Source: an uncultured Planctomycetia bacterium (lineage in GTDB: Bacteria > Omnitrophota > Gorgyraeia > Gorgyraeales > Gorgyraeaceae). Taken from it: a stretch of 64,000 nucleotides of DNA. Under the pieces are notes generated by a model that worked only from the letters and a program-made list of their open reading frames with translations, ran no database searches and was not told the DNA's origin. This document shows, one piece after another, positions 1 through 64,000 of the stretch (position 1 is the stretch's first letter; the number at the start of each line of letters is the position of its first letter). Position numbers and translations under genes: made by a program. The stretch spans positions 283,819-347,818 of the forward strand of contig CAYPYS010000001.1 of assembly GCA_964415355.1 (NCBI GenBank), in the 5' to 3' direction.

Positions 1-3000
1 ACTCAAAATTTTTAAACCATCTATTTCAAAATCTCCTCTAAATATCGAGGTGTATACCTCTTCAAGCCAATGGAAAAGCTCTGTCTTGCCGCTCAAGAAA
101 CTAAAAAGTCTTATATTTAAATCGAGCCTGTCACGCTTTGGCTGCCAGTCCTTTTCTTTTTCTCCAAAAATAGGGCCTGCGGCAGTTAAATAAAAATCCT
201 TTACGAACTCCACCATCACCTTTTCTTCAAAGCTGAGTGCATCATACTGCTTTTTAAGGTAACGTGTTATCATATTACCGAATTGAAAGTTAAACTGATT
301 ACTTCTGTCTCCCCATAAATCCTCTGCTGACTGTTCTTCCCCCCATAAAATAAAAGTACCCCATGCATTTTCATCAGCACCAAGAGCCAGGTCTTCAGTT
401 AAAACATCATGCTGTTTTAAATCTTGTCCTGAATCCTGAGGTATACGGTATATCGTGCGGGCTATTAAAGAGATTGCGCTCTTTAGAGGCACGCTTAAGA
501 AAAACCCAACTGTGCGCCAGCCAATCAAGGCAGAGTAAATAGAGACAAGGACTGTGGTAATTCTTACAAGATAAGGGCTTACCTGCGTGTTTGCTACTAT
601 CTTGTTCAAGGCCCTGGCCCATTTAAATCCCTGTCCTTTAACAAGAGAACCCACAGCAACTAATATGCTGCCTCCTGTAGAGGTCTCGTCATCCAGCACA
701 AAGAGCCAGGCATTTTTTAGATTGCCTATCCTTAAAGGCTTGTTCTTGCTGATAAAAATCTCATCTTTCTCGATATAAACATCCTTATCAGTTGTCCTGA
801 CCTTGGGCAAATATCCTGTATATATAGGAATGCTTTCAGGAGATATGATATATCTCCTGGAGATCATGATTCTTAGAATATTAGCTGCTTCCTTGACATA
901 GTGAAGCGCCCCTTTATCAGGCGCGAGCAGGACCAAAGGATTTTCTCTCAGCGTATCTATGATCTTATTGCTGCGCCTGAGCATTTCCGGCATATCCATG
1001 ACCTCGCCCTTCTTAGGCAATGATGCCCCGATCTCTTCAGCAAACACCTCAAAGAATAAATATTCAGCCAGCTGCACAAAACCATTGATATTTATCAGGC
1101 GTATATTTTTATATCTACTCAAGGACACAAGGCCGCGCTTTTTGCCCTGGCCTAGCCAAACCCAACCGCTCTCACGGCCATAATGCACATTGTTCGCAAA
1201 ATGAAGGTCTGTCAGCCAATCTAAAAGTAAAAGCATTGCCCCGGCTGAGATCACATCACCTTTTTTATCAGCCCTGTCCTTGCGCGCAAGGCCTTCATAG
1301 GTATCTATAAGCGAAATATGATTTACCCCAGCCCTGCGTAATTTGACAAGCGCCAGCAGCAGATAAATGACATTCTGGCTGTTCTCCGTAGAATGTATAA
1401 TAGCCACATCATCGCCCTTTTGTATATCCAAAGGAAGCGCAATATCATAATGAGCATTGCCATGATCGATGATCTGTATCATGCCATCCCTTGCCTTGAG
1501 ATTTTCAGCCACTCTCTGGGATTCAGCCTCAAACCTTGGTTGAATGCACAGTATCTTCTCTAGCGGGCCTCTAGGCATACTCTTGCTTCGACTTCTAGAA
1601 ATAGAAACTTCTTCTGTCCATTCTGTGCCATCGCTGCACATAACTTCATCGCCAGCATATCTCATCAACTCCAACAATATCTCATCGTCTTCCAGGATTT
1701 TTCCTGCCTCATCTCTTCGCGGCCTCCAGCTTAATAGTTTCAAAACAGCCTTCTTGGCTTTATATAATTTTGAGCCATCTGCGAGCAGGAGCACGGCAAG
1801 CACATTGTCATTCGAAGTCAACCCATCTTCAGAAACCAAACTTCGCTCAAGCTCTGCTTCAGACCCTCTAAGCTCTCGATAATTACTGATATTAATATTA
1901 GGCTCCCTATCCGCAAACTGCCCATACGTATACCTTAAGTTTACACTCTTACGTTGTTGAAGTGTAAACTCAAGGAGAAAAACGACGATTGCAACTGCTA
2001 GGACCATTACGATTACACACATAACAACTAGCATAACAATCCTGCCATCAGACCAGCCAATCATTTCGTTAAAGGCTAAATATAATGCTGCGTTATTGAA
2101 AAAGCCTGTATTACGGCTAGTTGGAGATACTTGTATATCGTATTTATGACTTCTGCCTTTTATGTCGCTAAGAGAACTAGCGCTACCGCAATGATCTAAA
2201 TGTTGTTTAACAGGAGCACTTATAGTAGCACTCTTTAACATAGCTAATACAATGACTACGGCTCTTTCTTCAGGAAAAACTCTTGCATAGACTCTTCTGC
2301 TACCTCTTTGTATTTCATAGAGACCGTGCTGCCTGCCATATTTCTTTGGAAATTTACTGTTAGAAGGATTAGCCAGTAAAGTCTCTAGCTTTCTTTGATA
2401 TTGCCTGGCTGAATAGTCACACTTATCAGTAACAGAATATACTTTAAATGTTAGCTTTTGCCTTTTTGAGCCTTGCTGTCGTAGAGATGAATTAATATAT
2501 TTCTCTCTAACTGGCCTATTTCCTCTGTTTCGTTTATTAGACTCTGGAGGCGGATCCTTGATTACATCTGATACCACTACATAAGGTTCTGGTTCACTCC
2601 TGCCTGTTTCGCCTATTGCTTCTTCCTCTTTTTTTCGAATATCAATCAAAAACTTTATAGGACGCCATATTGGCCAGGTTAATATCTTTAAGGCTTTAAA
2701 TATAAAAACAAATATTTCCCCTAAAACCTCAAAGACCCTCTGCATAAAATCCCATACTGGCAAGATAATATTTCCATATATCCATTTAATCCCTGAAAAA
2801 ACAGGAAGTATAAAATTGAAAAACAGACTAACAATGGCCAATGCACCAATAGCCATAACCATCATAATATTCTGTCCTGGTGTAAGGTTTTCTATTCTTG
2901 CTTCTATAAAGCCGATAACTAATACGACAAGTAAAGCTGTTACTATTGGAATTCCTATAACATCCCCTAATAGCGTATCAAGAAATCTATGCCTTACTTT

Positions 3001-6000
3001 ATTCCTTTCAACACACATCTTAATACCCTGCACTATCATCATTGAAACTAAGATAATAAGAGGCACGGCCCATATCAAATTATCAGCATTAAGGGGTGGG
3101 GCGTGGCGCCAGATGGCGTAGAGCAGGGCAGTTAATCCTACGATGAAATGCGAAGAAACCCTCCCAGAAGGATTTCTTATTTTGTCTATTATTCTTTCTG
3201 TATTTACCCTAGTACAACCCAAGCCCACGAGTACATCGTCGCTTAGATCGGGCAAGGCTATCTTAGCCTCTTTAAGCATGGCACGGCCTTCCTCGATAGC
3301 CCAGCCTCTAACATCAAGCGGCTCCATCAGATTCCATGCTATAGCAATATATACTTCTCCTGCGTCAGCCAAATCCAATCTACTTCTTGCAACGTCTAAC
3401 AGGAAACCTTCTTCTATATGAGGCTCTAGTTTGGTATTTAGTATTTTTTCTAGTATCGCCTTTCCTTTTTTAGCAGCCTCTTCTAATCTATTCTTGGTCT
3501 CAGCCTCTCTGAAAGTCATTAAAACCAATTTTGTCCTGGGCAATTTCGCTTCAGACCTAATCTCTTCAATTCGCTGCGGAGGCATAACCACCCCTGTCTC
3601 ACATTCTTCTATTATCTGACCTGTCTTCAGGCTATCTGTTAAAGAAGCATGCCTGGTATCTAAATAATAAAATTTTTGCCTTCGGCTGTCATACCTTATG
3701 CTTTCGTGGACCCTGGCATTTAAAAGATCTCGCGTCAACCAGTTTTCGCCATACATAGCAGCTACATCAGCAATAACAGCGCCTTGCGGCACGCGTATAA
3801 CCCTAAAATATCGCTTGCCTCTGTATTCCTTGCTTACAAAAATATAGACCAAATCCTCTATGCCTCCTAAAACTGCGTCAAAGTCCTTAACTGGATCGCC
3901 TGTAAACTCAATATCATCAGGAGTATATTTAAGATTCTTTTCAGTATTTTTCACTGTCCTCTCAACCTTATAAACCCAATGCGCAAGCGGCCCATGATAT
4001 CTATAGTTAAAATACTGTCTCTTGGAAGGAAATATCTGAAATTCAACGGCGATCTCTCTGGATCCAAATTCAACCCACTTACCTGCGTTGAAAGCCCTGT
4101 ATCCTACATCTGCCTCTCTTTTTTCTTCAGTTTGGCCCTTAATATCCTTTTGCCATATATCATAAATAGCCTCTATTGCTCTCCTGTAATCTTCTCCGTT
4201 TTTTGTAACAATCATTATGCCGCCCAAGTCTTTTAATGAAGCTACATCAGGATATTTTTCCTTTTCTATGACCTTTCTATAAGTCCGATACACGCCCTTG
4301 CATCTTCCTAAAACTTCGACTGATTTTATTACTGATTTTTTCAATATAGACTCGACATGCTTGCGCAACTTCTCGACCTCTTCCTTAGCCTCCTCATAAG
4401 TCATGCCAAGAATTTCTTCTATCTCTGCTATTGTCCGCCTATAAGCATCGGCATCATAAAGCTTAAACCATTCATCCTCTAGCGCCTCTGAAACTATATC
4501 AAGGCCGCGGCGTTCCGCAAGCGGAATATACAACTCATGCAATTCAGCCTTTAAATATTCTATTTCTTCTCTAGCATTAGCGTGCCTTATAGTACTTAAT
4601 CTATCCGCAAACGTAATAAGAAGGACCTCAAAGCGCCCTGCTAATTTCAATATCATATTCATCTGGTTATAGGCGTCCCATACGCTAGAATCAAGCAGCT
4701 TATAAGGAAGGGCTCGTATCATAGCATGCCTCTTAGTCATGAGGATCAATTCCTTGATCTGAGCAGGATCCAGAATATTTTCTTCTTTCAAAGAAGATCT
4801 AAGAACAGCGCTATCCAACGGGTGCAATAGACATGTGGCTATAAATAGATCAGGAACTTTTTCTGACCCAAAAGCATATTTATAAAATCTGATAAAGTTA
4901 CGGGTTACTTCTAATACGTGTTCTAAATAAAGCTCTCCGGAAGGATGGATCAGGTCTTTATATTTTTCCTCTGCGAAATCATAGATCTTTTCTATCAACG
5001 AGGTGTCTATAGAGTTTGACAGGATAAAATCTAAAACAGCTTTTTCTCTGCCATTAAACTTTTCTGATTTTTTGACTTCAGGAAAATCTTCCAATAAACT
5101 TGCAAAAACGCCTACTAGATAATCTTCTTTGTTCAAATCAAGATATCGCGCATACACAGATAAATATTGCATTGCTACTGAATGTTCTTCGCCAAATCTA
5201 GGGCTGGGGTTACAGATGCTTTGAACGAGCAGCTGCGGATCAAAATAGCCAGCTCTCATCATATATTGCCTGACAGACAACATTCTTAGAGCATCTCTTA
5301 ATCTACTGAAAGCTACTTTTAAATCATCATTATCTTTTATAGCATCGGCTATGTCTTTTTCCAGCTCAGCATTGAAAATATGCTCTAATAATGCACTATG
5401 CTCTGTTGCTTCTTCTGGGTTATATCTTGCCAGACTGGATATTTCCGGGAATTCTGCCAAACTAAAAAAGACCCTCTCTCTACCTAGAAGCACGGCCACT
5501 GTAAGACATGCTTCTAATGTTTCTGTCCTGACTTTAACCAAGGCCCTGAACTCTTTCAGTCTATCAAGGCGCCTATCTATCGCTACATCAACCATAGTCT
5601 CTGTAACACTCTTTATATCCAAGATATCAGGTGTTATACCTAAAACAGAAAATGCCCTTTCTAGCTCTTCCGTCATAGCCTTTTTTATATATGGCTTTCT
5701 AACGGACAAAGGACTGGATAAGATACGACTAATTTCTCCCCTATGACTTCTTAGGTTATCTTTTCCAGAGACAAATCCATAGTTTATAAAAAGAGTCTCG
5801 AGGCTTTTGGGATCCATAAGTCCCTCTATCAAGCCCATGACATAGTGTAAAGGCCTCTTGTCTCCGAATAATCCAACCTTATCAAATATCTCAACCCTTG
5901 CCTTAGCGTCTATTTGAGAAAGGACAGATGCGATCAAGACAGAAACCCAGCGCTCTCTAAGCTCTGCAACCCGCGGATTCGTTAAAGGAATGTCTTTGTA

Positions 6001-9000
6001 TCCAAAACCAAAAAGTCTCATAATTCTTTTGCATCTTATCTCAATGTTATTGACGAACTTTTTGTCCTTATTCCTTATATCCTGTAAATAGAGAAAAGCC
6101 TTTTCGAATAACAACACCTCTGTCAGGCTTTCGGGAATATTAAATACGTATGCATCTTTTTCAGAACTTAATATATATTCCTCATATTCATTTACTATCT
6201 TCTCTTGAATCTGGAATCGTTCTTCTGTCCTTACAGATTTACTGTTTCCAAAGCCTGCAAGCTTCCTGATCCCCTTTCTTACTTCATGCCTTACCTCTTT
6301 AATCAAATCTCCATATGCCGAAGCCAGTTCTCTATCATTGAATCTTAAGGCATATGCCATAGCAAAATACCCTATCCATAAAAGCGTCACTGCCCCGTCT
6401 AGATTCTCAAGCTGGCTCTCTACGCTCAAAACATCCAACGTCCTAAGACTATGGAGCCTATCAACTAGTTTTAGCATTACGGCTTTGTTTTCATCCTTAT
6501 GCCTTGCCGCTCTATATAATGAACTGTAGAATAAATGCTTTTTTTGATTACCATGTTCGTCTCTTTCGATTGTAAGCAACTCAACATACCTAGCCACCCT
6601 GTCTCCAAAGTTATGCTTTATCTCTCTGACTGTAGCTAAACCATCTTCGGGCAGATCATGTAACAGAGCAGCCATTATAATATCGATATCCAGTTGACCA
6701 AGCACCATAACTATCTCTGCTACAGCCGCAGGATGGCCTATCTCAGGAGTCCCTCTTTTCCTAAAACTGACCTTTTTTACCTGCGCAAGCCTTATAGCTA
6801 AAAAATCATATGCCTTTTTTATTAGCCGCATGTCTCTTTTGTCCACTTTTTCATCAAGAAGTTCTTCGATTCTCTTAAAATAACCCAGTTCAACGCTCTT
6901 GGTTCTAATATAACGTGTTAACAAGATCCCAGAAAAGAACATAATCAAAATCATCATCGAAAATACAACAAGATTTACTATCAGGTTTGGGTCATTTAAA
7001 AATCTATATAAAAGTAACGCGAGGGCCTCCATGGCGATTATTTTTAGCGTCAATAACTGAAACCCTGTAACGATAAGACTTGTAAAACTCGGAATAAATA
7101 GAGGATCCCATCCCCTGGTCTCGATAGTATTCTTTACTAATAAATATATGACCCTCTTTTGTATAAAACTGTCGTATAAATATCTCTTCTCGAGGAACGG
7201 CTTCATTTTTTCCGGGCAAATACGATAAAAGATATGTTCCGAACAATAATCTTCAAACCTAGCTATATTGATATGCTCTTCGTATTTTTCTGTAGCAATG
7301 GCTCGCGGTTTATGTAGCAAGAAACCCAAGATAACCAAAATAACTGGATCAAATACTGTAAGGATAAAGAATAATGCCATTATTAGATATGCAGACATAG
7401 TAACCGGGACCCGTTCTGCGATCAGCGATGTGATCACAAGCAGAAACATTAAAAATAAAGCGACAAAAATAAGATCTCTTTCTCGAAGTCCAGTTAAAAA
7501 TGACCACTGCATTGTTTCTTCTTTTTCACGAACAGGATATACATTCCTGATAAAGCTGGCAGCTATGGCAGTGAAAAATAAAATTAATAATAATAAACCC
7601 AGACCATATGAAAAAATAAAAGAAAACTTGCCAAAGCGAAGAACAAAAATAGACCCTACAAGGATTATAAGTAAGGGCGCTGAAATCCAATATATTATCC
7701 TGCCTATCCTGAGCATAGGGTAACTATTCGCTATAACATGCAAAATAATAGATAGGGCAAAGAACATTGGAATAAATAAGTCTACAGAAGGTTGCAATAA
7801 CCCCAATAATGCCGTGCTGACAATAGTAATAAATAGTCTTCCGTCAGAAAATGCAAAGGTGAGTTTTTCTTTGAAAGAATTTTCTTTTGAGCGAGGAATA
7901 TGCAAGAGGTGCCAGAAAATACGCGCACATAAATATGCTAGAATTACTGGCGGGCCATGCGCAAAGGGTATACCAAATGCTCGGCTTAGCAAGAGAGCCA
8001 GGCCGCAGACAAATATTGCTTCTTCAACAAGGGCTGGCGCAAGCGCCTGGCCTATAAAGCCATGCCCGATCTTATCATATAACCACTGCAGCCATGGAAA
8101 ACGCCCACCAAGAACCTCCAGATCTCCTTGTAGAGATTCTAATTCTTCTTCATATTCAATAAGGTCATCGACCAGGTCCAATGATATAGCAGCCAACAGG
8201 TCGCTAAAAGCCTGCGTTTTGTCATGTTTGTTATCTAAAAATGAAGACAAGGATGCCCCTCCGCTAGATAGCTCAGCCTTAGCTTCATCAGCTCTTGTTA
8301 TACGCGCCTTGGCATTACTAAGATCACCAAAAAGACGTCTTTTTGCTGGGTCTGAATCAGAAGCTTCTACTAAGTCCGCTAATTCATTGCGAGCTCTTTT
8401 TTTATCTTGAACAGCCTCTTTTCTGAACTGGCTTATTTCTTTCGATAATTTTCCCCTGGTGCTTCTTACTTTTCTTCTAGCCTTTGCTATTTCTTTCTGC
8501 TTCTTCCTTATTTGTTTTTGAAGTTCATCATCCTCAGTCATCCCGAATTCAGCAAACATACTCATCTGCCCAGGAGAAACCCTGGTTTTTCCGCGTCCCC
8601 TCCACGCCATCGCAAACATGAAAGCTGTAAAAATCACCATCACAAAATCAGCTCTAAGTATACTTTCAACATTGTTGAAAGTATACTTAAGCAGGGCGAA
8701 GATGATAAAAGGTAGTGCTAGTGAATATAGAGTGATATACTTTTTCTGCACAGCCTCCGATACTCCCTGGCTCTTATAAGTTTCCCAATTAGATGCAGAC
8801 CAGATCTCAATAACCCCACCCACCCCTGCTATAACGACTTTGCTTAATCTCTTTATGCCGGCCTCTTTGCATAATCTACTACCTAATGGTAAACATCCAT
8901 TACTATTAAACCCTTTCCCTCCTTTATCAGGAATAACTCTGATATAAGACAAGCTCTTATCTTCTCCTATCAACAGCTTAACTTTTCCATCTGAAGATCG

Positions 9001-12000
9001 ATCTAATTTATTCCGAATAGCTGCCGGAATTAGAACTCTATATCTAAAATCTAAACGCTTTTTATAATTACTCATAAATACAGAGCCTATGAAAATAGTA
9101 TTATTTGCTAAAGTATAAGGAGAGACAAGTTTTGCAGTCTTGGCAGCGACCACAAGAGCATTAGACGGAGGGAAAAACCAAAGTAGCAAGAAAAAGAAAA
9201 GGCCTACGCATAATCCTATTATAATTAGAACAATGCCTGCTCTTATGCCCATTCTAGTGATATTACTTGCTGCGCCCCGTGCCTCTCCTACTTTGCGAGG
9301 ATCTAAATGCTTTTCATCGATCAATGCTATTTCTTTTTTATCATAACCTCGTCTCTCTAACCAGTTCTTTACAATATGATGTATGCCTCTATAAATTATA
9401 TATAAGACAAGGCCTGCAATAGTTATTATAAGCAAGTTATATAAACTTAACCCTCTCCCCATACTGTAGGTCAGGTTTAAACCTGACCTACAGTATGGGG
9501 AGAGGGTAAGGGTGAGGGGAAAGAAATATAATAGGATTGAGACGAAGTCATTTTTATTTCTTTTTCTTGGAGGGCTTCTGCCAGCATGAAACTTTCGTTC
9601 TTTAGTTCTTAGGGGTGTTTGTCCATGAAATTCTCTCAATGTATCTGCATCCTTTTCGTTTGCAACTGCGATAGTTACTGAGTCTCCTTGCCTAGATCCA
9701 CCATTATTACCTTGATCACTGCCAAAAGAAGTATCTTTCCATGAATCCCTAAGGCGTGGGTCAGGATTATCATTTCCTCTTTTTCTTCTTCTTTTCTTAA
9801 AGCTTTTCTCTATGGCTGGCAGGAATAATTGTTCTGCAAGGCTTAGGGTCAGCTGGGCTTCCAGGTTATCTATTATCTGAAAGCCACCTTCTAAGTCAGT
9901 GATCCAGCCGCTTATAGTAGTATTAGTATCTGTATTATCTCTAGTTATAACATCATCCATTATAGACTCACTTGTAACTAGGCCTTCATCTAGCCTTAAG
10001 TCAGAGCGGGTTACCTCTATAGCGCCCTGGATATCACTTACAGCATCCTGGATCCTCTTCTTGGGAGAATCTAGGTTTTCTACAGCCCTGGTCCTTTTCC
10101 TTATGCTTTCACCTAACTCATCAGGGTCTTTGGTCTCTGATATCTCTGGTAACTCAGGGGATGAGATATCGATATCTATTTTTTTAGGTTTTCCTCCATT
10201 AGTAGGCTCTACTTTTACAGTTACTGTGCCTCCTAATGCCTTTTCTCTTTCCAGCTGGTTTAGCTCCTCAAGGTCTTTCCAGAGTTCATCTATCACTCTT
10301 TCTTCATGAAGCCTTGCTGCCTCTTTAAGGCTCTTTAAGCGTGCTCTTATATCTTTTTGGACCCTTAAGGCTTTTTGTTCAAGGCTGCGTGCTTCTATGA
10401 TGATCCTTTGGGACCTTTCTAAGAGTAAGTCATCGTTTTTATTGAGGCTCGCTATTATTACCTCCACCATTCTTTCTATGTCTTTAACCATACCTTGAGT
10501 AGCCTTATATTCTTCTTCTAAAGAGGCCTTGGCCTGATCTAATCGTTCTTTATTATGGTCATGTTGAGTTTGTGCTTCTAGCCTTAACTCTTCTACCTGG
10601 AGCAGGTGTCCTTTCTTCTTTTCCTCCACTAGCTCTTCCAAGAGCGTTATTCTCTTTACCAGTTCTTTTAAAGCTCCTTGTGAGCTTTTTTGGGTCTTGT
10701 GTAAGAGCGCGGTAGCTCTTCTTCCTATCTCATTGAGGTTCTCCCTTGCTTCTAAGGCTTTTTGCATGACTTCTTCACTTGGGTTATCTAGATCGATCTC
10801 TTCGAGGGCTAAAGTGGCAGTTTTATGCTCTTTTTGTGAGAGAGTAGCTAACTCTAGAGATTCATTATTGGTCCTTTCTACTAATGTCTCTACGCCTCTA
10901 GTGAGAGAAGCTAATTCATCTTTTACGTGGGAATCTGCTTCAGTTAATATGTCATTCATCTCTAGTAATAAGGTATCTATATCGCTGTAGCTTGTTACTA
11001 CCTCATCTGTCAGGCTAAAGACATTGGCTAACCTTAAGGAGAGTTTTTCTATGGCTTCTTTATAAGTAGGTCCTACATTGCTTAAGGCTTTTTCACTCTC
11101 TCTTCCTATATCCAGTGCAGTTTTTAAGAGTTCGCTGAGCCTTGAGGCTATTTTCTCGATATCTTTCTGGTAACTTGAGTGGTCTATGGGTTCAGTTTGT
11201 ATGATCTCCCTTAGAGAAGAGAGTATGGTAACCAGGTTCTCTTCTGCGCCTACTACAATAGTTGATGCCCTCTCGAGTAATGCGTCATTGATCTTTAATG
11301 AATCTAAGGATATAGAGAAGTTAAGGCTTTTCTCTATCCTGGAGAGCCTTTCATCTACTTTATGGATCAGTCTTGTCAGTTCATTTGATAGGTTCTCTAG
11401 CTCTATCTCCCTAGCTTCTAATTCTCCCTCTCTTTGTAGCCTAAGGCTTCTTATCTTTATGCTTAATTCATTTATTTCTCTTATTATATCAGTCAAGGCC
11501 TCTTGTTTTTCTTTTAGGCTTGATACCCAGTTTTGTATCTTCCCTAAAGTCTCTTCTGTCTCTTGATTCATGTTCTCTGTCTCTAGTTGAGCTTTTTCAA
11601 GGAGCGTCTCGACCTCTCTTATGATCGATAGGATCTCTATTTCTATTTCATCTAATTCTTTGGTTACGCTTGTTATATAACTCTCCAGTTCTAATGATGA
11701 CTCTTCTATTTTCTGGGAGTCTTTATTTAAGGAGCGGGTGAGGGTACGCAGTTTTTCAGCATCTATCCCTTTACTCATTATCTCTATCATGTTTTGGTGA
11801 GACTCTTCTATGGCTTCTTTTTTTTCTTTTAGTTTTTTTCTATATTCAGAGACTTGCATTAAAGTTATGATGAATCTAAATAGGTTGGCAAGGTGTCTTG
11901 ATAAGAAGCTTGAAAGAGCTTTTAGCATACTAGCTAGAGTCCTGGTGAAAGTTCTTTCGCTTTTTATTACACTCTTACTAAATAAAACAGGTAGTTCAGT

Positions 12001-15000
12001 GAGAAGAGAAGAAAGAGTCATGAATAAGTACCAGACTTTTAGCATAGCTGGAGTTATGCCCTTTGTATTTACTAACACTGCTGTTAGAGTAAAAAAGATG
12101 ACTAGATTTACAGTCATGTGATAGGCTTTATCTCGCTTGTTCTCTATATCAGGGTTTAAGAAGAAGCTATATATAAAAGGTATCCTTGAAAGAAGTATCC
12201 AGGCTGTTATGAGTGAAAGCGCGAATAAGCCTGCGATAGCTCCTTCTAATCCTCCGAATGTTATGTAGCCTAGGTATGCAGAACCAGATACTGAGCCAAG
12301 GAATGTGGTTATAGCTCCTAATACCTTTGCTATAGTGGGTATCCTTCTACGCAGGAGGTGCCAATTAATGCTATAGTCTCTACTTGAGTCTTCACTAAAG
12401 GCTTCTTGTGTATTAAATAACTCTTTTAGGTGATTTTGTAACTTTTTTGCCTCTTCTAATATCTCAGGTGCTAATTCACCTCGTCTTTTGTGCTTATATA
12501 GCTCTAGTAAGGCTTTGAGCTTACTATCTATTAGAGATATCCTCTCTCCCTCCTCTTTATTTGCAGTCTCAGATGCTTTTTCTAAGAGATTATTTAATGC
12601 ACCTATACTGCGTGTTAGGTCTATACCTTTAGGAGACGAAAGGCCTTCTTTTATGAGGCTAAGGAGCTTTTTTGCCTCAGAGATATACTTTTCTGCTTCA
12701 GAGGTGGTTTTGTCTGAGGCCTGGGTAGTATCTGGCTGGGATTGGGTATTTTTTACAGGCTGAGCAGCTTCTCTTTCTTCGGCTATGTCATTCTGAGCTT
12801 CAAGAGGAAGTGCTTGAGGCTCTGCACTCTCTCTTTTGGGGAGATGGATGGGTGAGGGGCTGGTTTTTCTCCTTACCTTCCACATGCGGATCTCGATGAA
12901 GCCTCTGAGCTCTTCTAAGAGTTCTTTTGCTTGAGGCTCATCTAGCTTTCTTAGCTTTTCTAGTAAAGCTTCTCTCTCAGATTCATCTGCTACTTGGTGG
13001 TAATATAGGGCGAGCATGGCTTTCATATCGATATATCTGGAATCTATATCATCTAACAATGTCTGTATAATATTGACTTTTTCTTTTCGCTTAGATAATT
13101 TTGATATCTCAAGAAGCTTCTCTGTCGTGTTGCTAAAAATAGATTCTGGTGTTCCGCGTAGAAAACGGGAATCCTCTGACCACAGGACTATATTGCGTTT
13201 AAACTTTGAAACAACAAGTACAATATCAACTGCTATATCAAGAACCTTGTTTAGATTGCCGGGATCATTCCAACTTGTGAGTAACTTGCTGCGCATGGCA
13301 AACTCATCATATCTCAGATGAAAACAAGCTATGCTCATTGTAACCGGGTCTTCTTCGCATACAAAATTACTGAAATCTGCCACACTTGGCTTCTTAACGT
13401 GAGTTTGTCTGATGCGATCACGCATCTCATTTGCCAGTTTTACAGCTTCTCTATCAAATTCATCTGCATTGTCAGGCGCATTAATGTCCTCTTCCAAAAG
13501 CCTGCTGAAAACTAACGGGAGCGTCCTTCTTGCCAGCTCCAGCGCGCCGCGTATCTCAGCGCGCATGCGAGAATCTTCCGGATCCACTGCAATAGCAATG
13601 GTGACATTGTCGCACGGATATGCAAGCAGCCACAAGACAACTTGCTCTTCGTTAACCCCTATCCTAGCAATTGTCTCTGAAAAAATATCGCGGATAACAC
13701 TTAATATTATCCTGTCATCATTGAGCAACTTGTTAAAACGCCCCATCATCCTATCCACGTCAACATCAACAAAAATAATGTCCTGCTCGTTATCTATCCC
13801 GTCTTGTAATAATTTTGTTAATGCAACCCGGCCATACCTTAACTCGTCTTTTTGCTCTTCTTCTATTACCGTAATCTTTTTAGCAGCTACACCTGTGGGC
13901 AGTGCTAGGTTGAAGCTAGAATCCATATCAACTATCGGTTCCTCCGCGACCTCTATCATCACCTCTTCACCCTGATTCCTGGTTTCGTATTCAGCAGCTG
14001 CCTGCTCAGCCATTGCGAGGATTTTTTCGCGCTGCGCCGCAGGTACAACAAGCCGCAATGGACGAATAGTCAAATCTTCAACTATTCTTGTCTCAGGCAC
14101 AGTCTTTTCTAATACAGGTACATGATCGACATCCTGCGCTTTTTGATAGACCAGCCACACTGTCCTGTCGCCTGATATTTTATCTTTATATTGTAAAATA
14201 TCTTCGTCTCCTATGGCGCTACTCATTGTTCGAACCGTCTGCTCTCTTTCGTCTGCATTATAACTAACATCTCCTCCTTTTCCGTAACCAACAACTAGCG
14301 TACCGCCAGGCTTTAATATCTCGGCTGCTTTCTCAATAATCTTTATTTTCTTATTATGATCTACAAGACCGGAAGACAGCACTTTTCGCATAAGAACAGC
14401 ATCGACATCAGTAAGATCTGAATCAAGAAAATCGCCTTTTATGGCCACATTGGGGCAAAATTCCGGCACATAATTTTTTAAGAGTTCGGTCTCACTAACT
14501 CCTGGTTCATAAACCGTGACATTCGCGCCTTTTAGATCCGCAAGGAAAATAAATATCATGTCATAACCCGCTCCGACTTCTACAATATCCATCCCAGGCT
14601 TTACATCTAACTTATCAATAGCGCTAAGATAATCAGGGACTATATCAGAAAATTGGGCAACAAGGCGAGTTAGTTTACCCACAATATCTTTCGGTAATAT
14701 CGATTCAGCGTCAAAAATATTGATCAGCTCAGTGAAATAATTCTTTACATCTTGCACAAGTGGCTCGCTTAACTCTAAAAATATATCCTGATCTTCAGAC
14801 ATCATAGAAGTAGTCACATGTAGAAATAAAGCCGGAAGGCTCGGGACAAAACCATGAGTATGCGCCCTTGCCATGACATCATAAGATAGCATGCGAGTAG
14901 CATTAACAGAAGAAAGCGACTCAAGCACTTCCTCCTGGCTATTTTCATCCAGCTGCAAGAAGTCATAGACTTCCATAAGCCTGACCATGATCTCCTGAAA

Positions 15001-18000
15001 AACCATAGGCGCGCTAAGTTCAGCTTCTCTCGCGCTCAATAAAGCTCCTCTCTCGATTTTTGCACTTTGTAGGCCTAAAAGAGATATGGGAAAAGCTTGA
15101 ACAGTAATATTGTCATCTCCGCTTACCTTCAAAGTCTCAAGCGCGGCAACGATTTTATCCTCTCCTATCTTAGCACCCTCGCTTTTCCTGCGCGCTCTAT
15201 TTAGCTGCTCCAGGATCACCTTTGCCCGCTCCTCGTCTCCTGTGATTATGTCAAAAAGCCCGTGTTCGTCATAATGGCCAAAGTGATCTACCATCATAAG
15301 AAACCCATACTCCAACGTTCCTGCAGACTTAATATATTTATCTTTATCAGAAGGAAGTAAAAACCCATTAGGGTGAGAATGCGCAAAAAACCATATTAAA
15401 TAATGGCTATTACTCTTTATCATAATGCTAGGAGCTTTATCAGGTTCGCCTTTTGTAATAATCCATACCCCGCAATAGTTACGCAATCCTATTTCAAATG
15501 GCGCATCAATATCACTGATATCAGATAACAATTTATCTATAGCGTGAATCTGTTCTGTCATTTCTGACGCAGACATATTCAGTTGCCAATCCAAGACAAA
15601 AGAAGTTCCTGCTAAAATATTTTCATTAAGAATATGTCCTCTTATATCATTAATACTTCTAGCATAACCACTCAATACCTTACGCGCCTTTTCTAAGTGT
15701 CCTTTTCTTGCCAATATCTCAAAGATCGCAAAATCCCTCTGAAGGCGCCTCTGGTATTCTTCTAGTGATGCGCCTGGACCTATTCCCAGTGCCTCTTTTT
15801 CCAATATCCCAGCTATATCAGAATACGGATTAAGCACAAGTGCCTCAACAATATCTTCGACATCTATGCCGCTTATAACAATACCACGCTCAGATCCGCC
15901 TCTGAAAATTCCATGATTACCTCTTGCTAGGTGCCGTACGATCCTTTCCACCTCTTCTCTTTCCTGAGCCAGGATATGTTCTAAAAAATACTTGTATTCG
16001 TTAAGGTAAAGTTCTTTGTAAGAATATCTGTCATCGCTACTCAGCAGATTATCTATTGCCGATAAAATATTGTTTGCCAATTCAAGAATGTTATCCCGAG
16101 CCTCAGACTTTAAAAACCTCTTAAGCGCATCAATTGTCTCTTGAATAATTAACCTATCTGTAGAACTTTCGAGAACTTTAACCAGACTATGAATCCCGTC
16201 TGGATTGTTCGAATAACCAATAGCCCTGATTGCAGAACACTGTATGCGACAGTCTGAAGTTTCTAGGAAAGGCAGCACTCTATTTAAATCAGTCGGTTCT
16301 CCAAAAAACGATATATAACGCAAAGCCATAGAGCGAATATATTTATCATCATGCCCCAGCAAATCGGCCACTAACGGAGTTGCCTCTTTTATCTTAAGAG
16401 ACCTAAGCACAGAAATAGCGACGTATAACTGATCAACTGTAGCTTCTTTTGGTTTCTTTAAAATCTCGATCAAGGCATCTATGATCTCCCTCGACCCAAT
16501 GCTCCCAAGAACATGCGCAGCATCGGATCTTTTGTCTATTTTGCCTTTTAATAGATCTTCTAAGATTTGAGCATGCGTATTAAGTATCTCTAGGCTATTT
16601 TCAATAGGAAGAGTTACGCTTTCGTTTTCAGGGCTTTCAGGCATGTTTATTCCAAGCATATGACGCAATACTTCCTCTATCCTAGGATCATTAAAACAGC
16701 ATGACAGAAGAGCGATGTTTTCCTGTAGCACCCTGGTCTTTTCTCTTTTTTCTTCGGTTTGCCCAGATAACTGCCAGTAAAACTTGATCAAGGGTTCAAC
16801 AAAAGCAGCATGGTTAATATCCATATTCATAAAGGATTCAGCAAAAGCAGCACGGTTAATATTCTCCATACCAGTTAAGATTTTAATAAGTTCTTCTATG
16901 CGCCCTTCATCTTGAGGGACCTTCAGCTGACTGATAAACCAATTAATACTTCTCTCGTCACACTGCCTCGCCAATGCCACAGCTGCCGGCAAGGCAATAT
17001 CAATATCTTTTTTGAGCATTAGATCATGCAAACGTGTGCTGTCTACAACCATTGCTGTCTCTAATCCAGCATCTATTGGCATAAGAATATCATCCGCGAT
17101 TTCCTTTCCGAATACTGCCTTCATTTTCTGAATAAGGGCTGTTGGAAGATCTACTGCGCCGCGATAAAGCCGCGCAATCTCTTCTGCGACATTACCTACT
17201 ACCAGCGCAACGCCTTCTCTTGTGTCATCCTCGCGATTACTGTCATTCCTGTGTTCTTCATTGTCATTCTCGCAAAAGCGGGAATCCACTTTCCTCGCCA
17301 CGATATCGAGGAAAGGCGTAATAGCTCCAGTAACAGGATCCACCCACGCCCCGAGCATACCCATTGCCCAACGGGTGATGAGTCCAATAAAGCCATTGCG
17401 AGAAACCTCAGAAGATGAAACAGTATCTATAACAGTAAAAACTCCTACATTATGTGAAGCATTATCATCTATAATATCATCTTCTCGTTTAATAATAATA
17501 CCTTGTGAAGCCATTTCTTTTGCTATTTCTTCGACAATATCCACTCTTTTGAAATCTTCATCCGGCGTATTTGAAACCATTATAACAAGCTGGCCACCGT
17601 GCTCTAGGATTTCAAACGCCTTTCGGACCATCTTTTTCTGTACATCCAAAGGCACGACTCCATGAGGCCGAATCGGACTTATGATCCTCGACATAACCAC
17701 CATATTATATTTATGTCTAAAGCTGTACTTGGTCACATCAGCGCATTCATATGTAATACCAAGACCCGATCTCTTAGCAATATCACTTTTTAGACTTTTT
17801 ACACTTTCTGGGTCTATTTCAATACCTAAATATTGAGCTCCCATTGAATGAGCTACTATACCAGGAAGACTCACGACTCCAGGACCAAACTCTACTATTT
17901 TATCTCCTGGCACAATACCTAACTTCTTAAATAAACCGAAAATAAAACTCTCTCTAATGACAGGTGATAATTTTAAGTTTTCAGAAGCCGAGGAAGTGCC

Positions 18001-21000
18001 GAGCCTTACGGGCTCGACCAATCTCCTTTTAATCTCCCCAGCTAGCTCCTCCAGCGCCTCTTGCCGCTCGGTATTGAACTGTTCGAGAATCTCACGAGGA
18101 ATACTGTTCGAGCGAGGCGACTCCAAATCTGCTTCTCGACCTTGCTCGAAGAGGATTTGGAGTCGACGAGTCGAGAACCTATTCTGAATCTCTTCTATCT
18201 CACCCTGCAGCCACTTTGCAAATTGCCTAATCGGCTGCGGAACCGCTTCTATGCTAATTCTATCCCATGCTTCTCCATTCTTCTCGACAACCCTATAGAG
18301 AAATCCATTTTTACCAAAAACATCCTGATTCCTAAAATCAGTGTCTATATTTGCAACTAGCTCAAGTTTAATTCCTCTCGCATCTGCCTCCTGACTCAAA
18401 ATCCATTCTGCGGATTTTCCATAATATCCTGTCCTTGTATCGCTCGTTATAAAAATAGTCCCGCCAAGAGTTATGAAATCAAGTATTAAATTGATTATCG
18501 ATGTTTTTTCCTCTCTTGTAAAATGATAGTGGATGTCGGTGAATACATTTAACATTGAGATATGGCAAAATGAACTCTCTGACCACTGCTCTGATTCCGC
18601 AACCTCAAATATGCCTTTGCCTTTACCGTAAATCTTCACATCCAAATGTCTGTCTAAATAACTCTCTATGTGTTCTTTTAAGTCTTTTGTATTATCTATT
18701 ACGTCTTTGTCGGGATCCACAGCATGCACTTCAAGTCCTCTTATTGCATCGAATATTGGCAACAAGGAAGCGCCATATCCTATATGCAGCGACTTATCTC
18801 CTATTTGAAGCGTTCTGTCTAAAATTCTAAGAGATTCTTCACTTGCAGTGCTTGGTTTACGATCTGGTAATTTCTCCAGCACATCTAAAAATTCTCTCAA
18901 ACCTTCGCTATCCCCAACCACTAGCTCCCCTATCACCATTTCATATAACCCTGCCAGAGCAGCTGCTGTAATCTGCTTTCTGTTCACTATTGCATCATTT
19001 ATTAGTTCGATGACGCTACTTTGGTAATCTTCACCAGAATCTGCCTTTTCAGCCTCCATCATAATCAACTCAGCGTTTCCACCAAGAGACATCTCAAAAA
19101 ATGTGCCTTTGATAAGATCGCTAACAAGAGGTGTTGCAACCGGACGCCAAGACGGATCCAAAGTGATTTCAAGCCCAGAATGCTTCAATACCTCTACAAA
19201 ATCATTGAGCTCGTCATAAATATGCTCTGTAAGTACAACAAACTTGCCCGCAACGCCAAGTAACAGGCTCGTTGAACGTGCAATATCAGCTGTGAACATA
19301 TGAGGCTCTTTTGGCATGCTATCATTTGGCGGCATAGGCCCGATCATATATATCTCGTCAAATCTAATCTTATCTCCAACCAAACCAGCAAGCTCCTCAA
19401 CCTTCATTCTTATTGATATGACATCTTCCAAAACACCTACAGAAGGAGCAAATACAAACTTTCCTTGTTCTGGTTCAACCCCAATAATAAGCCAGCTGGA
19501 ACTATCTTTTCTTTTTATGTCCCTTATATTCAATAATTCTTTCCCTTGGCCTGCTCCGATACAAAGCGCGCATTTAATATATTGTCCTTCCTCAATTTTT
19601 CTACGCAAATCTTCAGATATAAACCCATTCACATCATTTGAAGATAAGGATCCCAAAAGTTTTACAACTTCCTGTGCAGTTTTGCCTCGACTGCTGTCAC
19701 CGTAATCTGCCTCTATGGCTGCCACGAGAGCCTCGAACTCGTGCTCACCTTCATACTTAGTCACACTGTTATCTGTGATTCGATAAACAATTCTGCGCCC
19801 TGATTTTACCTGATCACCATAAAATATAGATTCTGCAATAGCTCTTAAATCTCCAACATCTGACAAAGCGTCCTCTAGCATAACTGTATTAATTGTTACC
19901 TTCTCCCAACTAGAGGTTTTTAACAAAATAAAGAATCCGCTCAGTAAGAATTTTTCTGCAAGTATATCAACACCCTTACTAAATCCTTCAGCTGTAGAAT
20001 CACTGAATAAATAAACAGGCCTGCCTTTAAATTCGTTATCTTCTGGCATAGATTTTAGCAAACCCTGCGCATCCTTAATGAGGGGGTCTTCGCTAGTAGC
20101 GATCTTCGCCTCACTAGCACCTGCTTCAATCGGAACACCAGAAGGTACATTAATCTCAGTCTCTATCTGTACATCTGCAGCCTGCTGTATGAGCTCAAGA
20201 GCACCCATTGTATCTTGTTGCATCTTCTCAGCTCGCAATCGCAGAAGTCGCGCAACAGCATCCTCGGTGTCCTGCATAAAAATCAGAGATATACTAAGAT
20301 CTGTTTTTCTGATAAGATCTATAACATCCTCTTTTTCACACCATTCTGGATCATGTACTCTAAGTCCTTGATCCTGTAATACTTCTACAAATCTATCCAG
20401 AGCTTCATCCCACCATTTTTCTGTCAACAGTGTAAATTGACCTGTTTCAGATAGCAATCGTGCAATTGCTTCTGCAATTTCAGGTTTAAACATATGCTTT
20501 TGCGTGGTAGCTTCGTCTGGCGGCCAAGGACCAATCATATAAACTTCGTCAAATTTAATTCTATTCGTAACTAAGTCTGCAAATACTTCAAGGTTTAATT
20601 GACATGATACTATATCTTCAGGCATATCCCCGCTGATAAAAGTAAAACTCCTCTTAAAAATAGCTTGGTCTGGCTCAAGGCCAATAATAAACCATTTCTG
20701 GGCATCCTGATTGTTTTTCTTTAATTCTTTTAAATTTAACAATTCCTGACCTGAGCCAACGCCTATACAAAGAGCTAACTTGACATCTTCACCTTGCTCT
20801 ATAGCCTTTCGCAGATCTTCGGAAATATTGCCCTTCACCTTTTCCTCAGGCAATGTGGTAAGAAACTCCAGAAACGCATGCGCATAACCTCTATTTGCAG
20901 TCGTCTTCGTTGTATTCGATTTCGACAATACATCATCTGCAGGCACAAGTAAGCTCACCGCGCCATCATCGGCTACGGCCAAAGCTAACTCTGCCTGAGC

Positions 21001-24000
21001 CTCATCGCGCGTAACACCAGGAAAGTCTATTTCGAACTGGACCATGTCCTGGCCGTCTATAATTTCATTGCTCGCCCTGATCTCGCCATTCATTTTATGC
21101 AGTGATCTCTTTACAAATGGCAATGCAATGCCATGATTAAATTCAGGCCTTTTGTGGTCCAAGACAAACAACTGTTCCAGGTCTCCTTCTATCTTTCCAG
21201 GATTTAAGATAGTAAGACGACTATAAACTTTACCATCTCCTGGTTCCACTCTAGAAAGCCTTAGAGTTACTTTTCTTGATGTCTCTGGTATTGTAGATTT
21301 ATTGCTAATGATTGCATTAAAACCGTTCGAAACAAGACGTTCGATAATTAGATGGAGTAGCTGCAGATGTCCTGAGATCAAAGAAATATCTTCTCCTATG
21401 ATAATCTCAACAGGAGCGTCTTCCCACTTTGTCTCTAGGGCTATCTCTCCTCTCTCGATCTTGCCTAAGTAATCTATTAAATCTATAATTTCAATGTCAT
21501 GTAAAAAGCTCTCTTTCATAGAAGCTCTTATAACTTGGATATTTACTATCCATCGAGAAATTATATTGCGACATTTCTCGCTTGCTTCTTTCTGTGAGAC
21601 ATCTGATACAATAATAATCTGCAATGCTCTCCTTAGTTCTTCTTCTATATCATCTAGAATTTGTATAAAATCTTCTGCAAGCCCGTTAAGCTCAGCAATA
21701 GTTATTCCATCTCTATCCGACAGATGATCTTTGAATTCTCCTTCTAGTTTTTCCCAGTAAATACGTTGTAAATTTTCAATGCTTCCTGTTAAATCTAAAG
21801 TTGTATAGTCCTGTTGCCATTCTTCAAACTTACTAATTACAAGCTGCGCCAGATTTGCAAAAGCCAAAGGCCCGCCATGCCCCATTATAGCAACAGCTAT
21901 CTCCAGATCATCCCAGTGATAAAGAGTCTCTTCTCCCAATGCTGCCACATCTCTTTGCAACCGAATCAAATACATACCATCCTTGAATTCATATTTAAAG
22001 ACAGGTTCTCTAAGAGCTATTTTTAAATCACGATCTTGTGAAGACCCAAAGTTGCTGATTAGAATACTCCCCTGTCCCTGAAGCGTCTCTGCCATGGCAT
22101 TTAACATAGAACGATATACCGTCTCGGTTTCCATGAGACCTCCTTTATTGATGAGCTTATTGGCATATGTACTGTCAAATAGCCCTGAGGAGATTATCAG
22201 ATCCACGCTTCCTGGCTTGACCAGATCTTCATAACGAGCCAATTCCTGCACCACATCTCCGATAACAGTAATATTAGAGCCTCTGTTGGTTTCCCATCTG
22301 GGATTTACTACTATGACCTGTGAATCAGGAAATCTTTCAGCTACAGTTATAGGGATATTAGCTGTATCCGGCCCTACAAACATTATGGTCTTACCGTTAA
22401 GGTCTGTAATACCTAATACCTTATTTAAATACCTGCTTTCAATAATCGGCCAGGAACTTGATAAACTATCGATAGCAATAGAATGAAGGTTGTCATCTGG
22501 CAGGAATAACGACTTCAAATCTATCTGCTGGCCTTCTTTTACTTCAGCTCTTGACTTCACAAGCTGCAGGCCAGCTGCAAGAGTATAAAGGACATGTTGC
22601 TGTCGCTTCTCTGACTCAGGCACGCCGTTTGTGAGTAGAAAACGTATCTTGCTAAGTATGTTTTCGCCTACTCTCTTTACTAATCCTGGAAGTGCGCCTT
22701 TTTTTGCATCAAAGATAGCTATATCTTTTCCATCTGTTTTCGCAAAAGCGAGCTGTGTTTCTTGAGATAAATCATCTAAATCAACGAGCATCTTAGGTCC
22801 ATGCGCAGTATCGTCTTCGGAGATTGCTTTGTCGCCTGCGGCTCCTCGCAATAACACATCCTCTCCTGCAATGACACCTGGCCACGTCACCTGGATTTGC
22901 GCACAGGGAATACCAGTATCGAAAACTTCTTCCAGAAGCAGAGGTAAAATATCTTCTATTTCGCCTTCTGCCTTATCCACCCGGATACCTTTTGTATCCT
23001 GCAATCCATTTTCAAAAACATGCAGCCAGTATTTTTTTGCCTCGGGTAGATCACCGATCCCTTTTCTGGCAATAAGTCCGACAAACGGAATTAACGCATC
23101 TATCCCAAACTGCCTATACGCATCTCTTGAGTCCTCTATATAAGCAAACAAAGGCTCTATCGACTCTAACGGCAAGTCAATATATCTATTAACGACTTCT
23201 TCAAGCATAGCCTTTTTAAATTGCTGCAGCTGTTCGCCTCTGGTGTTTCCATAGTCCTCTGGTTTGCCTGGAAATAAGGATATTTTTTCTTTTTCTTTGC
23301 GCCATAACATAATACACAAAGGAAACAATATTTCCGTCAATGCATCTTTAAACGAATCTGGCAGGGCTTCTTCGCCGACTATGTCGAATAAGCGACTAAA
23401 CTCTTCGATGCGAGTGCGCGTGTAAGTTATCTTCCCAGGTTTAGCTTTAAGGTCTAATTCAGCCATGTACTCATACCAGCCTCCTGTCCGCGTTTTATCA
23501 ATAGTAAAACCATAATGCTCTAGAACCTGCTGCGCTTCGTGTATTGCAGCTTGTGATTCTATTCTTAAACCAGCGCCGAAAAGCTCTGCCTGGCACCCTT
23601 CAAATTCAGCCCCTATTTCTTTAAGCGCACTAAGAATTTCTATTAAAGAAAGCCTTATATCGTCTGCCTGCCTTGAAAAACCTACCGCAATTGCCCATTC
23701 ATTCGACTGAAAAAAATGCCCCATGTAAACATACTGTCGTCCTTGTATCTCTATTTTTGGGATGCAAAGTCCTAGGCAATTCTTCACTTCATCTGTAGAT
23801 ACTAAACTCAATGTGCCTGAATCATGGGGGACCAATACGCTATACCCGGCATTAACTTCTAATCCACTCGCTGTATGAAGAATAGAAACTATCTCTACTG
23901 ATGCTTGTCCGCGAACTTGAGCATGGGATAATAAGATAAACTCTGTTTCCGGAAGGAGCCTTTGTAGTTCTGAAGTCAATCCAGGATTATTTAAAGTAAC

Positions 24001-27000
24001 TGGAAAAGAATCATCGGATTCATTCTTAAGCTCTATCCAATCTTCTGTATTTGTGGTTAAGAGGAGGTTTGCGATGGTGTGGGCAAGCTCTTGGTCCTGT
24101 GTTTCTCTTAATACTATTTGGTAGATTTCTTGTGCTATAGGAATTACAATGCGGTACCATGCGTTGATAATCTGCTCAAAGACTTCGTATGGATCGTTAT
24201 CTGGAGCCCTTGCGTGAATGGATTCGCCAAAGGCTTCAAGAGCAAGATTAATCTTTGCAATATCTTCATCAGTCACAGGCCTAAGCGGGTCAATAGTCAA
24301 GCTATCAGCAAGTTTTGCTAGCTCCTGTACGTCATTGTAAATCCTTTCTTCGTCATTGCGAGCGAAGCGAAGCAATCTCAAGATCGTCTTCTTGGTTTCG
24401 CGGGAACCGTTTTGCGCCTCGCAATGACGAGCCGCTGCTTCTAGCTCTTCAATCCTAGGGAAACGCACGCCAAGCGCTATATTTGGCTTATCTACCCCTG
24501 CTGCGTCCAGGATATTCTCTACCTGCTCCCTGGCTTTCTTTGCAGAATAACGTAGGTCAATGTATAGTTTCTTTTCGCCTGACGCCTTTTCGCCCAGCAC
24601 CCTGAGCGCCTCTCGAATCGCCGCAACACCTGCAGTGACCTTGCCGCGGATAAGATATACTATTTTCACAGCTCCGGCAATAAAAGGCAAGCTATCAGAA
24701 TCGATCATTGTGACATCTATATCATTAGAATCTTGATGATCTTCCACGGGTATATTAGAATCCGTAACAACTAAAGGTAAATAATTATATTCTCCTCTTT
24801 CGCTCTGAGGCGGAAGTACCTGTCCCATATCAATAGGAGTATATGGCAAAGTGATCATCACCTTCGTGCCAGTTTCGCATTGCAAAGAATCAGAATTACA
24901 AACTTTGGGTTTTGAGAATTTCCCGCCTTTATAAAAAATCTCATGAGCCTTTTTGCCTTTGACACGACTCGCTACCCGAATGCTCCCATCATGCATATCT
25001 ACGACATTCCTGACCTTTCCAAGCCCAAGCCCTGCCCCTGCAAATTCTAGATACTCGGGTGTCTCTGGATCAAAACGATGGAACGACGAGCAAATATAAA
25101 ACATAGACCTCAATCTCTTCTTCGGTATGCCCTTGTTGCTATCCTCTATAGTATAAACATAGCCTTCGTCAGTCTGATAAAAATCCTCATAGATCGTACC
25201 TGTCATAGACCTGTCTATAGGATCAAAATGAGCGTTTGTAACAGCATTTTTGAGTAATTCGTAAACCATCAATTCAATAGTATTAGCAAAAACAACTAAT
25301 TCCACTTCAACCTCTTTTGATGGGATTACCCTTTCTATCCCAGAAATATCTATGCCCTCTACCTCTTGAAAATACGATTTAAGCGTAGCCCAGGGATCAT
25401 CTGCCTCTCTAAAATAATATATATCTTTAAAATCGTGAATATATGGATACCTAATACTTGAAAAATATCCAAATAAGACAGAAAACATGATCTCTACCAA
25501 CCTGCAACTGTCAAAATTGATCTCGTCTAACCTATGTAAGCTGCGTTGTATTTTTTTACTGGTGGCTTTTTCCTCTAAGATATCTATAAAATTCATGTCT
25601 ATAACCGTAGGATAATTAGAAAATATTATGTATTTGGACAGATCTTCGAATAATTCTAAAAAGCAATCTATTGCCTTTTCGTATTTTGATTGTGTATATA
25701 AAATTTGACCTTCTTTAAACGCATCGAGCAATTCAATCTTAAGAGGCCTGATAAGAAGCAAGCGCTGGCCAATGACTTCTTCTTCAAAGATTCCACTTTC
25801 CTCCCCAAGGGAACCAGCGATCTTTTTAAGCAGTCTCATGTATTCATTGAGCAGCATATATAATTTGTTTATAACTACTAAAGTCATTTCAATTACTTCT
25901 TTTGTCTTTTTATCTTTAGGATATATCGCACGAAACATGTCAAAATAATCGTTAACGCGGCGTATCCTGCGGGACCTGGGCGCAAGAACCCTGCCGATAC
26001 TAAAGATCTCTTCGTTAAAAATCTCAGGAATGGTTTCTTCATCCAAACCTAATATATATTCTATCAATGTAATACTTCTAAGAGCCAAAGATGTTTTAGT
26101 ATTTATTAACGGGATCTCACCTTCAGCAGTATGCATAACGGGGATTTGCTTCTTTTTTGATCTACGACTTCTTTTGCTATGGCCTGATAAAGCTAGAAGA
26201 GAATCGTTGTCGAATCTTCGATTGGCAGCGATGATTCTTTCTTCTCTTTGCATGGCATCTTCTAAAATATTGCGAAAATCAGGACTCTTTGTTTTAATGC
26301 TTACATCGATAAGAAAACTTATGGCATCTTTGAAAATCTCTGCCGCGCAATCTTTCTTCTCAATAAAAGAGATCAAAAATACGACGCCTTTTTCATTAAG
26401 CTTCATTCTCCTAAAATTACGTTCGACATAATGGCCTAATGTATCTGGCAACTTTTTTCTTAAAAGAAGTTTGAGGTCTTCGTCTAGCAGCAGATGAATA
26501 TTATATGACAAAATATTACGCCTGATCATTTCATCTGAAAGATAAGGATTCATTTGAGATACTTCGCTAATAATAAGGCCTAATTCCTCAGCGCTTAATG
26601 TTAATTCATCAGCCATATCCCATATCTCTATAATACTCTCTGGTAAAACCACTGAAATATTAGACAAGACTTCTCTTCGAAATTCTGCATCCTTATTAAG
26701 CCTCGCGATAGTATCTTCTCTATGAATTTCTTCTGACAAGGCATGGGCTATATTTATATCGTCTTCATCTAAAACTATGTCTCTGAAATGTTCCACGAAA
26801 ATCTCCATTAATAAGTCTAGCTTTTCTCTCCTTTCCTCTGCTGATAATGGAGCTTTTTTCTTTTTCTTGATACCTGTATTTTGTCTTTCTTCCGGTTCTA
26901 TAATTGCCTCTTTTTCTGCTGCCTCTACCCCAACAACTGCCCGCATGCCGCCGCAAGATTCCTGCACTGCTGCAACAATAGCGTCTGATACATCTGACCT

Positions 27001-30000
27001 CGGCCCCTCTTGCATCAGTAACATCCCAACCTCATCATCACCAGGGTTAGCTGCGCCCTCTAACCGCGCTAGAACAGTTTCGAGAGCCCTACGCATTTCT
27101 GTAGCAGTCTGGTATCTATTATCTGGCTTTGACTGAGTGGCTTTTTTTGCCATTTCTCTAAGCGCTGCTAGGTCTTCAGTTTGCCAATCTGCCTCTCCTG
27201 CAGCTAAAAGCTCCTCTAAAATCCTGCCCAGCGCATAGATATCAGACCTTTGCTCAGCGTAGCCTTCGAACTGCTCAGGAGCTGCATATCCTATAGTGCC
27301 TTCTTTACCATATTCTCCCTCGTATGGATGAGGGCACGCTAATCCAAAACCACCAACTAGTACCCGGCCTGTATTGTCTTCTATTTTAATATTCTCGGGC
27401 GTTATATCTCTGTGTATAAGCGCTCCTTCTGTAAAATTATGCATGTATTCCAAGGCCTCGCAGACTGTCATTACGTATCTTACTGCGTCTTGCAAAGTAT
27501 AAGAATCTATCGCTTTTTCCTGCCTGTTAATCAAATCTGCCAGATCTACGCCCTTAGGATATTCTACAAAAAAGAATGGCGCATTGTTTGCTTCCTTTCC
27601 TGAGCTAAGCGTAACAGTGCATGTGCTTTTCCCATGTACCCTTATGATATTGGGATGATGTCCGTCAGGATGCTTTTCATGCAAGGCCCTTAATATATTA
27701 TATTTTCTTTCGAAAAGTTCATCAAAGATTGCCCTTATGTCTTCAGGCGGGATTTCTCCAAGCACCTCTAGAGCTACTATTTCTTGCGTCTCAATATCGC
27801 TGCATAAATAGAGTATCACGCGATTACCTATTTTAAATTCGCGTTGCGCCACGTATCTCTTTCCATCATCAGTAATAATTTGGACCTTTCGTCTTTTTGC
27901 TGTTAAGTCACGAAGCCTTTTCTCTATGTCTATCACTGCTATTTCTGCTTTTGCGCCTTTATTATAAAATACCAATTGGCCTGGCTTATTGACAATGGCA
28001 GTCCATTCCATGCCTTCTTCATGCGCTTTAGCCTGACTTCTGATCACCTTTACTTCTTCTAACAAGAATATATCGTCGTATATATAAGTACCTGTGCAAG
28101 CCAGGTTAAGTTTTCTCGGTGAATCCGCATTCAGCTTGCGCATAGCCTCCCATGCGCTGGGAGTCGCTATCAAATACCTGTCGCCTAGCTGCGCAAAGAT
28201 ATGCATGACATCAAACTCGCCTTTTTCAGTCACTAAGGTAAAGCTTGATAACAAAAAGTCCAGGGAAATATATTCATGAAGGGCTAATTTATCCCTAAGT
28301 TTAGCAGGCATCTTTTTTGGTTCTCTTTCCTCGAGCTGTGCCAACACGCCTTCAAGTGCCCAGAGCATCTCTTCTGCGGTCCTGTATCTATTTTGAGGCT
28401 TAGAAGTAGTGGCTATTGCTATAACATTCACGATCTCATCAAGCGCATTACCAAGGCCTTCAGCTGCACCTTTACCAAAACGCTTGTCTATGACTTTTCC
28501 TGTCAGCGGGTATTCATCAGTAGTAAAAGTAAAAGGTGTCACATCTTGTGCATGTTCATTATCCAAAAGATCCTTTAGGGTTATGCCTAACGCATATGTA
28601 TCGCATCTAGGCCCCTCCCAGCCTTTGTATTGCTCAGGAGGCGCATATCCTTCAGTGCCAATTATTACCTTGTCATCAAAAGGATAGGTGCGCACTGTGC
28701 CAAAATCAGTGAGTACTGCACTTCTTGTGCCTTTCTTTATTATAATATTTACAGGCTTTACATCGCGGTATATAAGGTCGCGCCTGTGTAAATATGCTAT
28801 TACTCCTGTGATCTCTCCTATCCATCTCACAGCATCCAGCACAGTATAACAATGCTCGCCTTCTGTCTGTCTATTCTTAAGATCTTCCAACTCATCGCCT
28901 TCGATATATTCCATTACCAAAAATAATAGATCGCCACCGATACGCTTACCATCAACAAAAACATCGCCTCTGCCTTTTTCATAGACCTTGACAATATTAG
29001 GATGGTTACAGGTTTCTAACATTGAATATTCTGCTTTAAAAAATTCCTCTATGGACGGTTCTGTCAATAAGCACACCTTTAAAGCTACTTTCTTCTTTCT
29101 TTTCGGATCCCAGCATAAATATACCCTTGAATCATTGCCACTGCCTAGCTCTTTTATGACCTTATACTCCGGACCGTCGCGGATTGCATTGGCATGAGCT
29201 ATGATCCTTCCTATAGGCCTGGCTATTGGCGTTAACATAAAACCCTTGGCGCCTCCAAGTCTCGCAACGCTAAAGCCGTAGTCCATCCACGCTTCTACAG
29301 TGTTAGGTATAGGTTTTTTCCATACCTCTGCAATATTAGGCATGGAAAAAGGCAGCACGTCTACAAATAACTTGCCTTCATCGCCTAATATTTGCCTGAG
29401 CTCTCCTAAGTGACGCTTTGTTTTTGCTTCATCCTCGTATAAGATCTTCATGGATTCAGTGCTGAAGATCAGATCTACTGAATCTGGATCTAAATAATAT
29501 AAAGATAGGCTTGCTGCGCGATCAAAGATAATAGTAATCCCTTCAGGAAGCTCTAACCATTTTCTAAATGCTGTTTCAGAAAGCCCTATAAGTTTTATCT
29601 CTTTTCCTATGCCATTTTCTATGCCGAGCTTTTGCAGTTCTCTATGTAATGCTTCTCTAATATTTAAAAGCGCTGTTCCATCTCCGCACCCCCAATCCAT
29701 GACAGTAATCGGACGGCCGAGCTCTTTATATAACTCAATGATCTCTTTAACCAGGTTGCAATTAAGCCTTTTATTGACAACAGCCAAAGAAGCATTGAAA
29801 TCAACGTATTCCGAATTCCTTACCAGTTCCAACTCTTTGTCCTCGCTAGCACGCACGCTATAACTCTGAGAACCTTCTTCATCTGCGCCAGTAATATCCG
29901 AATTTAATTCTTCTATCTGATCTTCTCCTAATCGGCTCTCTACCTCAGCTCCTCCTGGAAAGCCTATAGTGGCAACGGCCCCTAGTGTACTCTGCAGTTT

Positions 30001-33000
30001 AATTTTAGGTCTTTTTGTAATGCCGAATCTACGAAAGATCTTAGTTACATAAGCTGCTGAACCAGTTGCCGTTAATTGCGCATAATCAAAGCTGTCAGCT
30101 TTCCAAACCGTATCTGCATAATGCAGTGCATAAGCCATCAGAATAGTGCCAATTCCCTGATTCCTAGACCCAGAAGCAACAGCCAAACTCGCAAGAAGAA
30201 CAGTTGTATCTTCCTTAGATATATAGACGAAAGCTATTACATCTCCGTTATCATCCTTATAAACCCAATAAGGTGTAGCAGAAGGGTTTATAATTATTTT
30301 AGGGCAGGTTGAAGCAGCCAGATAAATCAGGAGATTGAGTTCATTAATCACATCAACATCTTCATTGGTCGCTGGCTCAATACGCTCCCACATTGCCTTT
30401 GAGAAAACATGTCTTCTCCCAAAAATCGTCACCTCAATTGTCTCATCCTCTTGTACTCCTCCTCCAAATCCAGCAGCTGGAACTATTTCTATTTGGTTTC
30501 GAAGCTTCTCACAAAGTCCTAAGACTTTGTGATCTGCATGAGCATCACTAAAAGTAATAGCAGCCATCAGACTATTCCATGAAGGAAAATTCCATGCTTT
30601 CACTAAATCCTCTTGAGTCTCACCAAAACGCTTCAGCAAGACAAATGTACCTGCCCATTCAAAAACCATCTCGATCTGAGACGTAGACCTTGTATAGTAT
30701 ATTCTGGCTGTTCTTATACCAATCAGAAAACGTCTAAACCTAGTAGGATCTTTATTTAATTCTTCACGCGTTACTTCTAATAATGGAAGCAATTTTCCTC
30801 CTTTCGCCTGATCAGGAGTAGGCACTTCTTCTGAAATAGCACGATAGAGTGCCCAAAAAGCCTTTTCTCTGGGAGTCTTCTTGTTGCCTACGTGGTTCTC
30901 TAAAGCCTTTAATAGACCCCCGTGCGGACGTTTCTCTGAGGCATAACCCAAAGTATTGGCTAATTTCTTTCTATCGCTAAATCCTCTTACAAAAGCTAGG
31001 GCCCATTTTTCAAAACCAGGCCAATCAATAACTTCTTGGCTTATGAAGTATATCCCCAGCCATGTCTCAAAAAGTTCAGGTTTTTCCATTACACCTTTCA
31101 ATGTCACATCTGCTTCACCAGAAAATTCTTGTGCACGCTCATAAGTCTGTACTTTTATTAAAGCTTCGTGAAGCGTCTCTCTGGCTGAGATGATTTTTTG
31201 ATCATGAGTTCCCTTAGCTTCAAAACGACTAATAAGCGACCTGAGGCTACGAAATCCCCATATCTTTATTGTCAGATATTCTAGCTTTATATTTGTCCCC
31301 TTTATTTTTTCTATTTCTAACGTAGCCCACTTTAATACCTCTATTGGCTCTAGGCGTAGTCGTCTCGGCCAGAGCTCATAAAGTTCTTTGGCTCTTTTTA
31401 GTTCTCCTCTTACTGATATATACCATTCAGTCCATTCAAAAAATGACCTCTTGCCTCGTTTAAGATCTACAACTGTTGGCGCTTTACCTTCAGCTATTAT
31501 CTTAAACAGAATCTTTAATACCTCATATGCGTGCTCATCGTCATTATTTTTTGCATACTCATTGCAGGATTCAGTCAGACGACGGCTAATGATATTCATA
31601 GGAGGGGTTTCACCTTGTTCAAAAATACCCAGCTTGACTACAATACGCGCCGTACCAAGATCTTGCTCTGCCATCTCTATAACCTGAGCGACTACTGCAT
31701 TAAGACTTTCTTTGGGTAAATAATATAATTTCTTTTCTTGAGGGTAGTCAGGCGCCGCATCAGCTGAATCTTTGGGCATCTCTATAGGTGGCTCAGGTGT
31801 TTCGCTAGGCGTATGAGGAGGCTCACCGTTTTCACAAACCTTGTTAACTATTCTGTGTAACTCATAAAAACGCTTTACAACGTCAGGATGGCTAGGTTTA
31901 ATTTGCAATCTATTAATCAATCCAGCAGTTGTCCTGAAACTCCTATGCCCCCATCTGTCTAGTCTTATCTCAGGCCTTTGCGCTTCTTCTATAAAATAAT
32001 CCAGCACCTCTAAAGGCCTGTCACGAAGACAGACAAGCCAGATATTATAAATACGCTGACGATAAGAATCTGGAACATTTTCAAGAATAGATGCCGTATT
32101 GCTAAGCCAATCATTAACCCACGATCTAAACGTAATATCCATTTGCTTTCCCTCTTCAAGCTCGGAACGCGATAAGCCCAGACCTGGCCCTATAATAATT
32201 CTAACTACTGCTCTTAACGCAATATAACACTCCCCAACATCAGGATCTTTAATTTGAAAATGTCTTTGAGATCCCGTTATTTTGTTTATAATGCCTCTTT
32301 TCTTATCTGTACATTCTAATTCTCCAGGCTGAATAATACCTGCTGCTATAGCAATCTCCTCTATCCCCTTGTTCTCCTCAGCCATTGCAACAATCTTTTT
32401 GATAACCTTATCAAAATCATCATCTGTTAATTTATAAGGTTTAGACTTAATGTGACCAGCGGGATCTGGAGCTCCAGCTCGTATAGATCTTCCAAACTCT
32501 ATATTAGCCAGTTTTATATCTTTAATACCTGCCTCGTCAAATGCTTCTTGATCTATCAGCTCAGCCCAGCCTCTAGCAATAATTCCAATAGCGCTTCTGT
32601 ATTCTCTCCTTTTCACCCAAGAGTCTACCGCTAAAAGCCATAAGGTAAAGGCATTAAGAAGCTGCTCCCTAGAAAATTGCTGCATCCCGACTCTCCGATA
32701 AATCTCCAAAGTCTCTTCATACCCACCAGGCCTCTCTTCTAGGCTAAATTCAAAATCTGAATCCCATCTCGTAGTTATTCTGGCTATCTCCATATCCATT
32801 TTTGCAGTATAGTAAAGATCATTTTTCATCACAGGAAATATTATCACATTGCCTGTATCAGTACATCTCAGTAAATATATCTTTTTTCCTTCAGATAATA
32901 CAAAGAGGGCTTCTAGGAAATTTTCTGCTTCCTTGCCTTTACTTATCCCAAAATGATCTATAGCCTCTTGAACTGTAAACCATGCCCGTCCAAAGTGCTC

Positions 33001-36000
33001 CCCTATCTTCTCAAAACTTTTCTGATATATCTCGGGAGAAACTTTCTCCTTGTCAGGCTTTGGTGTCTTCACCATCATCACAAACGCGCCGACGGCAAGA
33101 AGTTCTTCTATTATGTCTATTAAAAACATGATCCCTTGTTCTATAAGAGGAAATATATAACGTTCCAGGAAGACATGGTGGAGAATAAAAGTTAATACTG
33201 TAATTGCTAAAGCTAGCCCAGCTCCTTGAGCTCTGAGCCTGCCTGCTTCTGCAATGTCTCCCTGTTCCTTTTTATCTTTAAACTCATCTCCTACAGACAG
33301 AAATTTACTAGTTACCCCAATTAAAACTGCTGTGACTAACAAGATAAATAACACATCCCAGACAATATCAGGAGAAGGCCCTGCCTGGATAAACTGTGGC
33401 AAACTTAACATTTCAACAATGTTGACATTGTCAAAGAAAAGGTTTACTTGGTTGGCAAAATAAAAAAGTGGCAGAGGTATGATACAGCGCATCCTTGATC
33501 TGTCGAATAAAGATGATACAACAAGCGCCAACAAAAGAAGTACGCTTATTAACAATAAAACTTCTTTGGGTAAATTTAGAAAACGATCCGTCGCTAGCTT
33601 GCTTCCGGTTATAATCCTGTCGACGCCCTCTGGTGTTACCGTAGGAATAATTGGTGACGGTGTTACAACCGGCCCTCCAAAAATCCCTTCACCCAGGCCG
33701 CTTATAATAGAAAGAGGCGCGGAGATACATGACATTAATAATTCATCGACAGCTTGCCTGATTCTGGAATCTTGTTTTTTCCTGCGCCTAACATTAGTAA
33801 TACCTACTTCGAGCGCTTTAGCCACATCTGTCGTACTAATCCTCTTTCGCCCATTATTTCTTAGTTTCGATGCTATAACTTCTACATTCCTATGTCCAAA
33901 ATGTCCGTCTGCATTCCTTCCTTGTCCTTTTTTAAATCCTTCTTTGTCTAAAAATTCTGACAAGCGACCCTCTGATAGTCGTATAGCTCTCATAACATCA
34001 TTTGTGCCAACGCCTAATCTGTTAGCTAAATTCCTGCTGGTCTTTCTATGAATTTTCCAATAGGCTCCTGTTGCTGCTTCGCGCACTTCACTCTCACTAA
34101 GATCAACAGCTGCTTTACGCGAACAACTTACAACCATCATAGGGATAACAATGTTAAAGTGTATACTTAAAGATTGCTTCGCACCTATGGCACTCGCAAT
34201 GACAGAATACAATGCAATAAGGGCGATTATAGCTAACAATAGGAGGATAAGCTTTGCTCTGGAGAAAGCTAAGCTTGGTTTCTTTTCTTCCCCTTTATTT
34301 CCATTTAATAAACCATCAAGCAATTCTCGGATTCTGTGATCTTTTTTCGTCTTTACCCATAAAGTCGAACTATTAACTCCGAGTACAGAAGCTACATCTT
34401 TCTGTGTAATATTTGATTTCCGTGTAGCACCTGAGCTTCTCGTTCCTCTTAAATATTTTATAGCAGCCGCGACATTTCTATGTCCATAATGTTTTTTATT
34501 CCCAACTGCCGAACCTGTTACAAAATTCTTTTCTCCTAAAAATTCTACTAAGCCGGGCTTGGACCTCATAATAGCACTCTGAACATCATCTTTGCCAACG
34601 CCTAATCGATTGGCTAAGTTCCTAATATTCTTTTTTCTAAACAACCAATATATACCTCCTGCTGCCTTACGCACTTCACTCTCACTAAGATCAACAGCGA
34701 AGTTTGTACGGTTAGACCCTGCCACAAAGTCCTTGTCTGTTGTATCTACCTTTAATATAAGTTTTCTGCCATCACCTGAAACTCTTGTTGCGTGGTAAGA
34801 AACCGGCTTTTTACCATCAGGAATAAATACAAATATCTCCTTAGCAGCCGTTTCAAGCCTAACATCTGACGCCAAGATAGCCTGTGCCTTCTGTAAATTT
34901 ATTGCGCCTTCAGATATATCATCCAAAACAAGTCCATTCTCTATCAATAGAGTTATTACATCGATCCTTGCCTCATCCATGATCTCAACAAGCACGCTAA
35001 CAAGGCAATTCTCTAGCAGTAAATTGTTAATATGGTACCCAAATGCCTGGTTTGCCTTCAGGTATTCTTCTCTGTCCTTACCTTTATAGTCGACTTCTCT
35101 TCCACCGAGCTTTTCTATAAGCTCCATGAACTCTACTCTTTCTTCAAAGACATATAGGATGCGTTTATTTTTACCCTGGATTATATGCTCTACGGCTGCT
35201 TTTCCTAAGAGACTGCACATGGCCATGTCAACTTCAGAAGTATCAGCTGACCTATAGAGATAATCTATCTTTCCAGCCTCTCTGACTTTTATACCTGCAG
35301 ACTCGCATAGATGGCTTATGATGGCTGTAGTGATACGTCCTGCATCCTTTAGTTTTGGATGTCCAAAGCCGTCGACTTTTCCTTCAGCCTGCTGAAAAGC
35401 CATTCCTGCAACTTCGTCTTTACTAAAGGCGTTTCTCAATACTTCTTCATTATTGGCAAAGCCCTTGTCTATCTTTACGCCTTCCGAAACGATCACTATT
35501 GCGTAGCCGTAATCCTTATAGTAAGCCAAGAGGTCTTTTCCTAGCATTTCAAGGTCAAGGTCTTCTTTTTCAGGTATAAGGGCAAAGGCTACATTGGCTC
35601 TTGCGCCTATAGCCATGGGTGCAAAACCAGCGTTTCTCCCAAATACCTCTATTACCAGGATATAGCCAGTAGAGGAGGCATCTATTATTGCGTTCTCTAC
35701 GCCTAGCGTGCCTGCTTTGACAAAGCTGTCATAGCCATAGGTAGAAGCCCCATGAGGAAGGGCAATGTCATTATCCATGGTCTTGGGAAGGCCTATGATT
35801 AAAAATTCAGGAAGTATCTCTTGTAACCTGTAGGATGCTCCATTAGTGTCGTCTCCTCCGCAGGTTATAAGGCCGTCTAGCTTTAAGACCTCAGTAATAT
35901 TTTTTCCGATAAGTTCGGGTATACCGCCTTCGATGTTCTTCTCGCTAAATGGATTAAACCTGGATGTGCCAATGATAGTAGCTCCTTTTGTGCGGTGCAG

Positions 36001-39000
36001 TTCTGCTTCTTCCAGCGTAATAGGAGCTGCTTTTCCTAAAAGTTCCTCATCTGCCAGGCCTTTCCAGCCGTTCCTTATTCCGATTATTTCTATGTTGCCT
36101 TCATCATGTGCTCTTTTTACAGCTGAATATATGACCTCATTGTGGCCTGAGGCAGGTCCGCCTCCTGTGAGGATACCGATCCTTTTTGTTGGTGAGACTG
36201 TGCCGGCAAATAGAGCCACCCCTATTCCGTAAGTATACATTTCAACATTGTTAGATTGTGAAGTTAAGAGTTCTAAGGGAATAGATATGAATGCATCATT
36301 GAATGTGGATAAAAGAGCAGTGACAAGAATTGCTATGCAGAGCAGAATAAGGACTGTCCAACGTGGCGAACCTCGCGGAGATTTATTGTTTCTCCAACCC
36401 TTTGATCCAAAAAGACCGAGGAACATAAATGCGTATGCGAGAGATTGCTTCACACCTGCGGTATTCGCAATGACGTCGTGTTTATACATCGCGATCAGGG
36501 ACACGCTATCGAACAAATTAGCAAACGGTACAAGAAACTCAAGAAGCTCTGGATATATATCTATCGCGATCGGTAATGCATAAGAAGTGGCTCCCCACAT
36601 GGTCCACGCAGACTGAACTGACATTGCGATGAGGCCAAAGATCGACGTTTGTCCAGCAAAGCCTTGGCGTAAAATAATGCTGCAAATTAATAATCCATAC
36701 AAGATCGCAAATATAATAATAAAACTAATCGGATTAGCAATTAATCTAAGGGATATCCTATTGAAAATCGTGTCGATAATAGGCTGTTTCTTATCGGCAG
36801 ATCTATTTTCTAAGCTGTCTTTAACTTTTCTTAGTATCTCAATTGAATCGCACATAGACTCTGTAAGAATTATACACCGAGGTGGCGCATCCATATCAAA
36901 GATATATCTCGTCACGGTCTCCAATCTTCTAAGATCTTCTATATCTAGCTCCTTCCCTAAAGCCCTGAACTCTACACCTTTTAAAGCGGTGTCTCCTAAC
37001 ATAGTTCTTATATTAACTAGAGTATCCTCTGCGCACTCTGCCTCTCCTGCAAGAAGAACAACGGGAATATTGCCTCTGTCTTTGCCTAGTTTTAGCAAGG
37101 CTTCACTAAAACGAGAAGGATATTCAATAACGTCTTTATCTGTGAATAGAACTGGAGTTTCTTTCAAAGTAGAAAGATTCACTGAGTAACTTCTAAATAA
37201 CATTAAAAAATCTTTGGTAAGTGCCATAGGATCTTCTATCATCTCTCTGCAAGCTGGGTATAGCATTAATAAATCTTCAGTAAAATCTCCTGGCCTAGCA
37301 GCTATCCACTTATCTAATTTATCCAATGTTACCCACTTCACAGCATGCACTTCTTCGTTTGGATAGATCTTCCCGTCAAATCTAGCAAAGGCAATATGCA
37401 TTGGCACATATTCACTCTTAAAACCAGAACCGTCTTTCTTTAAACGTTGCGAGATAAAACTCATTGGTGTACCAAAAATTCTAAAATCTACATCGCTATC
37501 CCTAACCTTTCTCTCATTTCGTAATTCTTCTATAAATTCCCTGGGTACTGTTACTTCAAGAGATTCTCCGCTTATAGAATGACCTGCAAAAGATATATCC
37601 CAAAGACTAGGATTATCCTTAGTTGAAGCGCGTTGCTGAAGAAGTACCTGTCCTTTTGAATTTGATACAAAACATTTCATATGCTTGTTTAATAGACCCA
37701 ACTCATGGATTATTTTTCTGGGAAGACTACCCATGTATATTATTCTCCCATTACCATCCTTTTCAAAATAATCTAGGATCTCGATTCTTTGTCTTAACTC
37801 TAATAGCATCTGAGTAAAGTCAGATTCTTCTTTATGTCTACTTACTATATCTAAAATTATTTCAAGTTCTCCTACTATCTTTCCATTTTCCTGATAATAA
37901 ACAATTAATGCATCTAATATTTTTATAACTATATTAAAATTAATATCATATAGTTCTCTATTATATAAAACATCGATTAGGCGAGCATAGGCTTCCAAAA
38001 ATCTCTCCTGCTTGCCATGCATAAGACCCGTTAGAAGATTCATTGTAGCAGAAGATGCTGAATCAAAATGCTTGGGTATCCCAGTAAGCATAGAACGAGC
38101 TTCTTTTTTTATTAAAGCTGTGACATTAAGATCTCTTTCTGCAGTGCTCCTATCATGGCGCACCACCCAATCAAACAACTCCAAATTCTCTTCTAAGACT
38201 TCAGATCTATCATTAACTATAGTTATCACATCACTTAAATCAGATATACTTGTCAAGTAGTCTACTATAAAATCAGCTCCTTTTAGTAGTCGCTTAGCAA
38301 TCTTTGTTCTGTTGCTCAATCTCTCTCCAAGGGTTTCTTCGAGAGCACCTACAATAGAAGCCTTATCTAAATCTTGAACTCCTTCTGGTGATACAGGCAT
38401 AATAAAAGCTACTCTTGCATGAGGAAAACTCTTCTTTAAAATTTTAACATGTTCTATAGAAGCCATATGAAATAGCAAGATCTTGCCTTCTCTAGTAAGC
38501 TTATCGAGCTCTTTCTTCTCAGATGCATAGTCGTCTCCGTAGATTTCCCATTGTACATCAAACTCCCCTCGATCTTTTTTCGCCTCAAACTCTGCTCTAG
38601 TTACACATTTTTTATCGTCTCCTGGGCCACGATAAGGTCGCGTTGTCCAGCGCGTAGGACATACCACTTCATCTGGATATTGTCCCTCTAAAAAATTCAT
38701 AAGAGTACTTTTGCCTGCGCCAGAAGAACCTGCCACAGCAATAACAGTCTGCCTTGTCACTTCTTGACCTATATCATTATATTTTTTGTAGATTTGATGT
38801 AATAAGAAAAGACCTATGCCTATTATAGCTAACATAATCTCGTAACTTAACACTTTAATGTTGTTGAAATGTAAAATTAGGGTGAGGACAGCGCCTATCC
38901 ATGCAAAGATAAAACCTACAAAGATCAGAGAGCCCTCTTTGTCGCTTCCTATCTGTATTTTTAGTATCTCTTTTTCTGATAACTCAGGATTCTTCTGATG

Positions 39001-42000
39001 CAGGAGTTCATGTTCAAACACTATATTCTGTGCCCATTTAGGGAGATAACCATAGGCGGGATGATATTGGATAGTATCAGTAGTTTTATCATATGAGGCT
39101 ATTGCAGTACTATAATATGCTATGAATCTCGGAGGGCCTCTTTTCTTTATTGTATCTATTATAAAGGCAAGATATATTGCAAAAAATAACATGAGAAATT
39201 TCACGGCCTTTGCAAACTTAAGGTTAGTAAGGGCTATCCATGCTCCCTGTAAGGCAACCTTAGGAGACATAGTACTCTGTAAATTAGCAGGCAATGTCTC
39301 TGTACGAAGCGCATCTCTCCTTGAAATGCTCAAGGCCAATTTTTCTGCCCTTGATGGCATCTCTTCAAACGTTAAAAGCTCTGATAATATCCAAGCGTCC
39401 CACTCTCCTGGAACAGGCTCTGAAAAACCGAGACGGTTCTTTACATCATCTAATAACCAGCTAAGAAAACGGGTCAATTCTTCCGCGGACATTCCCCTGT
39501 CTTTAAAATCCTTATAAGCCCGTTTAGCGATAGGCAATAATAACTCTAAGGATGTATTTTTATGATGCCGCAGCCATCTCTGGATATCCAAATCGGCTTC
39601 CAAGATGCCATGACTGCGATACCACGTAAACCTCCCACTTGCACGCCAATAGTCCAATCTGCTTCCTACAGGCAGCCCTGTATTAAGCCACTTTTTAGTT
39701 TCGGCGTCATGCTCACCAAGCTCCCAGAGCGACCATTCAATTAGTCTGGCCATTCTTTCTTCGCTCTTGATCTGTGCCTTTTTACGGGCAATCAAAAGAT
39801 CTTCTAAGGAGATCTTTTCTCCTATCAGCTCCTCGATGCTGACATAGGGCTTTTCCATTACAATCACGCCAGCCCCTGGCTGATGGAACCATCGTCTATC
39901 AGACCAGCGATAAGAAGCGTCAAAAAAGAGAAATCCTTCCCGTTGCAAAGAATCCACCCATTGCTCGATTGCCTTGAATTCAAACGGAAACGGCATAGGG
40001 CATTCATTGACAATAATATTGACATACCAATCACTGAAAGCCAAAAAGAGGTTTTTCTGCTCACGATTTAAAGCTAGGAATAAGTCACGCAACTCTGGAA
40101 ATTCAGGGTCGCTACCCACAGTAATAAGCATGGAGTAGCTGTCTTCGAATAGCATTAATAGTCCCCCTTGTTTTAAAATGCGCTTATTTTCCTCTACAAA
40201 GGAACTGAAAAATCTTTCTTCTACATGATGCATAACAGTATGTTGTATTACTACATGGACTTCTCCATCTCTAAAAGGCAAGCTAGTAGGATCAGTCTGA
40301 TGACAAAAACTTACTCTCTCGCCTTGGTATGGTTCATTAACTCCCATGTCACAGCCTATAACCCTAAGCCACGGCCTGCCTCTGACCATCTCCCTTCCAA
40401 GAAGATTCTTGCCCGCCCCTATATCAGCAACAACTACATCCTCGCCTGTATGGTCGTAAAGCGCATCGATATATGGCATGACTAACTCTAAAGTAGGTTC
40501 GAACTTATTCCCGCCCTGGCGATAGAGTCTGTAGGCTTCTTGAAATTTAACATCTGTCTTAAAGCGAATGACTTTATCATAAAGAACCTCTTGCGCTTTT
40601 ACAGGATCATTTGCATGTTCTCCCAAAGTATCTATGATCCTCTCGGCTAGGTCAGAGGGAAGTTTGTATCGCGAATATCTAAGTGTTAGTAGCCCTAATA
40701 TTACTTCTCTTACTTCCAAATCCTCTAAGGCTATAAGAGGATTCCAAGCTAATGGAAATTGATTTTCTTTAATAGCGACTGCACCTAAAGCTTTAGTTAA
40801 TAGATTCTTCCACGGTGGACTGCGCGGAGAATCACTGTTTCGCGAGTCTTGTGATCCGAAAAGGCCTAAGAGCATAAGAACAGGGCCTATAAGAGATTGC
40901 TTAACCTCTGTGGCGGTCGCGATGGAGGCAGTAGAGGCAAATATACCTGATCTCCCCAACATCTGAATAAGGTATATTAACATTAACGAAATAGAAAATG
41001 GATTAACGATCCACATCATAAAACCATCCCGGAACCTTGGATATCTCCAGGTAATCCTGCCTTCTGTAATAGGACGTCCCATAGGAGAAGTCGCTGTTAT
41101 TTCTCCCTCTACAGAGCCTTCTCGTATGTCTAAATGGCATATCCTGATCACTGTTAGGAAATGAATTAACGCGACAATAGAAAATATCCAATAACTGGCT
41201 GTAAGAAATGTAAGATCAAGGACATCAAAGGAAGTGACAAAAATCCACGCAGCAACACCTAATATAACAAATATACCTGTTGTCCATTGCATCCATCTGC
41301 GATATTCTCTTTGAGCTCTAATAGCTGTATTCTGATAACCGCGTTCTGCAACCTCAGGTCCCATATTGGAAAAAGGATCATCTGAGTCAGGTTGTTCTAT
41401 AATTTCTGGCATAGGCCTGAAGAAATCAAGCCACCACGCAGTCCCAATACCAATGCCAATACAATAAGCTATAAAAAAAGCCTTAAGCCCTGCATGTCCT
41501 ATGTTCAATAGTGCATTTTGATTTATAGAGTACAAGACCCATGAAACCCATGCCCCTATGAATAGATACCATAACAGCCTATAGAAATTCAGCATTCGCC
41601 TGTTTATAGAGTCATCATCGGAAACCGTGCCTATAAAGATAAGGAAAGAACTGGAGAGTACAGAAAAGGAAGACATGTCAGAGACTATTCCTGGCGGGGC
41701 ACGGCCGGCAAATATGCTTCGAGCAAAGTCGAGGAAGTGCCGAGATGTCCCGGCGAGGCCAATCTTTGTGCCATCAAATACCAAAGGCAGCCAGTCTACA
41801 TTTTCCTGGAGCGTCATAAAAAACCAGCCAATGCCAAAGGCAGCTACTATGATAACAATCAATCCGATTGCAATAGCCCATAGGCTAAATTCTCTATTTT
41901 TTGCTTTAGATAGATCAACATCTCTTGCAACATGTTCGTTAGCAGCTCTACGCTCTCCTGTCTGAGCCTTCTTTGTCACGCTCCTAGCCCACATAGCTAA

Positions 42001-45000
42001 CAAGAAAAATACCGCAACAATAACTCCTATAATAGCTATAAACGGATTTCCACCAGCCCCGGCAGAATAACCCACGTCTGACATTAAAAATGCCGTTAAA
42101 ACAACGGGAATAATAACATATGCTTTTGCCTTGATCGCCTTTTCTGCCTCTGTTTTAGGCAAAACTAAGAAAGGTATCAACCGAATAATATCCGAGATAC
42201 ACCCTGCAAGAAATAAAATATTTATCTCACCAAGAAAAATCAGAACATGTGATCCACTGTTCAAACCAATACGAACTAATATAAAACCTGCGATACTGTG
42301 TATAGCTGCAGGCATTATTAACGTAAAAATCCAACCCAAAACAGAATCAGGGAAAACTTTAATGTCAGCTTCAAAACCCATAGCAAATCTCCTTACACTT
42401 GCTCCCTCTGCCCCAAACAATCTAGCTACCCATACATGAATCATTTCATGAAGTAACGTCAGACCAAAAATAGCTGGTATCACTAATCGAGCAGCATCTG
42501 TTTCCTTCCACACATTTTTTAAAGAAGCCAAACTTACGGAACCATTTAAGAGATCAGATATAATCCCATAACCAGGGATGCCAAGTAAAACGATATAGAC
42601 GGAAATTACGAAAATGGAAATGATAGCCACTGTTAAAATTAATGGAGCACTTTCTTCTTCTGGATCATTATCTTCTGGATCACTATCACCCAATCTGCTG
42701 TATGCTTTGGTGTTTCTTGCAATAATCATTATGATTAAAAGTGCTGATGCTGCAATTAATATTGCTTTAAAAATCATTTGAGATGTAGCAGGACTGAGAG
42801 TAAGTTCAAGTTGCTTTGACTGCTCCACGGCAGCAGTCAAAGCTGTTGCGTCCTGAGGCTGCGGTATATATGTATCAGCTATAAGTCCTCCGAAAAAACC
42901 TATCAAGAAACAGATAACCGCAGGGCCAAAAGAAGTTCTATCTCCTGGCTCTTTTCCTAATTCTGAAAGGCCTAATCCGAATACCATCCCTACAATTCCC
43001 AAAACAACAGCAGTTACTAAAGGAGTAATTTCAGTGGAAGAACTTGTCTCTGAGTTTACGCAGCCAGATAGGAATAAAAGAACAGATAATATTAATAATA
43101 TAAGCGGGGCTCGTGAATACCAAGAATCTCTATCTTCTGACTTAGCAAAGATAGAACCCATGAATAGAAAACCAAGAGATTGCTTCACACCTGCGGTGCT
43201 CGCAATGACAGGACTCAGTGCGCCATTAAAATTAGCAGCAACAGGCATCATAGAGCTTGAAATTTCTGACGCTATAAAAAAATGATAGATTATTAAACCT
43301 ATAATAACTAAAAACAGAAGCTGGAACATGGCTTTGATAATTTTTTGGCGCATTGTAAGAGGAGGGCCAGTTTCAATACATCCTCCGCATTGTACAACCT
43401 TACTAGGGATCTCAACGGATGGGTTCAATTTTTTGCCTACTATTCCTAAAATAATGTGCACAAGAATAAATAGAATGCCTCCTATCCACGCAGCTGCTCT
43501 TAGAGAAAGATCTTTATATATCAGAAGCCACCCAACTCCTAACATAAGCAAATTAAAGATAGACCATAAAAACTTTCTTACTCTTATATATTCCTTAGAT
43601 ACATTGGTGTCAAAGACAACGTAGCTGCCTCCACTGCATTGTGCACTTTCCCCTGTATTATGCTTACGCTGGCCAATACCTAAGATAATGAACATAGAAA
43701 CATAACTTTCCGTTTCAGGCGCGAATAAGCCAGAACCAAATATTTCACCCCAGGTAGACAATACAATACTAAAATTCTTCGTAGCTAACCATGCTGCAAT
43801 AGCTGCAACACCAAGAAGAACCAATCCTAATTTAGGTCGTTTATTTAAAAAGGATGCGATAGCGAACCACGTAGCCCCAATTATAGCAGCAGAACCACCT
43901 ATGGACCATAAGATAGGCTGTATTAAAAGATCCTGAACGCCTTCTGCGCCATGATAGATCTTCCAACGGTTAAAAGGCATGACTACTTTAAGATCGAATG
44001 TCAGCTTCGCATACAATGCAAACAAAATAGCAAAAACAACAAAAAGTGCAGCGCCTATCACAATCATCCAAAACATGGCTTGATTAGTAAGTTTTGTTCG
44101 AGCGCGATATAAAATCTCTCTTTCACTTGGCGCAGCAAAATCTTGTCGTGCTAATTCTTCTTCCGTTTGTCTCCGCGGAAGTTCTTTTTCAAGAAAATCT
44201 TCAAAAATATTTAAACGCTCATCGTCAGATCCGCCTCTTCCTGTAGTACAAAATAATACTGGCAATAATATATCAGGAGAAGCAGGGAGATGTGAAGTTA
44301 AGAGCTCTATCGCAGGCGATATAGCGGAATTTGGGTTATTATCAGGCAACGCTGATATTAGACCTAAAACTAAAGCGAAAATAACAATAATTGCAATAAT
44401 ACAGAACGCAGTCGAAAATTTCAGTTTTTCTGATGATTCAATATAATCATATTGTGTTTGTGTAGCAGAGACTTTCCCTAACTGTTGCCTGCGTCTTCTT
44501 AGATCCTCTGTAGCTTTTATTATTTTTCTTATGACTAAGGACATAATGATAAGTAAAACAACCTCCCCTGCTAAAAAAGCATATGAAAACGTATTTGCAT
44601 CTTCACCATGATGTCCTGGATGTCCTGCGGCTAGTACTTGAGAAATAGGAATTGCTGAAAGGATTAAAGCAAAAACAGGTATTGCGAGGATCTTAAGAAG
44701 TTTATACCATGGAGGGCTGCGTGGAGACTTGTTATTCCTCCAACCTTTCGATCCAAAAAGAGTTGCGACTATAAGCGCAGAACCAATAAGAGATTGCTTT
44801 GCGAAGTTTATCCCGAGCGCAGTCGAGGAACTCGCAACAACATCCTTGCCTGCCATAGCAATCAGAGACATATTGTCGAATAAATTCGTAAACGATATAG
44901 AAAGCCCAAAAACATGTCTAAAAGGAGTTTTTAACATCCAGATCAGATTTCTCCAATCAAACAAATCCAACACCGACAAACATCCTATAACAAAAACTAA

Positions 45001-48000
45001 GATAATAACTGAAACTATTACAGGCACTCGCCGCGCCACCTTTTTCTTTATTTCTTTATATTTTTGACCTGCTGCCTCTCTTCTCCTAAGATTTTCTATT
45101 CCTTCTGCATCGGGTCTTATGATAACTATAGCCTCATTATCTAACTTTAAAGAATCCCAATAAAAATTAAGGATTTTGTCTGTAACAACACCAATTAAAT
45201 TTATAATACTATGAGCCATTATAGCGGCTAACATTCCGGCAAGCCTCCCATATAAGATATTGCCTATGGTATAGAGAATAAGAAAGAACCCCCTATAAAG
45301 AAAATACACGATTCTAGTTTTTGTAGAATCAGCACTATGAGCAAATGAAAAAATACCACAAAGGACAACCGCCCCTAATATCAAATTATTGAGCATTGAG
45401 TCAAAGACAATGACATAACAACCAATGTATAAAAATTCCTCAAACAAAGGAAATATAGACACCTTGAAGAAACTTGTTACTATGCTCTTTTCCGGAAGCA
45501 ATCCGTTTATTAGAGGGGCTTGTATAAGTATTGATGCTTGCACAGCAAGCAGAGTAAGAATATGCCATATTAGCAAAGAAAATCTAAAATCTTGAATTTG
45601 GATTAAATCAAAAATATCCCATATCAAACATGAAGATAAAACTACTGAAAAAACAAAGAATATAACTCCAGAACGCCATGAACCAATAATATCTAAATCA
45701 TTTTCTTCTGGATACTTTGCAGTTAAGATCTTTTTCACTAAACGCCATATCAAATAAAACTCAAGAGTCATTATAATAAAATTGGCTATAAGAGCTCCTG
45801 TTCTAATGTCAAAAGCCCTGGCAAGAAGGATTAAAGTAAGAGTGGGTATTGCGAGGATCTTAGCAAGTTTATACTTAGGCGGGCCGCGGGTAGAATTGCT
45901 GTCTCGCGAGCCCTGTGATCCAACAAGACCCAAGAACATAAATGGAAGACCGGCAAGAGATTGCTTCGCTTCGCTCGCAATGATGGAATAGATTCCCGCT
46001 TTCACGGGAATGACATTGGTTGTAGAGAGGAAATAGGTTATACCTATGAATAATAATATTGCGGTTGCTGCTGTGGGGGCTGCTGGAGCAGTTGGCTTAG
46101 CTGAATCGCCGTTAGTCTTTTCATTAGCTATAACTATCACTTTTTTTAAATACTTACGGTCTTTGATAAAATTTTCGTCTTCTTTGAACCACTCTATATC
46201 AAGAGCTGGGAATCTCTGTTTGTCATTCAATAAATCACGCATCTTTTCAAAGACCTTTGAAGCCAAAGCTTTTGCTTCAAGATAAAGCTCTATAATGCGT
46301 TCCTTGAGTTCCTCATGGGAATCCTCTTTAGCTATCCTGCTTAATGTTTCCGCCTTGTCAAATACCTCATCTACTTCTTTAAGAGCCTCTTCGATTTCGT
46401 ATCTAAACAAACGCTTCTGAGCCGTTATAGTCTCTATCTCCGCACTAAATAATTCCACAACTGTCTGGGATGAGTAGACTCTATCTTTTTCGTCTTTTAA
46501 CAAGCTATAGTCATAATTATCATCGAGTGAGTTTAGTAACTCACGTCCTTCTTGTATCTTTCTGTAAGCTGCCCCAGGATTAGGTTCTCTACCAGGCTCT
46601 GCCTTAGGATCTTTGCCTGGTTTTACTCCTTTGAGTAATTCTTCTGCTTGTAAAATAATTATTGCAAGACGATTCTCAAACCTTGCTAATTCCTCTTCAA
46701 TAAACTGTCTACTGATATCATGTATTATGCCTGAGAAAGTTCTTATATTGCTAATATATTCACTATTTTTTATATTCTCAGGTGCTGCTTTTAATACATC
46801 TATTAATTCATTGCATTTCTCATGTCCAAGCACTCTATCCCTAGTCTCTTTATGCGCTACATAGATATCCTGCACATAAGGCACCAGACTAATCACAAAT
46901 TCTGTTATCTCTATTGCCAGAAGCAATGCAATACGGACTGCTTGTATTTCCTCTAATGACTGCCATAGATTGCCTCTATCGTCCTCTCCTGGTTTGATGA
47001 TCTCTAGTGCTCTAGAATAATTTTCCAAAGCCCCCTCATAGTCACGTGCGGCAAATAAATGCCACGCCTCATCGGCATAATCTGCCAGTCGGCTCTTTAT
47101 ATTCCTGAAAATTTGAGCGTTTTGTATTGCTATAAGGCTGGTGTAGATCTCGTCTGCTTCAGTAGATATTTCTTTTAATAAAGCATCGATATCATCATGC
47201 CTGATAAATGAAGTAGGCAGCCTCATTTCACGCAGTAATGCCTCTGGATCCTTTAAGGATTCAGCCAGGTTAAGGGCCTCGATCAAGTTAGGCTTTCCGT
47301 CTTCTGATAAGGCTTGTTCTATTGCTTTTATCTTTTCCATAGATGCTCCAAGCCATTTTTCTATACGCGCTGTCCTTATCCTTATCGTATCTGCTTTAAT
47401 CCTTTGTGGTTCACCTGTCTGTTCAGTAGTAATTCTTATAAACTCTACGAAATCTTTCCTTTGCGTAGCCAATGCTTCTTGTTCTTCCCGTTCTGCCCAT
47501 TCTATTCTTTTATTTCTAAGCGCCTTTACCACCATAACTGGATTAAACATCTTTTCAAAAATAACGCTATCGTCACCGGCAACCTCTATCTTAACAGTGC
47601 CATACCGAAATACATTTGCCCAAAATCCCTCCAGCAATGCCTCTTCGCTCTGGATCTTATCAAATGGTATCTCCTTTTTGTCGCTATCTTCTGGCGGGAA
47701 GCCAGGAAATGTCGGTATCTTAAAAACAAACCCTATCCTGTCTTCTCTTAAGATAAATTCATCATCTTTCCAATCCTCAACTGCATACCAGAACTTGTAT
47801 AATGCAGCCAATAAAGGTACAGCAGCAGAAATAATAGCTCCTCCGCCTATCACTCCCGTTAAATCCAGCAAGAAAACTATCAATGATATTAAAACAATAC
47901 CTTCGGAAATAAGCCCTGAATAATCATTTCTCTTATCCTCTTCATCATCCTCTTTTTTATTAAAATTAAAAGCTGCTAGATGCATTAAAAATATCAATAT

Positions 48001-51000
48001 TACGCTTATGCCGAGCCAAACAAGAATGCCGAGAGAAAATACTTTGGCAACAGTTAAATAGAGCATGACCGTAATTGCTCCATGTGCTAATAAACTTAGG
48101 GCTGGCAAGAAAGCCTGCCCTATTAAAATAAACGGGTGTTTACGATAGTAAATCTCTTTATCTTCTGACCAGCGATGCGCAGGGAAAAACGGCAAAAGCC
48201 TTTGCTCACTTCCTATGTTTTTCTGCTCTATTTCTCTCATGGCCTTCTGACGAGCTTTTTCAGCCTCTACTCTCTTTAAAACTGCCTCATCCGGCTCCAA
48301 GCCTCTTCGCCTGGCAATCTCTATATCCATAAGATCTGTATCATGCGCTGCTCTTCTCTTCTCCTCGATCTCCTTGGCTTTCTCTACTATAGTTACTACC
48401 TCTTTTGCTTTAGCCGCAGAAATGGGCCCAAATACTATCTCTTTCTTGTGACCAGCTGAATCTATTTCAACAAAGCATGTCCCAAAAATACCCTGTAAAA
48501 AAGTCGACTTTATGCTATTATGCTGATATTTTTCCAAGTCTATAGACACATCTGCTCTTAAAGAAAATAATATGTTTTCAGTCGCTGCGACACGCCTGTC
48601 AGTAACTACAATAAAATCATTTACAGAATCATGCCAAACATAAGCCAAAAATGCGCCATATATGCCTAAGACTATTCCGCTTGTAAATATGAATGTACTT
48701 AAAGACATGATCTTTAAAATACCTAGCTTAAAAACAAAGAATGGTAAAACAAATATCGTTAAGGCTAAAAGAGTAACAGGCAGAGCTATGCGTATTAATA
48801 GGTGAGAAATATGTTTTGTCTCGCAAAACAAGACTTTTTCTCCCTCTGTAAGCCATTTGAAATCCTTGCCTTCTAAGACTGGCAATTCTTCTTCAGCGCC
48901 ACCTTCAGTTACTACTATGGCATCTCTAGGAGTTTCGTTAGTCTCATATGCCACTGGCGGAAGATCAGTAGCGACACTGATCATGGTATCTTTGGTCTCT
49001 GATTCTTCAATTAAAGTTCTTAAAGCACTGAGATCTGGTTCTTTTGCCACAACAGGGATCCCTTCTATTGCAGTTTTTACTGCTCCTGCAATGCCCTGGC
49101 CTATTTTCTCTATTTCTTTCACGATATCTCTTAGGTTATTCTTTATGCGCGCGCGAATAATACCTATTTTAGTATTGATATCTGTCAGTTCGACTTTTGG
49201 AAAATCAAATAAAACAGGCTCTGGTACTTTCTTAGATATAGGTATTGATGACAGATCGAGATCGCCTCCAGTAAGAGGAGACAATAACGCATGGCGCTCA
49301 CGACCACCGCGAGACAATGATTCTCTAAAGCTATCGCTGAGCATGTCTTGGCTACGGGAAGAAACTTCTTCTCCTGCTCCGAATGAAGCCATTACTGCTG
49401 TTGCAGTGCCAGCAGCTGCAGCTCCTCCTGCAGCTATCTCTGCTGCCTCTGCAACTCCTGCAGCCAATTCTGCAGCCGCAGCCATCCTTCGCGCTTTCAT
49501 GATACGAGAAACAGCAGTTATTGCACCAGTTAAACTCGCAAGGGAAATGCCTCCGCCAACACCCATTAAAACAGCGGCTTCGCCTGGCTCTTTACCTGTA
49601 ACAAACATTATGCCGACAACTACTACTGTTACAAGGCCTATAACAAGGCCTGCGACAATGAGTATCTTTGCCAAAAGCGAGACCTCGCCATCTCCATCTT
49701 CATCATCTCTATCTCTTCTTCTCGGCCATTCTCTTTCTGGTCTATCCTTCTCAACAGGCCTATCCTTTGGCTTTATCTCAAACTTTGGTAGTTTTGGAAA
49801 CAAGTCACCTAGCTTAGGAGGATCCCATTCCCTTGGTTCTCTTTTAGGCCTCTCGCGTTTTACCCTAGGTTCTCTCTTAGGAGTTGGTCTTTTTTCACGG
49901 TCAGGTTTTCGTTCAAGCAATCTCTTCAGCACAGAAATAATCCCACCTGCTGCGCCTATTGCGCCAGCTCTCATCATAGCGGCGATCGCCTTAGGCGTCA
50001 GCCTCGGCCCCAGATCACTGATTGCCTGGATAATGGCGCTGGATTCTTCTTCATCATCAGCTTTTAAGAAATTAAGGACAAAGCCGACGCAATCCCGCAC
50101 CAGTGAGATTGAATCATGCAATACGGCTCCGAAATTATCGTTAAATAGTTTAGCTATCGGCCAATCTTTTGGCATCCCAAGAGCCACTAATGCTGCTTCC
50201 TCTGAATTCATGTCTTGCTGCGATATACCTTTCCTGCCTATCTCACTAAAATAAACAGTGTGGCTGAGGGCAATATTTATATTCGCAAATAATTCCAGCG
50301 CATAATTATCAAGGGTCTTGCGGAACTTGTCCAATGTAACGGAATCTTTATTGCCTTTCCTCGCATTTTCTATAAGATTGTCTATGATATCTTCTACCTC
50401 TAGCTTTGTCTTAAAGAGACGGTTTAGGGCATTTTGTAACTTAGTCTTGTCTTTACTATATTTATAGACATCCAGATGTTCCATGATATAGGCAATGCGT
50501 TTTTTATAGCTCTCCAGGCTATCAGAAGAAGCTCGTTTAAGGGCATTCACTAAATGATCAAGCGCATCTTCTGCTCCTTCTACTTCCAGGGAATTTGATT
50601 TTCTAAAAACCTGTACCAGCATAACAATGCCTTCATAACAATCTCTGCCGACTAACTGAAAACCTGCCCAGCGAGCGATCTCTCTATTTACTGCAATGTT
50701 CTGCTTTATAAGCTCTTCTCTCTCATCCGTAGAATCATTATTTGCTAAAATATCTTGATCGTCACCCGAAATCGCCAATTGCTCGTTTAATCTATCTAGA
50801 TCTTCTGATAATTCTTTGGCGCGCGCTTCTAACCAGTTTATATACTGATTTACGCCATCTTCTCTATCTATAAACACCCTATCCATCTGTTCTGGAGTCG
50901 TCTTTCCCAGCATTTCCTCATGGTTACGCAGCATTTCTTCTCCCTGCCTAAGGTCATTTTCCTCTGCTGCTATATCTGCAACATCAGTTTCTAACTCAGC

Positions 51001-54000
51001 CTGCTCGTCTTGTATGCCCTGGTCCTCTGTTTTTAAGCTTTCATTTTTCTGGCCTAAGTCTACTTTTCTATCATTCAGCTTTCCGTCTTCATCGATGATC
51101 TCCTGTCTTTGAGAAGACAATCTAACGCCTTCCTCTGCTGCCAGAGCCAGGTCTGTTTCAAATCTGTTGTTTTGCGCCTGCAGCTCTACCTTGTCAGTTG
51201 CTAATTGTCTTTTTCCTTGATCTAGCGCCTGCCCCATTGCTTTGTGTTGAGCTTCCTGTTGTGCCAACACCTGCAGTTTTTGCGCTAGTTCCTGCTTAGC
51301 GGCTTCCAACTCTTCATCCCTGCTCCATCTCCTTATAACTTCTCTCACTAATTCTTTGTATAGGTCTTCTATATCTTCTTTGCTATTCACGGCTTGTAAG
51401 CACTTGATCAAAAAATTAGGCTTACTTAACTGATCGATAAAACCTATGAGTAACGGGTACTCTGCTGAATCTTTTATGACTGGTTCCTGCCCTTCAGTTA
51501 ATTCTCTAAAAACTTTTTCCAGGCCTTTTAAAGCCAAGCTATCAAAGCCTTGTTCGGTTTCAATGGACAAGGTTCTTGGGTCAACTACATCATCTGGTAA
51601 TGATCCTCGCACCCGGACCCAGACTTCATCAAAACTCTCTCCCCCGCTATTCCTAATAGAAGTCAATCTTTCTCTTTCTTCTAACCGCGCTTTCTCATCT
51701 TCTGATTCCTTTCTCTGTATGGCTAATATATCTCCGGCTACTTTGTGTTCAGTCTTCTGCTGGTCCAATTCTCTTTCTCTGGCTTGCAATGCTAGCTCTC
51801 TAGCCTTTAATGCTTCTATTCTTTTGCTTAATTCATCTTGTCTTTTTCGAAGAGCAGCTTCCAGTGCCTTTAATTCTTCATTTCTTGTCTTTAGCGCCCT
51901 TATATCAGTTTCTAATTGCCGTCTTCCTTCCTCTACCCTTTCTAAATTCTTACTATAACTCTCTCTTCTATTATCAAGAGTTTCTCTCCTTTGTCTTAAA
52001 AACTCTCTTTTATTTTCAAGGCCTTGTCCCCATTCTTCAAGCTCTCTTCTCTGGCGCTCAAGCTCTTCGGCATTCTGCGCCTTTCTCTCTTCAGCAAAAA
52101 GCCCTTCATGCTGCAATGTCCAGACAAGCAATACAAGGTAAGCTGAAAATCCATATTTAAGGAGATTAAGCCTCTTCGAGAATTTCTGTACTATCTTTTC
52201 CTTATCTTCTTCGCCGTTAAAATCTATCCATACACGGGCGATCCTTCTCTGGCTATCAGAGTCTTCGCCGCTTCGTATATCTCCGATCATCGTTAGATAG
52301 GTATTTATCTCCTCGCCTGCGGTAGATTCAGCTTCGGTAAATTTCTTCAAATATGTTATCAATACAGCAATATCTTCTAAGTCTCGATCGCTGAAAAAAT
52401 TCGCCTCTATGACCATAGCCCCTGCTTCGTCCCTATGGTCGCCGCTGACAATATGACTGATCTCGTGCATTAACTGAGCTTCTATCAGAGCTAAGACTGC
52501 GTGTCGGCAAGCGCGTATTTCTCTATTCTTCTTTTCCTTAGAAAGATAGATAAGCAAATAAAATAAATCCGGACTTATATGCACTGTTGCAATGTATCTT
52601 TCAAAATCAACTTGCACGCGCCATGGCCTGCCAACCAATTCATAGTCAATGATACACTGCAGCCTCCCTCTATGCTCCCCTGGTCTTTTCTCGTCTTTTA
52701 AATAGTTAAGCCATGTCAATGCTGTGCGCTCTTTGTCTGTCTTGGGTTTTCTGCGGCTCAATAAGCTCAACCCGCTAAGCTTATTGAGATTAGAATCCCT
52801 CATGACTTTTCTTAAAATAACATAAAATTCTTTTGGTAATTCACCATTAAGTTCAACGCCCTTTATACTAACCGGCAAGCCGACCCTAAACATGCCAGAG
52901 GCCCTGACCCCATGCTCACCTGGTTTTTGCCCTCCAGAATTAGGGTCAACGTGTGGCGTTGTCGGATCTTCCGGAGTTTTAAAAGGTTTGATCACCCAGA
53001 CTGGTTTCCCGTCAACAGCAACATAGTGCTTATCTTCCTGATGGTCATAAACAGCTCCTTCTTTGCTGCCAAGTAAATAATCTTCCCAGGTCAAGTGACG
53101 CATGACTGTCTTCCAGATCGCATTCTGCACACTTGGAGAGCTCATAGGATCACCTGGTGGAAGGAGCGGCGTGACTTTAGTGCTGGCCAATAATTCAGTG
53201 CCTTCGTCGGTTTTCCCGTTATTCATCTTATTAAAGGCCTCTACTGCCATCGTCTCCACTACCTGGTCAGGAATCCTATCATCTCTAACAGCTATGTCAC
53301 TGCGGTCAAAGCCAGAACTTGCCAGGTTCTGGGCCCTCTGTATGATTTCTTCTCTCTGCATTCCTGCTGCTTCATCGCTTCCTAACCAAGGTTCATACCT
53401 ATTTACAAGCTCTCTTGCTCCTGTAGATAATCTTGTCTTAGAATGCGCCTCTTGGCCGCTAGCAACAAATCCTCTGGCTTCCGCAAAAGCATCCCAGGCA
53501 AATTCTACTGCCCGTGCCAATTGCCCTGGCATCCCGTCTATCTCATCTTCTACGGCCTGCTTATCTCTTTCTAATACCTCGACATATCTCGTTAAAGCCT
53601 TGACAGACTTTGATAGATCACCCAGGTCTTCTACTCCTTTTGTCATCTCTTCTGGCCGACTATGCATTACTGACTCTGCAACTCTATAACCATCGATGTC
53701 AACAACCACGTTATCCCCAGCCTGAGCTATGTCAACTTGCTTACCAAGTTTCCTCTGTATTGTCTTTATAAGATACTCATTGAGTTCCCTAGAGCGCATT
53801 GCAACAGTAACCCGGCGGCCTGGCGTGGCAGCTATTTTTTTCCTGACTGCCTCTGCCCTCTCTATTGCAGCCCTGCGCTCAGCTTCGCGATATCGTATAG
53901 CCTCTACCAGGACTTTATGAGCTCTTTTCAGCCGCCTACGTTCCCTTGCGGCTATCGTCTTTACTTCCTGTCTCGCTTTAGCTTGTTTAGCTTTAACTTC

Positions 54001-57000
54001 TCTGAGCAAAGTTTTCCATTCTGCATCAGCCTGGGCCAACATAGCATTTATCTGGCTGACTGTTTCCTTCCATGGATAATTCTCAACTAGCCCTAAAATA
54101 GCTTGTCCTTCTTGTAAAAGCGCATCTAATTCTTCAAACCCTTCTTCTTTACGGCTAAGTAGTTGGTTCAGATCAGCCTTTGCTTCGTTCTTAAGCCTTA
54201 TGATCTCAGCCTCGACCTGCTCTAGCTCTTGCCTGATATCTTGAGTAGCCTGTCTTTCCGCGGTTTCTCTTTCTGAAATCCTTCTATATATATCAGCTGC
54301 TATCTGTTCTTGCTCTAACATCTTTTCATAAATCGCTTTGACCTCTTTATTGGCACTTGTTATTTTCTCTATGGTAATCCTGCCTCTAATATTACAACCA
54401 TGTTTTCTCAGCGAAGCGCCTAATTCATCAGAAAGCTTCCTATAAGCAGACAATGTCTTCGCAAATTCAGCCTTCAAGGCCTCGTATTCCTTATAGGCTT
54501 TTTCTTTCTGTGCTGCAGCTTGTTCATAGATAGAAAGTTTTGCTTCTATCTGCTTGACCATTTCCCTCCAGCCAGGCACACTAGTCTCGCTGACTTTAAC
54601 GATCTTTTCATACGCAGCCAGTGCTGGCTCTTCTATTCCAGGCGTCTTGGCTTTGGTTCCAGAAACTACGCTGGAAAGACTATTAAAATTATCAGCGATC
54701 CTCTGTCCAGCCCCTTCTAATATAGGCACTATCTTTGCCATGAATTCCCTTGTTGGCTGAGCCTGTCTTAACCTAAAATCCTCTATTGCCCGATTGATAT
54801 CTCTGATCAATACATTAAAATCTCCCAATTTATCTTCTGCTTGCCTTATCTTGTTTTCGACTTCTTGTTTTACAGAATCAGATTTTGCCAAAAATTCCAT
54901 TAATACTCCCAGGCTTTCTGCTCTGGCAGCTTCTGAGCAAGACAGATAATAAGCCTCGCTAGTCTGGACAGCTTCATTAATAGTTTTTATTACCTCAAGA
55001 TAGATCGCATTGCGCCGCGCAAGAAAAGCCTGTGATTGGGCAGGCATGTCTTCCTTGAGATACTTCTCTAATTCAGCTAAATGATCTTTGAGTTCGCTAA
55101 GCCCCTGCTCGACTGTAGTGCGATCTTCGCGCATATTCTCTATTATCTTAGTTGCCTGAGCGAGCGCTCTATCAAAAAGCTCTTGCATCTTAGTATTTTG
55201 AGCCTTTACGACTCTTGCGTTCTCCTTGACAGTCGCCAGGCCTTCTGACATTTCCAGAGATACCTTTTCACGCAAGGCAGTAGAAAACCTTTCTGCTTCT
55301 CTAGTGGCAGCTTCCCATTTCTCGGCTGATGCTACTAAGAGCTCGCTTCCTTTTAACTGCTTCTCCCTCAGACTGGCAAGTAGGCCAAGCATATCCTGCC
55401 ATGCCTCAGTCTGTAGATCGATCACTGCCAGGTTGAATTCTTCATCATAGGCTGCCTTCTGGCCCTTTGTCATATTCTTGATCTGTCTCCTAAAAATAGA
55501 CCTACTTACCCTACGGCCTATAAACCTTGAAACCCCGCGAGTAAGTTTTGCCTGGCTGATATTCCTTAAGATCCTAAGCGTCTCAAATAATGTACCGACT
55601 CCAGCCCCTACTGCAAGCCCTGTACCTATTGCCAGGCCTTTTAAAGCAAAGGCTATGCCCACTGCTATTGAAGGCGCCACTATCACTAATGCCGATGCTA
55701 GTAATCCAGACCTGGATCTTCTAGCCAAAGCATCTCTTACATCGATGACTCCTGCATGCCTTGCATCATCTTTCACTACCATCATTGAGCCATCTGCATT
55801 CTGTACACTAGAACTCCCTTTAGTGTACAACCTTCCTCCAAATGCAGCTCTTTCTATAAGTGATTTTATTGCCCAGCCTATGCCTAGAAACGGAAGGCTA
55901 GATACTAAAGCTGCTCTTTTAGCTTTCTCGGCTTGTTGCTGCTGGCGTATCCTACTGGCTGCTTTTTCTTTTATTTCTTTTTTCTTAGTTTCAATAGCCT
56001 GCTGGCGCAGCCATGCAAGTATCGCATTTATACCAATGCGCCTGCTTAGTTCTGTTTCCTCAGGAGAAACAACTCTAACCTTCTCTCTATGGGCTCTTCT
56101 AGCTTCCTCAAGGGCCTGTCTATCTTCAGAGCTGGCCTCTTCTACCAGCATAAGTTTGATCTCATCAATAATTCCTTGAATAGCTCCTATATCAGCCCCC
56201 GATCTTTTAATGGCGCCCTGCCATAAGAAAAATGGATAACAGATGGCTGTATCGCTGTAAAAAGCTGCTGAGCCTTTATCGCCCTTAGCGTTCCTTATCG
56301 CTCTTTCTATCTGCGCCCTAAAATCTTGATCTATTTTTCTCTTGCGCTTTTCAAGTTCGCCTGCAAGTTTCTCTAATCTCTTAAGTTCATCGCGATCTAA
56401 AACAAAACTTGCCTGGCTGCCGGATTCCATTGACAACATGACTTCTGTGGTTAATTTATCCGGCAACCCTTCTGCATCCCTGTAAAAAGCCTGTATCCGG
56501 CTAAGGTTTTCATGCATCCTGGTCAGATCTTCTGCTTTCATATTCTCGGCCAGACGGTCAAATTCCTCGACTAATTCAGTCTTTTTTCCATACACAAACG
56601 CTATTAGAAACTCCATGAGCTCCCTGATTTGCGAGATTACAGCAACCTTCTTTTTTGCTTCAACTGTAAGTTCTGGTTTAGCTATAACAGGCTCCGCCTC
56701 TACTGCTGCTGGCGCCGGGGGTTCTTCTGGAGCAACTTCTTCCGGGGCTACCTCAGAACTAACAGCCTCTAAAGTCTCTTCAGCTGTTTCCTCTTCCGCC
56801 AACGAAATATCAACTACATGGAAATATTTTTCTAGAATTTCCTCTGCTTCTGCTATATATTCTTTAAAAGTCAGTTCTGGCGAACCTATCTTTGTCCCAT
56901 GCGCTCTCATCTCTATTAGCGCAGCCTGCAATACAGCGTCCTCCCTGGGTACATGCAGCCTTGCTATATTGTCTCCACCTATGATCAAATCAGGTATTTT

Positions 57001-60000
57001 TATATTAGATAAAGCATATTCTATATCTCCTGCTGATAAAGGCAGCGAAGTCTCATCATGATAATGATATCTGACAGGAGATAACAACCCTTGACCAGAA
57101 GTATCGCCTGATACTGACATATAATCAGAAAAGCCATTTCGAAATGCTACTGTAACCCTATTTCTGCGTTTTACAGAAACTACCCTGCCTGTTGGTGTCA
57201 TACCAATGATACCGCCTGTTTCAAAGAAAAGCTCATCTCGTAAATTGCGTTCCAGGCGCTCGCGAGTTTCAAGATCTTCTATATCCAGCACATTAAGCAT
57301 AAAATCTATAACATCAGGATCGCCTTCTATAGCTACCCTAATATCTGAAAGCGTCACTTTCTCCCCTGACTCTAGGGCTTCGGATAAGGGCTTACCATTC
57401 ACAGTCAGCCTTAAAGGCCTGGCAGATTTTAAGCTAGCCCTACTTCTATATGTTGTTTGTTGAATCTTGGATTCCCCCGGGGATATGCATATTAAATTAT
57501 TTAAAGGCCTATCTGTCCATGTAAAATCAAATACATATGAAGCATTGCGTACATCTATCTGAGCTTCTTTTGCCCTAAGAGCTTCTTCTCTTAGAACAGG
57601 CGCGGCCGCTTCAATCATCTCAACATATCCAGCAACCTCTGCGGGAATAGCCTTATCTGTTTCTACTGGTGCTGGCATACTCGCAACTGGGGCAGTGACT
57701 GGCCTACCAAGACTTTCCCTTAAGCGAACACATATTCTTCTCAATAATTCATCGGCATTCTGCTCCTTCCAATCTTTACCTAGATAGTACTCGCGTGCTT
57801 TTAACATCTTCTCAGAAGGCCATCTATCAGATTCACGAGAAATAATGCGTAATGTGTTCTCCGCTAATTCTTCTATGCTCCTAAATACATATCCAATCTG
57901 CAATTCCCTCTTTTTTTGTGGGCCGGTCTGTCGCGTTAAAATCAGATCATAGACTCCTGGCCCTGACGGCGTTACAGAAACCCCTGACACCTGCTCAAGT
58001 AACCTTGATAACTCATGTAGAAATTTATCTATGAGGGCTGTCTGTTCTTTCGTATCTTTAGCCTCTGGAGCCAGTAAAACCATATCAATATCTCGTCTGG
58101 AACCTGACTTTAGATACCGGGTGCCTCCTACTATAATCGCTTCAATAGGCCTGCCCAATTTCTTACTAAGCGAGCGACTTGTTTCAGCGACAAAACTCTC
58201 TAATAGCGATAGGTTAATCTCATCCTTCTCTACGTTCCAGAATTCATTTGATTTATCAGTATAGGCCGATGTTTCTTCAGGTGGCGTATCGGCTTTCTTT
58301 ATCTCAGACAGCGAAGCTCCTTCAGCTGGAGCTTCAGCAGCTTCTGGCTCTGGCTCAGTTTGCTCTGTGTCTTCAGCTAATTTAGCTGGTGCTTCTGATG
58401 GAGCAACGATCCCCTGGTCTGGTGTCTCTCCTAAGATCGCGTCTATATGTTCTTGATTTTTTTCTACTTGAGCAGCGTAAAATTCTGCCAGCTTTATCCA
58501 TTCGGCCAAATATTCCTCAGAAATCCCCACTCTCTCGGCATACTCGAGCTGCTGGGTTAAAGTCAGGCTATCCGTATAACCTAACCTTCTTAACTCGCCT
58601 ATATCAGACTCGGAAAGATGAATACAATCCCTAATTAATATATATACCTGGAATATCTCTAACAGTTCATGAATAAGCCCAAATTTCTGGTCTGCCTCAC
58701 TGTTAAGCTCAGGATGAGCTGGATTTAAAACTACCTCTGCGCTGACCACCTCTCTGGCTTCAAGATCATACGATACAGTCGCGCTCGCAAGCTTCGGCAT
58801 CCCGTCAGCAGCATCTCCTGTTTCTTCGGCAAGTTCATGTTTCTTATAGACCAAATCAGGGTCTTCTCTAAACGTTACCCCGCAGGTCTGCTGTATTATG
58901 CTAAAAAGAACGTCCAAATCGATCAGCTCTTTAAAAAGCTGTTGCACATCTTTTACGCTCGTCGTAGGCATAGTTTTTTCTTCGCCCGGCTGCCCTGCAG
59001 ACAAGGTCACTCTTTCTATCCTATCCGTTTCGTCCATCTTATCTTTATAGAGTGCAAATAAGCGCTCTTGTTCTGAAATTATAGAAGCTATCTTTTCCAG
59101 CTGAGATGGTTCAAGATTTATTGTTAACTCAGAATTAAAAACGAGCGCCTCTATATCATCCAACAAACGATCTACTGTCCTAAGAGTACTCAAGACATCT
59201 CTCAACATATTTATATTATGAAATAAAAAATGCACTGCTTTAATAGGTCCCAGAAAATCCCACGTATCCGAATCTTCGGGAGGAACAGTTAAGCTATCGA
59301 TATCCCTCTGGATAAGTGATAGGGCAGAATCTATGCGCTCATATAGCTCTTTTAATTGAGGCTGTTCCGGCATCCCGACATCCCCATCTATTATATTTAA
59401 CCTACCTATTTCTTTTTTTAACTTAGATCTTTCTTTAACACTTGTGGATCTTAATGTAGAAAGTAAGTCCTCTTGCTCGTATTCTGTATACAGCGCCTCA
59501 GCTGGTGATTTAGAATCCTCTTCTTTTTCTCCTGTAAGAACTGGTATGTCTGCTTCTGGGATTGATTTACCAAGCCTACTATATCTCTCTGCCCAAATTT
59601 CGAATAATCTACGTTTGACAACTCTAACGGCTTCAAATGTTTCCTTTAATTGCCCCCACTCAAAAAGTCCTCCTGTTGCTAGAACCCCATCCATTACAGC
59701 TTCTGCATCGTCTAACTCTAAATCTATCTCCTCTAATGCCTGCCTTGAGCTTTTTACAGCCTTTTCAGAGTCATCTCTTTTTAATCTATTGATTTCTTTG
59801 TCTATCCTTCTCCTGATATCTTCTAAGGCTTTTGCTATTCTAAGTGAATCTGAAAGCGATGCCAGAACTTTTCTTATTGCAGGGATTGCTGCCTCAAAAG
59901 TCTCTGCATATCTGGTTGCTGCGTCAAGATCATTAATAAGTTCAGTAGATACTTCACCGCCTATTTGTCTGAGCATATCAACCCTGCCAGCCCAGGCTTT

Positions 60001-63000
60001 TGTAAATTCTTCTCCTACTCTTTCTTCATCGGAAGCCAGTTCCTGCAACTCATCCAAGAGTGCCTTTTCAATCATATCAGGTAGACCTAATAAATCTTCT
60101 GTTCCTGATAAACCACAAATAACCTCATCCACTGTCCGCATTGCAGGATTATCGCGGTAAAACTCCTCTATTATCTCCTGCATAGTGGGTTCCAATACTT
60201 CAGTCTCAAGGTCCCTAAAAGCAAAACTCAAATATCCTACATCTAATAAATCCATCAATTCTTTCATTTCATCTTCGGAAAATTTTTCGAGAATAGACCT
60301 GACAATCTCACTGGTTGCTGCTTTTGGTTGCTGATTTATTTCTGTCTGCAATGTCAAGTAAGATGGGCTTTCTTCGATTTGCTGTGGGATCTTTCCCATA
60401 TGGACCAATAGCAATATCAATCTTATCCTGTCAAGCGCTGTGCATAATATAATTCTGGAATTATCATCGGATCCTGTCAGATGTTCCTCGGCAAGATCCA
60501 ATAAAGCACTGACCATTCTTCGTGCTAAAAGAGGAAGATTTTCAAGAAGCCCCCTTGTCTCAATAATATAAGATTTCATATAGCGCTCACGCAATTCAAC
60601 TAAACTCTGCGCCATCCTTTTATTCCGCCTAGATTCTGGCTGATAACCTGTGCCTTTATTACGAAATTTAAAATCAACCCTTAAATCAGCGATTTCTGCA
60701 TCACTATAGCCAAGTGTTTTCTGCAGGTAACTAAAATATCTATCTTGGAATCTTGAAAATATATCAGGGAAATTATCACGGGCAATGGTTATAAGCCCTA
60801 AAAACTGCGCATTTTTACGCAATGTGGAAACCCTTACATAGTGAAAACCTTCCAGCTCTGGTAATACAGGCACATGCCCCATCACGCCGTCAAAGAAACT
60901 AGTTTGCGATTGTCCAGCGCCGCCGCCGCTTCCTTCAGGATCCACTGAATATCCTGTGCCGGTATTGGAATTTCCTAAAACATACCTATGGATAGAGGTC
61001 TTTTCTGTCAATGGCAGGGCTGCCATAAAACTCCAGGTCTTCATCCCTCTAAAGAAATGAGCCAGCATAATATTAAGAGCCTCTATTTCAAAATCTCCTG
61101 TCTGAGTAAGGATGTAAAAGTATGGGACAAAAGGAACTGCCGGTCTTTGTATTGGATAATGTATAACGCCTAGCTGCTCAAGGGCTTCCATGTAAATCCT
61201 CATTGCAAGACGATCACCTGGCGAGAACCTGTGTTCAGCAGATTTCTTACTGCTAGTATATCCCGACTTATTAATTCCTGTGTTTCTTATGCCACGTTTT
61301 GATGGCACCTTAAGCAAAAGATTAGTAATAGCTAATCTATCTTTTGTGCCTATATTATCAGCAGACTCTGCTGTCTCAAGCCCCTGGTTGCAATCTGTCC
61401 TTGGATCATAATATCCCTTAATAAAAGTAAAAAGTTTAGCCAGTCTGGACAACCTGCCTAGTTCAAAAGGAGAACTAAGATCTACCCCTTTAAAAAATCC
61501 TATTATTCTGACAGCCATCAGTGCTGATCTGGCTGCGATGGATAAATCTACACGCTTGCCTGTTGCACGATTGCCTTCTAGAGAAAAGCCTCTTAATGTC
61601 TCTTCAGGCCATGAGATAGCGCGTAATATTTTTAATGTCTCTTTGGATATCGGCCTTCCGCTAGATTTTGTCTTATGCGCTATAGCATTATCTCCACCCA
61701 TAAGAAGTAAGCTTAACTCTACAAGATCTTTGAATACAGTATTGTCACCGCCTATATTTCGTTCTTCTAATCTCACTAAAAGAGGGACCAGGGACTCTCC
61801 TATTTCTGCAAAAATATTTGCAAGATGGACGCATCTATCTGAACTGATAGTACTGCGGTCACCCAACAAGGCAAGCCCAAATGCGGTGATCATATCAGGG
61901 TCCTCGATTAATTTTTCCAAAATATTTTTAATAGTCTTGTCTTTTGTGTACTCTTTATCGTGATAACAGATATGAATAATAAACCCAAGAAAATCGCTCA
62001 CTATTTTTGATAGCGGGTGATTTCTTCCTGTTATCTTTTGCCATAACTCTAATATATCAGCGGGTTCTATTCTTCGGCCTCGCATAAACAGTGACTTCAT
62101 TGCTTTAAGTAGTAATCTATGATTAGAGTCTAAACTTAAAGCTACTTCTGCTGCAGCTTCTACAATATGCGCTTCTTGATCTTCGAGTGCCCACTTAGAT
62201 AATGCTGCGTATAGCTCTTCTATAATGTGTGAAACCACAATTACGCCAGAATCCCTGAGAAGAGGCCTGGATCCTATAATATTTTCGGCGTTTTTCCTGA
62301 CAGCTGGTTCAAGTCTGTCCAGATACCCTCTAAGTAATTTAATCGAGCTAAAGATATCAGCTGGGTTACCAAGCCTATTAATAAAATCAAGCGCTGTCTT
62401 ACGGCTTAGCGGCCTGGGAAAATATTTACTGAGAGTTTTCTCAACTGTCTCCTCTAAGAGAGTATCATGTCCTGCCTTTGCTATAGCCTGCCCAATAGTC
62501 TCTTCGCTGGCAGAATCTTCAGCTAAGGCTTCTTCTATAATACCAATGACTTCTCCCTTAATAGCCTGCTCTCCTTTTTCAGCAACTAAAAGAGGTCTCC
62601 TGCTGGCAATGCCTCTTGCCGCATCTTCGATGCGCTGGACAAACCCGGCAATCTCTGCTTCTATATCACTAAATACAGCCAATTTGCCATCTATATCTTT
62701 TTCCTGTGAAAGTCGAGCTTGAATACGTCGTTTCACTTCTTTATTGCTAAGTTTCAGGCGTTTTGCATCATTGCGCGCGTTCGTAATTGTTGCCTTGATC
62801 GCGTCAGGAATAAAGGCCTGCTTGAGTCCTGACAAGGCTTTACCAAGCGACCCTGCGCCAGCCGCTAACCTGTCTGAAATAGCAGTTACGATATTTCCTA
62901 ATTCAAAGACTCCCCCCAGACTCGAGAACTTATGAAAATGAAATCCCGGGAATCTTTCGTATAATTCTTCTGCGGCTTGCCATAACTCTTCCTGCGCTTT

Positions 63001-64000
63001 AAACATCGTGCTTATTTCAGCAAGGTGTCGCGCAAGAGTACTATTCCCACTATAATCAGAAACCCCCTTTACGGTTTGCGTCAAACTCGGCTCTCCTGTA
63101 TCATTTATGACCTGCCAGAACTCTCTTTTGTGTATAAGTTTCAAGAGGCTTTCACGATCAATTTCGCCATGCTTAACAAGGACAGGATAAATCTTTAAAA
63201 TGCTTTGCAAGGCTTTATTGACCGATGCTTCTAAACCGCTAAGTGACCCTGTAACTATCGACGTAAACTCTATAAAAACTTCTCCTCTCCTTTGCTCTGG
63301 AGGAAATTGACCAATAAGGCGAACTAGCAATACTTTTACTGCCTCCTTATTAAGATCAAACATCGGATACATCTCTACAAGCTCTCCCTGAAAAGCAGAA
63401 ACAGCCCTGGTAAAAAGTTCTTGTTCGATTGCATCTATCCCGCCCTCTACATCATCTCGTATAATGCCGCTAATATCACCTATAGAAGAAAGATTCCCGT
63501 ATTTTGTCCTTAAAACAGTCCTTCGATCATTAAAAAAGATGCCATGCAATCTCTCAGCTTGTATCCAGCAAGCTTCTCTTGCGAGGATATCCTGCATTAT
63601 AGGCCTGAGAACGCGTTGCACATATTCGAGGGAAGGCCAGTCACCTGCTTGTAATTTACGATTTATAATATTAATCGCCTTTTCTCTATCGAGCTCGCCA
63701 TGGATGCATAAGGCCTTGCCTATACTGAGCATTTCCACGACTCCTTTTTCGATTACCGCAGCTACTCTATCTAATTCTCCTGTAACGATATCTCTTGCCT
63801 CTCCAAGAGTCTTGTCATTAGATAGTTCTGCACGAAGACGAGCTTCAATTGCGTGAATTCTTAGCGATGTAATAGTCTTTCTGTAATCATCGCAAATCCC
63901 ACCAGGAAGAGAAGGAATGAGATAACGTTTGTTCAAGCCGTCTCTAACTAAACCAACTGCAGCCTTAAGGGCCTTCTGAGTTTTCTTGTTATATGCAGGA
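1..64000 (-). CDS. Internal fragment of a giant multidomain protein gene. The window holds about 21,333 codons with no start or stop, and the gene continues past both window edges.
   Basis: Seen directly: minus-strand frame with codons at + positions 3k+1..3k+3. Hand-checked stop-free for every codon 46030-64000 and for spot checks at 1-120, 9001-9660, 12721-12900, 26461-26640, 33421-33540, 41581-41700. Six unrelated enzyme motifs fall in this identical frame: HD at 6598, HRDITPENI at 27388, YRDVKPVNI at 28741, GILTGGGP at 36151, GSSGAGKST at 38701, KQSL motif at 45943. + strand ORFs are low-complexity antisense shadows. The remaining ~40 kb was translated by eye without a codon-by-codon stop check. 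Confidence 0.85.
560..1490 (-). other. Ribose-phosphate pyrophosphokinase (PRPP synthetase, Prs)-like domain embedded in the giant ORF
   Basis: Minus-strand translation gives DVAIIHSTENSQNVIYLLLALVKLRRAGVNHISLIDTYEGLARKDRADKKGDVISAGAMLLLLDWLTDLHF (Prs N-terminal domain pattern) followed by the type I PRTase motif LFVLDDETSTGGSIL (+ coords ~650-700). Confidence 0.6.
2284..2420 (-). other. HigB/RelE/ParE-like 'addiction module killer' motif inside the giant ORF
   Basis: Translation PKKYGRQHGLYEIQRGSRRVYARVFPEERAVVIVLAM matches the characteristic G..LYELR....R..Y.......VVILL pattern of RelE/ParE/HigB-fold toxins. Confidence 0.35.
3700..3850 (-). other. TGS domain (C-terminal to the RelA/SpoT synthetase)
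   Basis: Translation RYFRVIRVPQGAVIADVAAMYGENWLTRDLLNARVHE resembles the TGS beta-grasp segment that follows the synthetase in Rel/SpoT proteins. Confidence 0.45.
3960..4330 (-). other. RelA/SpoT-type (p)ppGpp synthetase domain (NT_RelA_SpoT)
   Basis: Translation VLGRCKGVYRTYRKVIEKEKYPDVASLKDLGGIMIVTKNGEDYRRAIEAIYDIWQ...GYRAFNAGKWVEFGSREIAVEFQIFPSKRQYFNYRYHGPLAHWVYK carries the G-R-x-K, YRA/H and HWxYK signatures of RelA/SpoT synthetases. Confidence 0.7.
4430..4900 (-). other. Degenerate RelA/SpoT HD (hydrolase-like) domain with HP in place of HD, immediately N-terminal to the synthetase
   Basis: Translation IATCLLHPLDSAV (LLHDV to LLHPL), LITFADRLSTIRHA (ADRLHNMRTL motif) and ELYIPLAERRGLDIVSEALEDEWFKLY (APLAHRLG motif). 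Loss of the Asp suggests an inactive, RelA-like pseudo-hydrolase. Confidence 0.55.
6450..6800 (-). other. Intact RelA/SpoT-type HD phosphohydrolase domain
   Basis: Verified codon by codon: KRGTPEIGHPAAVAEIVMVLGQLDIDIIMAALLHDLPEDGLATVREIKHNFGDR (H...HD...D), followed by MLKLVDRLHSLRTL. Confidence 0.7.
6900..9450 (-). other. Polytopic membrane region (multiple predicted TM helices)
   Basis: Long runs of hydrophobic residues in the minus-strand translation (e.g. GLGLLLLILFFTAIAASF, LIFVALFLMFLLVITSLIA, AGIVLIIIGLCVGLFFFLLLW), flanked by Lys/Arg clusters. Confidence 0.45.
9451..9506. repeat. Perfect 56-bp palindrome (28 + 28 nt, no spacer) lying in-frame inside the giant ORF
   Basis: Seen directly: 9451-9478 ccctctccccatactgtaggtcaggttt is the exact reverse complement of 9479-9506 aaacctgacctacagtatggggagaggg. 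The ORF reads through it as LTLTLSPYCRSGLNLTYSMGRGLS with no stop. Confidence 0.9.
9900..12100 (-). other. About 700-aa coiled-coil region (SMC/myosin-like heptad-rich segment)
   Basis: Translation is dominated by E/K/L/R/Q heptad-like sequence (e.g. EIEILSIIREVETLLEKAQLETENMNQETEETLGKIQNW..., ...LRLQREGELEARELELENLSNELTRLIHKVDERLSRIEKSL...). Confidence 0.5.
13950..14720 (-). other. Class I SAM-dependent methyltransferase-like domain (1 of 6)
   Basis: Motif I VDIVEVGAGYDMIF (+ ~14560-14583), acidic motif II and ILKPGGTLVV motif downstream. Confidence 0.55.
16100..16750 (-). other. HEAT / PBS-lyase-like helical repeats
   Basis: Repeated D..VR..A..ALG pattern: LLGHDDKYIRSMALRYISFFGEPTDLNRVLPFLETSDCRIQCSAIRAIGYSNNPDGIHSLVKVLESS. 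Confidence 0.4.
17500..17950 (-). other. Class I SAM-dependent methyltransferase-like domain (2 of 6)
   Basis: KIVEFGPGVVSLPGIVAHSMGAQYLGIEIDPESV...ILEHGGQLVIMVS; motif I at + 17873-17893. Confidence 0.55.
18300..18830 (-). other. Class I methyltransferase-like domain (3 of 6)
   Basis: DKSLHIGYGASLLPIFDAIRGLEVHAVDPDKDVID... motif I-like. Confidence 0.4.
19540..21000 (-). repeat. Tandem internal duplication of a ~400-aa module (protein-level, ~1.2 kb period)
   Basis: Two units beginning ISEDLRKAIEQGEDVKLALCIGVGSGQELLNLKELKK... (~20850) and ISEDLRRKIEEGQYIKCALCIGAGQGKELLNIRDIKR... (~19635). Both contain ...DE[VI]YMIGP[WM]PP... and ...F[TV]VLTE...DFVEVL... blocks. Confidence 0.5.
22100..22500 (-). 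other. Class I SAM methyltransferase-like domain (4 of 6)
   Basis: GKTIMFVGPDTANIPITVAERFPDSQVIVVNP...GSVDLIISSG (motifs I, II, III). Confidence 0.5.
24352..24419. repeat. 12-bp-stem inverted repeat (cgtcattgcgag / ctcgcaatgacg) enclosing a 44-nt loop, in-frame in the ORF. It carries a 27-nt element that also occurs, in the opposite orientation, at 45957-45983.
   Basis: Seen directly. 24354-24380 cattgcgagcgaagcgaagcaatctc(a) is the exact reverse complement of 45957-45983 gagattgcttcgcttcgctcgcaatga. Confidence 0.8.
24870..25290 (-). other. GHKL / HATPase_c histidine-kinase-like ATPase domain
   Basis: N-box ELLKNAVTNAHFDP, D-box DSNKGIPKK and G2-box GAGLGLGKVRNVVDMHDGSI in order. Confidence 0.6.
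27150..27900 (-). other. Hanks-type Ser/Thr protein kinase catalytic domain (1)
   Basis: Verified: HRDITPENI catalytic loop (27388-27414), DFG-like GGFG, and GTIGYAAPEQ activation-segment motif; N-lobe with VALEV / Lys region upstream. Confidence 0.8.
28330..29100 (-). other. Hanks-type Ser/Thr protein kinase catalytic domain (2), tandem with domain 1
   Basis: GSGNDSRVY glycine loop, VALKV, HRRDLIYRDVKPVNIII (28741-28788, verified frame), DFG, GYAPPEQ. Confidence 0.7.
29230..29780 (-). other. Class I SAM methyltransferase-like domain (5 of 6)
   Basis: ITVMDWGCGDGTALLNIREAL (motif I, + 29680-29706) ... DLIFSTES ... EGKLFVDV. Confidence 0.55.
30000..30400 (-). other. GNAT-family N-acetyltransferase-like domain
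   Basis: Motif A: LAVASGSRNQGIGTILMAYAL (+ 30140-30166) with flanking beta-strand-like segments. Confidence 0.5.
33600..34750 (-). repeat. Tandem duplication (~600 bp period) of a ~130-aa module carrying two helix-turn-helix-like motifs each
   Basis: AAVDLSESEVRKAAGGIYW...NIRNLANRLGVGKDDVQSAI...ITQKDVASVLGVNSSTLWVKTKK... and AAVDLSESEVREAATGAYW...SRNLANRLGVGTNDVMRAI...STTDVAKALEVGITNVRRRKK.... At the DNA level, 29 identical nt (cgcacttcactctcactaagatcaacagc) occur at ~34083 and ~34667. Confidence 0.55.
35150..36240 (-). other. Phosphofructokinase-family (PFK, PF00365-like) domain preceded by an in-frame Met
   Basis: MYTYGIGVALFAGTVSPTKRIGILTGGGPASGHNEVIYSAV...DGLITCGGDDTNGASYRL...LIIGLPKTMDNDIALPHGASTYGYDS... 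The GGxG, GGDGS-like and PKTIDND motifs of ATP/PPi-PFKs are in order. Frame verified at 36151. Confidence 0.7.
36380..36480 (-). repeat. KQSL motif copy 1 (VIANTAGVKQSLAYAFMFLGLFGSKGWRNNKSPRGSPR followed by a TM helix)
   Basis: Seen in translation. DNA agagattgcttcacacctgcggt...tcgcaatgacg shares 23 identical nt with copy 3. Confidence 0.7.
37330..37720 (-). other. NUDIX hydrolase domain
   Basis: NUDIX box GHSISGESLEVTVPREFIEELRNE (G-x5-E-x7-REuxEExGu) at + 37515-37585, verified by direct translation. Confidence 0.65.
38230..38760 (-). other. Guanylate kinase (GMP kinase)-like domain
   Basis: Walker A TVIAVAGSSGAGKSTL (+ 38701-38748, verified), then TTRPYRGPGDDKKCVTRAEFEAKKDRGEF...YGDDYAS, matching the GK 'TTRxPRxGE-x-G-x-Y-F-V' and nucleotide-binding segments. 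Confidence 0.7.
39880..40480 (-). other. Class I SAM methyltransferase-like domain (6 of 6)
   Basis: VVVADIGAGKNLLGREMV (motif I, + 40405-40435) ... VIGCDMG ... VHVVIQHTVMHHVEE ... ILKQGGLLMLFED. Confidence 0.55.
40870..40935 (-). repeat. KQSL motif copy 2 (SIATATEVKQSLIGPVLMLLGLFGSQDSRNSDSPRSPP)
   Basis: Seen in translation; DNA shares agagattgctt with the other copies. Confidence 0.6.
41000..44650 (-). other. Large polytopic membrane domain (more than 20 predicted TM helices) containing an intramembrane HExxH motif (LLHEMIHVWVARLFG)
   Basis: Very hydrophobic translation throughout. HEMIH sits at + 42433-42453 within a predicted helix. The family is unassigned (M48/M50-like zinc protease or other). 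Confidence 0.4.
43150..43215 (-). repeat. KQSL motif copy 3 (VIASTAGVKQSLGFLFMGSIFAKSEDRDSWYS)
   Basis: DNA caagagattgcttcacacctgcggtgctcgcaatgac is near-identical to copy 1. Confidence 0.7.
44780..44835 (-). repeat. KQSL motif copy 4 (DVVASSSTALGINFAKQSLIGSALIVATLFGSKGWRNNKSPRSPPW)
   Basis: Seen in translation; the GSKGWRNNKSPR block is identical to copy 1. Confidence 0.7.
44900..45800 (-). other. CPBP-family (CAAX protease / Abi-like) intramembrane glutamic protease domain
   Basis: Three CPBP motifs in the canonical order within TM helices: PLFEEFLYIG (EExxxR-like, + 45421-45470), FSFAHSADS (FxxxH), MAHSIINLIG (HxxxN). Confidence 0.55.
45940..45990 (-). repeat. KQSL motif copy 5 (IIASEAKQSLAGLPFMFLGLVGSQGSRDSNSTRGPP). 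It contains the 27-nt element that is inverted at 24354.
   Basis: Verified frame at 45943; DNA gagattgcttcgcttcgctcgcaatga. Confidence 0.8.
46100..48900 (-). other. YdbT/DUF304-like module: TM hairpins alternating with bacterial PH (bPH_2)-like domains
   Basis: EIPFDKIQSEEALLEGFWANVFRYGTVKIEVAGDDSVIFEKMFNPVMVVKALRNKRIE and EIVFGPISAAKAKEVVTIVEKAKEIEE resemble bPH_2 cores, flanked by paired TM helices. Confidence 0.4.
52300..52560 (-). other. Soluble HExxH zincin-like metallopeptidase motif (ImmA/IrrE-M78-like or SprT-like)
   Basis: Verified translation ACRHAVLALIEAQLMHEISHIVSGDHRDEAGAMVIEANFF (HEISH at + ~52455-52470). Confidence 0.4.
57700..58200 (-). other. Pol-beta-superfamily nucleotidyltransferase (minimal NTase) motif
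   Basis: Verified translation PIEAIIVGGTRYLKSGSRRDIDMVLLAPEA. The GG-x9-DxD signature is typical of NTase-fold enzymes (GlnE/GlnD/MNT-like). Confidence 0.45.

Follow-up and report, generated by a model that had tools for sequence, protein, structure and literature searches.

A PknB-like kinase domain and a predicted pseudokinase domain in tandem within a giant bacterial membrane protein

Pseudokinase domains act as allosteric or dimerisation partners or as docking scaffolds in JAKs and in GCN2, as does the MviN pseudokinase in mycobacterial PknB signalling. In two recent reports, a bacterial pseudokinase is defined by the loss of at least one of the VAIK-Lys, the HRD-Asp, and the DFG-Asp (10.1101/2025.01.12.632604; PMC12599244). 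The second of these also describes kinases without the beta3 Lys or the DFG Asp that can still bind ATP or catalyse, namely WNK, POMK, and ULK4 (PMC12599244). A giant protein with two kinase domains is known from muscle: UNC-89/obscurin is described as combining a PK1 pseudokinase with an active PK2 (PMC13242403; PMC11487192). Among bacteria, the multi-enzyme and Archaeovorin-type giants of the Omnitrophota exceed 10,000 residues by a wide margin (West-Roberts et al. 2023; 2026 complete-genome preprint), and 80% of them are singletons at 30% identity (2026 preprint). Here we describe a pair of kinase domains in a protein of comparable size.

The window, meaning the whole 64-kb stretch of DNA that was analysed, is filled by a single minus-strand open reading frame (ORF). 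In a six-frame scan this frame comprised 21,333 codons, was free of stops, and was open at both ends. The probability of such a frame arising by chance was estimated from base composition at P ~10^-667, and the GC contents at the three codon positions were 51/36/35%. Segments resembling transmembrane (TM) helices were called by a Kyte-Doolittle scan with a 19-residue window and a threshold of 1.6. Pfam scans revealed PFK, guanylate kinase, RelA/SpoT-type, and PRPP-synthetase-type domains in other parts of the ORF, together with three methyltransferase domains elsewhere in it, and its Pfam content includes PF08241, PF02518, PF00583, HD_4, NUDIX, and HEAT_2. An HMM scan of the entire ORF found exactly two kinase-like domains (29181-28324 and 27879-27058), which we call kinA and kinB. 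Pfam scans of the 64-kb window detected neither FHA nor PP2C domains as partners. The kinase pair is part of an enormous multi-pass, multi-enzyme membrane protein of more than 21,333 residues, and the motifs and domains lie where the first-pass annotation had placed them, on the minus strand and inside one window-spanning ORF. The features are as follows.

1..63999, minus strand: giant ORF with 79 strongly hydrophobic TM-like 19-mers and many embedded enzyme domains (six-frame, hydrophobicity, and Pfam scans)
18973..32172, minus strand: TM-free stretch of ~4,400 aa, ORF aa 10,610-15,009 (Kyte-Doolittle scan)
30109..30276, minus strand: GNAT acetyltransferase core, acetyl-CoA-binding region (Pfam Acetyltransf_1)
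29362..29766, minus strand: methyltransferase-like segment (sub-threshold Pfam and NCBIfam matches)
28324..29181, minus strand: kinA, PknB-like RD Ser/Thr kinase domain, ORF aa 11,607-11,892 (Pfam Pkinase, 115.7 bits)
27880..28323, minus strand: kinA-kinB linker of 148 aa, ORF aa 11,893-12,040, of no recognisable family
27058..27879, minus strand: kinB, predicted pseudokinase domain, ORF aa 12,041-12,314 (Pfam Pkinase, 71.8 bits)
24841..25278, minus strand: CA-type HATPase_c (GHKL) domain as in sensor histidine kinases, ~590 aa downstream of kinB

When each domain was scanned alone against Pfam Pkinase (PF00069; gathering score 31.7), kinA scored 115.7 bits (E 3.2e-33) and kinB 71.8 bits (E 7.9e-20); in the ORF the family matched twice with a joint E of 3.5e-53. 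The two tandem Hanks-type domains proposed for the giant protein were thus recovered independently of each other. The upstream domain, kinA, displayed the Gly loop GSGNDS, VALK (Lys codon 29079), the alphaC Glu, YRDVKPVN (Asp codon 28764), DFG (Asp codon 28707), GTEGYAPPE, and the subdomain XI Arg. It aligned over its full length with the kinase domain of M. tuberculosis PknB (E 5e-24), with K38 and E54 pairing with the VAVK motif and E59 of PknB. In a multiple alignment of 32 homologues, G16, G18, K38, and E54 sat in columns that were 97-100% conserved, and in this alignment and a second one of 540 domains kinA kept every invariant column, about 12 invariant residues. Such retention at 31-38% identity to the nearest relatives is not expected without selection. 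The bacterial-specific alphaC Arg is Ala in kinA (540-domain alignment), and APPE is the consensus among the aligned bacterial homologues (GYAPPEQ). The Tyr of the YRD motif had been suspected of marking an atypical kinase. This was not borne out, as YRD is also present in the five closest homologues of kinA and Tyr occupies this position in 47 of 538 sampled kinase domains (His in 419 and Phe in 54), and kinA is the canonical copy of the two. The catalytic loop of PKA likewise reads YRDLKPEN. From its residues, kinA looks able to function as an RD-type Ser/Thr kinase.

The downstream domain, kinB, has lost residues at four positions that contact ATP or Mg, as read from the PknB alignment, the comparison of kinA with kinB, and the columns of the homologue alignment: the first Gly of the Gly loop (G1) is Lys, the beta3 Lys is Glu (codon 27768), the catalytic-loop Lys is Thr (codon 27402), and DFG has become GFG (codon 27351). 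In addition, the alphaC Glu is Lys (codon 27705). The catalytic loop, HRDITPEN, keeps its Asp (codon 27408) and its Asn; the APE Glu, the subdomain IX Asp, and the subdomain XI Arg are retained, and the activation segment is acidic (PYEGEYGKE). An AlphaFold2 (AF2) model predicted a kinase fold with pLDDT values of 80-97 over the domain, and this model's closest Foldseek match was PknB (E 8e-14), with WNK1 and WNK3 also ranking high. The earlier description of both domains as unambiguous catalytic cores therefore applies to the YRD domain and fails for the HRD domain; the HMM detects both, and the alignment of catalytic residues finds only kinB degenerate. Under the definition cited above kinB is classed with bacterial pseudokinases, since the VAIK-Lys and the DFG-Asp are lost and the kinase fold is retained. 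We predict that it is a pseudokinase, and probably an inactive one.

The two domains are paralogues. They share 33% identity by BLASTP (E 4e-35), and the best match of kinB among 299 collected proteins was kinA, at 134 vs. 115 bits. Since the closest relative of kinB is its neighbour, these data point to kinB being a degenerate copy of a kinase domain that arose by duplication within the gene. The sequences flanking the kinase domains are not duplicated. The reversed pair of beta3 Glu and alphaC Lys seen in kinB occurred in none of the 538 other sampled kinase domains, which favours retention of the contact over random decay.

The linker between the domains had no Pfam match, no PDB sequence match, and no internal paralogue in the ORF, it was matched by no database protein, and its AF2 pLDDT was 30-57. 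On the upstream side of kinA, the GNAT neighbour that had been proposed was confirmed by Acetyltransf_1 (PF00583; E 2.4e-8, 34.7 bits vs. a cutoff of 20.7), which covered profile positions 33-90 of 116 only, and by Acetyltransf_7 (30.6 bits vs. 27); weak ArsN2/RimI-like NCBIfam matches fell in the same segment. The methyltransferase that had been placed at 29.7 kb stayed below threshold, the best Pfam match being Methyltransf_31 (E 0.099, 12.8 bits vs. 27), followed by Methyltransf_23 (E 0.21). By eye, the segment contains a motif I-like VMDWGCGDG at 29703-29677, with DLIFSTESM and LGDEGKLFV further along, and its weak NCBIfam matches (E 0.015-0.22) were of methyltransferase type in five of five cases and anchored on VMDWGCGDG. 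It yielded no PDB sequence match and no significant match to the three methyltransferase domains of the same ORF, and its single-sequence AF2 model (pLDDT 37) was unusable. The segment is probably a divergent class I SAM-methyltransferase fold, lying below statistical significance.

The HATPase_c domain downstream of the kinase pair was also as described earlier, at 40.1-53.9 bits in Pfam vs. a cutoff of 26.4 (E 2.9e-14 to 5.5e-10). NCBIfam matches in this region covered no more than the C-terminal ~110 positions of sensor-histidine-kinase models, Pfam found neither HisKA nor any other DHp family in the 600 aa upstream, and the 800 aa tested held no further Pfam family. As the upstream sequence offers no HisKA or DHp region and the NCBIfam matches cover only the CA part, sequence evidence identifies a GHKL domain and not a demonstrable histidine kinase.

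The dense cluster of modifying domains noted in the first-pass annotation holds together, in that the GNAT core, the methyltransferase-like segment, kinA, kinB, and HATPase_c all lie within a single stretch of ~4,400 aa in which no hydrophobic segment occurs. Because none separates them, all five are assigned to one side of the membrane. This block most simply faces the cytoplasm of the producer, since its domains depend on ATP, SAM, or acetyl-CoA and are not interrupted by any TM segment. The hydrophobic segments bordering the stretch are weak, and the positive-inside counts there are ambiguous. It counts against the cytoplasmic placement that the 2026 Omnitrophota preprint predicts some multi-enzyme giants to bear signal peptides and to carry their enzyme content outside the cytoplasm.

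Relatives of the locus were sought in several collections. Searches of an index of 5.8 billion proteins with the tandem module and with a 2,500-aa segment recovered nothing beyond generic single-domain proteins and multi-kinase proteins unrelated to the module. GTDB species genomes, JGI metagenomes, and an exhaustive HMMER search of 1.84 billion representatives gave no orthologue either, and an exact DNA search of IMG/VR had no match. For the guanylate kinase-NUDIX-PFK block no match passed 1e-10, and it is likely that words from hydrophobic segments overwhelmed candidate selection in this search. The window carries no marker genes. One candidate relative of the ORF, P0219, a 7,165-aa fragment of a giant gene with three intact kinase domains, was rejected on finding that it has the kinase domains alone in common.

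We hypothesize that kinA is an active kinase and kinB its duplicated pseudokinase partner, in a giant membrane protein whose kinase-bearing block is cytoplasmic, and we assign this reading a probability of about 0.55. A kinase domain would have been duplicated inside the gene, after which the residues for binding ATP phosphates and Mg2+ would have disappeared from the downstream copy. kinB, with its well-formed predicted fold, the Arg-Asp of its HRD motif, an activation segment whose acidity resembles a phosphomimetic, and the reversed Lys/Glu pair, may be held in an active-like conformation. It would then serve kinA as a non-catalytic partner, either for allostery and dimerisation or as a docking scaffold, and the targets of kinA would be sites within the giant protein or on partners of it. 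Counting against this reading are the kinases mentioned above that bind ATP or catalyse despite such losses, the Lys in the Gly loop of kinB together with the high rank of WNK1 and WNK3 in the fold search, and the absence of FHA and PP2C domains from the window.

A different role for kinB, as an atypical enzyme or nucleotide binder in which the Lys at G1 or the Arg four residues on replaces the beta3 Lys in the manner of WNK and POMK, appears quite improbable to us. WNKs retain the DFG Asp and the catalytic-loop Lys, whereas in kinB both are changed (to Gly and Thr) among four ATP/Mg-contact positions lost together; WNK also supplies its Lys from G3 and not G1, and the WNK structures, though among the top Foldseek matches, match no better than PknB. 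The idea draws on the retained HRD Asp and catalytic-loop Asn, on the presence of both a Lys and an Arg in the Gly loop, and on the pseudokinase-like domains reviewed in PMC12599244 that offer precedents for ATP binding by compensation. It is very unlikely that the two domains are functionless relics of domain accretion in a fast-evolving giant ORF, with kinB merely further decayed. The predominance of singletons among such giants, the lack of a module orthologue among the 1.84 billion representatives, and the clear degeneration of kinB would all agree with passengers, but the invariant residues of kinA have persisted despite its divergence, the structural residues of kinB are kept and its fold is confidently predicted, and no stop interrupts the 64-kb frame.

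The block could also be exported, whether for display at the cell surface or for injection into prey, and kinA would then be an effector kinase with prey or host proteins as its targets, like the secreted bacterial kinases LegK of Legionella, YpkA of Yersinia, and PknG of M. tuberculosis. We regard this as unlikely. All domains of the block need cytoplasmic cofactors (ATP, acetyl-CoA, and probably SAM), and the PFK, guanylate kinase, RelA/SpoT-type, and PRPP-synthetase-type domains elsewhere in the ORF argue in the same direction. Published readings of Omnitrophota giants, on the other hand, favour extracellular, prey-directed roles and note adjacent secretion systems (10.1101/2023.11.21.568195), and for the largest multi-enzyme giant of the 2026 preprint a signal peptide and TM segment are predicted, with the enzymes outside. 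The N-terminus of our ORF, and any signal peptide with it, lies beyond the window. A weak similarity of the kinase region to NCBIfam LegK1 (73.9 bits vs. a cutoff of 550) might seem to favour an effector, but it amounts to generic kinase similarity.

The partnership of an active kinA with kinB may be extended further. kinB, locked in an active-like state by the reversed Lys-Glu bridge and its acidic activation loop, could switch kinA allosterically, and kinA could phosphorylate and coordinate the PFK, guanylate kinase, NUDIX, RelA/SpoT-like, and PRPP-synthetase-like modules of the same polypeptide. We consider this a long shot; if true, such a regulatory switch, built into a string of enzymes, would amount to intramolecular Ser/Thr signalling at a scale for which bacteria offer no described precedent. 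Giant bacterial proteins, tens of thousands of residues long, are biochemically unexplored and rank with the most poorly understood products of genes. The kinA/kinB module is small and expressible, and so offers a practical entry into giant proteins; the activity and substrates of kinA would tell self-regulating cytoplasmic assemblies from prey-directed effectors. With its reversed beta3/alphaC pair, kinB offers a natural test of the salt bridge by which the active conformation of kinases is defined, and it adds to the catalogue of bacterial pseudokinases a locally duplicated example embedded in a giant protein.

Among known kinases, those of the PknB/Stk1 type (M. tuberculosis PknB and S. aureus Stk1) matched both domains best in PDB searches by sequence and by fold. 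Like them, kinA has the full catalytic set, an RD-type loop, and the Ser/Thr-type HRDxKxxN and GT motifs. Unlike them, it shows just 26-38% identity, has no single C-terminal TM anchor, and sits in the middle of a chain exceeding 21,000 aa. The best NCBIfam family was PknB_PASTA_kin (NF033483), at 205 bits vs. an equivalog cutoff of 450 and over positions 9-279 of 563, and Pfam found no PASTA repeats in the ORF, which places it outside the Stk1/PknB PASTA kinases. With the described bacterial pseudokinase families (ActPs1-3, DLHK, GLW, CP1, and DYD) kinB shares the kinase fold and the lost VAIK-Lys and DFG-Asp, and MviN, too, joins a pseudokinase domain to a membrane protein. In its retained HRD and its GFG, kinB resembles the DLHK example from P. 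aeruginosa (AVLT/HRD/GFG; PMC12599244). Membership of kinB in DLHK on the strength of this likeness was considered and not adopted, kinB being nearest to kinA instead. Because its nearest relative is its own neighbour, kinB looks like a case of independent local degeneration and not a member of a named family. The accessible portions of the two pseudokinase reports describe no reversed beta3/alphaC pair for the bacterial families (10.1101/2025.01.12.632604; PMC12599244).

JAK (JH1/JH2), GCN2, and plant tandem kinases (WTK1/Yr15) likewise combine an active kinase with a degenerate paralogue in a single chain. The present pair differs from these eukaryotic proteins in its separate descent and in its order from kinase to pseudokinase across a 148-aa linker. 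Closer to home, bacterial multi-kinase proteins with at least one degenerate domain were frequent among the best matches, suggesting that the kinase/pseudokinase arrangement is a recurring design; these arrays (P0148, P0149, P0151, P0152, P0255, and others) are similar and not orthologous. Neither the 2023 nor the 2026 preprint on Omnitrophota giants mentions Pkinase domains in its main text, and the SecA-DEAD, C39 peptidase, and dockerin hallmarks of these giants were absent from the 64-kb window. In other respects the ORF resembles them, with a length well above 10,000 aa, many TM-like segments (79 hydrophobic), and the Pfam content of their 'Module 1', that is, methyltransferase, HATPase_c, GNAT, and HD, to which NUDIX and HEAT_2 are added. 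Its hydrophobic segments occur about once per 270 aa, compared with about one TM helix per 370 aa in one Omnitrophota giant of 122,534 aa, and its uniqueness fits the prevalence of singletons.

A six-frame scan showed that a single minus-strand open reading frame (ORF) fills the window from 1 to 63999, with 21,333 codons, no stops and both ends open. The other five frames contained 530-1,932 stops each, and the probability of a stop-free frame, calculated from the coding-strand base composition, was ~10^-667. GC content at the three codon positions (51/36/35%) was that of real coding sequence. The intact frame and its codon-position GC demonstrate that the giant protein proposed in the first-pass annotation is real and longer than the window; the gene exceeds 64 kb. 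Plus-strand frame 2 had fewer stops than the other non-coding frames (530 vs. 1,234-1,932) and ORFs of at most 482 aa (e.g. 48806-50251, 59360-60157, and 47147-47920), which are most likely not genes but shadow ORFs imposed by the giant gene's codon structure.

The ORF was scanned against Pfam in overlapping 5,000-aa chunks. No family reached E <= 0.01 in the first 5,000 aa seen (window 49000-63999, minus strand), a large unannotated block with only ~3 hydrophobic segments.

Pfam domains of the giant ORF, listed N- to C-terminal (descending window coordinates)
Between the first 5,000 aa and ~40.4 kb, minus: bPH_2 (sub-threshold)
~40.4 kb, minus: methyltransferase
~38.7 kb (~38700), minus: guanylate kinase (GK)
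~37.6 kb (~37600), minus: NUDIX
~36.2-35.2 kb, minus: phosphofructokinase (PFK), full-length domain (E 1e-43)
30.28-30.11 kb, minus: GNAT (above threshold)
29181-28324 and 27879-27058, minus: two Pkinase stretches, the upstream kinA and the downstream kinB (Pfam and HMM)
25278-24841, minus: HATPase_c (above threshold)
~17.9 and ~14.5 kb, minus: two more methyltransferases
~16.4 kb, minus, between these two: HEAT repeats
~6700, minus: HD_4
~4300, minus: RelA_SpoT
~1500, minus: PRPP-synthetase N-domain (Pribosyltran_N)

Enzyme domains of central metabolism and nucleotide signalling thus share the ORF, with hydrophobic segments between them. About 700 aa separate the HD domain of (p)ppGpp type from the synthetase region, and a MraZ-like match at ~8900-8760 (minus) stayed sub-threshold (E 2e-4, 21.6 bits, cutoff 23). 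A database search with the GK-NUDIX-PFK block returned no match at a cutoff of 1e-10.

A hydrophobicity scan identified 79 strongly hydrophobic 19-mers in the ORF (~1 per 270 aa), none of them between aa 10,609 and 15,010 (window 32,173-18,972). GNAT, kinA, kinB and HATPase_c therefore lie in a single soluble, TM-free block of ~4,400 aa. Approximately 35 TM-like segments are crowded at ~46100-40950 on the minus strand (aa ~5,970-7,680); this run coincides with the sole plus-strand stretch of positive AT skew (40-46 kb), presumably a second-position T excess of hydrophobic codons.

Each kinase domain passed Pfam Pkinase when searched alone (gathering score 31.7): kinA with 115.7 bits (E 3.2e-33) and kinB with 71.8 bits (E 7.9e-20). 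A search of the entire ORF with an HMM of bacterial Ser/Thr kinases and the filters disabled found exactly these two kinase-like domains, confirming the tandem Hanks-type pair. The first-pass annotation had taken both for unambiguous catalytic cores and suspected the YRD domain, kinA, of being atypical. Alignment of the catalytic loop, VAIK-Lys and DFG residues reversed this suspicion. kinA aligned with Mycobacterium tuberculosis PknB over the full domain (E 5e-24) and, when aligned with 32 bacterial homologues, retained all columns conserved at >= 97%: two Gly-loop glycines, beta3 Lys, alphaC Glu, the catalytic Asp, Lys and Asn, DFG Asp, APE Glu, subdomain IX Asp, and subdomain XI Arg. Its APPE is the consensus of the bacterial homologues (GYAPPEQ). 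YRD occurs in its five closest homologues, the HRD His column of 538 other sampled kinase domains contains H 419, F 54 and Y 47 times, and the PKA catalytic loop is YRDLKPEN; Tyr at this position is normal.

In kinB, the first Gly-loop glycine is replaced by Lys, beta3 Lys by Glu (VALE), the catalytic-loop Lys by Thr (HRDITPEN), and DFG Asp by Gly (GFG); HRD Asp, the catalytic-loop Asn, APE Glu and C-lobe residues are retained. Bacterial pseudokinases are defined by loss of at least one of VAIK-Lys, HRD-Asp and DFG-Asp (10.1101/2025.01.12.632604; PMC12599244), and kinB classifies as one on its sequence. Its alphaC position is Lys, where 463 of the 538 sampled domains have Glu. The resulting Glu/Lys pair would reverse the salt bridge of the active conformation, and no other sampled domain (0/538) combined an acidic beta3 with a basic alphaC residue. 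The activation segment, GFGLACPHPYEGEYGKEGTIGYAAPE, is acidic and without Ser/Thr before the GT motif. Immediately before the conserved alphaC Glu, kinA has Ala (window ~29034), a position held by Arg in 322/538 sampled bacterial kinase domains; kinB retains this alphaC Arg, which a bacterial kinase atlas terms bacterial-specific (10.1101/2025.01.12.632604).

kinA and kinB share 33% identity (E 4e-35). Among 299 collected proteins, kinA was the best match of kinB (134 bits, runner-up 115), and two outside relatives were slightly closer to kinA than kinB is. Their flanking sequences are unrelated to each other, and the 148-aa linker between them has no paralogue in the ORF. Most simply, the kinase domain would have been duplicated inside the gene, and the downstream copy would then have lost catalytic residues. 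Orthologues of the module were absent from the protein, GTDB, JGI, IMG/VR and HMMER collections searched. A word-indexed database of 5.8 billion proteins yielded only ordinary bacterial kinases (31-38% identity, one domain covered each), GTDB species genomes and JGI metagenomes yielded matches of only ~23-36%, and IMG/VR contained no exact DNA match. Exhaustive HMMER searches of 1.84 billion representatives gave at best 224 bits (32% identity); the top scorers were unrelated proteins with 3-5 kinase domains, none matching the linker. Many of these include degenerate kinase domains, which argues that kinase and pseudokinase in one polypeptide is a recurring bacterial design. One match, P0219, is a giant-gene fragment of 7,165 aa spanning an entire 21.7-kb Logan contig, with three apparently intact Hanks-type kinase domains ~1,000 aa apart and 14 hydrophobic segments. 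It was rejected as a relative, having the kinase domains alone in common with the ORF.

The GNAT and GHKL neighbours of the first-pass annotation held up. HATPase_c belongs to the CA type found in sensor histidine kinases. The ~590 aa separating it from kinB (upstream to 27057) contained neither a detectable HisKA/DHp domain nor a clear H-box, and HATPase_c is an orphan GHKL ATPase domain. The methyltransferase placed at 29.7 kb was not significant. Pfam matches stayed sub-threshold (E 0.099 and 0.21), no PDB sequence matched, comparison with the ORF's own methyltransferase domains gave no significant match, and a single-sequence AlphaFold model reached pLDDT 37. Weak NCBIfam matches were to methyltransferase-type families in 5/5 cases, anchored on VMDWGCGDG, and the motif spacing fits by eye; a putative methyltransferase is probable.

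The ORF encodes an RD Ser/Thr kinase of PknB type that is complete and, 148 aa further on, its folded paralogue, which lacks the ATP- and Mg-binding residues. We predict that kinA is active and that kinB is a non-catalytic partner which would regulate or scaffold it. The fold of kinB was predicted confidently (AlphaFold with homologue alignment, pLDDT 80-97), and a fold search placed PknB closest with WNK1 and WNK3 near the top. Atypical activity or nucleotide binding of the WNK/POMK kind is nonetheless improbable for kinB, and, with one domain complete and the other confidently folded, functionless relics are improbable too.

The block is probably oriented towards the producer's cytoplasm, because all its domains require ATP, acetyl-CoA or SAM. 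In a 2026 preprint on complete Omnitrophota genomes, localisation is left undecided, with about half of the giants looking membrane-anchored and cytoplasm-facing and others exported; export of this block as a prey-directed effector is unlikely, though less so than relics or an active kinB. Recurrent domains of Omnitrophota giant proteins include methyltransferases, NUDIX, GNAT, HATPase_c and HEAT_2 (West-Roberts et al. 2023, 10.1101/2023.11.21.568195), and the 2026 preprint describes both a Module 1, made up of PF08241, PF02518, PF00583, HAD and HD domains, and a class called multi-enzyme metabolic cluster. In architecture, the ORF fits this description well and is a candidate member of the class. 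Pkinase domains are not mentioned in the main text of either preprint.

The module is valuable mainly as a workable experimental entry point to a class of giant proteins that is otherwise intractable. Its one unusual feature is the reversed beta3/alphaC charge pair; the kinds represented, Hanks-type kinase, bacterial pseudokinase and giant multi-enzyme membrane protein, are known. PknB is activated via a back-to-back dimer, and by analogy kinB may act on kinA. Models for such a partner are the pseudokinase domains of JAK and GCN2, and the MviN pseudokinase in PknB signalling (PMC12599244).

Follow-up and report, generated by a model that had tools for sequence, protein, structure and literature searches.

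Kinase-like, NUDIX and phosphofructokinase modules within a giant reading frame of Omnitrophota type

Introduction

The closest described counterparts of the region treated here are the giant proteins of Omnitrophota, and in particular the Archaeovorin type, the 39,678-aa protein of Velamenicoccus archaeovorus LiM (West-Roberts et al. 2023, bioRxiv 10.1101/2023.11.21.568195). A giant protein is defined by a length of at least 30,000 aa in the text of that preprint and of at least 10,000 aa in that of a second (bioRxiv 10.64898/2026.06.07.730766). The frame described below, of at least 21,333 aa with ends beyond the window (by which we mean the whole 64-kb stretch of DNA analysed), falls within the latter definition. 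The window resembles the Archaeovorin type in its huge single frame with numerous membrane helices, in its set of methyltransferase, NUDIX, HEAT and HATPase_c domains, and in containing glycolytic-type enzyme domains for which the location predictions are ambiguous. In contrast, the glycosyl transferase, glycosyl hydrolase, peptidase (C39 and S8 included) and SecA_DEAD domains of Archaeovorin-type proteins are absent from the window's 21,333 residues, the N-terminus of the gene lying beyond the window; moreover, the main text of West-Roberts et al. 2023 does not name phosphofructokinase (PFK) or guanylate-kinase domains.

For Omnitrophota proteins of at least 10 kaa, the second preprint (bioRxiv 10.64898/2026.06.07.730766) sets out a "multi-enzyme metabolic cluster" class in which, as in the window, many Pfam families tile one polypeptide and none is dominant. 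The window's PF08241, PF02518, PF00583 and HD domains correspond to its signal-transduction/regulatory co-occurrence module, and the neighbours of PFK in relatives of the window (PF08323, PF00534, PGM/PMM) to its sugar-metabolism module. Its main text holds no description of the PFK clade reported here, nor of the signal-peptide-bearing mid-size relatives. As far as can be told from its protein list, the window sequence is apparently absent from it.

For the PFK domain itself, comparison is with two groups of soluble or stand-alone enzymes. Solved pyrophosphate-dependent PFKs (Trichomonas vaginalis Pfk1, 9dqm/9mf6; Ca. Prometheoarchaeum syntrophicum, 9cir) superpose on the model of the window PFK with TM 0.75-0.78 over ~400 residues and share with it GGDD and PKT.DND, with Y..R..D replacing the H..R of ATP enzymes; however, identity is 24-26%, and part of a giant membrane protein is being compared with a soluble 40-45 kDa oligomer. 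Stand-alone mixed-substrate PFKs (TIGR02483, ~343 aa, bacterial and archaeal, Omnitrophota included) belong to the same Pfam family and have the same catalytic motifs, but they are 28-36% identical to the window PFK, form a separate clade, and begin at the IGILTGGG strand with neither signal peptide nor membrane helix.

Results

A single frame across the window

The minus strand carries a frame of 21,333 codons without a stop, spanning the entire window and open at both ends, as against 530-1932 stops in each of the other five frames.

1..63999, minus strand: single stop-free frame (0 stops) with 14 domain families along it; internal fragment of a giant gene

The 14 Pfam families include methyltransferases, HEAT, HATPase_c, GNAT, NUDIX and HD. 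Hydrophobic helices, scored by Kyte-Doolittle 19-residue means with a segment threshold of 1.6, give 90 peaks at or above that value and 56 at or above 1.9. Neither tandem repeats nor RNA families were found in the window; promoter-like sites (15 versus 14.2 +/- 3.6 expected) and terminator-like sites (4 versus 3.7 +/- 2.3) occur at chance, and the 3 HExxH motifs, where 0.45 would be expected, are too small a number to be given weight. Identity between the window and database sequences never exceeds 56%.

The first-pass annotation had placed PFK, NUDIX and guanylate kinase domains in one frame within 35150-38760, and all three families (PF00365, PF00293 and PF00625) were indeed matched above their Pfam gathering scores. 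They follow one another as it had said, although, in this minus-strand frame, the order along the protein, kinase-like to NUDIX to PFK, is the reverse of the plus-strand coordinates. An in-frame stop with a ribosome binding site, the arrangement it associated with separate conventional genes, was not encountered: the frame has no stops, and no Shine-Dalgarno motif precedes the PFK module's putative start, as described below.

The kinase-like and NUDIX modules share a loop

The first two domains lie between a pair of hydrophobic helices and a further strong one.

38803..38928, minus strand: hydrophobic helix pair, aa 8358-8376 and 8381-8399 (Kyte-Doolittle 2.69 and 2.01), directly preceding the kinase-like module
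38347..38745, minus strand: guanylate-kinase-fold P-loop module, aa 8419-8551 (PF00625, E 1.1e-9, 38.7 bits versus a cut-off of 25.2)
38704-38730, minus strand: kinase P-loop GSSGAGKST, an intact GxxGxGK[ST]
38626-38646, minus strand: motif TTRPYRG within the kinase-like module
37276..37674, minus strand: NUDIX hydrolase module, aa 8776-8908 (PF00293, E 1.9e-11, 44.5 bits versus 21.1)
37516-37584, minus strand: Nudix box GHSISGESLEVTVPREFIEELRN within the NUDIX module
36673..36729, minus strand: strong hydrophobic helix, aa 9091-9109 (Kyte-Doolittle 2.84), after the NUDIX-bearing loop

Neither module can be given a precise orthologous name. The best NCBIfam match of the kinase-like module, PhnN, scores 50 bits, below its cut-off of 156, and guanylate kinase orthology was rejected (TIGR03263, 40 bits versus a cut-off of 160.45). 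Aligned with yeast Gmk (1GKY), the module retains TTR with the following Arg and the Tyr and Ser of the YGS motif, but not the positions of Tyr50 and Glu69, two GMP-contact residues of the yeast enzyme. The Nudix box, set against GX5EX7REUXEEXGU, reads G-HSISG-E-SLEVTVP-RE-F-I-EE-L-RN, with every catalytic Glu and Arg kept and the final GU replaced by RN. For the NUDIX module the best NCBIfam and PDB match is isopentenyl-diphosphate isomerase, a weak similarity; assignment as the type 1 enzyme was rejected, with 45.9 bits against an equivalog cut-off of 127 and Ala at the position of E. coli Cys67 (SFAGH versus SVCGH). A word-indexed search returned no match for either module, and identity to their best relatives is ~30-44%. 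Closest to the NUDIX module is P0121, an incomplete protein from Omnitrophota (44% identity, E 3e-36), and the nearest NUDIX and kinase relatives likewise lie within long Omnitrophota proteins.

That each domain is separated from the next by membrane-spanning segments, as initially annotated, proved true of NUDIX and PFK, which are divided by helices, but not of the kinase-like and NUDIX modules, whose interval of 225 residues contains no segment at the 1.6 threshold. The helix pair is more basic on its kinase-side flank than on the other, and the helix at aa 9091-9109 has its basic flank on the NUDIX side; because the basic flanks of both bordering helices thus adjoin the loop, the kinase-NUDIX loop is predicted to be cytoplasmic.

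A complete PFK module with a pyrophosphate signature

PF00365 matches the third domain over its full profile (1-277 of 277; window 35182-36183; E 3.7e-44, 151.6 bits versus 30.9), and the motifs of the family are distributed along it.

35020..36195, minus strand: complete PFK module, aa 9269-9660 (~390 aa), from Pfam, AlphaFold2, Foldseek and motif conservation
36139-36186, minus strand: PFK motif GILTGGGPASGHN
35950-35970, minus strand: PFK motif TSR
35839-35862, minus strand: PFK motif GGDDT
35764-35790, minus strand: PFK motif PKTMDND
35623-35676, minus strand: PFK motif FGR
35476-35496, minus strand: PFK motif SEG
35242-35274, minus strand: PFK motif DYLYRSAD

The AlphaFold2 model is a confident, complete fold (pLDDT 92.3, pTM 0.89), and Foldseek matches it with probability 1.00 to many solved PFKs, the top matches being pyrophosphate-dependent enzymes. 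By its full profile match and its two-domain fold, the module is a member of the PFK family. The catalytic and substrate residues for which we looked (in E. coli numbering, the GGG loop, Arg72, Asp103, Thr125/Asp127/Asp129, Arg171 and Glu222) are all present, and GILTGGG, TSR, GGDDT, TMDND, FGR and SEG are conserved across 18 related modules. One substrate position departs from this pattern. Arg162 of E. coli PFK binds the 6-phosphate of fructose 6-phosphate across the subunit interface, and classical PFK active sites are built across such interfaces; the equivalent residue in the window is Tyr (aa 9446, in STGY), unlike the Arg of 15 of the 18 related modules and of the solved T. vaginalis enzyme. 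The window holds one copy of PFK. Both the Tyr and this lone copy count against the competent enzyme proposed below.

As to the phosphoryl donor, the module has Asp104 and Lys124 (E. coli numbering), within GGDDT and LPKTMDND, a combination associated with pyrophosphate dependence (PMC3608648). The module thus carries a signature linked to pyrophosphate use, and pyrophosphate is its predicted donor.

The methionine ahead of PFK

An in-frame ATG shortly before the module had been read as the retained start of a once independent PFK.

36238-36240, minus strand: in-frame ATG, aa 9254

This interpretation did not survive comparison. The methionine lies 18 residues ahead of the start of PFK homology, and the segment bearing it is conserved in none of the 18 related modules. 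Met makes up 1.9% of the residues of the frame, and at that frequency roughly a third of all 20-residue stretches should contain one. The earlier remark that no ribosome binding site or promoter is obvious ahead of it stands: no Shine-Dalgarno motif occurs in the 20 nt upstream, unlike at genuine starts in relatives, which have AGGAG or AGGAGG 8-9 nt upstream, and, as noted, promoter-like sites are at chance. The sequence thus provides no evidence of translation starting inside the frame.

Repeats and helices around PFK

The PFK module is bordered by repeated elements of two kinds, each associated with a hydrophobic helix.

36301..36510, minus strand: copy 4 of a ~70-aa repeated element, KQSL..LFGSKGWRNNKSPRGSPRW, with the helix at aa 9215-9233, directly upstream of PFK
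45817-46011, 44650-44877 and 40786-40998: other copies of the ~70-aa element, by internal BLAST and HMM
34195..34251, minus strand: strong hydrophobic helix, aa 9917-9935 (Kyte-Doolittle 3.07), next after the PFK-bearing loop
33736..34698, minus strand: two copies of a ~130-aa helix-turn-helix-like domain, aa 9768-9898 and 9964-10088 (internal BLAST E 7e-25)

Domain E-values for the four ~70-aa copies run from 2e-25 to 4e-35, and the element is absent from related loci. The ~130-aa copies, 47% identical, stand on both sides of the helix at aa 9917 and have no Pfam match. The helix upstream of PFK resembles a signal anchor, with 5 K/R on its N side and 0 on its C side; in the helix after PFK, 5 K/R lie on the N-terminal, PFK-side flank, a polarity at odds with that of the first. 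Relatives are inconsistent in this respect as well, and the two options for the membrane side of the PFK loop are about evenly balanced.

A PFK clade of large and giant proteins

Relatives of the PFK module occur in ~16 Omnitrophota contigs at 43-56% identity, mostly within giant frames, and in most of the contigs the frame is open over the whole 21-kb locus. The nearest PFK-module relatives (16 loci) and NUDIX relatives come from Omnitrophota MAGs, of which a few bear the label Planctomycetes. In a neighbor-joining tree the module clade, in which the window PFK groups, has a bootstrap of 99/100 and excludes stand-alone PFKs (~343 aa), those of Omnitrophota included. The boundaries of PFK homology are sharp (~aa 9269-9660), with flanks that are unrelated among relatives and neighbouring domains that vary: glycogen phosphorylase, GH9, HEAT, CofD, PMM/HAD, GT5+GT1 and transketolase. 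The relatives form a size series, from an 806-aa gene through fusion proteins of 1.7-2.0 kaa to giant frames. All four complete mid-size relatives begin with a Sec-like signal peptide, and each is a fusion, either with further enzymes of glycolysis or sugar-phosphate metabolism or with a partial PFK copy; the enzyme partners are aldolase and GAPDH or UDP-glucose pyrophosphorylase and PGI (the PGI match having E 1.5e-190).

The gene fusion that the first-pass annotation had suggested is supported, as fusion or domain accretion, by the sharp borders, the recurrence, the differing neighbours and the size series. Its corollary, that housekeeping genes were captured, is not: the PFK module falls in a clade apart from stand-alone PFKs, and the scores of the other two modules lie far below orthologue cut-offs.

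Discussion

We consider it probable that the region belongs to the interior of a giant gene of Omnitrophota type, one carrying mobile enzyme cassettes, among them a competent, pyrophosphate-using PFK. The products of such genes are membrane-threaded chains of tens of thousands of residues with many self-contained enzyme and regulatory modules, and the kinase-like, NUDIX and PFK domains would be translated within a single polypeptide, without start sites of their own.

It is unlikely, in our estimation, that a protease cuts the giant product into kinase, NUDIX and PFK proteins that keep their own membrane anchors and function independently. Full-length giants do have C39 and S8 peptidase domains near their N-termini, from which cleavage has been suggested (West-Roberts et al. 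2023, bioRxiv 10.1101/2023.11.21.568195); PFK relatives of 0.8-2 kaa occur as proteins in their own right, so that free-standing units are viable; and the ~70-aa element, one of whose four copies abuts PFK, could punctuate the chain or mark processing sites. However, peptidase families are absent from the window's 21,333 residues, the module borders have no conserved motif in the 18 relatives, the element is missing from related loci, and the available text of the giant-protein papers, West-Roberts et al. 2023 among them, gives no proteomic evidence of cleavage. Quite unlikely too is a set of pseudoenzymes, with folds kept for binding or scaffolding (of sugar phosphates or nucleotides, for example) and catalysis lost. 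The Tyr at the Arg162 equivalent, the two missing GMP-contact positions and the great divergence of the kinase-like and NUDIX modules all fit such a loss, and structural proteins with a guanylate-kinase fold exist, such as FAP42 (PDB 7n6g). Yet every catalytic PFK motif is kept across the clade, the Nudix box retains RE..EE and the kinase P-loop is intact; PFK relatives, moreover, are joined to aldolase and GAPDH or to UDP-glucose pyrophosphorylase and PGI (aldolase, GAPDH and PGI being neighbours of PFK in the pathway), fusions that speak for genuine sugar-phosphate chemistry.

Separate conventional genes, in which internal promoters and starts yield single enzymes and the open frame is incidental, seem very improbable: what speaks for them is the ATG 18 codons ahead of PFK homology, which is not conserved and lacks the Shine-Dalgarno motif of genuine starts, while promoter- and terminator-like counts are at chance and a 64-kb frame with no stops is not incidental. 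We found nothing in favour of a misassembled or non-coding frame, and it is scarcely credible given the contrast in stop counts with the other frames, the 14 Pfam families in the same frame, the lack of tandem repeats and RNA families, and the presence of like frames in independent assemblies from many studies.

On the giant-gene reading, then, the region adds one more member to the giant, membrane-threaded proteins with many enzyme domains already described in Omnitrophota, and this kind of fusion is not novel. The kinase-like and NUDIX modules, sharing one helix-free and probably cytoplasmic loop, may act on nucleotides or nucleotide-linked substrates, which of these the sequence does not specify; the PFK module would be a catalytically competent, pyrophosphate-using enzyme tethered at the membrane by its flanking helices. 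Its cassette may trace to a single acquisition from a pyrophosphate-type PFK lineage, followed by inheritance among large and giant Omnitrophota proteins, and the enzyme domains as a whole would be mobile cassettes, gained and reshuffled as the giant-gene family evolved.

The giant reading frame

The frame that holds the enzyme domains lies on the minus strand, not on the strand implied by the first-pass annotation, and runs without a stop across the whole window (21,333 codons, both ends open, codon 1 at window 63999-63997). Since a six-frame count gives 530-1932 stops for each of the other five frames, the "giant ORF" is real and extends beyond the window, and its gene exceeds 64 kb. No long ORF appears at 30-45 kb in the table-11 ORF list because that list omits frames that run off the ends. 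The sole long ORF outside the giant frame (window 48857-50254, +, 465 aa, TTG start) is antisense to it and is probably not a gene. It lies in the plus-strand frame with only 530 stops, a low count that is expected because this frame shares the register of a coding strand with strong bias. GC content is ~0.40 along the entire window, the GC skew of the plus strand is uniformly negative, and neither Rfam families nor tandem repeats were found in the window.

Three enzyme modules in one frame

The segment translated for the domain search was window 34549-39360 (-), aa 8214-9817 of the window protein, and the Pfam matches were repeated in a scan of the whole protein. The phosphofructokinase (PFK), NUDIX and guanylate-kinase domains claimed in the first-pass annotation do lie within one open frame, all three above Pfam gathering scores, in the N-to-C order kinase, NUDIX, PFK.

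Enzyme modules and hydrophobic helices (minus strand; helices from 19-residue hydrophobicity windows)
aa 8358-8376 and 8381-8399: hydrophobic helices just before the kinase
aa 8419-8551, window 38347-38745 (-): Guanylate_kin, Pfam E 1.1e-9
aa 8776-8908, window 37276-37674 (-): NUDIX, Pfam E 1.9e-11
aa 9091-9109 and 9215-9233: hydrophobic helices between NUDIX and PFK
aa 9273-9606, window 35182-36183 (-): PFK, full profile, Pfam E 3.7e-44
aa 9917-9935: hydrophobic helix after PFK

Membrane segments had been described between each pair of modules. They are present between NUDIX and PFK, and also before the kinase and after PFK, but the kinase-NUDIX interval has no strong hydrophobic helix in 19-residue windows.

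The PFK module carries the full set of catalytic motifs (GILTGGGPASGHN, GTSRFNP, GGDDT, LPKTMDNDI, EVFGRNAGF, VSEG, DYLYRSAD), which align to solved PFKs, the best sequence match being the pyrophosphate-dependent enzyme of Trichomonas vaginalis. An AlphaFold2 model of 407 residues, built with a 64-sequence alignment, reached pLDDT 92.3 and pTM 0.89. In a Foldseek search the model came closest to two pyrophosphate-dependent PFKs, from T. vaginalis (TM 0.78) and Ca. Prometheoarchaeum (TM 0.75). The module has both Asp104 and Lys124 (E. coli numbering), a pair that goes with pyrophosphate dependence of PFK (PMC3608648). It departs from its relatives in having Tyr9446 at the Arg162 equivalent, a position held by Arg in 15 of 18 related modules.

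The other two modules also retain their signature motifs: the NUDIX box (G-x5-E-x7-RE-x2-EE) is complete, as are the P-loop and TTR..R motif of the kinase. The kinase module differs from the yeast enzyme at two positions that contact GMP there. Assignment as a true Gmk or PhnN was rejected, with scores far under the orthologue cut-offs and catalytic residues that differ; from its sequence we regard the module as a nucleotide or sugar-phosphate kinase with the guanylate-kinase fold. For the NUDIX module, identity as a type 1 IPP isomerase was likewise rejected, since the similarity is weak and below the cut-off and the catalytic Cys has no counterpart. An AlphaFold2 run without an alignment on aa 8401-9070, covering the kinase-NUDIX stretch and its linkers, gave an unusable model (pLDDT 36.7). 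The kinase module also matches the guanylate-kinase-fold domain of FAP42 (PDB 7n6g chain 6M), a structural protein of 2,540 aa from the Chlamydomonas ciliary central apparatus; there is thus a precedent for finding this fold inside a very large protein that is not metabolic.

Internal starts, cleavage and repeated elements

The first-pass annotation proposed either gene fusion or a cleaved polyprotein, and took a methionine ahead of PFK for a retained gene start. That ATG (aa 9254, window 36238-36240, -) lies 18 residues ahead of the PFK homology. It has no Shine-Dalgarno motif in the 20 nt upstream (CACAATCTAACAATGTTGAA), and the segment around it is unalignable among relatives; we therefore reject it as a relic start. 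In related genes, the genuine starts follow AGGAG or AGGAGG at a distance of 8-9 nt. Promoter-like sites, like terminator-like ones, are as frequent as expected from shuffles. As for cleavage, Pfam found no protease domain in the window protein, and no conserved motif was found at the module borders. The window protein has three HExxH motifs where shuffles predict 0.45. Of these, HELLH sits between helices just ahead of the kinase module, and HEMIH falls within a hydrophobic segment. This excess is too weak for a protease call, and the motifs were rejected as cleavage machinery.

Chunked self-BLAST recovered a ~70-aa element in four copies, AKQSL..LFGS(K/Q)GWRNxxSPRxPP(W)YKLLKILAIP followed by a hydrophobic helix, the last copy ending in the helix directly before PFK. 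A profile HMM of the element matched nothing outside the window in all the fetched loci, which marks the element as lineage-specific. Its sequence resembles a helical hairpin whose turn is short and basic, and it is a candidate anchor, insertion signal or processing site. A second repeat is a 130-aa domain in two copies (47% identical) on either side of helix aa 9917-9935; both have helix-turn-helix-like sequences (NLANRLGVGKDDVQSAI, DVASVLGV), and the pair has no Pfam match.

Repeated elements and HExxH motifs (minus strand)
45817-46011, 44650-44877, 40786-40998 and 36301-36510 (-): ~70-aa element
34306-34698 and 33736-34110 (-): 130-aa domain
38998-39012 (-), aa 8330: HExxH
42450 region (-), aa 7184: HExxH
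52467 region (-), aa 3845: HExxH

Relatives of the modules and cassette shuffling

The best database protein for the PFK module is an 806-aa Auribacterota protein (52% identity), and ordinary PFKs of ~343 aa are 28-36% identical. A scan of one genome per species found ~16 loci with the module at 43-56% identity and two more at 34-39%, all from Omnitrophota MAGs, a few of them labelled Planctomycetes. At 11 of the related loci the module-bearing frame is open over the entire fetched locus (up to 21 kb); apparent upstream stops in L004 and L010 were rejected as gene starts, being scaffold gaps of N. In a neighbour-joining tree of 134 sequences the modules and the Auribacterota protein form one group (bootstrap 99/100), apart from stand-alone PFKs, including three from Omnitrophota, and adjoining pyrophosphate-type proteins of 431-441 aa.

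By tBLASTn of window aa 5500-13500, only the ~390-aa PFK module is common to the window and these loci, so the order kinase-NUDIX-PFK is not conserved. The homology has abrupt edges in the alignment of related modules, starting at K/R-R-I-G-I-L-T-G-G-G and ending at ..Y-L-x-A-N-Q-A, and the 1,000 residues upstream hold domains that vary by locus, among them carbohydrate phosphorylase; GH9 with HEAT; CofD with PMM/HAD; starch synthase GT5 with GT1; and transketolase. The kinase-NUDIX segment is far more divergent than PFK: a word-indexed protein search gave no match at E <= 0.001, and the metagenome scan gave only two ordinary small genes, for a 143-aa NUDIX protein (L081) and a 215-aa guanylate kinase (L082). 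An exhaustive HMMER search found a NUDIX relative in an 881-aa partial Omnitrophota protein (44% identity) and kinase-like modules at ~30% identity within long proteins, among them an Omnitrophota protein of 7,175 aa and a 4,634-aa protein that also carries GT5, GT1 and an M28 peptidase. Judged by these similarities, each module type recurs in long Omnitrophota proteins. No relative found has kinase and NUDIX together and only PFK is shared, and therefore the three-domain arrangement is specific to this gene. We take the pattern as evidence that cassettes get reshuffled between genes. Some relatives contain two PFK modules in a row, or a full module preceded by a degenerate half-PFK; in the window there is only one copy. 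Classical PFKs need a dimer interface, for which the doubling may substitute.

Relatives with two PFK modules, tandem or half and full
L010 8051-9277 and 9974-11170
L001 10457-11032 and 11153-12316
L014 5716-6252 and 6310-7425
P0003

Complete relatives begin with signal-like sequences

All four PFK-clade proteins with a complete N-terminus have a signal-peptide-like start (basic n-region, hydrophobic core, small residues at -3/-1), and a good ribosome-binding site precedes every one of them. Stand-alone PFKs begin directly at the first strand.

PFK-clade proteins with complete N-termini
P0001 (Auribacterota): signal-like N-terminus, partial PFK, full PFK
L013 8408-13555: signal, class II aldolase, PFK, helix, GAPDH C-domain (1,716 aa)
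L015 7193-13273 (Ca. Zapsychrus exili, JAVCCJ010000069.1): signal-like N-terminus, UDP-glucose pyrophosphorylase, PFK, RNA-polymerase-alpha-CTD-like helix-hairpin-helix, full PGI (E 1.5e-190) (2,027 aa)
L014 4858-7443: signal, partial PFK, PFK

The L013 protein belongs to a row of same-strand genes (6715-21248, Omnitrophota MAG JAKPTF010000035.1), each signal-peptide-like at its N-terminus: an unannotated 558-aa frame, the aldolase-PFK-GAPDH protein (1,716 aa), a PGI-like protein (951 aa) and a pyruvate phosphate dikinase (>1,569 aa). As a group they resemble an exported set of glycolytic enzymes of the pyrophosphate type. A PGM/PMM protein with no obvious signal lies 3′ of the L015 gene. Fusion of PFK to adjacent pathway enzymes argues that the module does real sugar-phosphate chemistry, on whichever side of the membrane it lies.

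Membrane side of the modules

Under the positive-inside rule the basic flank of a helix is on the cytoplasmic side, and the kinase-NUDIX loop, which adjoins the basic flanks of both bounding helices, is accordingly predicted to be cytoplasmic. Window 12244-33075 (-) encodes ~6,900 residues without a strong hydrophobic helix, and the basic C flank of the preceding helix suggests that this stretch is cytoplasmic too. The helix before PFK has five K/R on its N side and none after, the opposite, signal-anchor-like polarity, and the next strong helix after PFK has the contrary polarity, its basic flank facing PFK. In relatives with giant frames the flanking helices are of mixed polarity, and a number of relatives lack any helix within 700 residues of the module. 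Charge flanks and helix parity being thus inconsistent, both for the PFK loop and among relatives, topology is not taken as proof, and from the sequence an inside and an outside position of the window PFK loop appear about equally probable. According to both preprints on giant proteins, the metabolic domains of these tend toward a predicted outside location, a prediction that each preprint calls doubtful or unresolved (bioRxiv 10.1101/2023.11.21.568195; bioRxiv 10.64898/2026.06.07.730766).

A more far-reaching proposal, which we consider conceivable though rather unlikely, is that the PFK module, along with its glycolytic fusion partners in relatives, acts outside the cytoplasmic membrane, as part of a Sec-exported, pyrophosphate-driven, ATP-independent sugar-phosphate enzyme set. 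These ultra-small, probably predatory bacteria would display the set in order to process metabolites that their prey have released or still contain. We count in its favor the signal-like starts of four out of four complete relatives, the L013 row and the signal-anchor polarity of the helix before PFK, and against it the opposite polarity of the helix after PFK, the inconsistent polarity in giant-frame relatives and the fact that pyrophosphate and fructose 6-phosphate are cytoplasmic metabolites.

Relation to known giant proteins

Pfam matches elsewhere in the window protein
aa 5130: bPH_2
aa 7859, 15370 and 16474: methyltransferases
aa 11242: GNAT
aa 11608-11890 and 12045-12314: tandem Ser/Thr protein kinase domains, ~32-35% identical to each other
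aa 12908: HATPase_c
aa 15860: HEAT
aa 19080: HD_4
aa 19898: RelA_SpoT
aa 20828: PRPP-synthetase N domain

The helix-free stretch, 12244-33075 (-), holds GNAT, the two Ser/Thr kinases, HATPase_c, two methyltransferases and HEAT repeats, with a further internal repeat (aa 14305-14581 / 14716-14986). HD_4, RelA_SpoT and the PRPP-synthetase N domain occupy window 1222-6762 (-), in the C-terminal part. HD_4 and RelA_SpoT are (p)ppGpp hydrolase and synthetase types, and these domains, with the kinase-like and NUDIX modules, would give the protein a nucleotide-metabolism flavor. Pfam found no SecA_DEAD, glycosyl transferase, dockerin or peptidase among the 21,333 residues.

The enzyme-module finding is real, and it is an instance of a phenomenon already described. 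Giant frames of >20 kb are reported to be common across Omnitrophota classes (PMC10066038). The Archaeovorin giant proteins share HEAT, methyltransferases, NUDIX, HATPase_c, many membrane helices and embedded glycolytic-type domains with the window protein (West-Roberts et al. 2023, bioRxiv 10.1101/2023.11.21.568195), and the "multi-enzyme metabolic cluster" class shares its regulatory Pfam co-occurrence module PF08241/PF02518/PF00583/HD (bioRxiv 10.64898/2026.06.07.730766). The present analysis adds a defined, well-modelled, pyrophosphate-type PFK cassette that makes up a clade of its own among large and giant Omnitrophota proteins, together with the evidence for reshuffling, the rejection of the relic start and the signal peptide observation in complete relatives.

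Bacterial genes of this giant kind rank among the longest known. The window is a clean example in which one embedded module, PFK, can be defined, modelled with confidence and traced along a series from an 806-aa gene through 2-kaa multi-enzyme fusions to giant frames, and it thereby offers a practical handle on the activity of embedded modules and on the membrane side that they face. If the modules are cytoplasmic, the giant proteins would serve very small cells as scaffolds for metabolism and signalling, tethered to the membrane. Exported modules would instead mean that a sugar-phosphate pathway based on pyrophosphate runs outside the cell, changing the view of predation by these bacteria.

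Follow-up and report, generated by a model that had tools for sequence, protein, structure and literature searches.

Two copies of a basic module of about 135 amino acids, each with two candidate helix-turn-helix (HTH) motifs, lie in tandem inside a giant membrane-protein gene that occupies the whole 64,000-nucleotide stretch of DNA analysed here (the window). The copies are true paralogues, which arose by an old internal tandem duplication with a period of 196 aa (588 nt) from start to start. As a tentative but quite plausible reading, they represent a lineage-specific, membrane-tethered nucleic-acid (probably DNA) binding module, for which both the binding and the side of the membrane are deduced from the features considered below. 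In published analyses of giant Omnitrophota genes, emphasis is put on domains for adhesion, degradation of cell walls, secretion and metabolism. If the units bind DNA, a megaprotein embedded in the membrane of an ultra-small cell would have a direct connection with the nucleoid or with the control of genes, and the ~135-aa unit would be a small, easily expressed fragment for probing one function of such a giant. If they do not, they would be another lineage-specific duplicated filler in a protein class known to grow by internal duplication.

Host gene and duplicated units

The minus strand of the window is a single open frame, without a stop in 21,333 codons, that runs off both ends (Table 1). 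A hydropathy scan of the encoded protein registered 65 hydrophobic segments, in agreement with its first-pass annotation as a multi-transmembrane (multi-TM) giant, and the Pfam domains found along the frame are bPH_2, Methyltransf_11, NUDIX, PFK, GNAT, two copies of Pkinase, HATPase_c, HEAT_2, HD_4, RelA_SpoT and Pribosyltran_N. The protein thus has the properties by which giant multi-enzyme proteins of Omnitrophota are recognized: an ORF longer than 10,000 aa, numerous TM helices, and enzymatic and signalling Pfam domains arranged as a mosaic. Its phosphofructokinase (PFK) module is 42–55% identical to PFK fusion proteins of Omnitrophota, the alignment to one relative (P0013) extending to aa 9735, and the best protein matches carry the names Omnitrophica or Auribacterota. 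All 17 best loci for this module in GTDB genomes belong to Omnitrophota MAGs or to MAGs labelled Planctomycetales/Planctomycetia (34–56% identity). As judged by this single module, in collections that do not include the source genome itself, the host gene is affiliated with Omnitrophota.

Unit 1 begins ~30 aa behind the end of the PFK module, with no hydrophobic segment between them. The two units share 47% of amino acids over 131 aa (BLASTP, E 3e-31) or 44% in the MAFFT alignment. The previously proposed tandem duplication at the DNA level is therefore upheld by this paralogy and by the 29-nt identical core, which was indeed present in both copies, but the estimate of 70–80% overall identity was too high: it amounts to 58.6% across 133 aligned codons and reaches 77% only in the first 128 nt. 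No third copy of the core was found in the window at up to three mismatches, the number expected by chance being zero; neither the unit nor its half has further copies in the 21,333 aa, so that there are two copies only. Tandem Repeats Finder reported nothing, the 588-nt period exceeding its 500-nt limit and the copies being only 59% identical. Halves A and B of the units themselves resemble diverged copies of each other, aligned in the same register with 14–19% identity. With dS between the units of ~0.9, the dN/dS ratio of 0.37 registered for half A means that this half has been maintained since the old duplication. Half B, which holds the most basic “recognition” helices, is almost neutral (dN/dS 0.87). 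Net charges of both units are within the top 1–3% of all 135-aa windows of the acidic host protein, whose mean is −2.9, and 28 of the 134 residues of unit 2 are Lys or Arg.

Table 1. Features of the window, all on the minus strand; amino acids are numbered along the host frame
Feature	Position (nt)	Strand	Remarks
Host gene	1..63999	−	0 stop codons, both ends cut by the window; multi-enzyme, multi-TM giant of Omnitrophota type
PFK module with lineage-specific C-terminal extension (aa 9272–9735)	34795..36186	−	Pfam PF00365, E 2.3e-38
Unit 1 (aa 9767–9906)	34282..34701	−	Net charge +14; half A 34513–34695, half B 34297–34497
29-nt core, copy 1 CGCACTTCACTCTCACTAAGATCAACAGC	34670..34698	−	Identical to 34082–34110; encodes AVDLSESEV(R) at the beginning of each unit
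HTH motif A1 IRNLANRLGVGKDDVQSAIM	34567..34626	−	Agrees with the classical signature at A5, L8, G9, V10, V15, A18, I19; regex match
HTH motif B1 QKDVASVLGVNSSTLWVKTK	34345..34404	−	LacI-like DVA..LGV...T[LV] pattern; helices 32–39 and 43–52 of the half B model
Strong TM helix between units (aa 9917–9939) LILLLLAIIALIALYSVIASAIG	34183..34251	−	Hydropathy scans
AKQS turn and weakly hydrophobic stretch (aa 9940–9960) LSIHFNIVIPMMVVSCS	34120..34182	−	Partial copy of a recurring membrane element
Unit 2 (aa 9962–10095)	33715..34116	−	Net charge +12; half A 33925–34107, half B 33727–33912
HTH motif A2 SRNLANRLGVGTNDVMRAIR	33979..34038	−	Pfam HTH_10, E 0.019
HTH motif B2 TTDVAKALEVGITNVRRRKK	33775..33834	−	Glu in place of the turn Gly (position 9)
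Pro/Thr/Gly-rich linker past unit 2 (aa 10096–10146)	33562..33714	−	Direct reading
Strong TM helix past unit 2 (aa 10147–10165)	33505..33561	−	Opens a cluster with aa 10212–10230 and 10262–10278

HTH-like motifs and predicted fold

Two HTH-like motifs per unit were confirmed at the places where they had been noticed at first, and the two peptides quoted at that time were located in unit 1. The classical 20-residue signature, with hydrophobic residues at positions 4, 8, 10 and 15, Ala at position 5 and Gly at position 9, is complete in three motifs of the four (IRNLANRLGVGKDDVQSAIM, QKDVASVLGVNSSTLWVKTK and SRNLANRLGVGTNDVMRAIR), while TTDVAKALEVGITNVRRRKK is non-canonical because Glu replaces Gly at the turn. 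Across the 21,333 aa the classical core pattern was counted 7 times versus 1.26 ± 1.07 in shuffles, and three of these seven occurrences fall within the 270 aa considered here. About ten Pfam families of HTH kind match, below their thresholds, both motif positions of both units: HTH_10, HTH_36 and Phage_CI_repr were registered on motif A1 (E 0.03–0.15), HTH_Tnp_ISL3, Xre-like-HTH, HTH_24, HTH_8, HTH_23 and HTH_Tnp_1_2 on motif B1 (E 0.014–0.13), Put_DNA-bind_N (E 0.005) and HTH_AsnC-type (E 0.07) on motif B2. The same positions are matched by PHROG families of transcription regulators and terminase small subunits, and a profile built from the four half-units fell on the HTH positions of sigma-28 regions 3/4, LacI, GntR, SpoIIID and SETMAR in the PDB (E 0.09–0.9). 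No HTH family reached its Pfam gathering score (best E 0.005–0.1; those with E 0.005–0.03 scored 14–18 bits against cut-offs of 22–27), and neither an NCBIfam search of the units nor a whole-unit profile against the PDB gave a match. Among the families suggested beforehand, HTH_Tnp_Tc3, HTH_28/29 and Sigma70_r4 did not appear in the HMM search and HTH_23 appeared only at E 0.079. Likeness to sigma-70 region 4 was not borne out: with a limit of E ≤ 10 the Pfam search reported no Sigma70 family (r4, r4_2 or r3), and region 2 is absent as well; the single sigma echo was FliA in the half-unit profile search (E 0.089).

In the AF2 prediction unit 1 is all-helical, although the model of the whole unit is poor (pLDDT 53.5) and half A is seen in it at pLDDT 42–57 only. 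Half B modelled separately (67 aa) gave a compact structure with pLDDT 78.7 and helices at residues 6–21, 32–39, 43–52 and 54–66, the second and the third of which flank a 3-residue turn. Its top 50 neighbours in the PDB consist almost entirely of DNA-binding domains with an HTH (SlmA/TetR, Rex, CRP, 434 repressor, Fis, DnaA-DBD), and the best viral ones are heads of terminase small subunits and homeodomain heads of phBC6A51 type, with TM-scores of 0.63–0.72 and rmsd of 2.2–2.5 Å over 61–68 columns; for the unit as well as for half B all Foldseek matches had E ≥ 0.5, i.e. were statistically insignificant. The secondary structure and the predicted fold are compatible with an HTH. The lack of HTH family hits, named beforehand as an outcome that would refute the idea, was obtained formally at curated thresholds, but this refutation does not extend to the sequence pattern and the predicted fold. 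Based on the HTH-like motifs, the helical, HTH-consistent fold and the strong basic charge, a regulator-type DNA-binding cassette, as it had been called, is still a reasonable reading, while the part of that claim that would require an HTH family at threshold did not hold.

Relatives of the units and the proposed mobile-element origin

A word-indexed search of both units among 5.8 billion proteins gave no match, and the exhaustive HMMER search of 1.84 billion protein representatives with a two-unit profile gave two matches only. Both were rejected as homologues since their scores sum many weak repeats: P0001 is an IQ-motif repeat protein, and P0002 is a 52-aa-repeat protein with a pairwise BLASTP E value of 0.11. 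Nothing came out of pattern scanning in contigs of genomes, metagenomes and viruses, and tblastn against plasmids and phages yielded nothing either; for the ~60-aa halves, libraries this large show only relatives above roughly 40% identity. A six-frame translation of 79 loci that surround homologues of PFK (1.25 Mb), searched with both HMMs, gave nothing below E 0.2. In 13 MAG loci of Omnitrophota that share the homologous PFK module, the 1,500 aa which follow PFK contain no canonical HTH pattern, and these loci differ from the host gene in having no unit.

According to the first-pass annotation, the duplicated cassette might have come from a transposase. In its most specific form this would mean that a domesticated bipartite N-terminal transposase HTH (IS630/Tc1-mariner, pogo/CENP-B-like or ISL3) was captured into the giant gene, which we regard as highly improbable. 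It is suggested by the bipartite layout, with two HTHs ~45 aa apart, by the weak matches to HTH_Tnp_ISL3 (E 0.014), HTH_Tnp_1_2 (E 0.05–0.08) and HTH_23 (E 0.079), and by SETMAR (E 0.89) and CENP-B(1–129), the latter having rank 3 but E 1.7 and a TM-score of 0.2. However, all transposase-HTH matches are below the cut-off and no better than those of non-transposase HTH families. It had been correctly noticed that no DDE domain or inverted repeats accompany the units: whole-frame Pfam scans registered no transposase family and no DDE/RNase-H domain in 21,333 aa, and instead of terminal inverted repeats there is one imperfect inverted repeat of 14 nt (86%) inside the region. Plasmid, phage and viral collections and 1.84 billion protein representatives contain no relative, while composition and codon usage are indistinguishable from those of the host gene. 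At the available sensitivity the transposase or mobile-element origin is thus largely refuted. Horizontal acquisition of the units was also rejected, as their GC, GC3 and codon usage are within 1.6 sd of the gene mean, and so was an internal transcription unit, since promoter-like and terminator-like sites are as frequent as expected from shuffles.

The same set of data bears on the assumption that the units are a fast-evolving basic helical linker with a fortuitous HTH-like pattern, i.e. a duplicated filler between membrane anchors that has no specific ligand. Insignificance of all family and fold matches, absence of homologues from all collections searched and the dN/dS of 0.87 in half B are in line with this assumption, as is the report that giant Omnitrophota proteins are mostly sequence-unique and expand by internal duplication (10.64898/2026.06.07.730766). 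Nevertheless, four independent motifs stand in one register, three of them with the full A5/G9/V10/hydrophobic-15 signature, where about one occurrence is expected in 21,333 aa; half A has been conserved (dN/dS 0.37) at dS of ~0.9, and half B has a compact predicted fold with pLDDT 78.7. A mere filler therefore seems improbable.

Membrane context and comparison with known systems

Each copy of the unit is followed by a membrane segment. Between the units there is only one strong TM helix, the second stretch summing to about +4.9 kcal/mol on the biological hydrophobicity scale. The latter (aa 9940–9960) might lead the chain back across the membrane as the second helix of a hairpin: its “KQSL” motif occurs 6 times in the host protein, each time in the same membrane-element context. 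With such a hairpin both units would be placed on the same side of the membrane. The positive-inside rule gives conflicting indications around PFK and unit 1, as the N-flank of the TM helix after unit 1 (+5/−2) and the TM helix before PFK point to opposite orientations, and both topology models are parity-consistent. The cytoplasmic side is tentatively assumed here, judging from the continuity of unit 1 with PFK, an enzyme that depends on substrates found in the cytoplasm. Basic charge is expected beside TM helices anyway due to the same rule, and this counts against charge as a sign of DNA binding.

Exposure of unit 2, or of both units, on the outer face of the membrane, where extracellular or prey nucleic acid would be bound, is very unlikely. 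It would be compatible with the single strongly hydrophobic helix between the units (given the +4.9 kcal/mol of the second stretch), with TM parity, which allows unit 2 to be outside, and with the Pro/Thr-rich linker past unit 2, which is similar to those known from secreted proteins. West-Roberts et al. (10.1101/2023.11.21.568195) reported an extracellular prediction for the majority of domains in such giants, although they called these predictions unreliable. On the other hand, 28 Lys/Arg in 134 aa make a poor substrate for translocation by the positive-inside rule, the six-fold recurrence of AKQSL plus a hydrophobic element as a membrane element is consistent with a hairpin returning the chain, and the substrates on which the flanking PFK, GNAT and kinase domains depend are cytoplasmic.

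We infer nucleic-acid binding from the properties of the units, with the net charge of +14/+12 as an indirect sign, and, one step further, a regulatory or tethering role. The predicted all-helical, strongly basic module of ~135 aa, composed of two divergent HTH halves, duplicated and placed directly after PFK, would then act in the manner of the head with which a transmembrane transcription regulator binds DNA, or as a tether between nucleoid and membrane. Two copies would provide up to four HTH contacts at the membrane face, close to signalling domains carried by the same protein (Ser/Thr kinases, HATPase_c, RelA/SpoT, GNAT). This reading is weakened by the failure of all HTH families to reach curated thresholds, by the insignificance of all structural matches, by the poor model of the whole unit, by the near-neutral evolution of half B, with Glu at the turn in one of its motifs, by the lack of homologues and by the conflicting signs of topology. 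A bolder version, which we consider quite unlikely, is that the paired HTH modules are the giant's own transcriptional output or that unit 2 faces the exterior of the cell, where it binds nucleic acid from prey or from the environment. In the former case the tethered heads might couple the kinase, HATPase and RelA/SpoT domains directly to DNA, or proteolysis of the giant might release them. Should either be true, a giant protein of Omnitrophota would for the first time have a nucleic-acid-binding function ascribed to it, and its carrier would be an HTH family without detectable relatives.

An HTH near the membrane need not bind DNA. In RodZ, MreB is the partner of a cytoplasmic HTH, behind which come a basic juxtamembrane stretch and a TM helix (PMC9804626, PMC6052060). 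The same local order, with KTKKDHRIRELLDGLLNGNKGEEKKPSLAFSRAK as the basic juxtamembrane segment before the TM helix, makes it conceivable, though unlikely, that the HTH-type fold of the units serves protein–protein contacts or as a structural juxtamembrane spacer. This would suit the near-neutral evolution of half B as well as the poverty in basic residues of the helix at the recognition position of half A, the better conserved one (DDVQSAIMRS/NDVMRAIRLS). However, the RodZ-type family HTH_25 was not matched, the charge of +12 to +14 is spread across the whole module rather than confined to its juxtamembrane part, and the structural neighbours are overwhelmingly DNA binders. The units also differ from RodZ in having no sequence match to its HTH family, in the presence of two HTHs per unit and of two units, and in the lack of a known MreB-related context.

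Structurally, the nearest neighbours of the half B model, aligned over all of its 67 aa, are N-terminal HTH heads of phage terminase small subunits and the homeodomain of phBC6A51 type (PDB 2ao9), to which the family HTH_Tnp_1_2 is related. There are echoes of terminase-type heads in the sequence, all insignificant (PF10668 at E 0.15, PF13022 at E 0.05–0.08, phrog_3218/509, 2ao9 at E 0.69). In contrast to terminase small subunits, the units have no oligomerisation domain, terminase context or phage genes, and the likeness is at the level of fold only. Bipartite HTH domains, such as the paired domain, N-termini of Tc1/IS630 and pogo and CENP-B 1–129 (PDB 1hlv), combine two tri-helical HTHs and a linker in ~130 aa, a layout that is predicted for the units as well. 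The units, however, gave no significant match in sequence or structure, have no catalytic domain and no element ends, and their halves look like diverged copies.

DNA-binding modules in a multi-TM protein had been called unexpected, which is an overstatement: transmembrane transcription regulators (TTRs) are widespread, 50,302 of them, mostly with HTH heads, having been found in 9,673 genomes; HTH plus TM is their commonest architecture, and HATPase_c often co-occurs (PMC10269533). Similar to TTRs of ToxR, CadC and BcrR type (PMC10269533), the predicted HTH module adjoins a TM helix and shares the polypeptide with signalling domains such as HATPase_c, and under the DNA-binding interpretation preferred here the head would likewise be held at the membrane face. 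Of the features that define a TTR (PMC10269533), at least one TM region is represented by the strong helices at aa 9917–9939 and 10147–10165 directly after the units, while for the Pfam-recognised DNA-binding domain all HTH matches of the units remain below gathering scores; as to the third, a head on the cytoplasmic side, the indications given above conflict. As a rule a TTR is a few hundred residues long and has one head, at its N-terminus, whereas the module described here lies inside its protein (aa ~9,800 of more than 21,333) and is bipartite, duplicated and placed behind a glycolytic enzyme module.

From the giants of Omnitrophota in two published analyses the host gene differs in these candidate modules: HTH or DNA-binding modules are mentioned nowhere in the main text of 10.1101/2023.11.21.568195 and 10.64898/2026.06.07.730766. 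In other respects it resembles the giants described in these two papers: it encodes more than 21,000 aa with dozens of TM segments, is tiled with methyltransferase, HATPase_c, GNAT, NUDIX, HD, HEAT and sugar-metabolism domains, consists mostly of unique sequence, and has grown by old internal duplications with decayed DNA similarity. In its set of domains it corresponds to “module 1” and to the multi-enzyme class described in 10.64898/2026.06.07.730766.

Two paralogous modules in a giant reading frame

The minus strand of the window holds a frame with 0 stops in 21,333 codons (1-63999), and since it is stop-free and runs off both window ends, no minus-strand ORF appeared in the mechanical ORF list. 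The duplicated helix-turn-helix (HTH)-like units form a small part of this giant gene. Its first ~4,500 aa (window ~50500-63999) gave no Pfam match at E ≤ 0.001, and the remainder was resolved by Pfam scans as a mosaic of bPH_2, methyltransferases, NUDIX, GNAT, HATPase_c, HEAT repeats, the PRPP-synthetase N-domain, two Ser/Thr kinase domains, an MraZ-like segment, HD_4 and RelA/SpoT. HD_4 together with RelA_SpoT makes a (p)ppGpp synthetase/hydrolase-like module. The MraZ-like segment, which scores 24.8 bits against a cut-off of 23 with no single stretch reaching the cut-off alone, adjoins transmembrane (TM) helices and may be a second possible DNA-binding fold of the protein.

Features of the giant protein around and beyond the duplicated units (all on the minus strand)
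Feature	Window	Residues (aa)	Evidence or remark
HD_4 and RelA_SpoT domains, and second HD_4	3961-4980 and 6415-6762		Pfam
Pribosyltran_N		near 20828	Pfam; downstream of HD_4/RelA_SpoT
MraZ-like segment	8764-8886	18372-18412	PF02381, E 2.1e-5
~135-aa segment pair	20500-20898 / 19309-19695		old internal duplication, 43% identity
Ser/Thr kinase pair	28330-29178 / 27058-27867		old internal duplication, 32% identity over ~290 aa
TM helix cluster		from 10147	after Pro/Thr-rich linker
Pro/Thr-rich linker			directly after unit 2
Unit 2	33715-34116	9962-10095
AKQS turn and weakly hydrophobic stretch		9944-9960	between TM helix and unit 2
TM helix after unit 1		9917-9939	strong
KQSL membrane element	34165-34224	9926-9945
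Unit 1	34282-34701	9767-9906
Phosphofructokinase (PFK) module	34795-36186	9272-9735	PF00365, E 2.3e-38
KQSL membrane element	36250-36504	9166-9250
KQSL membrane element	40741-40977	7675-7753
KQSL membrane element	43087-43212	6930-6971
KQSL membrane element	44620-44868	6378-6460
KQSL membrane element	45778-46047	5985-6074

Judged by their sequences, units 1 and 2 are clear paralogues (47% identity over 131 aa, BLASTP E 3e-31), with starts 588 nt apart. HMM searches of the rest of the 21,333 aa found no further unit or half-unit copies. Growth by internal duplication was of the same mode in the kinase pair and in the ~135-aa segments, the latter having no significant Pfam match. The dS between the two units is ~0.9, so their duplication is old. 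Rough Nei-Gojobori values of dN/dS are 0.37 for half A (59 codons) and 0.87 for half B (74 codons); thus half A was kept under selection, while half B diverged except for a few anchor residues.

Both units start with an identical 29-nt core (34082-34110 and 34670-34698, minus strand), which encodes AVDLSESEV(R) and has no further copies in the window. By a rough hand estimate, the chance of such perfect identity, despite synonymous divergence of ~0.9 elsewhere, is ~0.003-0.01 for ten conserved codons, and the core could be a micro gene-conversion tract or reflect a nucleotide-level constraint. The tandem duplication proposed in the first-pass annotation was confirmed overall, including its 29-nt core and both quoted peptides, which were found in the minus-strand frame. 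Its strand had to be corrected, and its figure of 70-80% DNA identity describes the first 128 nt (77%) but not the whole alignment (58.6% across 133 codons).

Opposite unit 2 the plus strand carries a 190-aa ATG ORF (33479-34051), the frame of which has 530 stops window-wide versus 1,234 and 1,543 in the other two. It is no evidence of a gene, a few-stop frame being the usual codon-usage by-product opposite a long gene.

Helix-turn-helix character of the half-units

The two halves of each unit align with one another in the same register at 14-19% identity and share one layout. An opening helix (ESEVRKAAGGIYW for half A, GHRNVAAAIKYL for half B) and a spacer lead to 20 residues bearing the classical HTH signature, after which comes an R[IL]xE[LF]LD helix. 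Of the four motifs, three combine Ala5, Leu8, Gly9, Val10 and a hydrophobic position 15, and one has Glu at the turn. The HTH core pattern was registered 7 times in the whole frame versus 1.26 ± 1.07 in shuffles, with three matches falling inside the units' 270 residues and two others in membrane helices. The units are also basic, their net charges of +14 and +12 belonging to the top 1-3% of the host protein, where 135-aa windows average -2.9. Another HTH-like stretch, SESDIGELRRLGYTDSLTLTQQLEYAERVGISEEYLAEWIKLAEF (58480-58614, minus strand, aa ~1796-1840), fits the canonical core pattern and opens with LSES as the units do; its similarity to them is not significant.

No Pfam HTH family reached its cut-off for the units (best E 0.005-0.15; 12-18 bits versus cut-offs of 22-27), and NCBIfam gave no match to them. 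The best sub-threshold Pfam matches were HTH_10, HTH_36, HTH_Tnp_ISL3, Xre-like-HTH, HTH_24, HTH_8, HTH_23, HTH_Tnp_1_2, Put_DNA-bind_N and HTH_AsnC, and PHROGs returned weak matches only to transcription-regulator, Ant and terminase-small-subunit families. Nearly all sub-threshold matches were to HTH families and were placed on both motif positions in both units. Compared with PDB, a profile of the four halves met the HTH positions of sigma-28 regions 3 and 4, LacI, GntR, SpoIIID and SETMAR (E 0.09-0.9).

The AlphaFold2 model of the whole unit is poor (pLDDT 53.5), all-helical and with helices where expected. Half B, modelled from the four-half alignment, reached pLDDT 78.7 and pTM 0.64, with helices at 6-21, 32-39, 43-52 and 54-66. 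Foldseek found no statistically significant neighbour of this model, as is usual for a 67-residue helical domain. Its top 50 PDB neighbours are almost all HTH DNA-binding domains (SlmA/TetR, Rex, CRP, 434 repressor, Fis, DnaA-DBD), and the best in the viral library are terminase small-subunit, gp3 and phBC6A51-type homeodomain heads (TM 0.63-0.72, rmsd 2.2-2.5 Å over the full model). We regard an HTH-type fold as probable in half B and as plausible in half A, without an established place in any named HTH family. The HTH-like DNA-binding cassette of the first-pass annotation is thus plausible from motif pattern, helical prediction and HTH neighbours, but all matches to curated families remain below cut-off. 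A fast-evolving linker that is HTH-like by chance appears distinctly unlikely.

Relatives and origin

A word-indexed search of 5.8 billion proteins found no unit homologues, nor did any relative of the unit appear when genome, metagenome and viral contigs or plasmid and phage records were scanned. Exhaustive HMMER comparison with 1.84 billion cluster representatives gave only two matches, both repeat proteins (P0001 and P0002), rejected as homologues because their scores sum weak repeats. P0002, the only near-match to half A, scores solely in this way; its 325 aa consist of six repeats of ~52 aa, an HTH-like GLADKLGIQRQDMRQAI motif recurring in every one, and it is unrelated to the units.

Such searches have limited power for halves of ~60 aa, and therefore 79 loci around PFK homologues (1.25 Mb) were fetched. 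Searched in six frames with the two HMMs, these loci returned no match under E 0.2, and in 13 Omnitrophota loci the 1,500 aa that follow PFK contain no canonical HTH pattern. Copy-number variation among homologous giant genes, suggested earlier as a check, thus reduces to a copy number of zero in the available contexts, and by these comparisons the module appears lineage-specific.

The PFK module itself has its closest relatives (46-56% identity) in Omnitrophota MAGs. Its best relatives come almost exclusively from such MAGs, a few being from MAGs labelled Auribacterota or Planctomycetales/Planctomycetia; further relatives are fusion proteins of 1,700 aa that join PFK to aldolase and GAPDH. 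At six or more loci from Omnitrophota MAGs (L001, L004, L005, L007, L008, L015) the frame that holds PFK stays open over all ~21 kb, and the module is therefore part of a giant ORF in those genomes as well. In the window the module lies directly upstream of unit 1, and its homology to PFK fusion proteins of Omnitrophota stops ~30 aa before that unit.

The domesticated transposase head suggested initially is unsupported and extremely improbable. In Pfam, HTH families of transposases have no scoring advantage over those of regulators, Pfam scans of the entire 21,333-codon frame revealed no DDE or RNase-H-like domain, no terminal inverted repeats surround the units (both absences in accord with the first reading), and mobile-element collections (viral, plasmid, phage) hold no relatives. 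GC, GC3 and codon usage of the unit region match the host gene; promoter-like and terminator-like sites show no enrichment that would point to an embedded separate gene.

Membrane setting and possible role

A membrane element containing KQSL occurs six times in the protein, each time within [VI]IA[SN]..G[AV]KQSL and with a hydrophobic stretch behind it. Its four full copies are 46-57% identical and continue into GS[KQ]G.R...SPR.PP, with a strong TM helix next in three; one stands immediately upstream of the PFK module, and the membrane segment between the units is a partial copy. No hydrophobic segment separates PFK from unit 1, and only one strongly hydrophobic helix lies between the units.

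On the TM helix that precedes PFK (window ~36250-36310, aa 9200-9233), the N-flank has a charge of +5 and the flank facing PFK one of -2, from which an outside location of PFK would follow, while the flank facing unit 1 of the helix behind that unit carries +5/-2 (window 34252-34300, aa 9901-9916). Applied to the segment of PFK and unit 1, the positive-inside rule yields contradictory orientations, and the topology of the units and PFK is uncertain. External display of a unit that binds foreign nucleic acid seems very improbable. The units may lie on the cytoplasmic side, a placement based on the contiguity with PFK, an enzyme dependent on ATP or PPi and on sugar phosphates, and on the +5 N-flank of the TM helix that follows. 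The AKQS turn and the stretch behind it may bring the chain back as a hairpin, in which case both units would face the same side.

The analysis shows the duplication, the motif pattern, the predicted helical fold with its neighbours, the basic charge and the selection acting on half A; every functional step we infer. The best-supported reading, a tentative one, is a membrane-tethered, basic, double-HTH module whose ligand at the membrane face would be a nucleic acid, probably DNA. It is rather unlikely that the HTH fold serves protein contacts, as it does in RodZ, a protein that likewise runs from HTH through a basic segment to a TM helix (PMC9804626, PMC6052060).

The host frame matches the multi-enzyme, signalling-rich and TM-rich giant proteins of Omnitrophota (10.1101/2023.11.21.568195; 10.64898/2026.06.07.730766), the main texts of both papers making no mention of HTH or DNA-binding modules. 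TM predictions for such proteins were called unreliable, and the charge conflict at PFK and unit 1 is the same paradox as the "extracellular glycolytic domains" of West-Roberts et al. (10.1101/2023.11.21.568195). The module is an orphan, duplicated, bipartite and HTH-like, adjoins membrane anchors and lies unusually deep inside a giant multi-enzyme protein; it is a small entry point for testing one possible function of these giants. The initial view that DNA-binding modules in a multi-TM protein are unexpected is not supported: transmembrane transcription regulators are widespread, in most cases with an HTH head, and frequently occur together with HATPase_c (PMC10269533), and the membrane-tethered HTH module proposed here would follow the same logic.

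Follow-up and report, generated by a model that had tools for sequence, protein, structure and literature searches.

The window, that is, the whole 64,000-nt stretch of DNA that was analysed, is spanned by one minus-strand open reading frame (1..64000) that contains no stop codons, is open at both ends, and encodes more than 21,333 amino acids (aa). Pfam domains and 128 transmembrane (TM)-like segments identified the product as a TM-rich multi-enzyme giant protein, with HEAT_2, HATPase_c, NUDIX, methyltransferase, GNAT, HD, and glycolytic domains.

Copies of the KQSL motif and the modules between them

The string KQSL occurs six times in the window translation, at aa 6012, 6401, 6939, 7700, 9184, and 9941 (window positions 45966, 44799, 43185, 40902, 36450, and 34179, respectively), while residue shuffles averaged 0.29 occurrences and never exceeded 2. 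Five of these lie in a full motif of ~48 aa (n = 5), in which a VIAS-like string and KQSL are followed by 11 to 13 hydrophobic residues and GS.G.R..S(P)R.PP(W). Pairwise BLASTP among the copies gave E-values down to 3e-14, and the five copies and shared layout recognized in a preliminary description of this DNA were thus borne out by counts, HMM, and BLASTP. The HMM built from the five copies, the search proposed there for further ones, recovered none in the 21,333 aa of window translation. The sixth KQSL, overlooked earlier, belongs to a partial copy that has the VIAS..AKQSL part alone. GC and CpG content were higher in the motif units than in the gene as a whole.

All copies are encoded on the minus strand. 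Unit 1 (aa 6001-6045; 45865..45999) contains a REP-type hairpin (45957-45984; covariance-model score 32.1 bits, E 9.5e-5), the hydrophobic run, and the basic cluster, followed by a TM segment. Unit 2 (aa 6387-6434; 44698..44841) has an expanded hairpin (44791-44840) with a 30-nt centre and a fold of -15.4 kcal/mol, then the hydrophobic run, GSKGWRNNKSPRSPPW, and a TM segment. Unit 3 at 43.2 kb (aa 6925-6970; 43090..43227) is a divergent copy, combining a canonical hairpin (43176-43209; 51.3 bits) with a divergent downstream peptide; it is directly followed by a lipoprotein-signal-like segment (43060..43113, minus strand; RAPLILLILSVLLFLSGC, lipobox LSGC) with weak NCBIfam matches to invert_tail (E 7.7e-4, below cut-off) and to the LptM and EexN lipoprotein signals. 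Unit 4 (aa 7686-7733; 40801..40944) carries a degenerate hairpin, CCATCGCGAC...TTAAGCAATCT, and a conserved downstream peptide. Unit 5 (aa 9170-9217; 36349..36492) has a canonical hairpin (36441-36474; 50.2 bits), GSKGWRNNKSPRGSPRW, a TM segment, and the PFK module. The partial sixth copy (aa 9928-9945; 34165..34218) consists of a canonical hairpin only (34170-34203; 49.4 bits), read as VIASAIGAKQSL, and its downstream peptide is not conserved. A long TM segment had been described after every full copy; this holds for four of the five, as unit 4 (40.9 kb) has none directly after it.

MTase, GK, NUDIX, and PFK modules sit between the motif copies, as had been proposed, and HEMIH was found at aa 7184 of the window translation. 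The latter lies in a membrane segment 3' of unit 3 (42169..42468, minus strand) with a weak match to DUF3267, a putative zincin peptidase (E 3.5e-5; 24.5 bits, under the 27.1 cut-off), and an M50 match at E 0.19. Searches with Pfam and NCBIfam, against PDB sequences, and for homologs did not detect the CPBP protease domain that two copies were said to flank. The membrane segment lying between unit 1 and unit 2 (45199..45450, minus strand) contains a CPBP-like triad, EEFLYIG / FSFAH / HSIIN, which is imperfect and readable by eye only, and its AF2 model had a pLDDT of 50; CPBP family membership of this segment, suggested by the triad alone, is unconfirmed.

A nucleotide repeat joined to a selected peptide

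The signature VIAS..A.KQSL is conserved as nucleotides, in the form of a stem-loop YGTC-ATTGCGAG-(variable stem)-GAAGCAATCTC, which spelled out reads YGTC-ATTGC-GA-(variable stem-loop)-GAA-GCAAT-CTC. Codons AAG CAA TCT are invariant in all six copies and the rare GCG is present in five, a shared codon choice with a probability of ~1e-6 under the host gene's own codon usage; codons vary freely in GASL, IALP, and LASL, three control 4-mers that are equally frequent in this protein (six occurrences each). At the KQSL codons pS was 0.15, against 0.63 to 0.68 (pN 0.26 to 0.36) at 27 downstream codons. The two-part DNA pattern matched six times in the window, with 0.00 matches expected, and the covariance model found exactly six canonical element copies. 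That AAGCAATCTCTT and GTCATTGCGAG are read as KQSL and VIAS is incidental.

The hairpin fold is visible in covariation, with all five inner-stem pairs changed on both sides and the observed covariation score reached by 0 of 500 shuffles. Stems of at least 4 bp occurred in 36% of distinct centres versus 4.7% of shuffles, and the window copies have the same fold as the element elsewhere; single-copy thermodynamic z-scores were modest (-0.2 to -1.7). Hairpin centres differ among copies in sequence and in length (6, 12, 12, 12, and 30 nt). The centre lengths of the six copies read in the VIAS/KQSL frame all keep one frame, which reflects common descent, and peptide selection would give the same outcome. 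The hairpin flanks are intact although adjoining synonymous sites are saturated, a pattern not accounted for by insertion that is purely selfish or neutral.

Downstream of the hairpin, ~30 aa comprise the hydrophobic run, GSxGxRxxSPRxPPW, and usually a TM helix. This peptide has a dN/dS of ~0.25 with saturated synonymous sites, and every occurrence of it was accompanied by the element, with strand and frame shared. Of the whole motif, only this downstream part acts as a selected peptide, and it has the appearance of a membrane-insertion linker that was duplicated. A conserved Met codon lies 3' of the hairpin in four of the five units, as an ATG 18 nt after it with no Shine-Dalgarno-like sequence ahead, and is followed by the basic region and a hydrophobic helix, to which unit 3 adds its lipobox.

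The hairpin element outside the full motif

The element also exists apart from the peptide. At 34.18 kb it stands by itself, at 24.35 kb it runs antisense to the gene, and at 22.8 kb it is read in a different frame. The antisense copy (24352..24379, plus strand; 39.5 bits, E 2.7e-6) is read as RLLRFARND (aa 13208-13216) and forms a head-to-head pair with a degenerate sense-oriented partner at ~24390-24428. The sense-strand copy in another frame (22820..22855, minus strand; 35.4 bits, E 2e-5) is read as LLRGAAGDKAIS (aa 13716-13727).

Beyond the window, the element was identified in viral and GTDB contigs, more than 120 of each, from phages and from bacteria of many phyla (Chloroflexota, Bacteroidota, Patescibacteria, Omnitrophota, Proteobacteria, Firmicutes, Atribacterota, and others); the estimated chance expectation for the genome scan was ~2. 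One Novosphingobium megaplasmid had at least 40 copies, and inverted pairs were frequent. Among 160 copies, the YGTC tag was TGTC in 93 and CGTC in 36. The element was depleted from long open frames (54 to 66% inside, versus 90% for the background), with 8 of 333 copies in open frames of 800 codons or more, and all three annotated examples were intergenic. It often sits just upstream of gene starts, in one case 23 nt ahead of a related multi-enzyme gene, and copies in other genomes had no preferred orientation relative to downstream starts. An in-frame copy elsewhere is that of P0031, read as VIASVAKQS...IATSPSAPRKD; the loop containing it is shorter in the homologs of P0031, where these strings are missing.

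Origin of the motif and comparison with known systems

These results suggest that the KQSL motif is probably a fusion of intragenic REP/RPE-like repeats with a linker peptide that was duplicated, and is not a sorting signal. The 5' part (VIAS..A.KQSL) would be an in-frame stem-loop repeat, belonging to or adjoining the CGTC/TGTC-tagged REP superfamily, and the 3' part a genuine peptide; an ancestral unit with both parts may have been duplicated at least five times in the membrane-embedded third of the giant protein. Judged from hydropathy only, the peptide may be a topogenic linker, whose positive loop would be cytoplasmic and whose following helix would re-insert the chain between modules. 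A positive-inside topogenic signal at module boundaries had been offered as the second reading of the motif, and it fits the purifying selection on the basic cluster and helix. The hairpin may have been kept for a REP-typical DNA- or RNA-level reason, such as an effect of a stable hairpin on mRNA decay or DNA topology. As intergenic DNA is lacking over more than 64 kb, the element can only sit within the ORF, in tolerant linkers; such confinement does not hold generally, because three related giant-gene fragments have no in-frame element. Insertion rather than ancestry is inferred here, since searches found no orthologous giant gene in which these positions could be seen with or without the element.

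The units could instead be fossil gene boundaries, at which neighbouring genes were fused and a former intergenic REP was retained together with the next gene's N-terminal signal anchor, with the conserved ATG possibly serving as an internal start to this day. The usual intergenic position of the element, often just upstream of gene starts and once 23 nt from a related multi-enzyme gene, is consistent with this, as are the Met codon, basic region, and helix, and the lipobox of unit 3. We nevertheless regard it as unlikely, for a homologous 30-aa peptide would not be shared by five independent boundaries unless duplicated after fusion, the ATG lacks a Shine-Dalgarno-like sequence, the element elsewhere is indifferent to the orientation of downstream starts, and synonymous saturation with the low dN/dS indicates a region long translated.

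The preliminary description raised the hypothesis of processing or sorting sites, at or near which embedded CPBP-like or HEMIH proteases would cut, freeing enzyme modules. The units do lie between modules, their downstream peptide is under purifying selection, and the CPBP-like triad and the zincin-like HEMIH segment lie between units; moreover, cleavage is posed as an open question in published Omnitrophota giant-gene work, short junction peptides with peptide-level conservation occur, in forms of their own, in related giant proteins, and a CPBP gene (PF02517) adjoins one related giant gene. However, the signature is a nucleotide repeat that recurs in the same ORF in a different frame or orientation and lies between genes in hundreds of unrelated genomes, and none of the related PFK-bearing giant proteins has the motif. 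The likeness to LPXTG or PEP-CTERM signals was not supported, with no match to any NCBIfam sorting-signal model and a run of 11 to 13 aa that is too short for the TM helix of such signals. In addition, CPBP went undetected in every search, and only ~5 sites occur in more than 21,333 aa, where module boundaries are far more numerous. Proteolysis at the motif sites has no support, and we consider this explanation improbable.

Still harder to accept is repeated site-specific insertion, in which a mobile REP entered a preferred target in an older duplicated linker independently five to six times. Centres vary in length and sequence as in independent element copies, and the flanks look young amid saturated codons, but the same codon position, orientation, and frame would have been hit in each of five to six events, no target-site duplication was seen, and CGTC-type REPs have no known transposase. 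Although KQSL is short, chance or low-complexity resemblance is refuted by the KQSL count (6 versus 0.29 expected), the HMM and BLAST statistics, and the DNA pattern (6 versus 0.00).

The host gene resembles Omnitrophota-type giant genes (10.1101/2023.11.21.568195; 10.64898/2026.06.07.730766) in its tens of kb without stops, many TM helices, and the domain set listed above, and differs from the three related fragments in having in-frame elements; neither such REP elements nor the KQSL motif was reported by West-Roberts et al. (2023 bioRxiv 10.1101/2023.11.21.568195) or in the 2026 preprint (10.64898/2026.06.07.730766). With C-terminal sorting signals (LPXTG/sortase, PEP-CTERM/exosortase, GlyGly-CTERM/rhombosortase, and MYXO-CTERM/CPBP-type myxosortase) the motif shares a superficial order of signature, hydrophobic stretch, and basic cluster, whereas it is internal, has a stretch of 11 to 13 aa, a signature that is a DNA repeat, no HMM match, and no confirmed sorting enzyme. 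PARCELs are likewise coding repeats with DNA-level dyad symmetry, in membrane-targeted proteins of distant taxa, but form tandem arrays of 25 residues with a protein HMM signature, while the units here are dispersed and palindromic in the first ~12 codons alone.

As in Rickettsia RPEs (reviewed in PMC10969869), a palindromic repeat is read in-frame and adds a peptide without breaking the ORF, in loops or linkers that tolerate it. RPE-1, in contrast, is ~150 bp with its own conserved peptide, where the repeat here is 28 to 56 nt; RPEs occur in many housekeeping genes and not in one giant gene, and the window copies differ further in apparently having spread by larger-unit duplication and in hairpin flanks conserved beside saturated synonymous sites. 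CGTC/TGTC-tagged REP stem-loops include Neisseria dRS3 and Rickettsia RPE-4/RPE-6, and the superfamily is normally intergenic, the intragenic Rickettsia copies being RPEs (Di Nocera et al. 2013, PMC3733652). Compared with the four CGTC families by described features only, the element differs in its stem (ATTGC, a GA/GAA internal loop, and a variable inner stem, versus a plain 8 to 9 bp with a 4- to 5-nt loop) and tail (CTC versus CCA). It resembles them in the unpaired YGTC tag at one end, a stem starting A,T, a short 3' tail, a variable loop, stem subsets, head-to-head dimers, high copy number in alphaproteobacterial replicons, occurrence in many phyla, and a mostly intergenic position with some in-frame intragenic copies.

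The KQSL units and their host gene

On the minus strand, window positions 1-64000 form a single reading frame with no stop codon that is open at both ends and encodes a protein of more than 21,333 aa (the first full codon is residue 1, and residue i begins at window position 63999-3(i-1)). GC skew of the plus strand is negative across the entire window (-0.06 to -0.27), consistent with one long minus-strand gene. The predicted protein is a mosaic of Pfam domains (bPH_2, methyltransferases, guanylate kinase, NUDIX, PFK, GNAT, Ser/Thr kinase, HATPase_c, HEAT_2, HD_4, and RelA_SpoT), with 128 TM-like segments in a hydropathy scan, mostly at aa 5000-10200 and aa 17000-21000. The Omnitrophota-type giant multi-enzyme genes, among which this gene falls, are characterized by reading frames tens of kb long, numerous TM helices, and a mosaic of regulatory or metabolic Pfam domains; published work on these genes has left cleavage of the product open (10.1101/2023.11.21.568195; 10.64898/2026.06.07.730766).

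The tetrapeptide KQSL occurred six times in this protein (aa 6012, 6401, 6939, 7700, 9184, and 9941), compared with a mean of 0.29 and a maximum of 2 in shuffled sequences. The five copies named in the preliminary description (units 1 to 5, minus strand, at ~45.9, 44.8, 43.2, 40.9, and 36.4 kb) are genuine, with about 48 residues that align across a VIAS-like part, KQSL, 11 to 13 hydrophobic residues, and GSxGxRxxS(P)RxPP(W); the best pairwise BLASTP match between copies had an E value of 3e-14. The sixth copy, at 34.18 kb, carries VIASAIGAKQSL only, and an HMM of the five copies run on the gene recovered no further copy in 21,333 aa. A TM segment, described as following each copy, was seen by hydropathy after four of the five and was missing after one.

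The modules said to lie between the copies (MTase, GK, NUDIX, and PFK) are present, as is the HEMIH motif (aa 7184, ~42450), one of two HExxH motifs in the window protein. HEMIH sits in a TM-rich segment with a weak, sub-cut-off match to the DUF3267 zincin family, and the soluble stretch around the other, HELLH (aa 8330, ~39012), had no family match. Two paralogous segments of ~60 aa (AVDLSESEVR...RNLANRLGVG..DV..AI; minus strand, 34510-34698 and 33922-34110; aa 9768-9830 and 9964-10026), the second of which directly follows the partial sixth copy, resemble a small module of the helix-turn-helix type. The window protein of 21,333 aa has no DGG tripeptide (4.6 ± 2.2 expected), a recurrent junction motif of several relatives, and GASL occurs six times with variable codons (0.7 expected), departures that are not robust after multiple testing. 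No ubiquitous junction peptide was found in the window protein.

Word-indexed searches with the motif alignment, the 1,251-aa NUDIX-to-PFK segment, and the CPBP-like segment returned no homologs, and no relative emerged when GTDB genomes and JGI metagenomes were searched with protein queries. None of these searches gave an ortholog of the gene region.

Nucleotide and peptide layers of the repeat

The KQSL core is, with high confidence, a translated REP-type DNA repeat, a hairpin element of the form YGTC-ATTGC-GA-(variable stem-loop)-GAA-GCAAT-CTC. DNA alignment of the six copies revealed invariant CATTGCGAG ... AAGCAATCTCTT, with AAG CAA TCT in all six and the rare GCG codon in five (P ~1e-6 under the gene's own codon usage), while the codons of three control 4-mers with the same count in the window protein (GASL, IALP, and LASL) were free to vary. 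The pattern ATTGCGAN-N5-30-AAGCAATCT had six exact matches in the window, compared with 0.00 expected; four were KQSL copies (those at 44.8 and 40.9 kb are not exact) and two were new places. One of these is antisense to the gene (plus strand, 24,355-24,378) and is read by it as RLLRFARND, and the other lies in the sense orientation (minus strand, 22,821-22,852) but out of frame and is read as LLRGAAGDKAIS (LLRG..KAIS). A head-to-head pair of elements is located at 24.35-24.43 kb. A covariance model was trained on 23 copies and picked out six canonical elements in the window and no more (E 9e-9 to 1e-4), three of which belonged to the training set. The 44.8 kb copy, with a 30-nt centre, and the degenerate one at 40.9 kb are recognisable by flanks and position only. 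The tags preceding the window copies were CTGTC, ACGTC, and TCGTC.

The shortest variant of the element, ATTGCGAGCGAAGCGAAGCAAT (45957-45984 and 24352-24379), includes GCGAAGC, and longer variants have one or two tandem GA/GA internal loops. The heptamer d(GCGAAGC) is a DNA mini-hairpin of exceptional stability that contains sheared G-A pairs, and its presence together with the GA loops hints that the single-stranded DNA or the RNA forms a structure more stable than nearest-neighbour energies indicate. A weak Rfam match to IS009 adjoining the 22.8 kb element (22891-23003, minus strand; 22.9 bits versus a gathering threshold of 117, E 0.11) is most likely due to chance.

The sequence downstream of KQSL has evolved differently. 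Across the 27 codons that follow, pS was 0.63 to 0.68 (saturated), pN 0.26 to 0.36, and dN/dS ~0.25, compared with a pS of 0.15 for the KQSL codons themselves, and Ser and Arg change codon family among the downstream segments. The segment is present at only five places in the window, with strand and frame unchanged throughout, and was not found beside the element in 240 foreign loci. A second nucleotide repeat was rejected for this part, since the other frames and strands have no copies, the foreign loci have none beside the element, and the substitution pattern is peptide-like. Its layout comprises a short hydrophobic stretch, a loop of Gly, Ser, Arg, Lys, and Pro, and in four of the five units a hydrophobic helix, which in unit 3 terminates in a lipobox, LSGC. 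From hydropathy, we infer that the downstream peptide is an old, duplicated membrane-insertion linker with a charged loop that obeys the positive-inside rule. Such a topogenic role is the one that the preliminary description offered as its alternative. The whole composite, a REP-type hairpin together with a duplicated linker peptide, is a likely explanation of the units.

Sorting, cleavage, and expression

The copies had been compared with C-terminal sorting signals and regarded as possible sites at which the giant protein is segmented. Cleavage at the KQSL units is improbable. Sorting signals of the LPXTG, PEP-CTERM, GlyGly-CTERM, and MYXO-CTERM types combine a signature, a TM helix of ~20 aa, and a basic cluster at the extreme C-terminus, whereas the KQSL copies lie inside the protein, with thousands of residues on either side, and their hydrophobic run of 11 to 13 aa is too short for a TM helix of the LPXTG or PEP-CTERM type. 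Searches of the five units against curated NCBIfam models (E up to 10) returned no sorting-signal family; unit 3 had weak, sub-threshold matches to lipoprotein-signal or 'invert_tail' models. The motif marks five to six of many module junctions, all within aa 6000-9950 of >21,333 aa, which is not the distribution of a viral-type polyprotein cleavage motif, and its most conserved residues are fixed at the codon level, not the peptide level.

The CPBP protease domain that was said to lie between two copies could not be substantiated, as PF02517 gave no match even at E up to 10 and NCBIfam, PDB-sequence, and homolog searches were empty. The putative CPBP (Rce1-like, PF02517) segment, at aa 6184-6267, has EEFLYIG, FSFAH, and HSIIN by eye, with spacings of ~30 and 42 aa, where the family has EExxxR, FxxxH, and HxxxN/D in successive TM helices; motif 1 lacks its Arg in EEFLYIG, and the AF2 model of the segment had a pLDDT of 50.

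Conservation of the motif in related giant proteins also failed to appear. An exhaustive HMMER search with unit 5 plus PFK identified PFK modules with 45 to 56% identity in proteins that are likewise very long (7,819 aa at most), none of which carried the KQSL motif, and no copy of the hairpin was found in three related giant-gene fragments (22 to 27 kb). The relatives have recurrent junction motifs of their own between modules: SSSP[IV] ten times in P0001 (locus L248), xDGG[KTGSQA] nine times in P0002 (L246), (G)EKSYPAG six times in P0014 (L245), and RTLPCIAGIAILGAAAL four times in P0004 (L247), where the copies are near-identical at the DNA level. Several of these directly precede the PFK module. 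In SSSP[IV] and xDGG codon choice is free, TCN/AGY switches of Ser included, and these are therefore peptide-level motifs and the better candidates for the places where Omnitrophota-type giant proteins would be cleaved or have linkers. A possible protease partner is encoded in L245 at 14223-14720 by a gene with a PF02517 (Rce1-like/CPBP) match, which follows after ~1.5 kb on the downstream side of the multi-enzyme gene (4,059 aa) with the EKSYPAG motif. The same locus has an intergenic REP-type hairpin at 476-518, 23 nt upstream of the P0014 gene start.

The units are old, yet their hairpin flanks are intact, pointing either to a DNA- or RNA-level constraint of their own or to repeated re-insertion or conversion of the hairpin. 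This is the basis for a further reading, a long shot, in which the hairpins would be kept for expression of the giant gene, as points of transcript processing or protection or for translation restart at an ATG 18 nt downstream; that ATG is conserved in four of the five units and is followed by a signal-anchor-like N-terminus. If so, the giant ORF would be expressed at least partly as a stop-less operon of membrane-anchored modules, and the intact flanks amid saturated synonymous sites would be explained.

Once the core is read as REP-type DNA in translation, the sorting-signal-like signature of a giant, polyprotein-like gene turns out to be a false lead, if a tempting one. Moreover, codon invariance set against synonymous saturation provides a simple test that separates nucleotide-level from peptide-level motifs in giant proteins.

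The element in other genomes and comparison with known repeats

Among the matches listed, the element pattern was present in >120 viral contigs and, when extended by GTC and C, in >120 contigs of GTDB species representatives, for which the chance estimate is ~2. Carriers spanned Chloroflexota, Bacteroidota, Patescibacteria, Omnitrophota, Alpha-, Gamma-, and Deltaproteobacteria, Firmicutes, Atribacterota, Planctomycetota, Nitrospirota, and others. Several copies per contig were common and inverted pairs frequent; one Novosphingobium megaplasmid had at least 40 copies. Tandem or clustered arrays included four copies at a 33-nt spacing in a viral contig (L032, 2698-2819); a Caldatribacterium contig had five copies within 2.9 kb, and two Chloroflexus contigs had four apiece (the latter clusters among loci L161, L124, and L175). 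The element was underrepresented in long open frames (54 to 66% inside versus a background of 90%), and all three annotated examples opened, from a Nostoc plasmid, a Methylosinus plasmid, and a Helicobacter prophage, were intergenic. In P0031, a PFK-containing protein of 1,287 aa, residues 219-250 read VIASVAKQSFNSKKIATSPSAPRKD; they form part of a loop that varies within an otherwise conserved N-terminal domain and, judged from the protein sequence, look like an in-frame inverted pair of the element; in the homologs P0033, P0025, and P0007 the same loop is shorter or different and, at the peptide level, without the P0031 strings.

Stems of ≥4 bp counted from the outside in were formed by 36% of distinct centres (32 different stem sequences), compared with 4.7% of shuffles. 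In a gap-free alignment all five inner-stem pairs had changed on both sides, with a covariation score reached by none of 500 shuffles; folding z-scores of single copies were modest (-0.2 to -1.7). In 160 copies collected with a pattern that left the tag free, GTC preceded 133 (TGTC 93, CGTC 36). Neither the window nor a set of five multi-copy viral loci had an Rfam match at element positions, at gathering or E-value thresholds. A hammerhead-like reading of GAG-stem-CGAA was dropped, as CUGANGA and stems I and III are missing and Rfam gave no match. A crude test of element orientation relative to flanking gene starts and ends detected no bias, and we therefore claim no strand-specific RNA role. 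Literature searches with the element DNA and its typical translations (RLLRFARND, CHCEE.., SDEAIS, and others) gave chance primer matches only.

Compared by described features, the element fits a REP of the CGTC-tagged kind, in which, according to the description of CGTC REPs by Di Nocera et al. (2013, PMC3733652), the tag is "changed to TGTC in many repeats". It has an unpaired YGTC at one end, an outer stem, ATTGC/GCAAT, that starts A,T, and compensatory change in the inner stem, and it shares with CGTC REPs a short tail, head-to-head dimers, alphaproteobacterial abundance, and occasional intragenic copies. High copy number, a mostly intergenic location, and occurrence in several phyla are likewise those of REPs. 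CGTC REPs are described there as having a stem of 8 to 9 bp, a loop of 4 to 5 nt, and a tail fitting CCA, whereas the element has a 5-bp stem, a GA/GAA internal loop, a variable inner stem, and the tail CTC; because these details differ, we file it as a REP of the CGTC kind and place it in no named family. The same description identifies intragenic CGTC-REP copies of R. conorii as RPE-4 and RPE-6, and read-through of that type is seen here within a stop-free ORF: VIAS..KQSL is the reading of six copies, LLRG..KAIS that of another, and RLLRFARND that of an antisense copy. The closest known things are intragenic REPs and RPEs, and more loosely PARCELs. The finding belongs with intragenic REPs and RPEs, though its host gene is unusual, and does not amount to a new sorting system; it extends intragenic REPs beyond Rickettsia to a gene without intergenic space for tens of kb.

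Follow-up and report, generated by a model that had tools for sequence, protein, structure and literature searches.

Two divergent intramembrane protease-like domains among repeated signal-like linkers in a giant Omnitrophota open reading frame

Introduction

Intramembrane proteases act on substrates that lie in the same membrane. Members of the CPBP family (PF02517) are stand-alone proteins of ~250–350 aa that carry EE on helix 1, FxxxH at the end of helix 2 and HxxxN on helix 4. In the myxosortase MrtX, the CPBP domain is accompanied by signals that combine a signature, a short helix and a basic cluster, and cleavage of a tripartite signal by a CPBP protease is established (PMC11980579). Cleavage beside a TM helix is established for a DUF3267 protease (PMC13252029). 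TmcP, the DUF3267 protein of the S. aureus TMcin pathway, is a small four-helix protein encoded in a peptide-biosynthesis operon. The M50 family, including RseP, SpoIVFB and mjS2P, offers a further comparison.

Giant proteins of Omnitrophota are encoded by single ORFs of tens of thousands of codons, with many TM helices and a mixture of kinases, methyltransferases, NUDIX domains, sugar-metabolism enzymes and HEAT repeats (West-Roberts et al. 2023; bioRxiv 10.64898/2026.06.07.730766). In the portions of these two reports considered here, the cleavage points are stated as unknown, C39 and S8 peptidase domains are proposed as possible processing enzymes, and neither CPBP, DUF3267 nor KQSL-type linkers are mentioned.

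Results

The window, by which we mean the whole 64,000-base stretch of DNA analysed, is one stop-free minus-strand frame (1..63999; 21,333 codons without a stop, running off both window ends) and thus encodes more than 21,333 aa with both ends open. As in the Omnitrophota giants, the ORF carries a mixture of domains: bPH_2, methyltransferases, guanylate kinase, NUDIX, phosphofructokinase (PFK), GNAT, two Ser/Thr kinase domains, HATPase_c, HEAT repeats, MraZ, and HD_4 with RelA_SpoT. Whereas C39 and S8 peptidases were proposed for those proteins, no peptidase families beyond a CPBP-like and a DUF3267 module were detected across this window. Both modules lie in the most membrane-rich part of the ORF (aa 6066–7666, with ~31 TM-like hydrophobic segments in a Kyte-Doolittle scan), and their motifs are all on the minus strand, in the same stop-free frame and within hydrophobic helices. 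Motif positions and profile tests thus confirm the proposal of the initial annotation that two membrane-embedded protease-like modules, one of CPBP type and one with HExxH, share a single polytopic stretch. The CPBP-like Unit A (44800..45867, minus strand; aa 6045–6400) has 8–9 TM helices and is roughly as large as a CPBP protein that stands alone. It is followed by the polytopic Unit B (43186..44709, minus strand; aa 6431–6938), for which profile searches returned no recognisable family, and then by the unit with the HExxH module.

By its sequence, the HExxH module belongs to DUF3267 (PF11667, "putative zincin peptidase"), a family in the site-2-protease (S2P) clan. Its S2P-like four-helix core (42163..42642, minus strand; aa 7120–7279) consists of TM1, TM2 with HExxH, TM3 with Pro7230 and TM4 with Asp7270. 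PF11667 matched it nearly full-length (42166..42468, minus strand; aa 7178–7278, profile positions 2–101 of 108) with scores of 27.4 and 28.1 bits (cut-off 27.1), roughly level with the 26.5 bits of the experimentally validated TmcP (positions 2–100). The zinc-binding/catalytic motif HEMIH (42436..42450, minus strand; aa 7184–7188) occupies positions 12–16 of a 19-residue TM helix, which bears out the earlier placing of LLHEMIHVWV inside a TM helix at 42.43 kb. In silico, H7184A or H7188A abolished the PF11667 match, E7185A cost 5 bits, P7230A (42310..42312, minus strand) cost 5.5 bits, and D7270A cost 2.8 bits, the alignment then ending at profile position 93; because these mutants lose score, the five residues can be placed on conserved columns. 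Asp7270 in TM4 (42190..42192, minus strand) is a candidate third zinc ligand, 86 residues beyond H7184; the H-to-D distance in TmcP is 90 (PMC13252029). Three HExxH motifs occur in the giant ORF, where 0.48 are expected, and family matches back just one of them, the copy within the membrane.

TmcP shares with this module the HExxH in a TM helix, the conserved Pro and the four-helix core. It differs in being a small protein of a peptide-biosynthesis operon, whereas here the domain is set within a 740-aa unit of the giant ORF, with no recognisable TmcA-like precursor or TmcE-like escort and a protease role that is putative. Pairwise alignment with a Rhizobium M50 site-2 protease gave 28% identity over 109 aa, pairing Pro7230 with the proline in that protein's AGP motif and ending ahead of the PxDG motif, which is absent from the module. 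The likeness to M50 proteases lies in the HExxH helix and the next segment, in a predicted cytoplasmic-leaflet active site, and in weak PF02163 and RseP profile matches at the N-terminal motif; however, PF02163 reaches just 19 bits (cut-off 27.2) over profile positions 4–42 only, and NxxPxxxxDG, PDZ and CBS domains are missing.

The core of the CPBP/Rce1-like module (45193..45486, minus strand; aa 6172–6269) aligns to PF02517 positions 4–93 of 93. Its residues were mapped onto MmRce1 (PDB 4CAD) through a custom CPBP profile built from 39 PF02517-annotated proteins. In motif 1, EEFLYIG (45421..45441, minus strand; aa 6187–6193), E6187 and E6188 correspond to E140 and E141; in motif 2, FSFAH (45337..45351, minus strand; aa 6217–6221), H6221 corresponds to H173; and in motif 3, HSIIN (45199..45213, minus strand; aa 6263–6267), H6263 and N6267 correspond to H227 and N231, the latter pair forming the oxyanion hole. 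All catalytic residues of Rce1 are therefore kept, and only the motif-1 Arg (R145 of MmRce1), conserved in more than 90% of the CPBP comparison set, is replaced, by Ile6192; restoring Arg in silico raised the PF02517 score to 30.0 bits. Canonical CPBP motifs had been claimed at 45.2–45.5 kb: their order and positions stand, but motif 1 is incomplete, reading EExxxI instead of EExxxR. By shuffling, a protein of full size is expected to contain 0.25 copies of the loose EE..FxxxH..HxxxN/D triad, so the motifs alone carry no significance window-wide; when just the surrounding 1,800 aa are shuffled, the figure is 0.0025.

The PF02517 result varies with the trimming of the query: a longer TM-rich query of 234 aa gave no match, an unbiased 200-aa tile 21.0 bits and the 120-aa core 23.4 bits (cut-off 22.4; E 7.3e-5; profile 4–93/93), so that the Pfam check suggested at the outset is positive once the query is cut to the domain. 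Over the 21,333 aa, the custom profile matched the CPBP-like module alone (15.8 bits, in register), all tiles outside it scoring at most 2.3 bits, and hhalign gave 81% probability (E 1.2e-5, 91 columns). The region had been chosen for its motifs before scoring. When the six motif residues were held fixed and the rest shuffled, the native 19.2 bits was reached in 0, 2 and 6 of 2,000 trials, and the same residues implanted into 67 other TM-rich windows gave 10.6 bits at best; masking the six residues removed the signal. The module scores 15–23 bits, compared with 37 for MmRce1 and 79–151 for the profile-building members, which were scored in-sample, and none of the NCBIfam CPBP subfamily models matches it. 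On this profile evidence the CPBP-like domain is real, though at the limit of detection. It differs from the described family in the motif-1 Ile, in having no pairwise homologue in any collection searched, and in being embedded in a protein of more than 21,333 aa.

Hydropathy and the positive-inside rule, the only criteria used, assign the active site of each module to the cytoplasmic leaflet (K+R counts 16 vs 4). By helix position, the catalytic residues of each module share the cytoplasmic half of the membrane; at the resolution of this crude topology, the motif residues of each set thus fall on one side, the point that the initial annotation had proposed to check. Single-sequence AlphaFold models of the modules reached pLDDT 52–53, too low for use, and fold searches with them were uninformative. 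Searches of 5.8 billion clusters, 1.84 billion representatives, and genome and metagenome contigs returned no homologue or orthologue of either module. Two related giant ORFs have, in the parts retrieved, the PFK domain alone in common with this ORF, and those parts contain neither KQSL linkers nor a CPBP domain.

KQSL occurs six times in the giant ORF against 0.27 expected, each time in the same context. Each linker has a conserved signature, a short, Gly-rich first hydrophobic stretch of 10–13 residues and a basic cluster, often with a signal-peptide-like helix next. Linker 1 (45862..45996; K at aa 6012; 13-aa stretch) and linker 2 (44695..44829; K at aa 6401), both on the minus strand like the others, flank Unit A. 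Linker 3 (43081..43215; K at aa 6939) closes Unit B; next comes a signal peptide of lipoprotein type, with its lipobox LSGC at aa 6977–6980 (nt 43060–43071, minus strand). Linker 4 (40798..40932; K at aa 7700) ends the S2P-like unit, so that each protease module lies in a unit of its own with linkers at both sides. Downstream of linker 4 come soluble methyltransferase, guanylate kinase and NUDIX domains, then linker 5 (36346..36480; K at aa 9184), after which stand a TM anchor and the PFK domain, and linker 6 (34075..34209; K at aa 9941), the copy that diverges most. Within the ORF, the linkers are confined to the surroundings of the protease modules and the adjoining enzyme units. No curated sorting-signal model matches them and, compared with MYXO-CTERM, they are internal, repeated and devoid of the invariant Cys; in layout they are similar to the sorting signals that CPBP proteases cleave.

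Discussion

At the level of profiles and motifs, our data show two genuine, extremely divergent putative intramembrane protease domains in the giant ORF, one CPBP/Rce1-like and one of DUF3267 type, and support their assignment to, or close to, known families of intramembrane proteases, with both profile scores lying at the family cut-offs. We consider it improbable that the HExxH module alone is a true protease homologue, the CPBP triad being a chance occurrence and its Pfam match a threshold-level false positive aided by trimming. The chance expectation of 0.25 loose triads in a protein of this size, the failure of the 234-aa query and of NCBIfam, the lack of homologues and the loss of score on masking point that way, but the profile alignment is full-length, in register and unique in 21,333 aa, non-motif sequence contributes to the score in both the shuffling and the implant trials, and the hhalign probability and the placement of the motifs over four helices fit the family. 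A true but non-catalytic homologue, acting as a scaffold, regulator or substrate holder in the manner of S. aureus SpdC, LnsB or SpbR or of gamma-secretase APH-1 and leaving cleavage to the S2P-like domain or to neither, seems to us rather unlikely, if less so than chance. The Ile in place of the motif-1 Arg and the extreme divergence of the domain would suit such a role, and non-catalytic bacterial CAAX-like proteins are documented (PMC12260438). However, those documented are degenerate at several motifs (HELYMR, FIYLD and QIVAI in SpbR), whereas both Glu, both His and the Asn are kept here, the whole equivalent of the catalytic set of MmRce1 and MrtX.

If both domains are active, they may act on separate membrane proteins or peptides of the same cell instead of on the giant protein, the linkers being structural or topogenic and uncleaved. 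Regulated intramembrane proteolysis, signal-peptide clearance, and maturation of or immunity to membrane-active peptides are possible roles. Known members do act in trans: TmcP has the TmcA precursor as its substrate, and MrtX has MYXO-CTERM proteins; the linkers match no known sorting signal, and the retrieved parts of related giant ORFs do without them. Yet two linkers exactly enclose each protease domain, their layout of signature, short helix and basic cluster is that of protease-processed signals, and they are found only around the proteases and adjacent enzyme units. The window also holds no separate candidate substrate, as it consists of one ORF. We regard this trans-acting arrangement as possible, if on the unlikely side. 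The suggestion of the initial annotation that the proteases are weapons or remodelling enzymes directed at envelope proteins of prey or host is disfavoured by our results and seems very improbable. Predation has been linked to giant Omnitrophota proteins (West-Roberts et al. 2023), but the active sites are buried in TM helices, in the predicted cytoplasmic leaflet of the producer's own membrane, which argues against direct attack, and the neighbouring domains are cytoplasmic-type enzymes (kinases, PFK, NUDIX, RelA/SpoT).

Self-processing of a membrane polyprotein is our best hypothesis, plausible from the layout of the units; taken together with two real protease domains as one explanation, it stands in our estimate about evenly between right and wrong. 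The CPBP/Rce1-like domain would be a putative glutamic endopeptidase and the DUF3267-type domain a putative zinc metalloprotease, each with its active site in the half of the cell's own inner membrane that faces the cytoplasm, where the substrates would be segments embedded in the membrane, most probably parts of the giant precursor. For the CPBP domain, the cleavage sites may be the KQSL linkers, which look like sorting signals, or points close to them, by analogy with the cutting of the tripartite MYXO-CTERM signal by myxosortase, and the S2P-like domain may cut at helix ends or clear leftover helices, as TmcP removes a TM-adjacent leader. Separate membrane and soluble enzyme units would thereby be freed from one polyprotein. 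The combination of protease domains with repeated signal-like linkers offers a testable idea of how giant proteins may be cut into working pieces.

Results

The minus strand of the window holds a single frame without a stop over all 64,000 bases (21,333 codons, numbered here as aa), and since this frame runs off both open ends, the gene must extend beyond the window. ORFs that leave the window are omitted from the default listing, which for this reason displays only small plus-strand ORFs. An artefact is ruled out by the run of 21,333 consecutive sense codons together with the many in-frame Pfam domains, and these domains confirm the coding status of the giant frame. On this minus strand, Pfam places a bPH_2 domain (aa ~5130), DUF3267 (aa 7178-7278), a methyltransferase (aa ~7860-7950), a guanylate kinase (aa ~8420-8550), a NUDIX domain (aa ~8780-8910) and a full-length phosphofructokinase (PFK; aa 9273-9606, 153 bits), as well as GNAT, two Ser/Thr kinase domains, HATPase_c, further methyltransferases, HEAT repeats, MraZ and an HD_4 plus RelA_SpoT pair of the ppGpp type. 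Cytoplasmic-type enzymes share the one frame over window positions 4000-40600 (minus strand), and in its mix of domains the protein is like the giant, membrane-anchored proteins of Omnitrophota classed as 'multi-enzyme metabolic' (bioRxiv 10.64898/2026.06.07.730766). There are two bPH_2 (bacterial PH) domains, the second weaker (aa ~5130-5200 and ~5440-5480; window 47200-48999, minus strand), and both sit among TM helices upstream of the first KQSL linker, a repeated element of this protein. About 31 TM-like hydrophobic segments lie in aa 6066-7666. Plus-strand AT skew is positive (+0.06 to +0.15) solely at window 40001-46000 and negative elsewhere, which fits the dense hydrophobic, U-rich codons of the membrane stretch on the coding minus strand.

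The initial annotation had described two different membrane-embedded protease-like modules in this stretch, one of the CPBP/CAAX type and one with HExxH within a helix. The motifs are at the places it had named, and they lie on the minus strand: EEFLYIG at aa 6187-6193 (nt 45441-45421), FSFAH at aa 6217-6221 (nt 45351-45337) and HSIIN at aa 6263-6267 (nt 45213-45199) for the CPBP module, and LLHEMIHVWV in a predicted TM helix (aa 7173-7191, with HEMIH at aa 7184-7188, nt 42450-42436). The Pfam search that it had proposed for the first module gave a divided answer. The family profile PF02517 found no match in a 234-aa query, even at E ≤ 1, nor in a 1,000-aa chunk, but did match the core once the query was cut to 120 aa (profile 4-93 of 93; 23.4 bits, cut-off 22.4; E 7.3e-5). 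For an unbiased tile of 200 aa the score was 21.0 bits, below the 22.4-bit cut-off, with full profile coverage kept (4-93/93). Because trimming recovered the match, the earlier miss is an effect of the flanking TM-rich sequence. No NCBIfam subfamily, myxosortase or other, matched the CPBP core.

We then built a custom CPBP profile from 39 PF02517-annotated proteins, collected with a consensus-like bait, and ran it filter-free over 400-aa tiles spanning the whole ORF. Its sole match was aa 6160-6273 (profile 24-128 of 138, 15.8 bits), tiles outside the CPBP module reaching 2.3 bits at most. The alignment is in register and extends past the bare motifs, with PLFEEFLYIG on PlaEEllFRG, IFSFAHS on lFallHl and, in the motif-3 region, LAAIMAHSIINL on llaaillHalnNl. 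Comparison of the module with the CPBP alignment by hhalign gave 81% probability (E 1.2e-5, 91 columns). The sole PDB match of the custom profile was MmRce1 (PDB 4CAD), and shared profile columns equate E6187, E6188 and H6221 with E140, E141 and H173 of that enzyme, H6263 and N6267 with H227 and N231, and Ile6192 with R145.

The second module (aa 7178-7278) matched PF11667, the DUF3267 profile described as 'putative zincin peptidase', with 27.4 bits (cut-off 27.1, E 4.6e-6, profile 2-101 of 108). A 200-aa tile scored 28.1 bits; the score fell to 24.0 bits in a 1,000-aa chunk, and the match was lost with a 1,900-aa query. The validated member of DUF3267 is TmcP of S. aureus, a four-helix intramembrane metalloprotease of the site-2-protease clan, in which changing both H68 and the distal D158 to alanine abolishes precursor cleavage (PMC13252029). 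TmcP itself scores only 26.5 bits on PF11667 (model positions 2-100), so the S2P-like module fits DUF3267 as well as the family's one characterised member. In-silico mutants were scored on the same profile against the native 27.4 bits. The match disappeared with H7184A or H7188A, and the score dropped by 5.0 bits with E7185A, by 5.5 bits with P7230A and by 2.8 bits with D7270A, which also truncated the alignment at profile position 93; N7260A cost 0.7 bits and P7276A gained 1.8 bits. These scores place HExxH, Pro7230 and Asp7270 on conserved PF11667 columns. Four helices are predicted for the module by hydropathy, with HExxH inside a TM helix and the distal Asp and conserved Pro in later helices, as in DUF3267 proteins, and the spacing from His to Asp is 86 residues as against 90 in TmcP. 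We have high confidence that this domain is a true homologue of its family.

Membership in Peptidase_M50 (PF02163) was considered and rejected. That profile gave 19.2-19.5 bits against a cut-off of 27.2, over N-terminal positions 4-42 only, and the RseP model gave a weak N-terminal match (14-16 bits against a cut-off of 147). The best tblastn matches of the HExxH module among annotated plasmids were classic M50 site-2 proteases with CBS domains, and a pairwise alignment with an M50 site-2 protease showed 28% identity over 109 residues, pairing HEMIH with HEFGH and VARLFG with VARYFG. This alignment stops short of the PxDG motif, and the PxDG or NxxPxxxxDG motif is absent from the module sequence, so the module is not an M50 member and D7270 is the candidate third metal ligand, a role we infer from its profile column and spacing.

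The ORF contains three HExxH motifs where about 0.5 are expected. The other two, LMHEISHIVSGDH (aa 3845, window 52453-52467) and FEHELLHQKNPE (aa 8330, window 38998-39012), both on the minus strand and outside TM helices, found no peptidase-family support in 150-300-aa queries and are probably due to chance. Pfam scans, sensitive tiles over the other TM-rich parts and queries with these two motifs revealed no further peptidase family in the window.

Topology was predicted from hydropathy, hairpin geometry and the positive-inside rule only, a crude basis, and on that basis the motif residues do not fall into incompatible compartments, the outcome that the initial annotation had said would count against it. 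In the S2P-like module, Lys and Arg near the helices number 16 on one side and 4 on the other, which puts HExxH in the cytoplasmic half (its helix runs towards the cytoplasm, and the motif takes up residues 12-16 of 19); D7270, at position 10 of 19 in TM4, is predicted to lie there too. In the CPBP hairpin, the first helix has EE at its start and the second has H6221 at its end; in the fourth helix of the module, 19 residues long, H6263 and N6267 are at positions 10 and 14. All of these residues are predicted to face one leaflet, which borders on the DSTKTR loop and on a loop of 52 residues, 13 of them Lys or Arg. Both active sites are thus predicted in the cytoplasmic leaflet of the producer's own membrane.

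No homologue of either module was found among 5.8 billion clusters by word-indexed search, nor among PDB sequences with long and trimmed queries. Exhaustive phmmer against 1.84 billion representatives gave no homologue of the CPBP module, which also had no DNA-level match in genome contigs and metagenome contigs. Not even a self-match was returned, so the source protein is absent from the collections searched. Lack of homologues made single-sequence AlphaFold2 the only fair choice, and a model on the CPBP alignment was left aside since it would be circular. The resulting models were poor (pLDDT 53 and pTM 0.27 for the CPBP module, pLDDT 52 for the S2P-like module), and Foldseek of both against the PDB returned noise, with nothing meaningful, from models of this quality (pLDDT 52-53).

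The tetrapeptide KQSL occurs six times in the ORF, against 0.27 expected from composition, always preceded by A, G or V and always within aa 6012-9941 (K at aa 6012, 6401, 6939, 7700, 9184 and 9941; window 34075-45996, minus strand). It belongs to a linker of three parts: a conserved signature, about VIAS·AG[VA]KQSL; a Gly-rich hydrophobic stretch of 10-13 residues, usually with GS at its end; and a polar cluster, which in copies one to five holds 3-6 Lys/Arg. The copy at aa 9941 is divergent, its hydrophobic stretch having just 4 residues followed by Asn. Most linkers have a second hydrophobic segment like a signal peptide or membrane anchor. In the third (aa 6939) the sequence goes on as SRAPLILLILSVLLFLSG-C, a signal of the lipoprotein type that includes a lipobox; the internal signal peptide, RDSWYSRAPLILLILSVLLFLSG-C, spans aa 6957-6980 (window 43060-43131, minus strand) with the lipobox LSGC. 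A Ser/Thr-rich segment follows this lipobox, and linker 1 is followed by a helix that ends in the AXA-like LLARA-F. Linkers 2 (window 44695-44829) and 5 (window 36346-36480), both on the minus strand and 2,780 aa apart, share an identical 14-residue stretch, LFGSKGWRNNKSPR, and are 47.5% identical over 80 aa, a likeness that suggests recent duplication, gene conversion or strong constraint.

The linkers bracket both protease units and the adjoining enzyme units. Unit A is CPBP-like and roughly as large as a free-standing CPBP protein; unit B is a TM unit without a recognisable family; unit C is S2P-like; unit D comprises the methyltransferase, guanylate kinase and NUDIX domains; and unit E joins a TM anchor to the PFK. 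An alignment of five linkers was too divergent for use as a search query, and one of two linkers gave no match in a DNA-level search.

A metagenome scan anchored on the PFK yielded eight loci at 46-56% identity, the remainder being at ~35% or lower. In two of them no stop interrupts the PFK frame anywhere in the fetched locus, which makes them giant genes too: L001 (Ga0315279_10000344; 15 kb, PFK 55% identical to that of the window) and L008 (Ga0265297_10000029; 21 kb, 48% identical). Over these 15-21 kb they have only the PFK in common with the window, with no KQSL, CPBP signal or counterpart of either module. In L002 and L004-L007 the related PFK lies within ORFs of 1,184-1,804 aa. L001 contains a repeated segment of its own, RWL[VI]RQIDSHEAGH[LV]LGLSD[KE]EILALD, a zincin-like HExxH in two near-identical copies (aa ~102 and ~3144) about 3,000 aa apart.

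Discussion

As read from its sequence, the giant ORF carries two divergent intramembrane protease domains whose predicted catalytic sets are intact minus one Arg, each in a unit bracketed by linkers. CPBP and DUF3267 are both known families, so the enzymes themselves are of known kinds. The novelty lies in the setting, a giant multi-enzyme ORF in which intramembrane protease domains of two different families are interleaved with a repeated tripartite linker.

One alternative is that the CPBP triad is there by chance. By shuffling, a loose triad has an expectation of 0.25 for a protein as large as the ORF and of 0.0025 for the local 1,800 aa, and the motifs by themselves are weak evidence. Masking the six motif residues abolished the CPBP score, as expected of a very divergent CPBP member. 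When the sequence was shuffled with these residues fixed, the native 19.2 bits was reached in 0, 2 and 6 of 2,000 trials, and implanting the six residues in 67 other TM-rich segments of the same ORF gave 10.6 bits at most and 1.1 bits on average. These controls indicate that sequence beyond the six residues adds to the score. The custom profile, hhalign and the null models support homology of the module, and we consider it very probable that the CPBP-like domain is a true homologue of its family. A true homologue might still be non-catalytic, a reading for which the first motif is the place to look: EExxxR on a TM helix appears here as EEFLYI, with both Glu kept and Arg replaced by Ile6192, and restoring the Arg in silico raised the PF02517 score from 23.4 to 30.0 bits. 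The second motif (FxxxH, expected where the following TM helix ends) is present as FSFAH, with H6221 on profile FallH, and the third (HxxxN/D, two helices on) as HSIIN at positions 10 and 14 of a 19-residue helix. Judged by alignment, the module keeps every residue called catalytic in MmRce1 and in MrtX, a myxosortase of the CPBP family (PMC11980579), the motif-1 Arg being the one deviation. Known non-catalytic CAAX-like proteins have several degenerate motifs each (PMC12260438), unlike this module.

If both domains are active, their work in the cytoplasmic leaflet would be directed at segments embedded in the membrane. The repeated linkers of the same polypeptide would be the most economical choice of substrate, giving a polyprotein-like maturation. 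The initial annotation had named prey among the possible targets; action on prey is disfavoured, as the predicted topology speaks against it. A further alternative is that the substrates lie in trans and are unrelated to the linkers. MYXO-CTERM is a three-part sorting signal cut by the CPBP protease MrtX (PMC11980579), and the linkers have in common with signals of this type the three-part layout alone; they are internal, whereas known sorting signals are C-terminal, and with E values up to 10 allowed, none of the six is matched by a curated NCBIfam sorting-signal model (MYXO-CTERM, PEP-CTERM, GlyGly-CTERM, others). On the other side stand the bracketing of both protease units and the strong excess of KQSL over composition. 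The reading as a whole, two true protease homologues that act on membrane segments of the cell itself, we rate at about even odds. The specific model of cleavage at the KQSL linkers we regard as unlikely, and it is equally doubtful that the giant ORF is a membrane polyprotein with its own maturation machinery, cut at six KQSL tripartite signals by the embedded CPBP-like and S2P-like proteases. Under that model, cleavage would free the CPBP protease as a protein of its own, together with an S2P-like protease, a unit of the lipoprotein type and metabolic enzymes (methyltransferase, guanylate kinase and NUDIX; phosphofructokinase) that are soluble or anchored in the membrane.

Our searches also bear on how such proteins are catalogued. 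Long TM-rich queries weaken or erase weak real Pfam matches, and NCBIfam and Pfam runs with 234-, 1,000- and 1,900-aa queries missed the CPBP domain each time. Trimmed queries and 200-aa tiles recover both domains, so the long-query misses are a filter or composition effect. Giant-protein catalogues made from whole-protein or large-chunk scans may therefore under-count protease domains, including those already published.

Bacterial genes of tens of thousands of codons are documented, and the parts of the literature cited here treat it as an open question whether the product is one chain or is cut, stating that cleavage points are unknown (bioRxiv 10.64898/2026.06.07.730766; West-Roberts et al., 2023). 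In those same parts, the domains that the two studies consider are C39, S8 and signal-peptidase-II, and neither study names CPBP or DUF3267. The window supplies candidates for both sides of the reaction, protease domains and a six-fold linker resembling a sorting signal. This opens the cleavage question to direct testing, whether on a single cloned segment with four point mutations or through a proteomic search for KQSL termini. If true, self-processing of this kind would be a prokaryotic counterpart of viral polyprotein processing, done inside the membrane.
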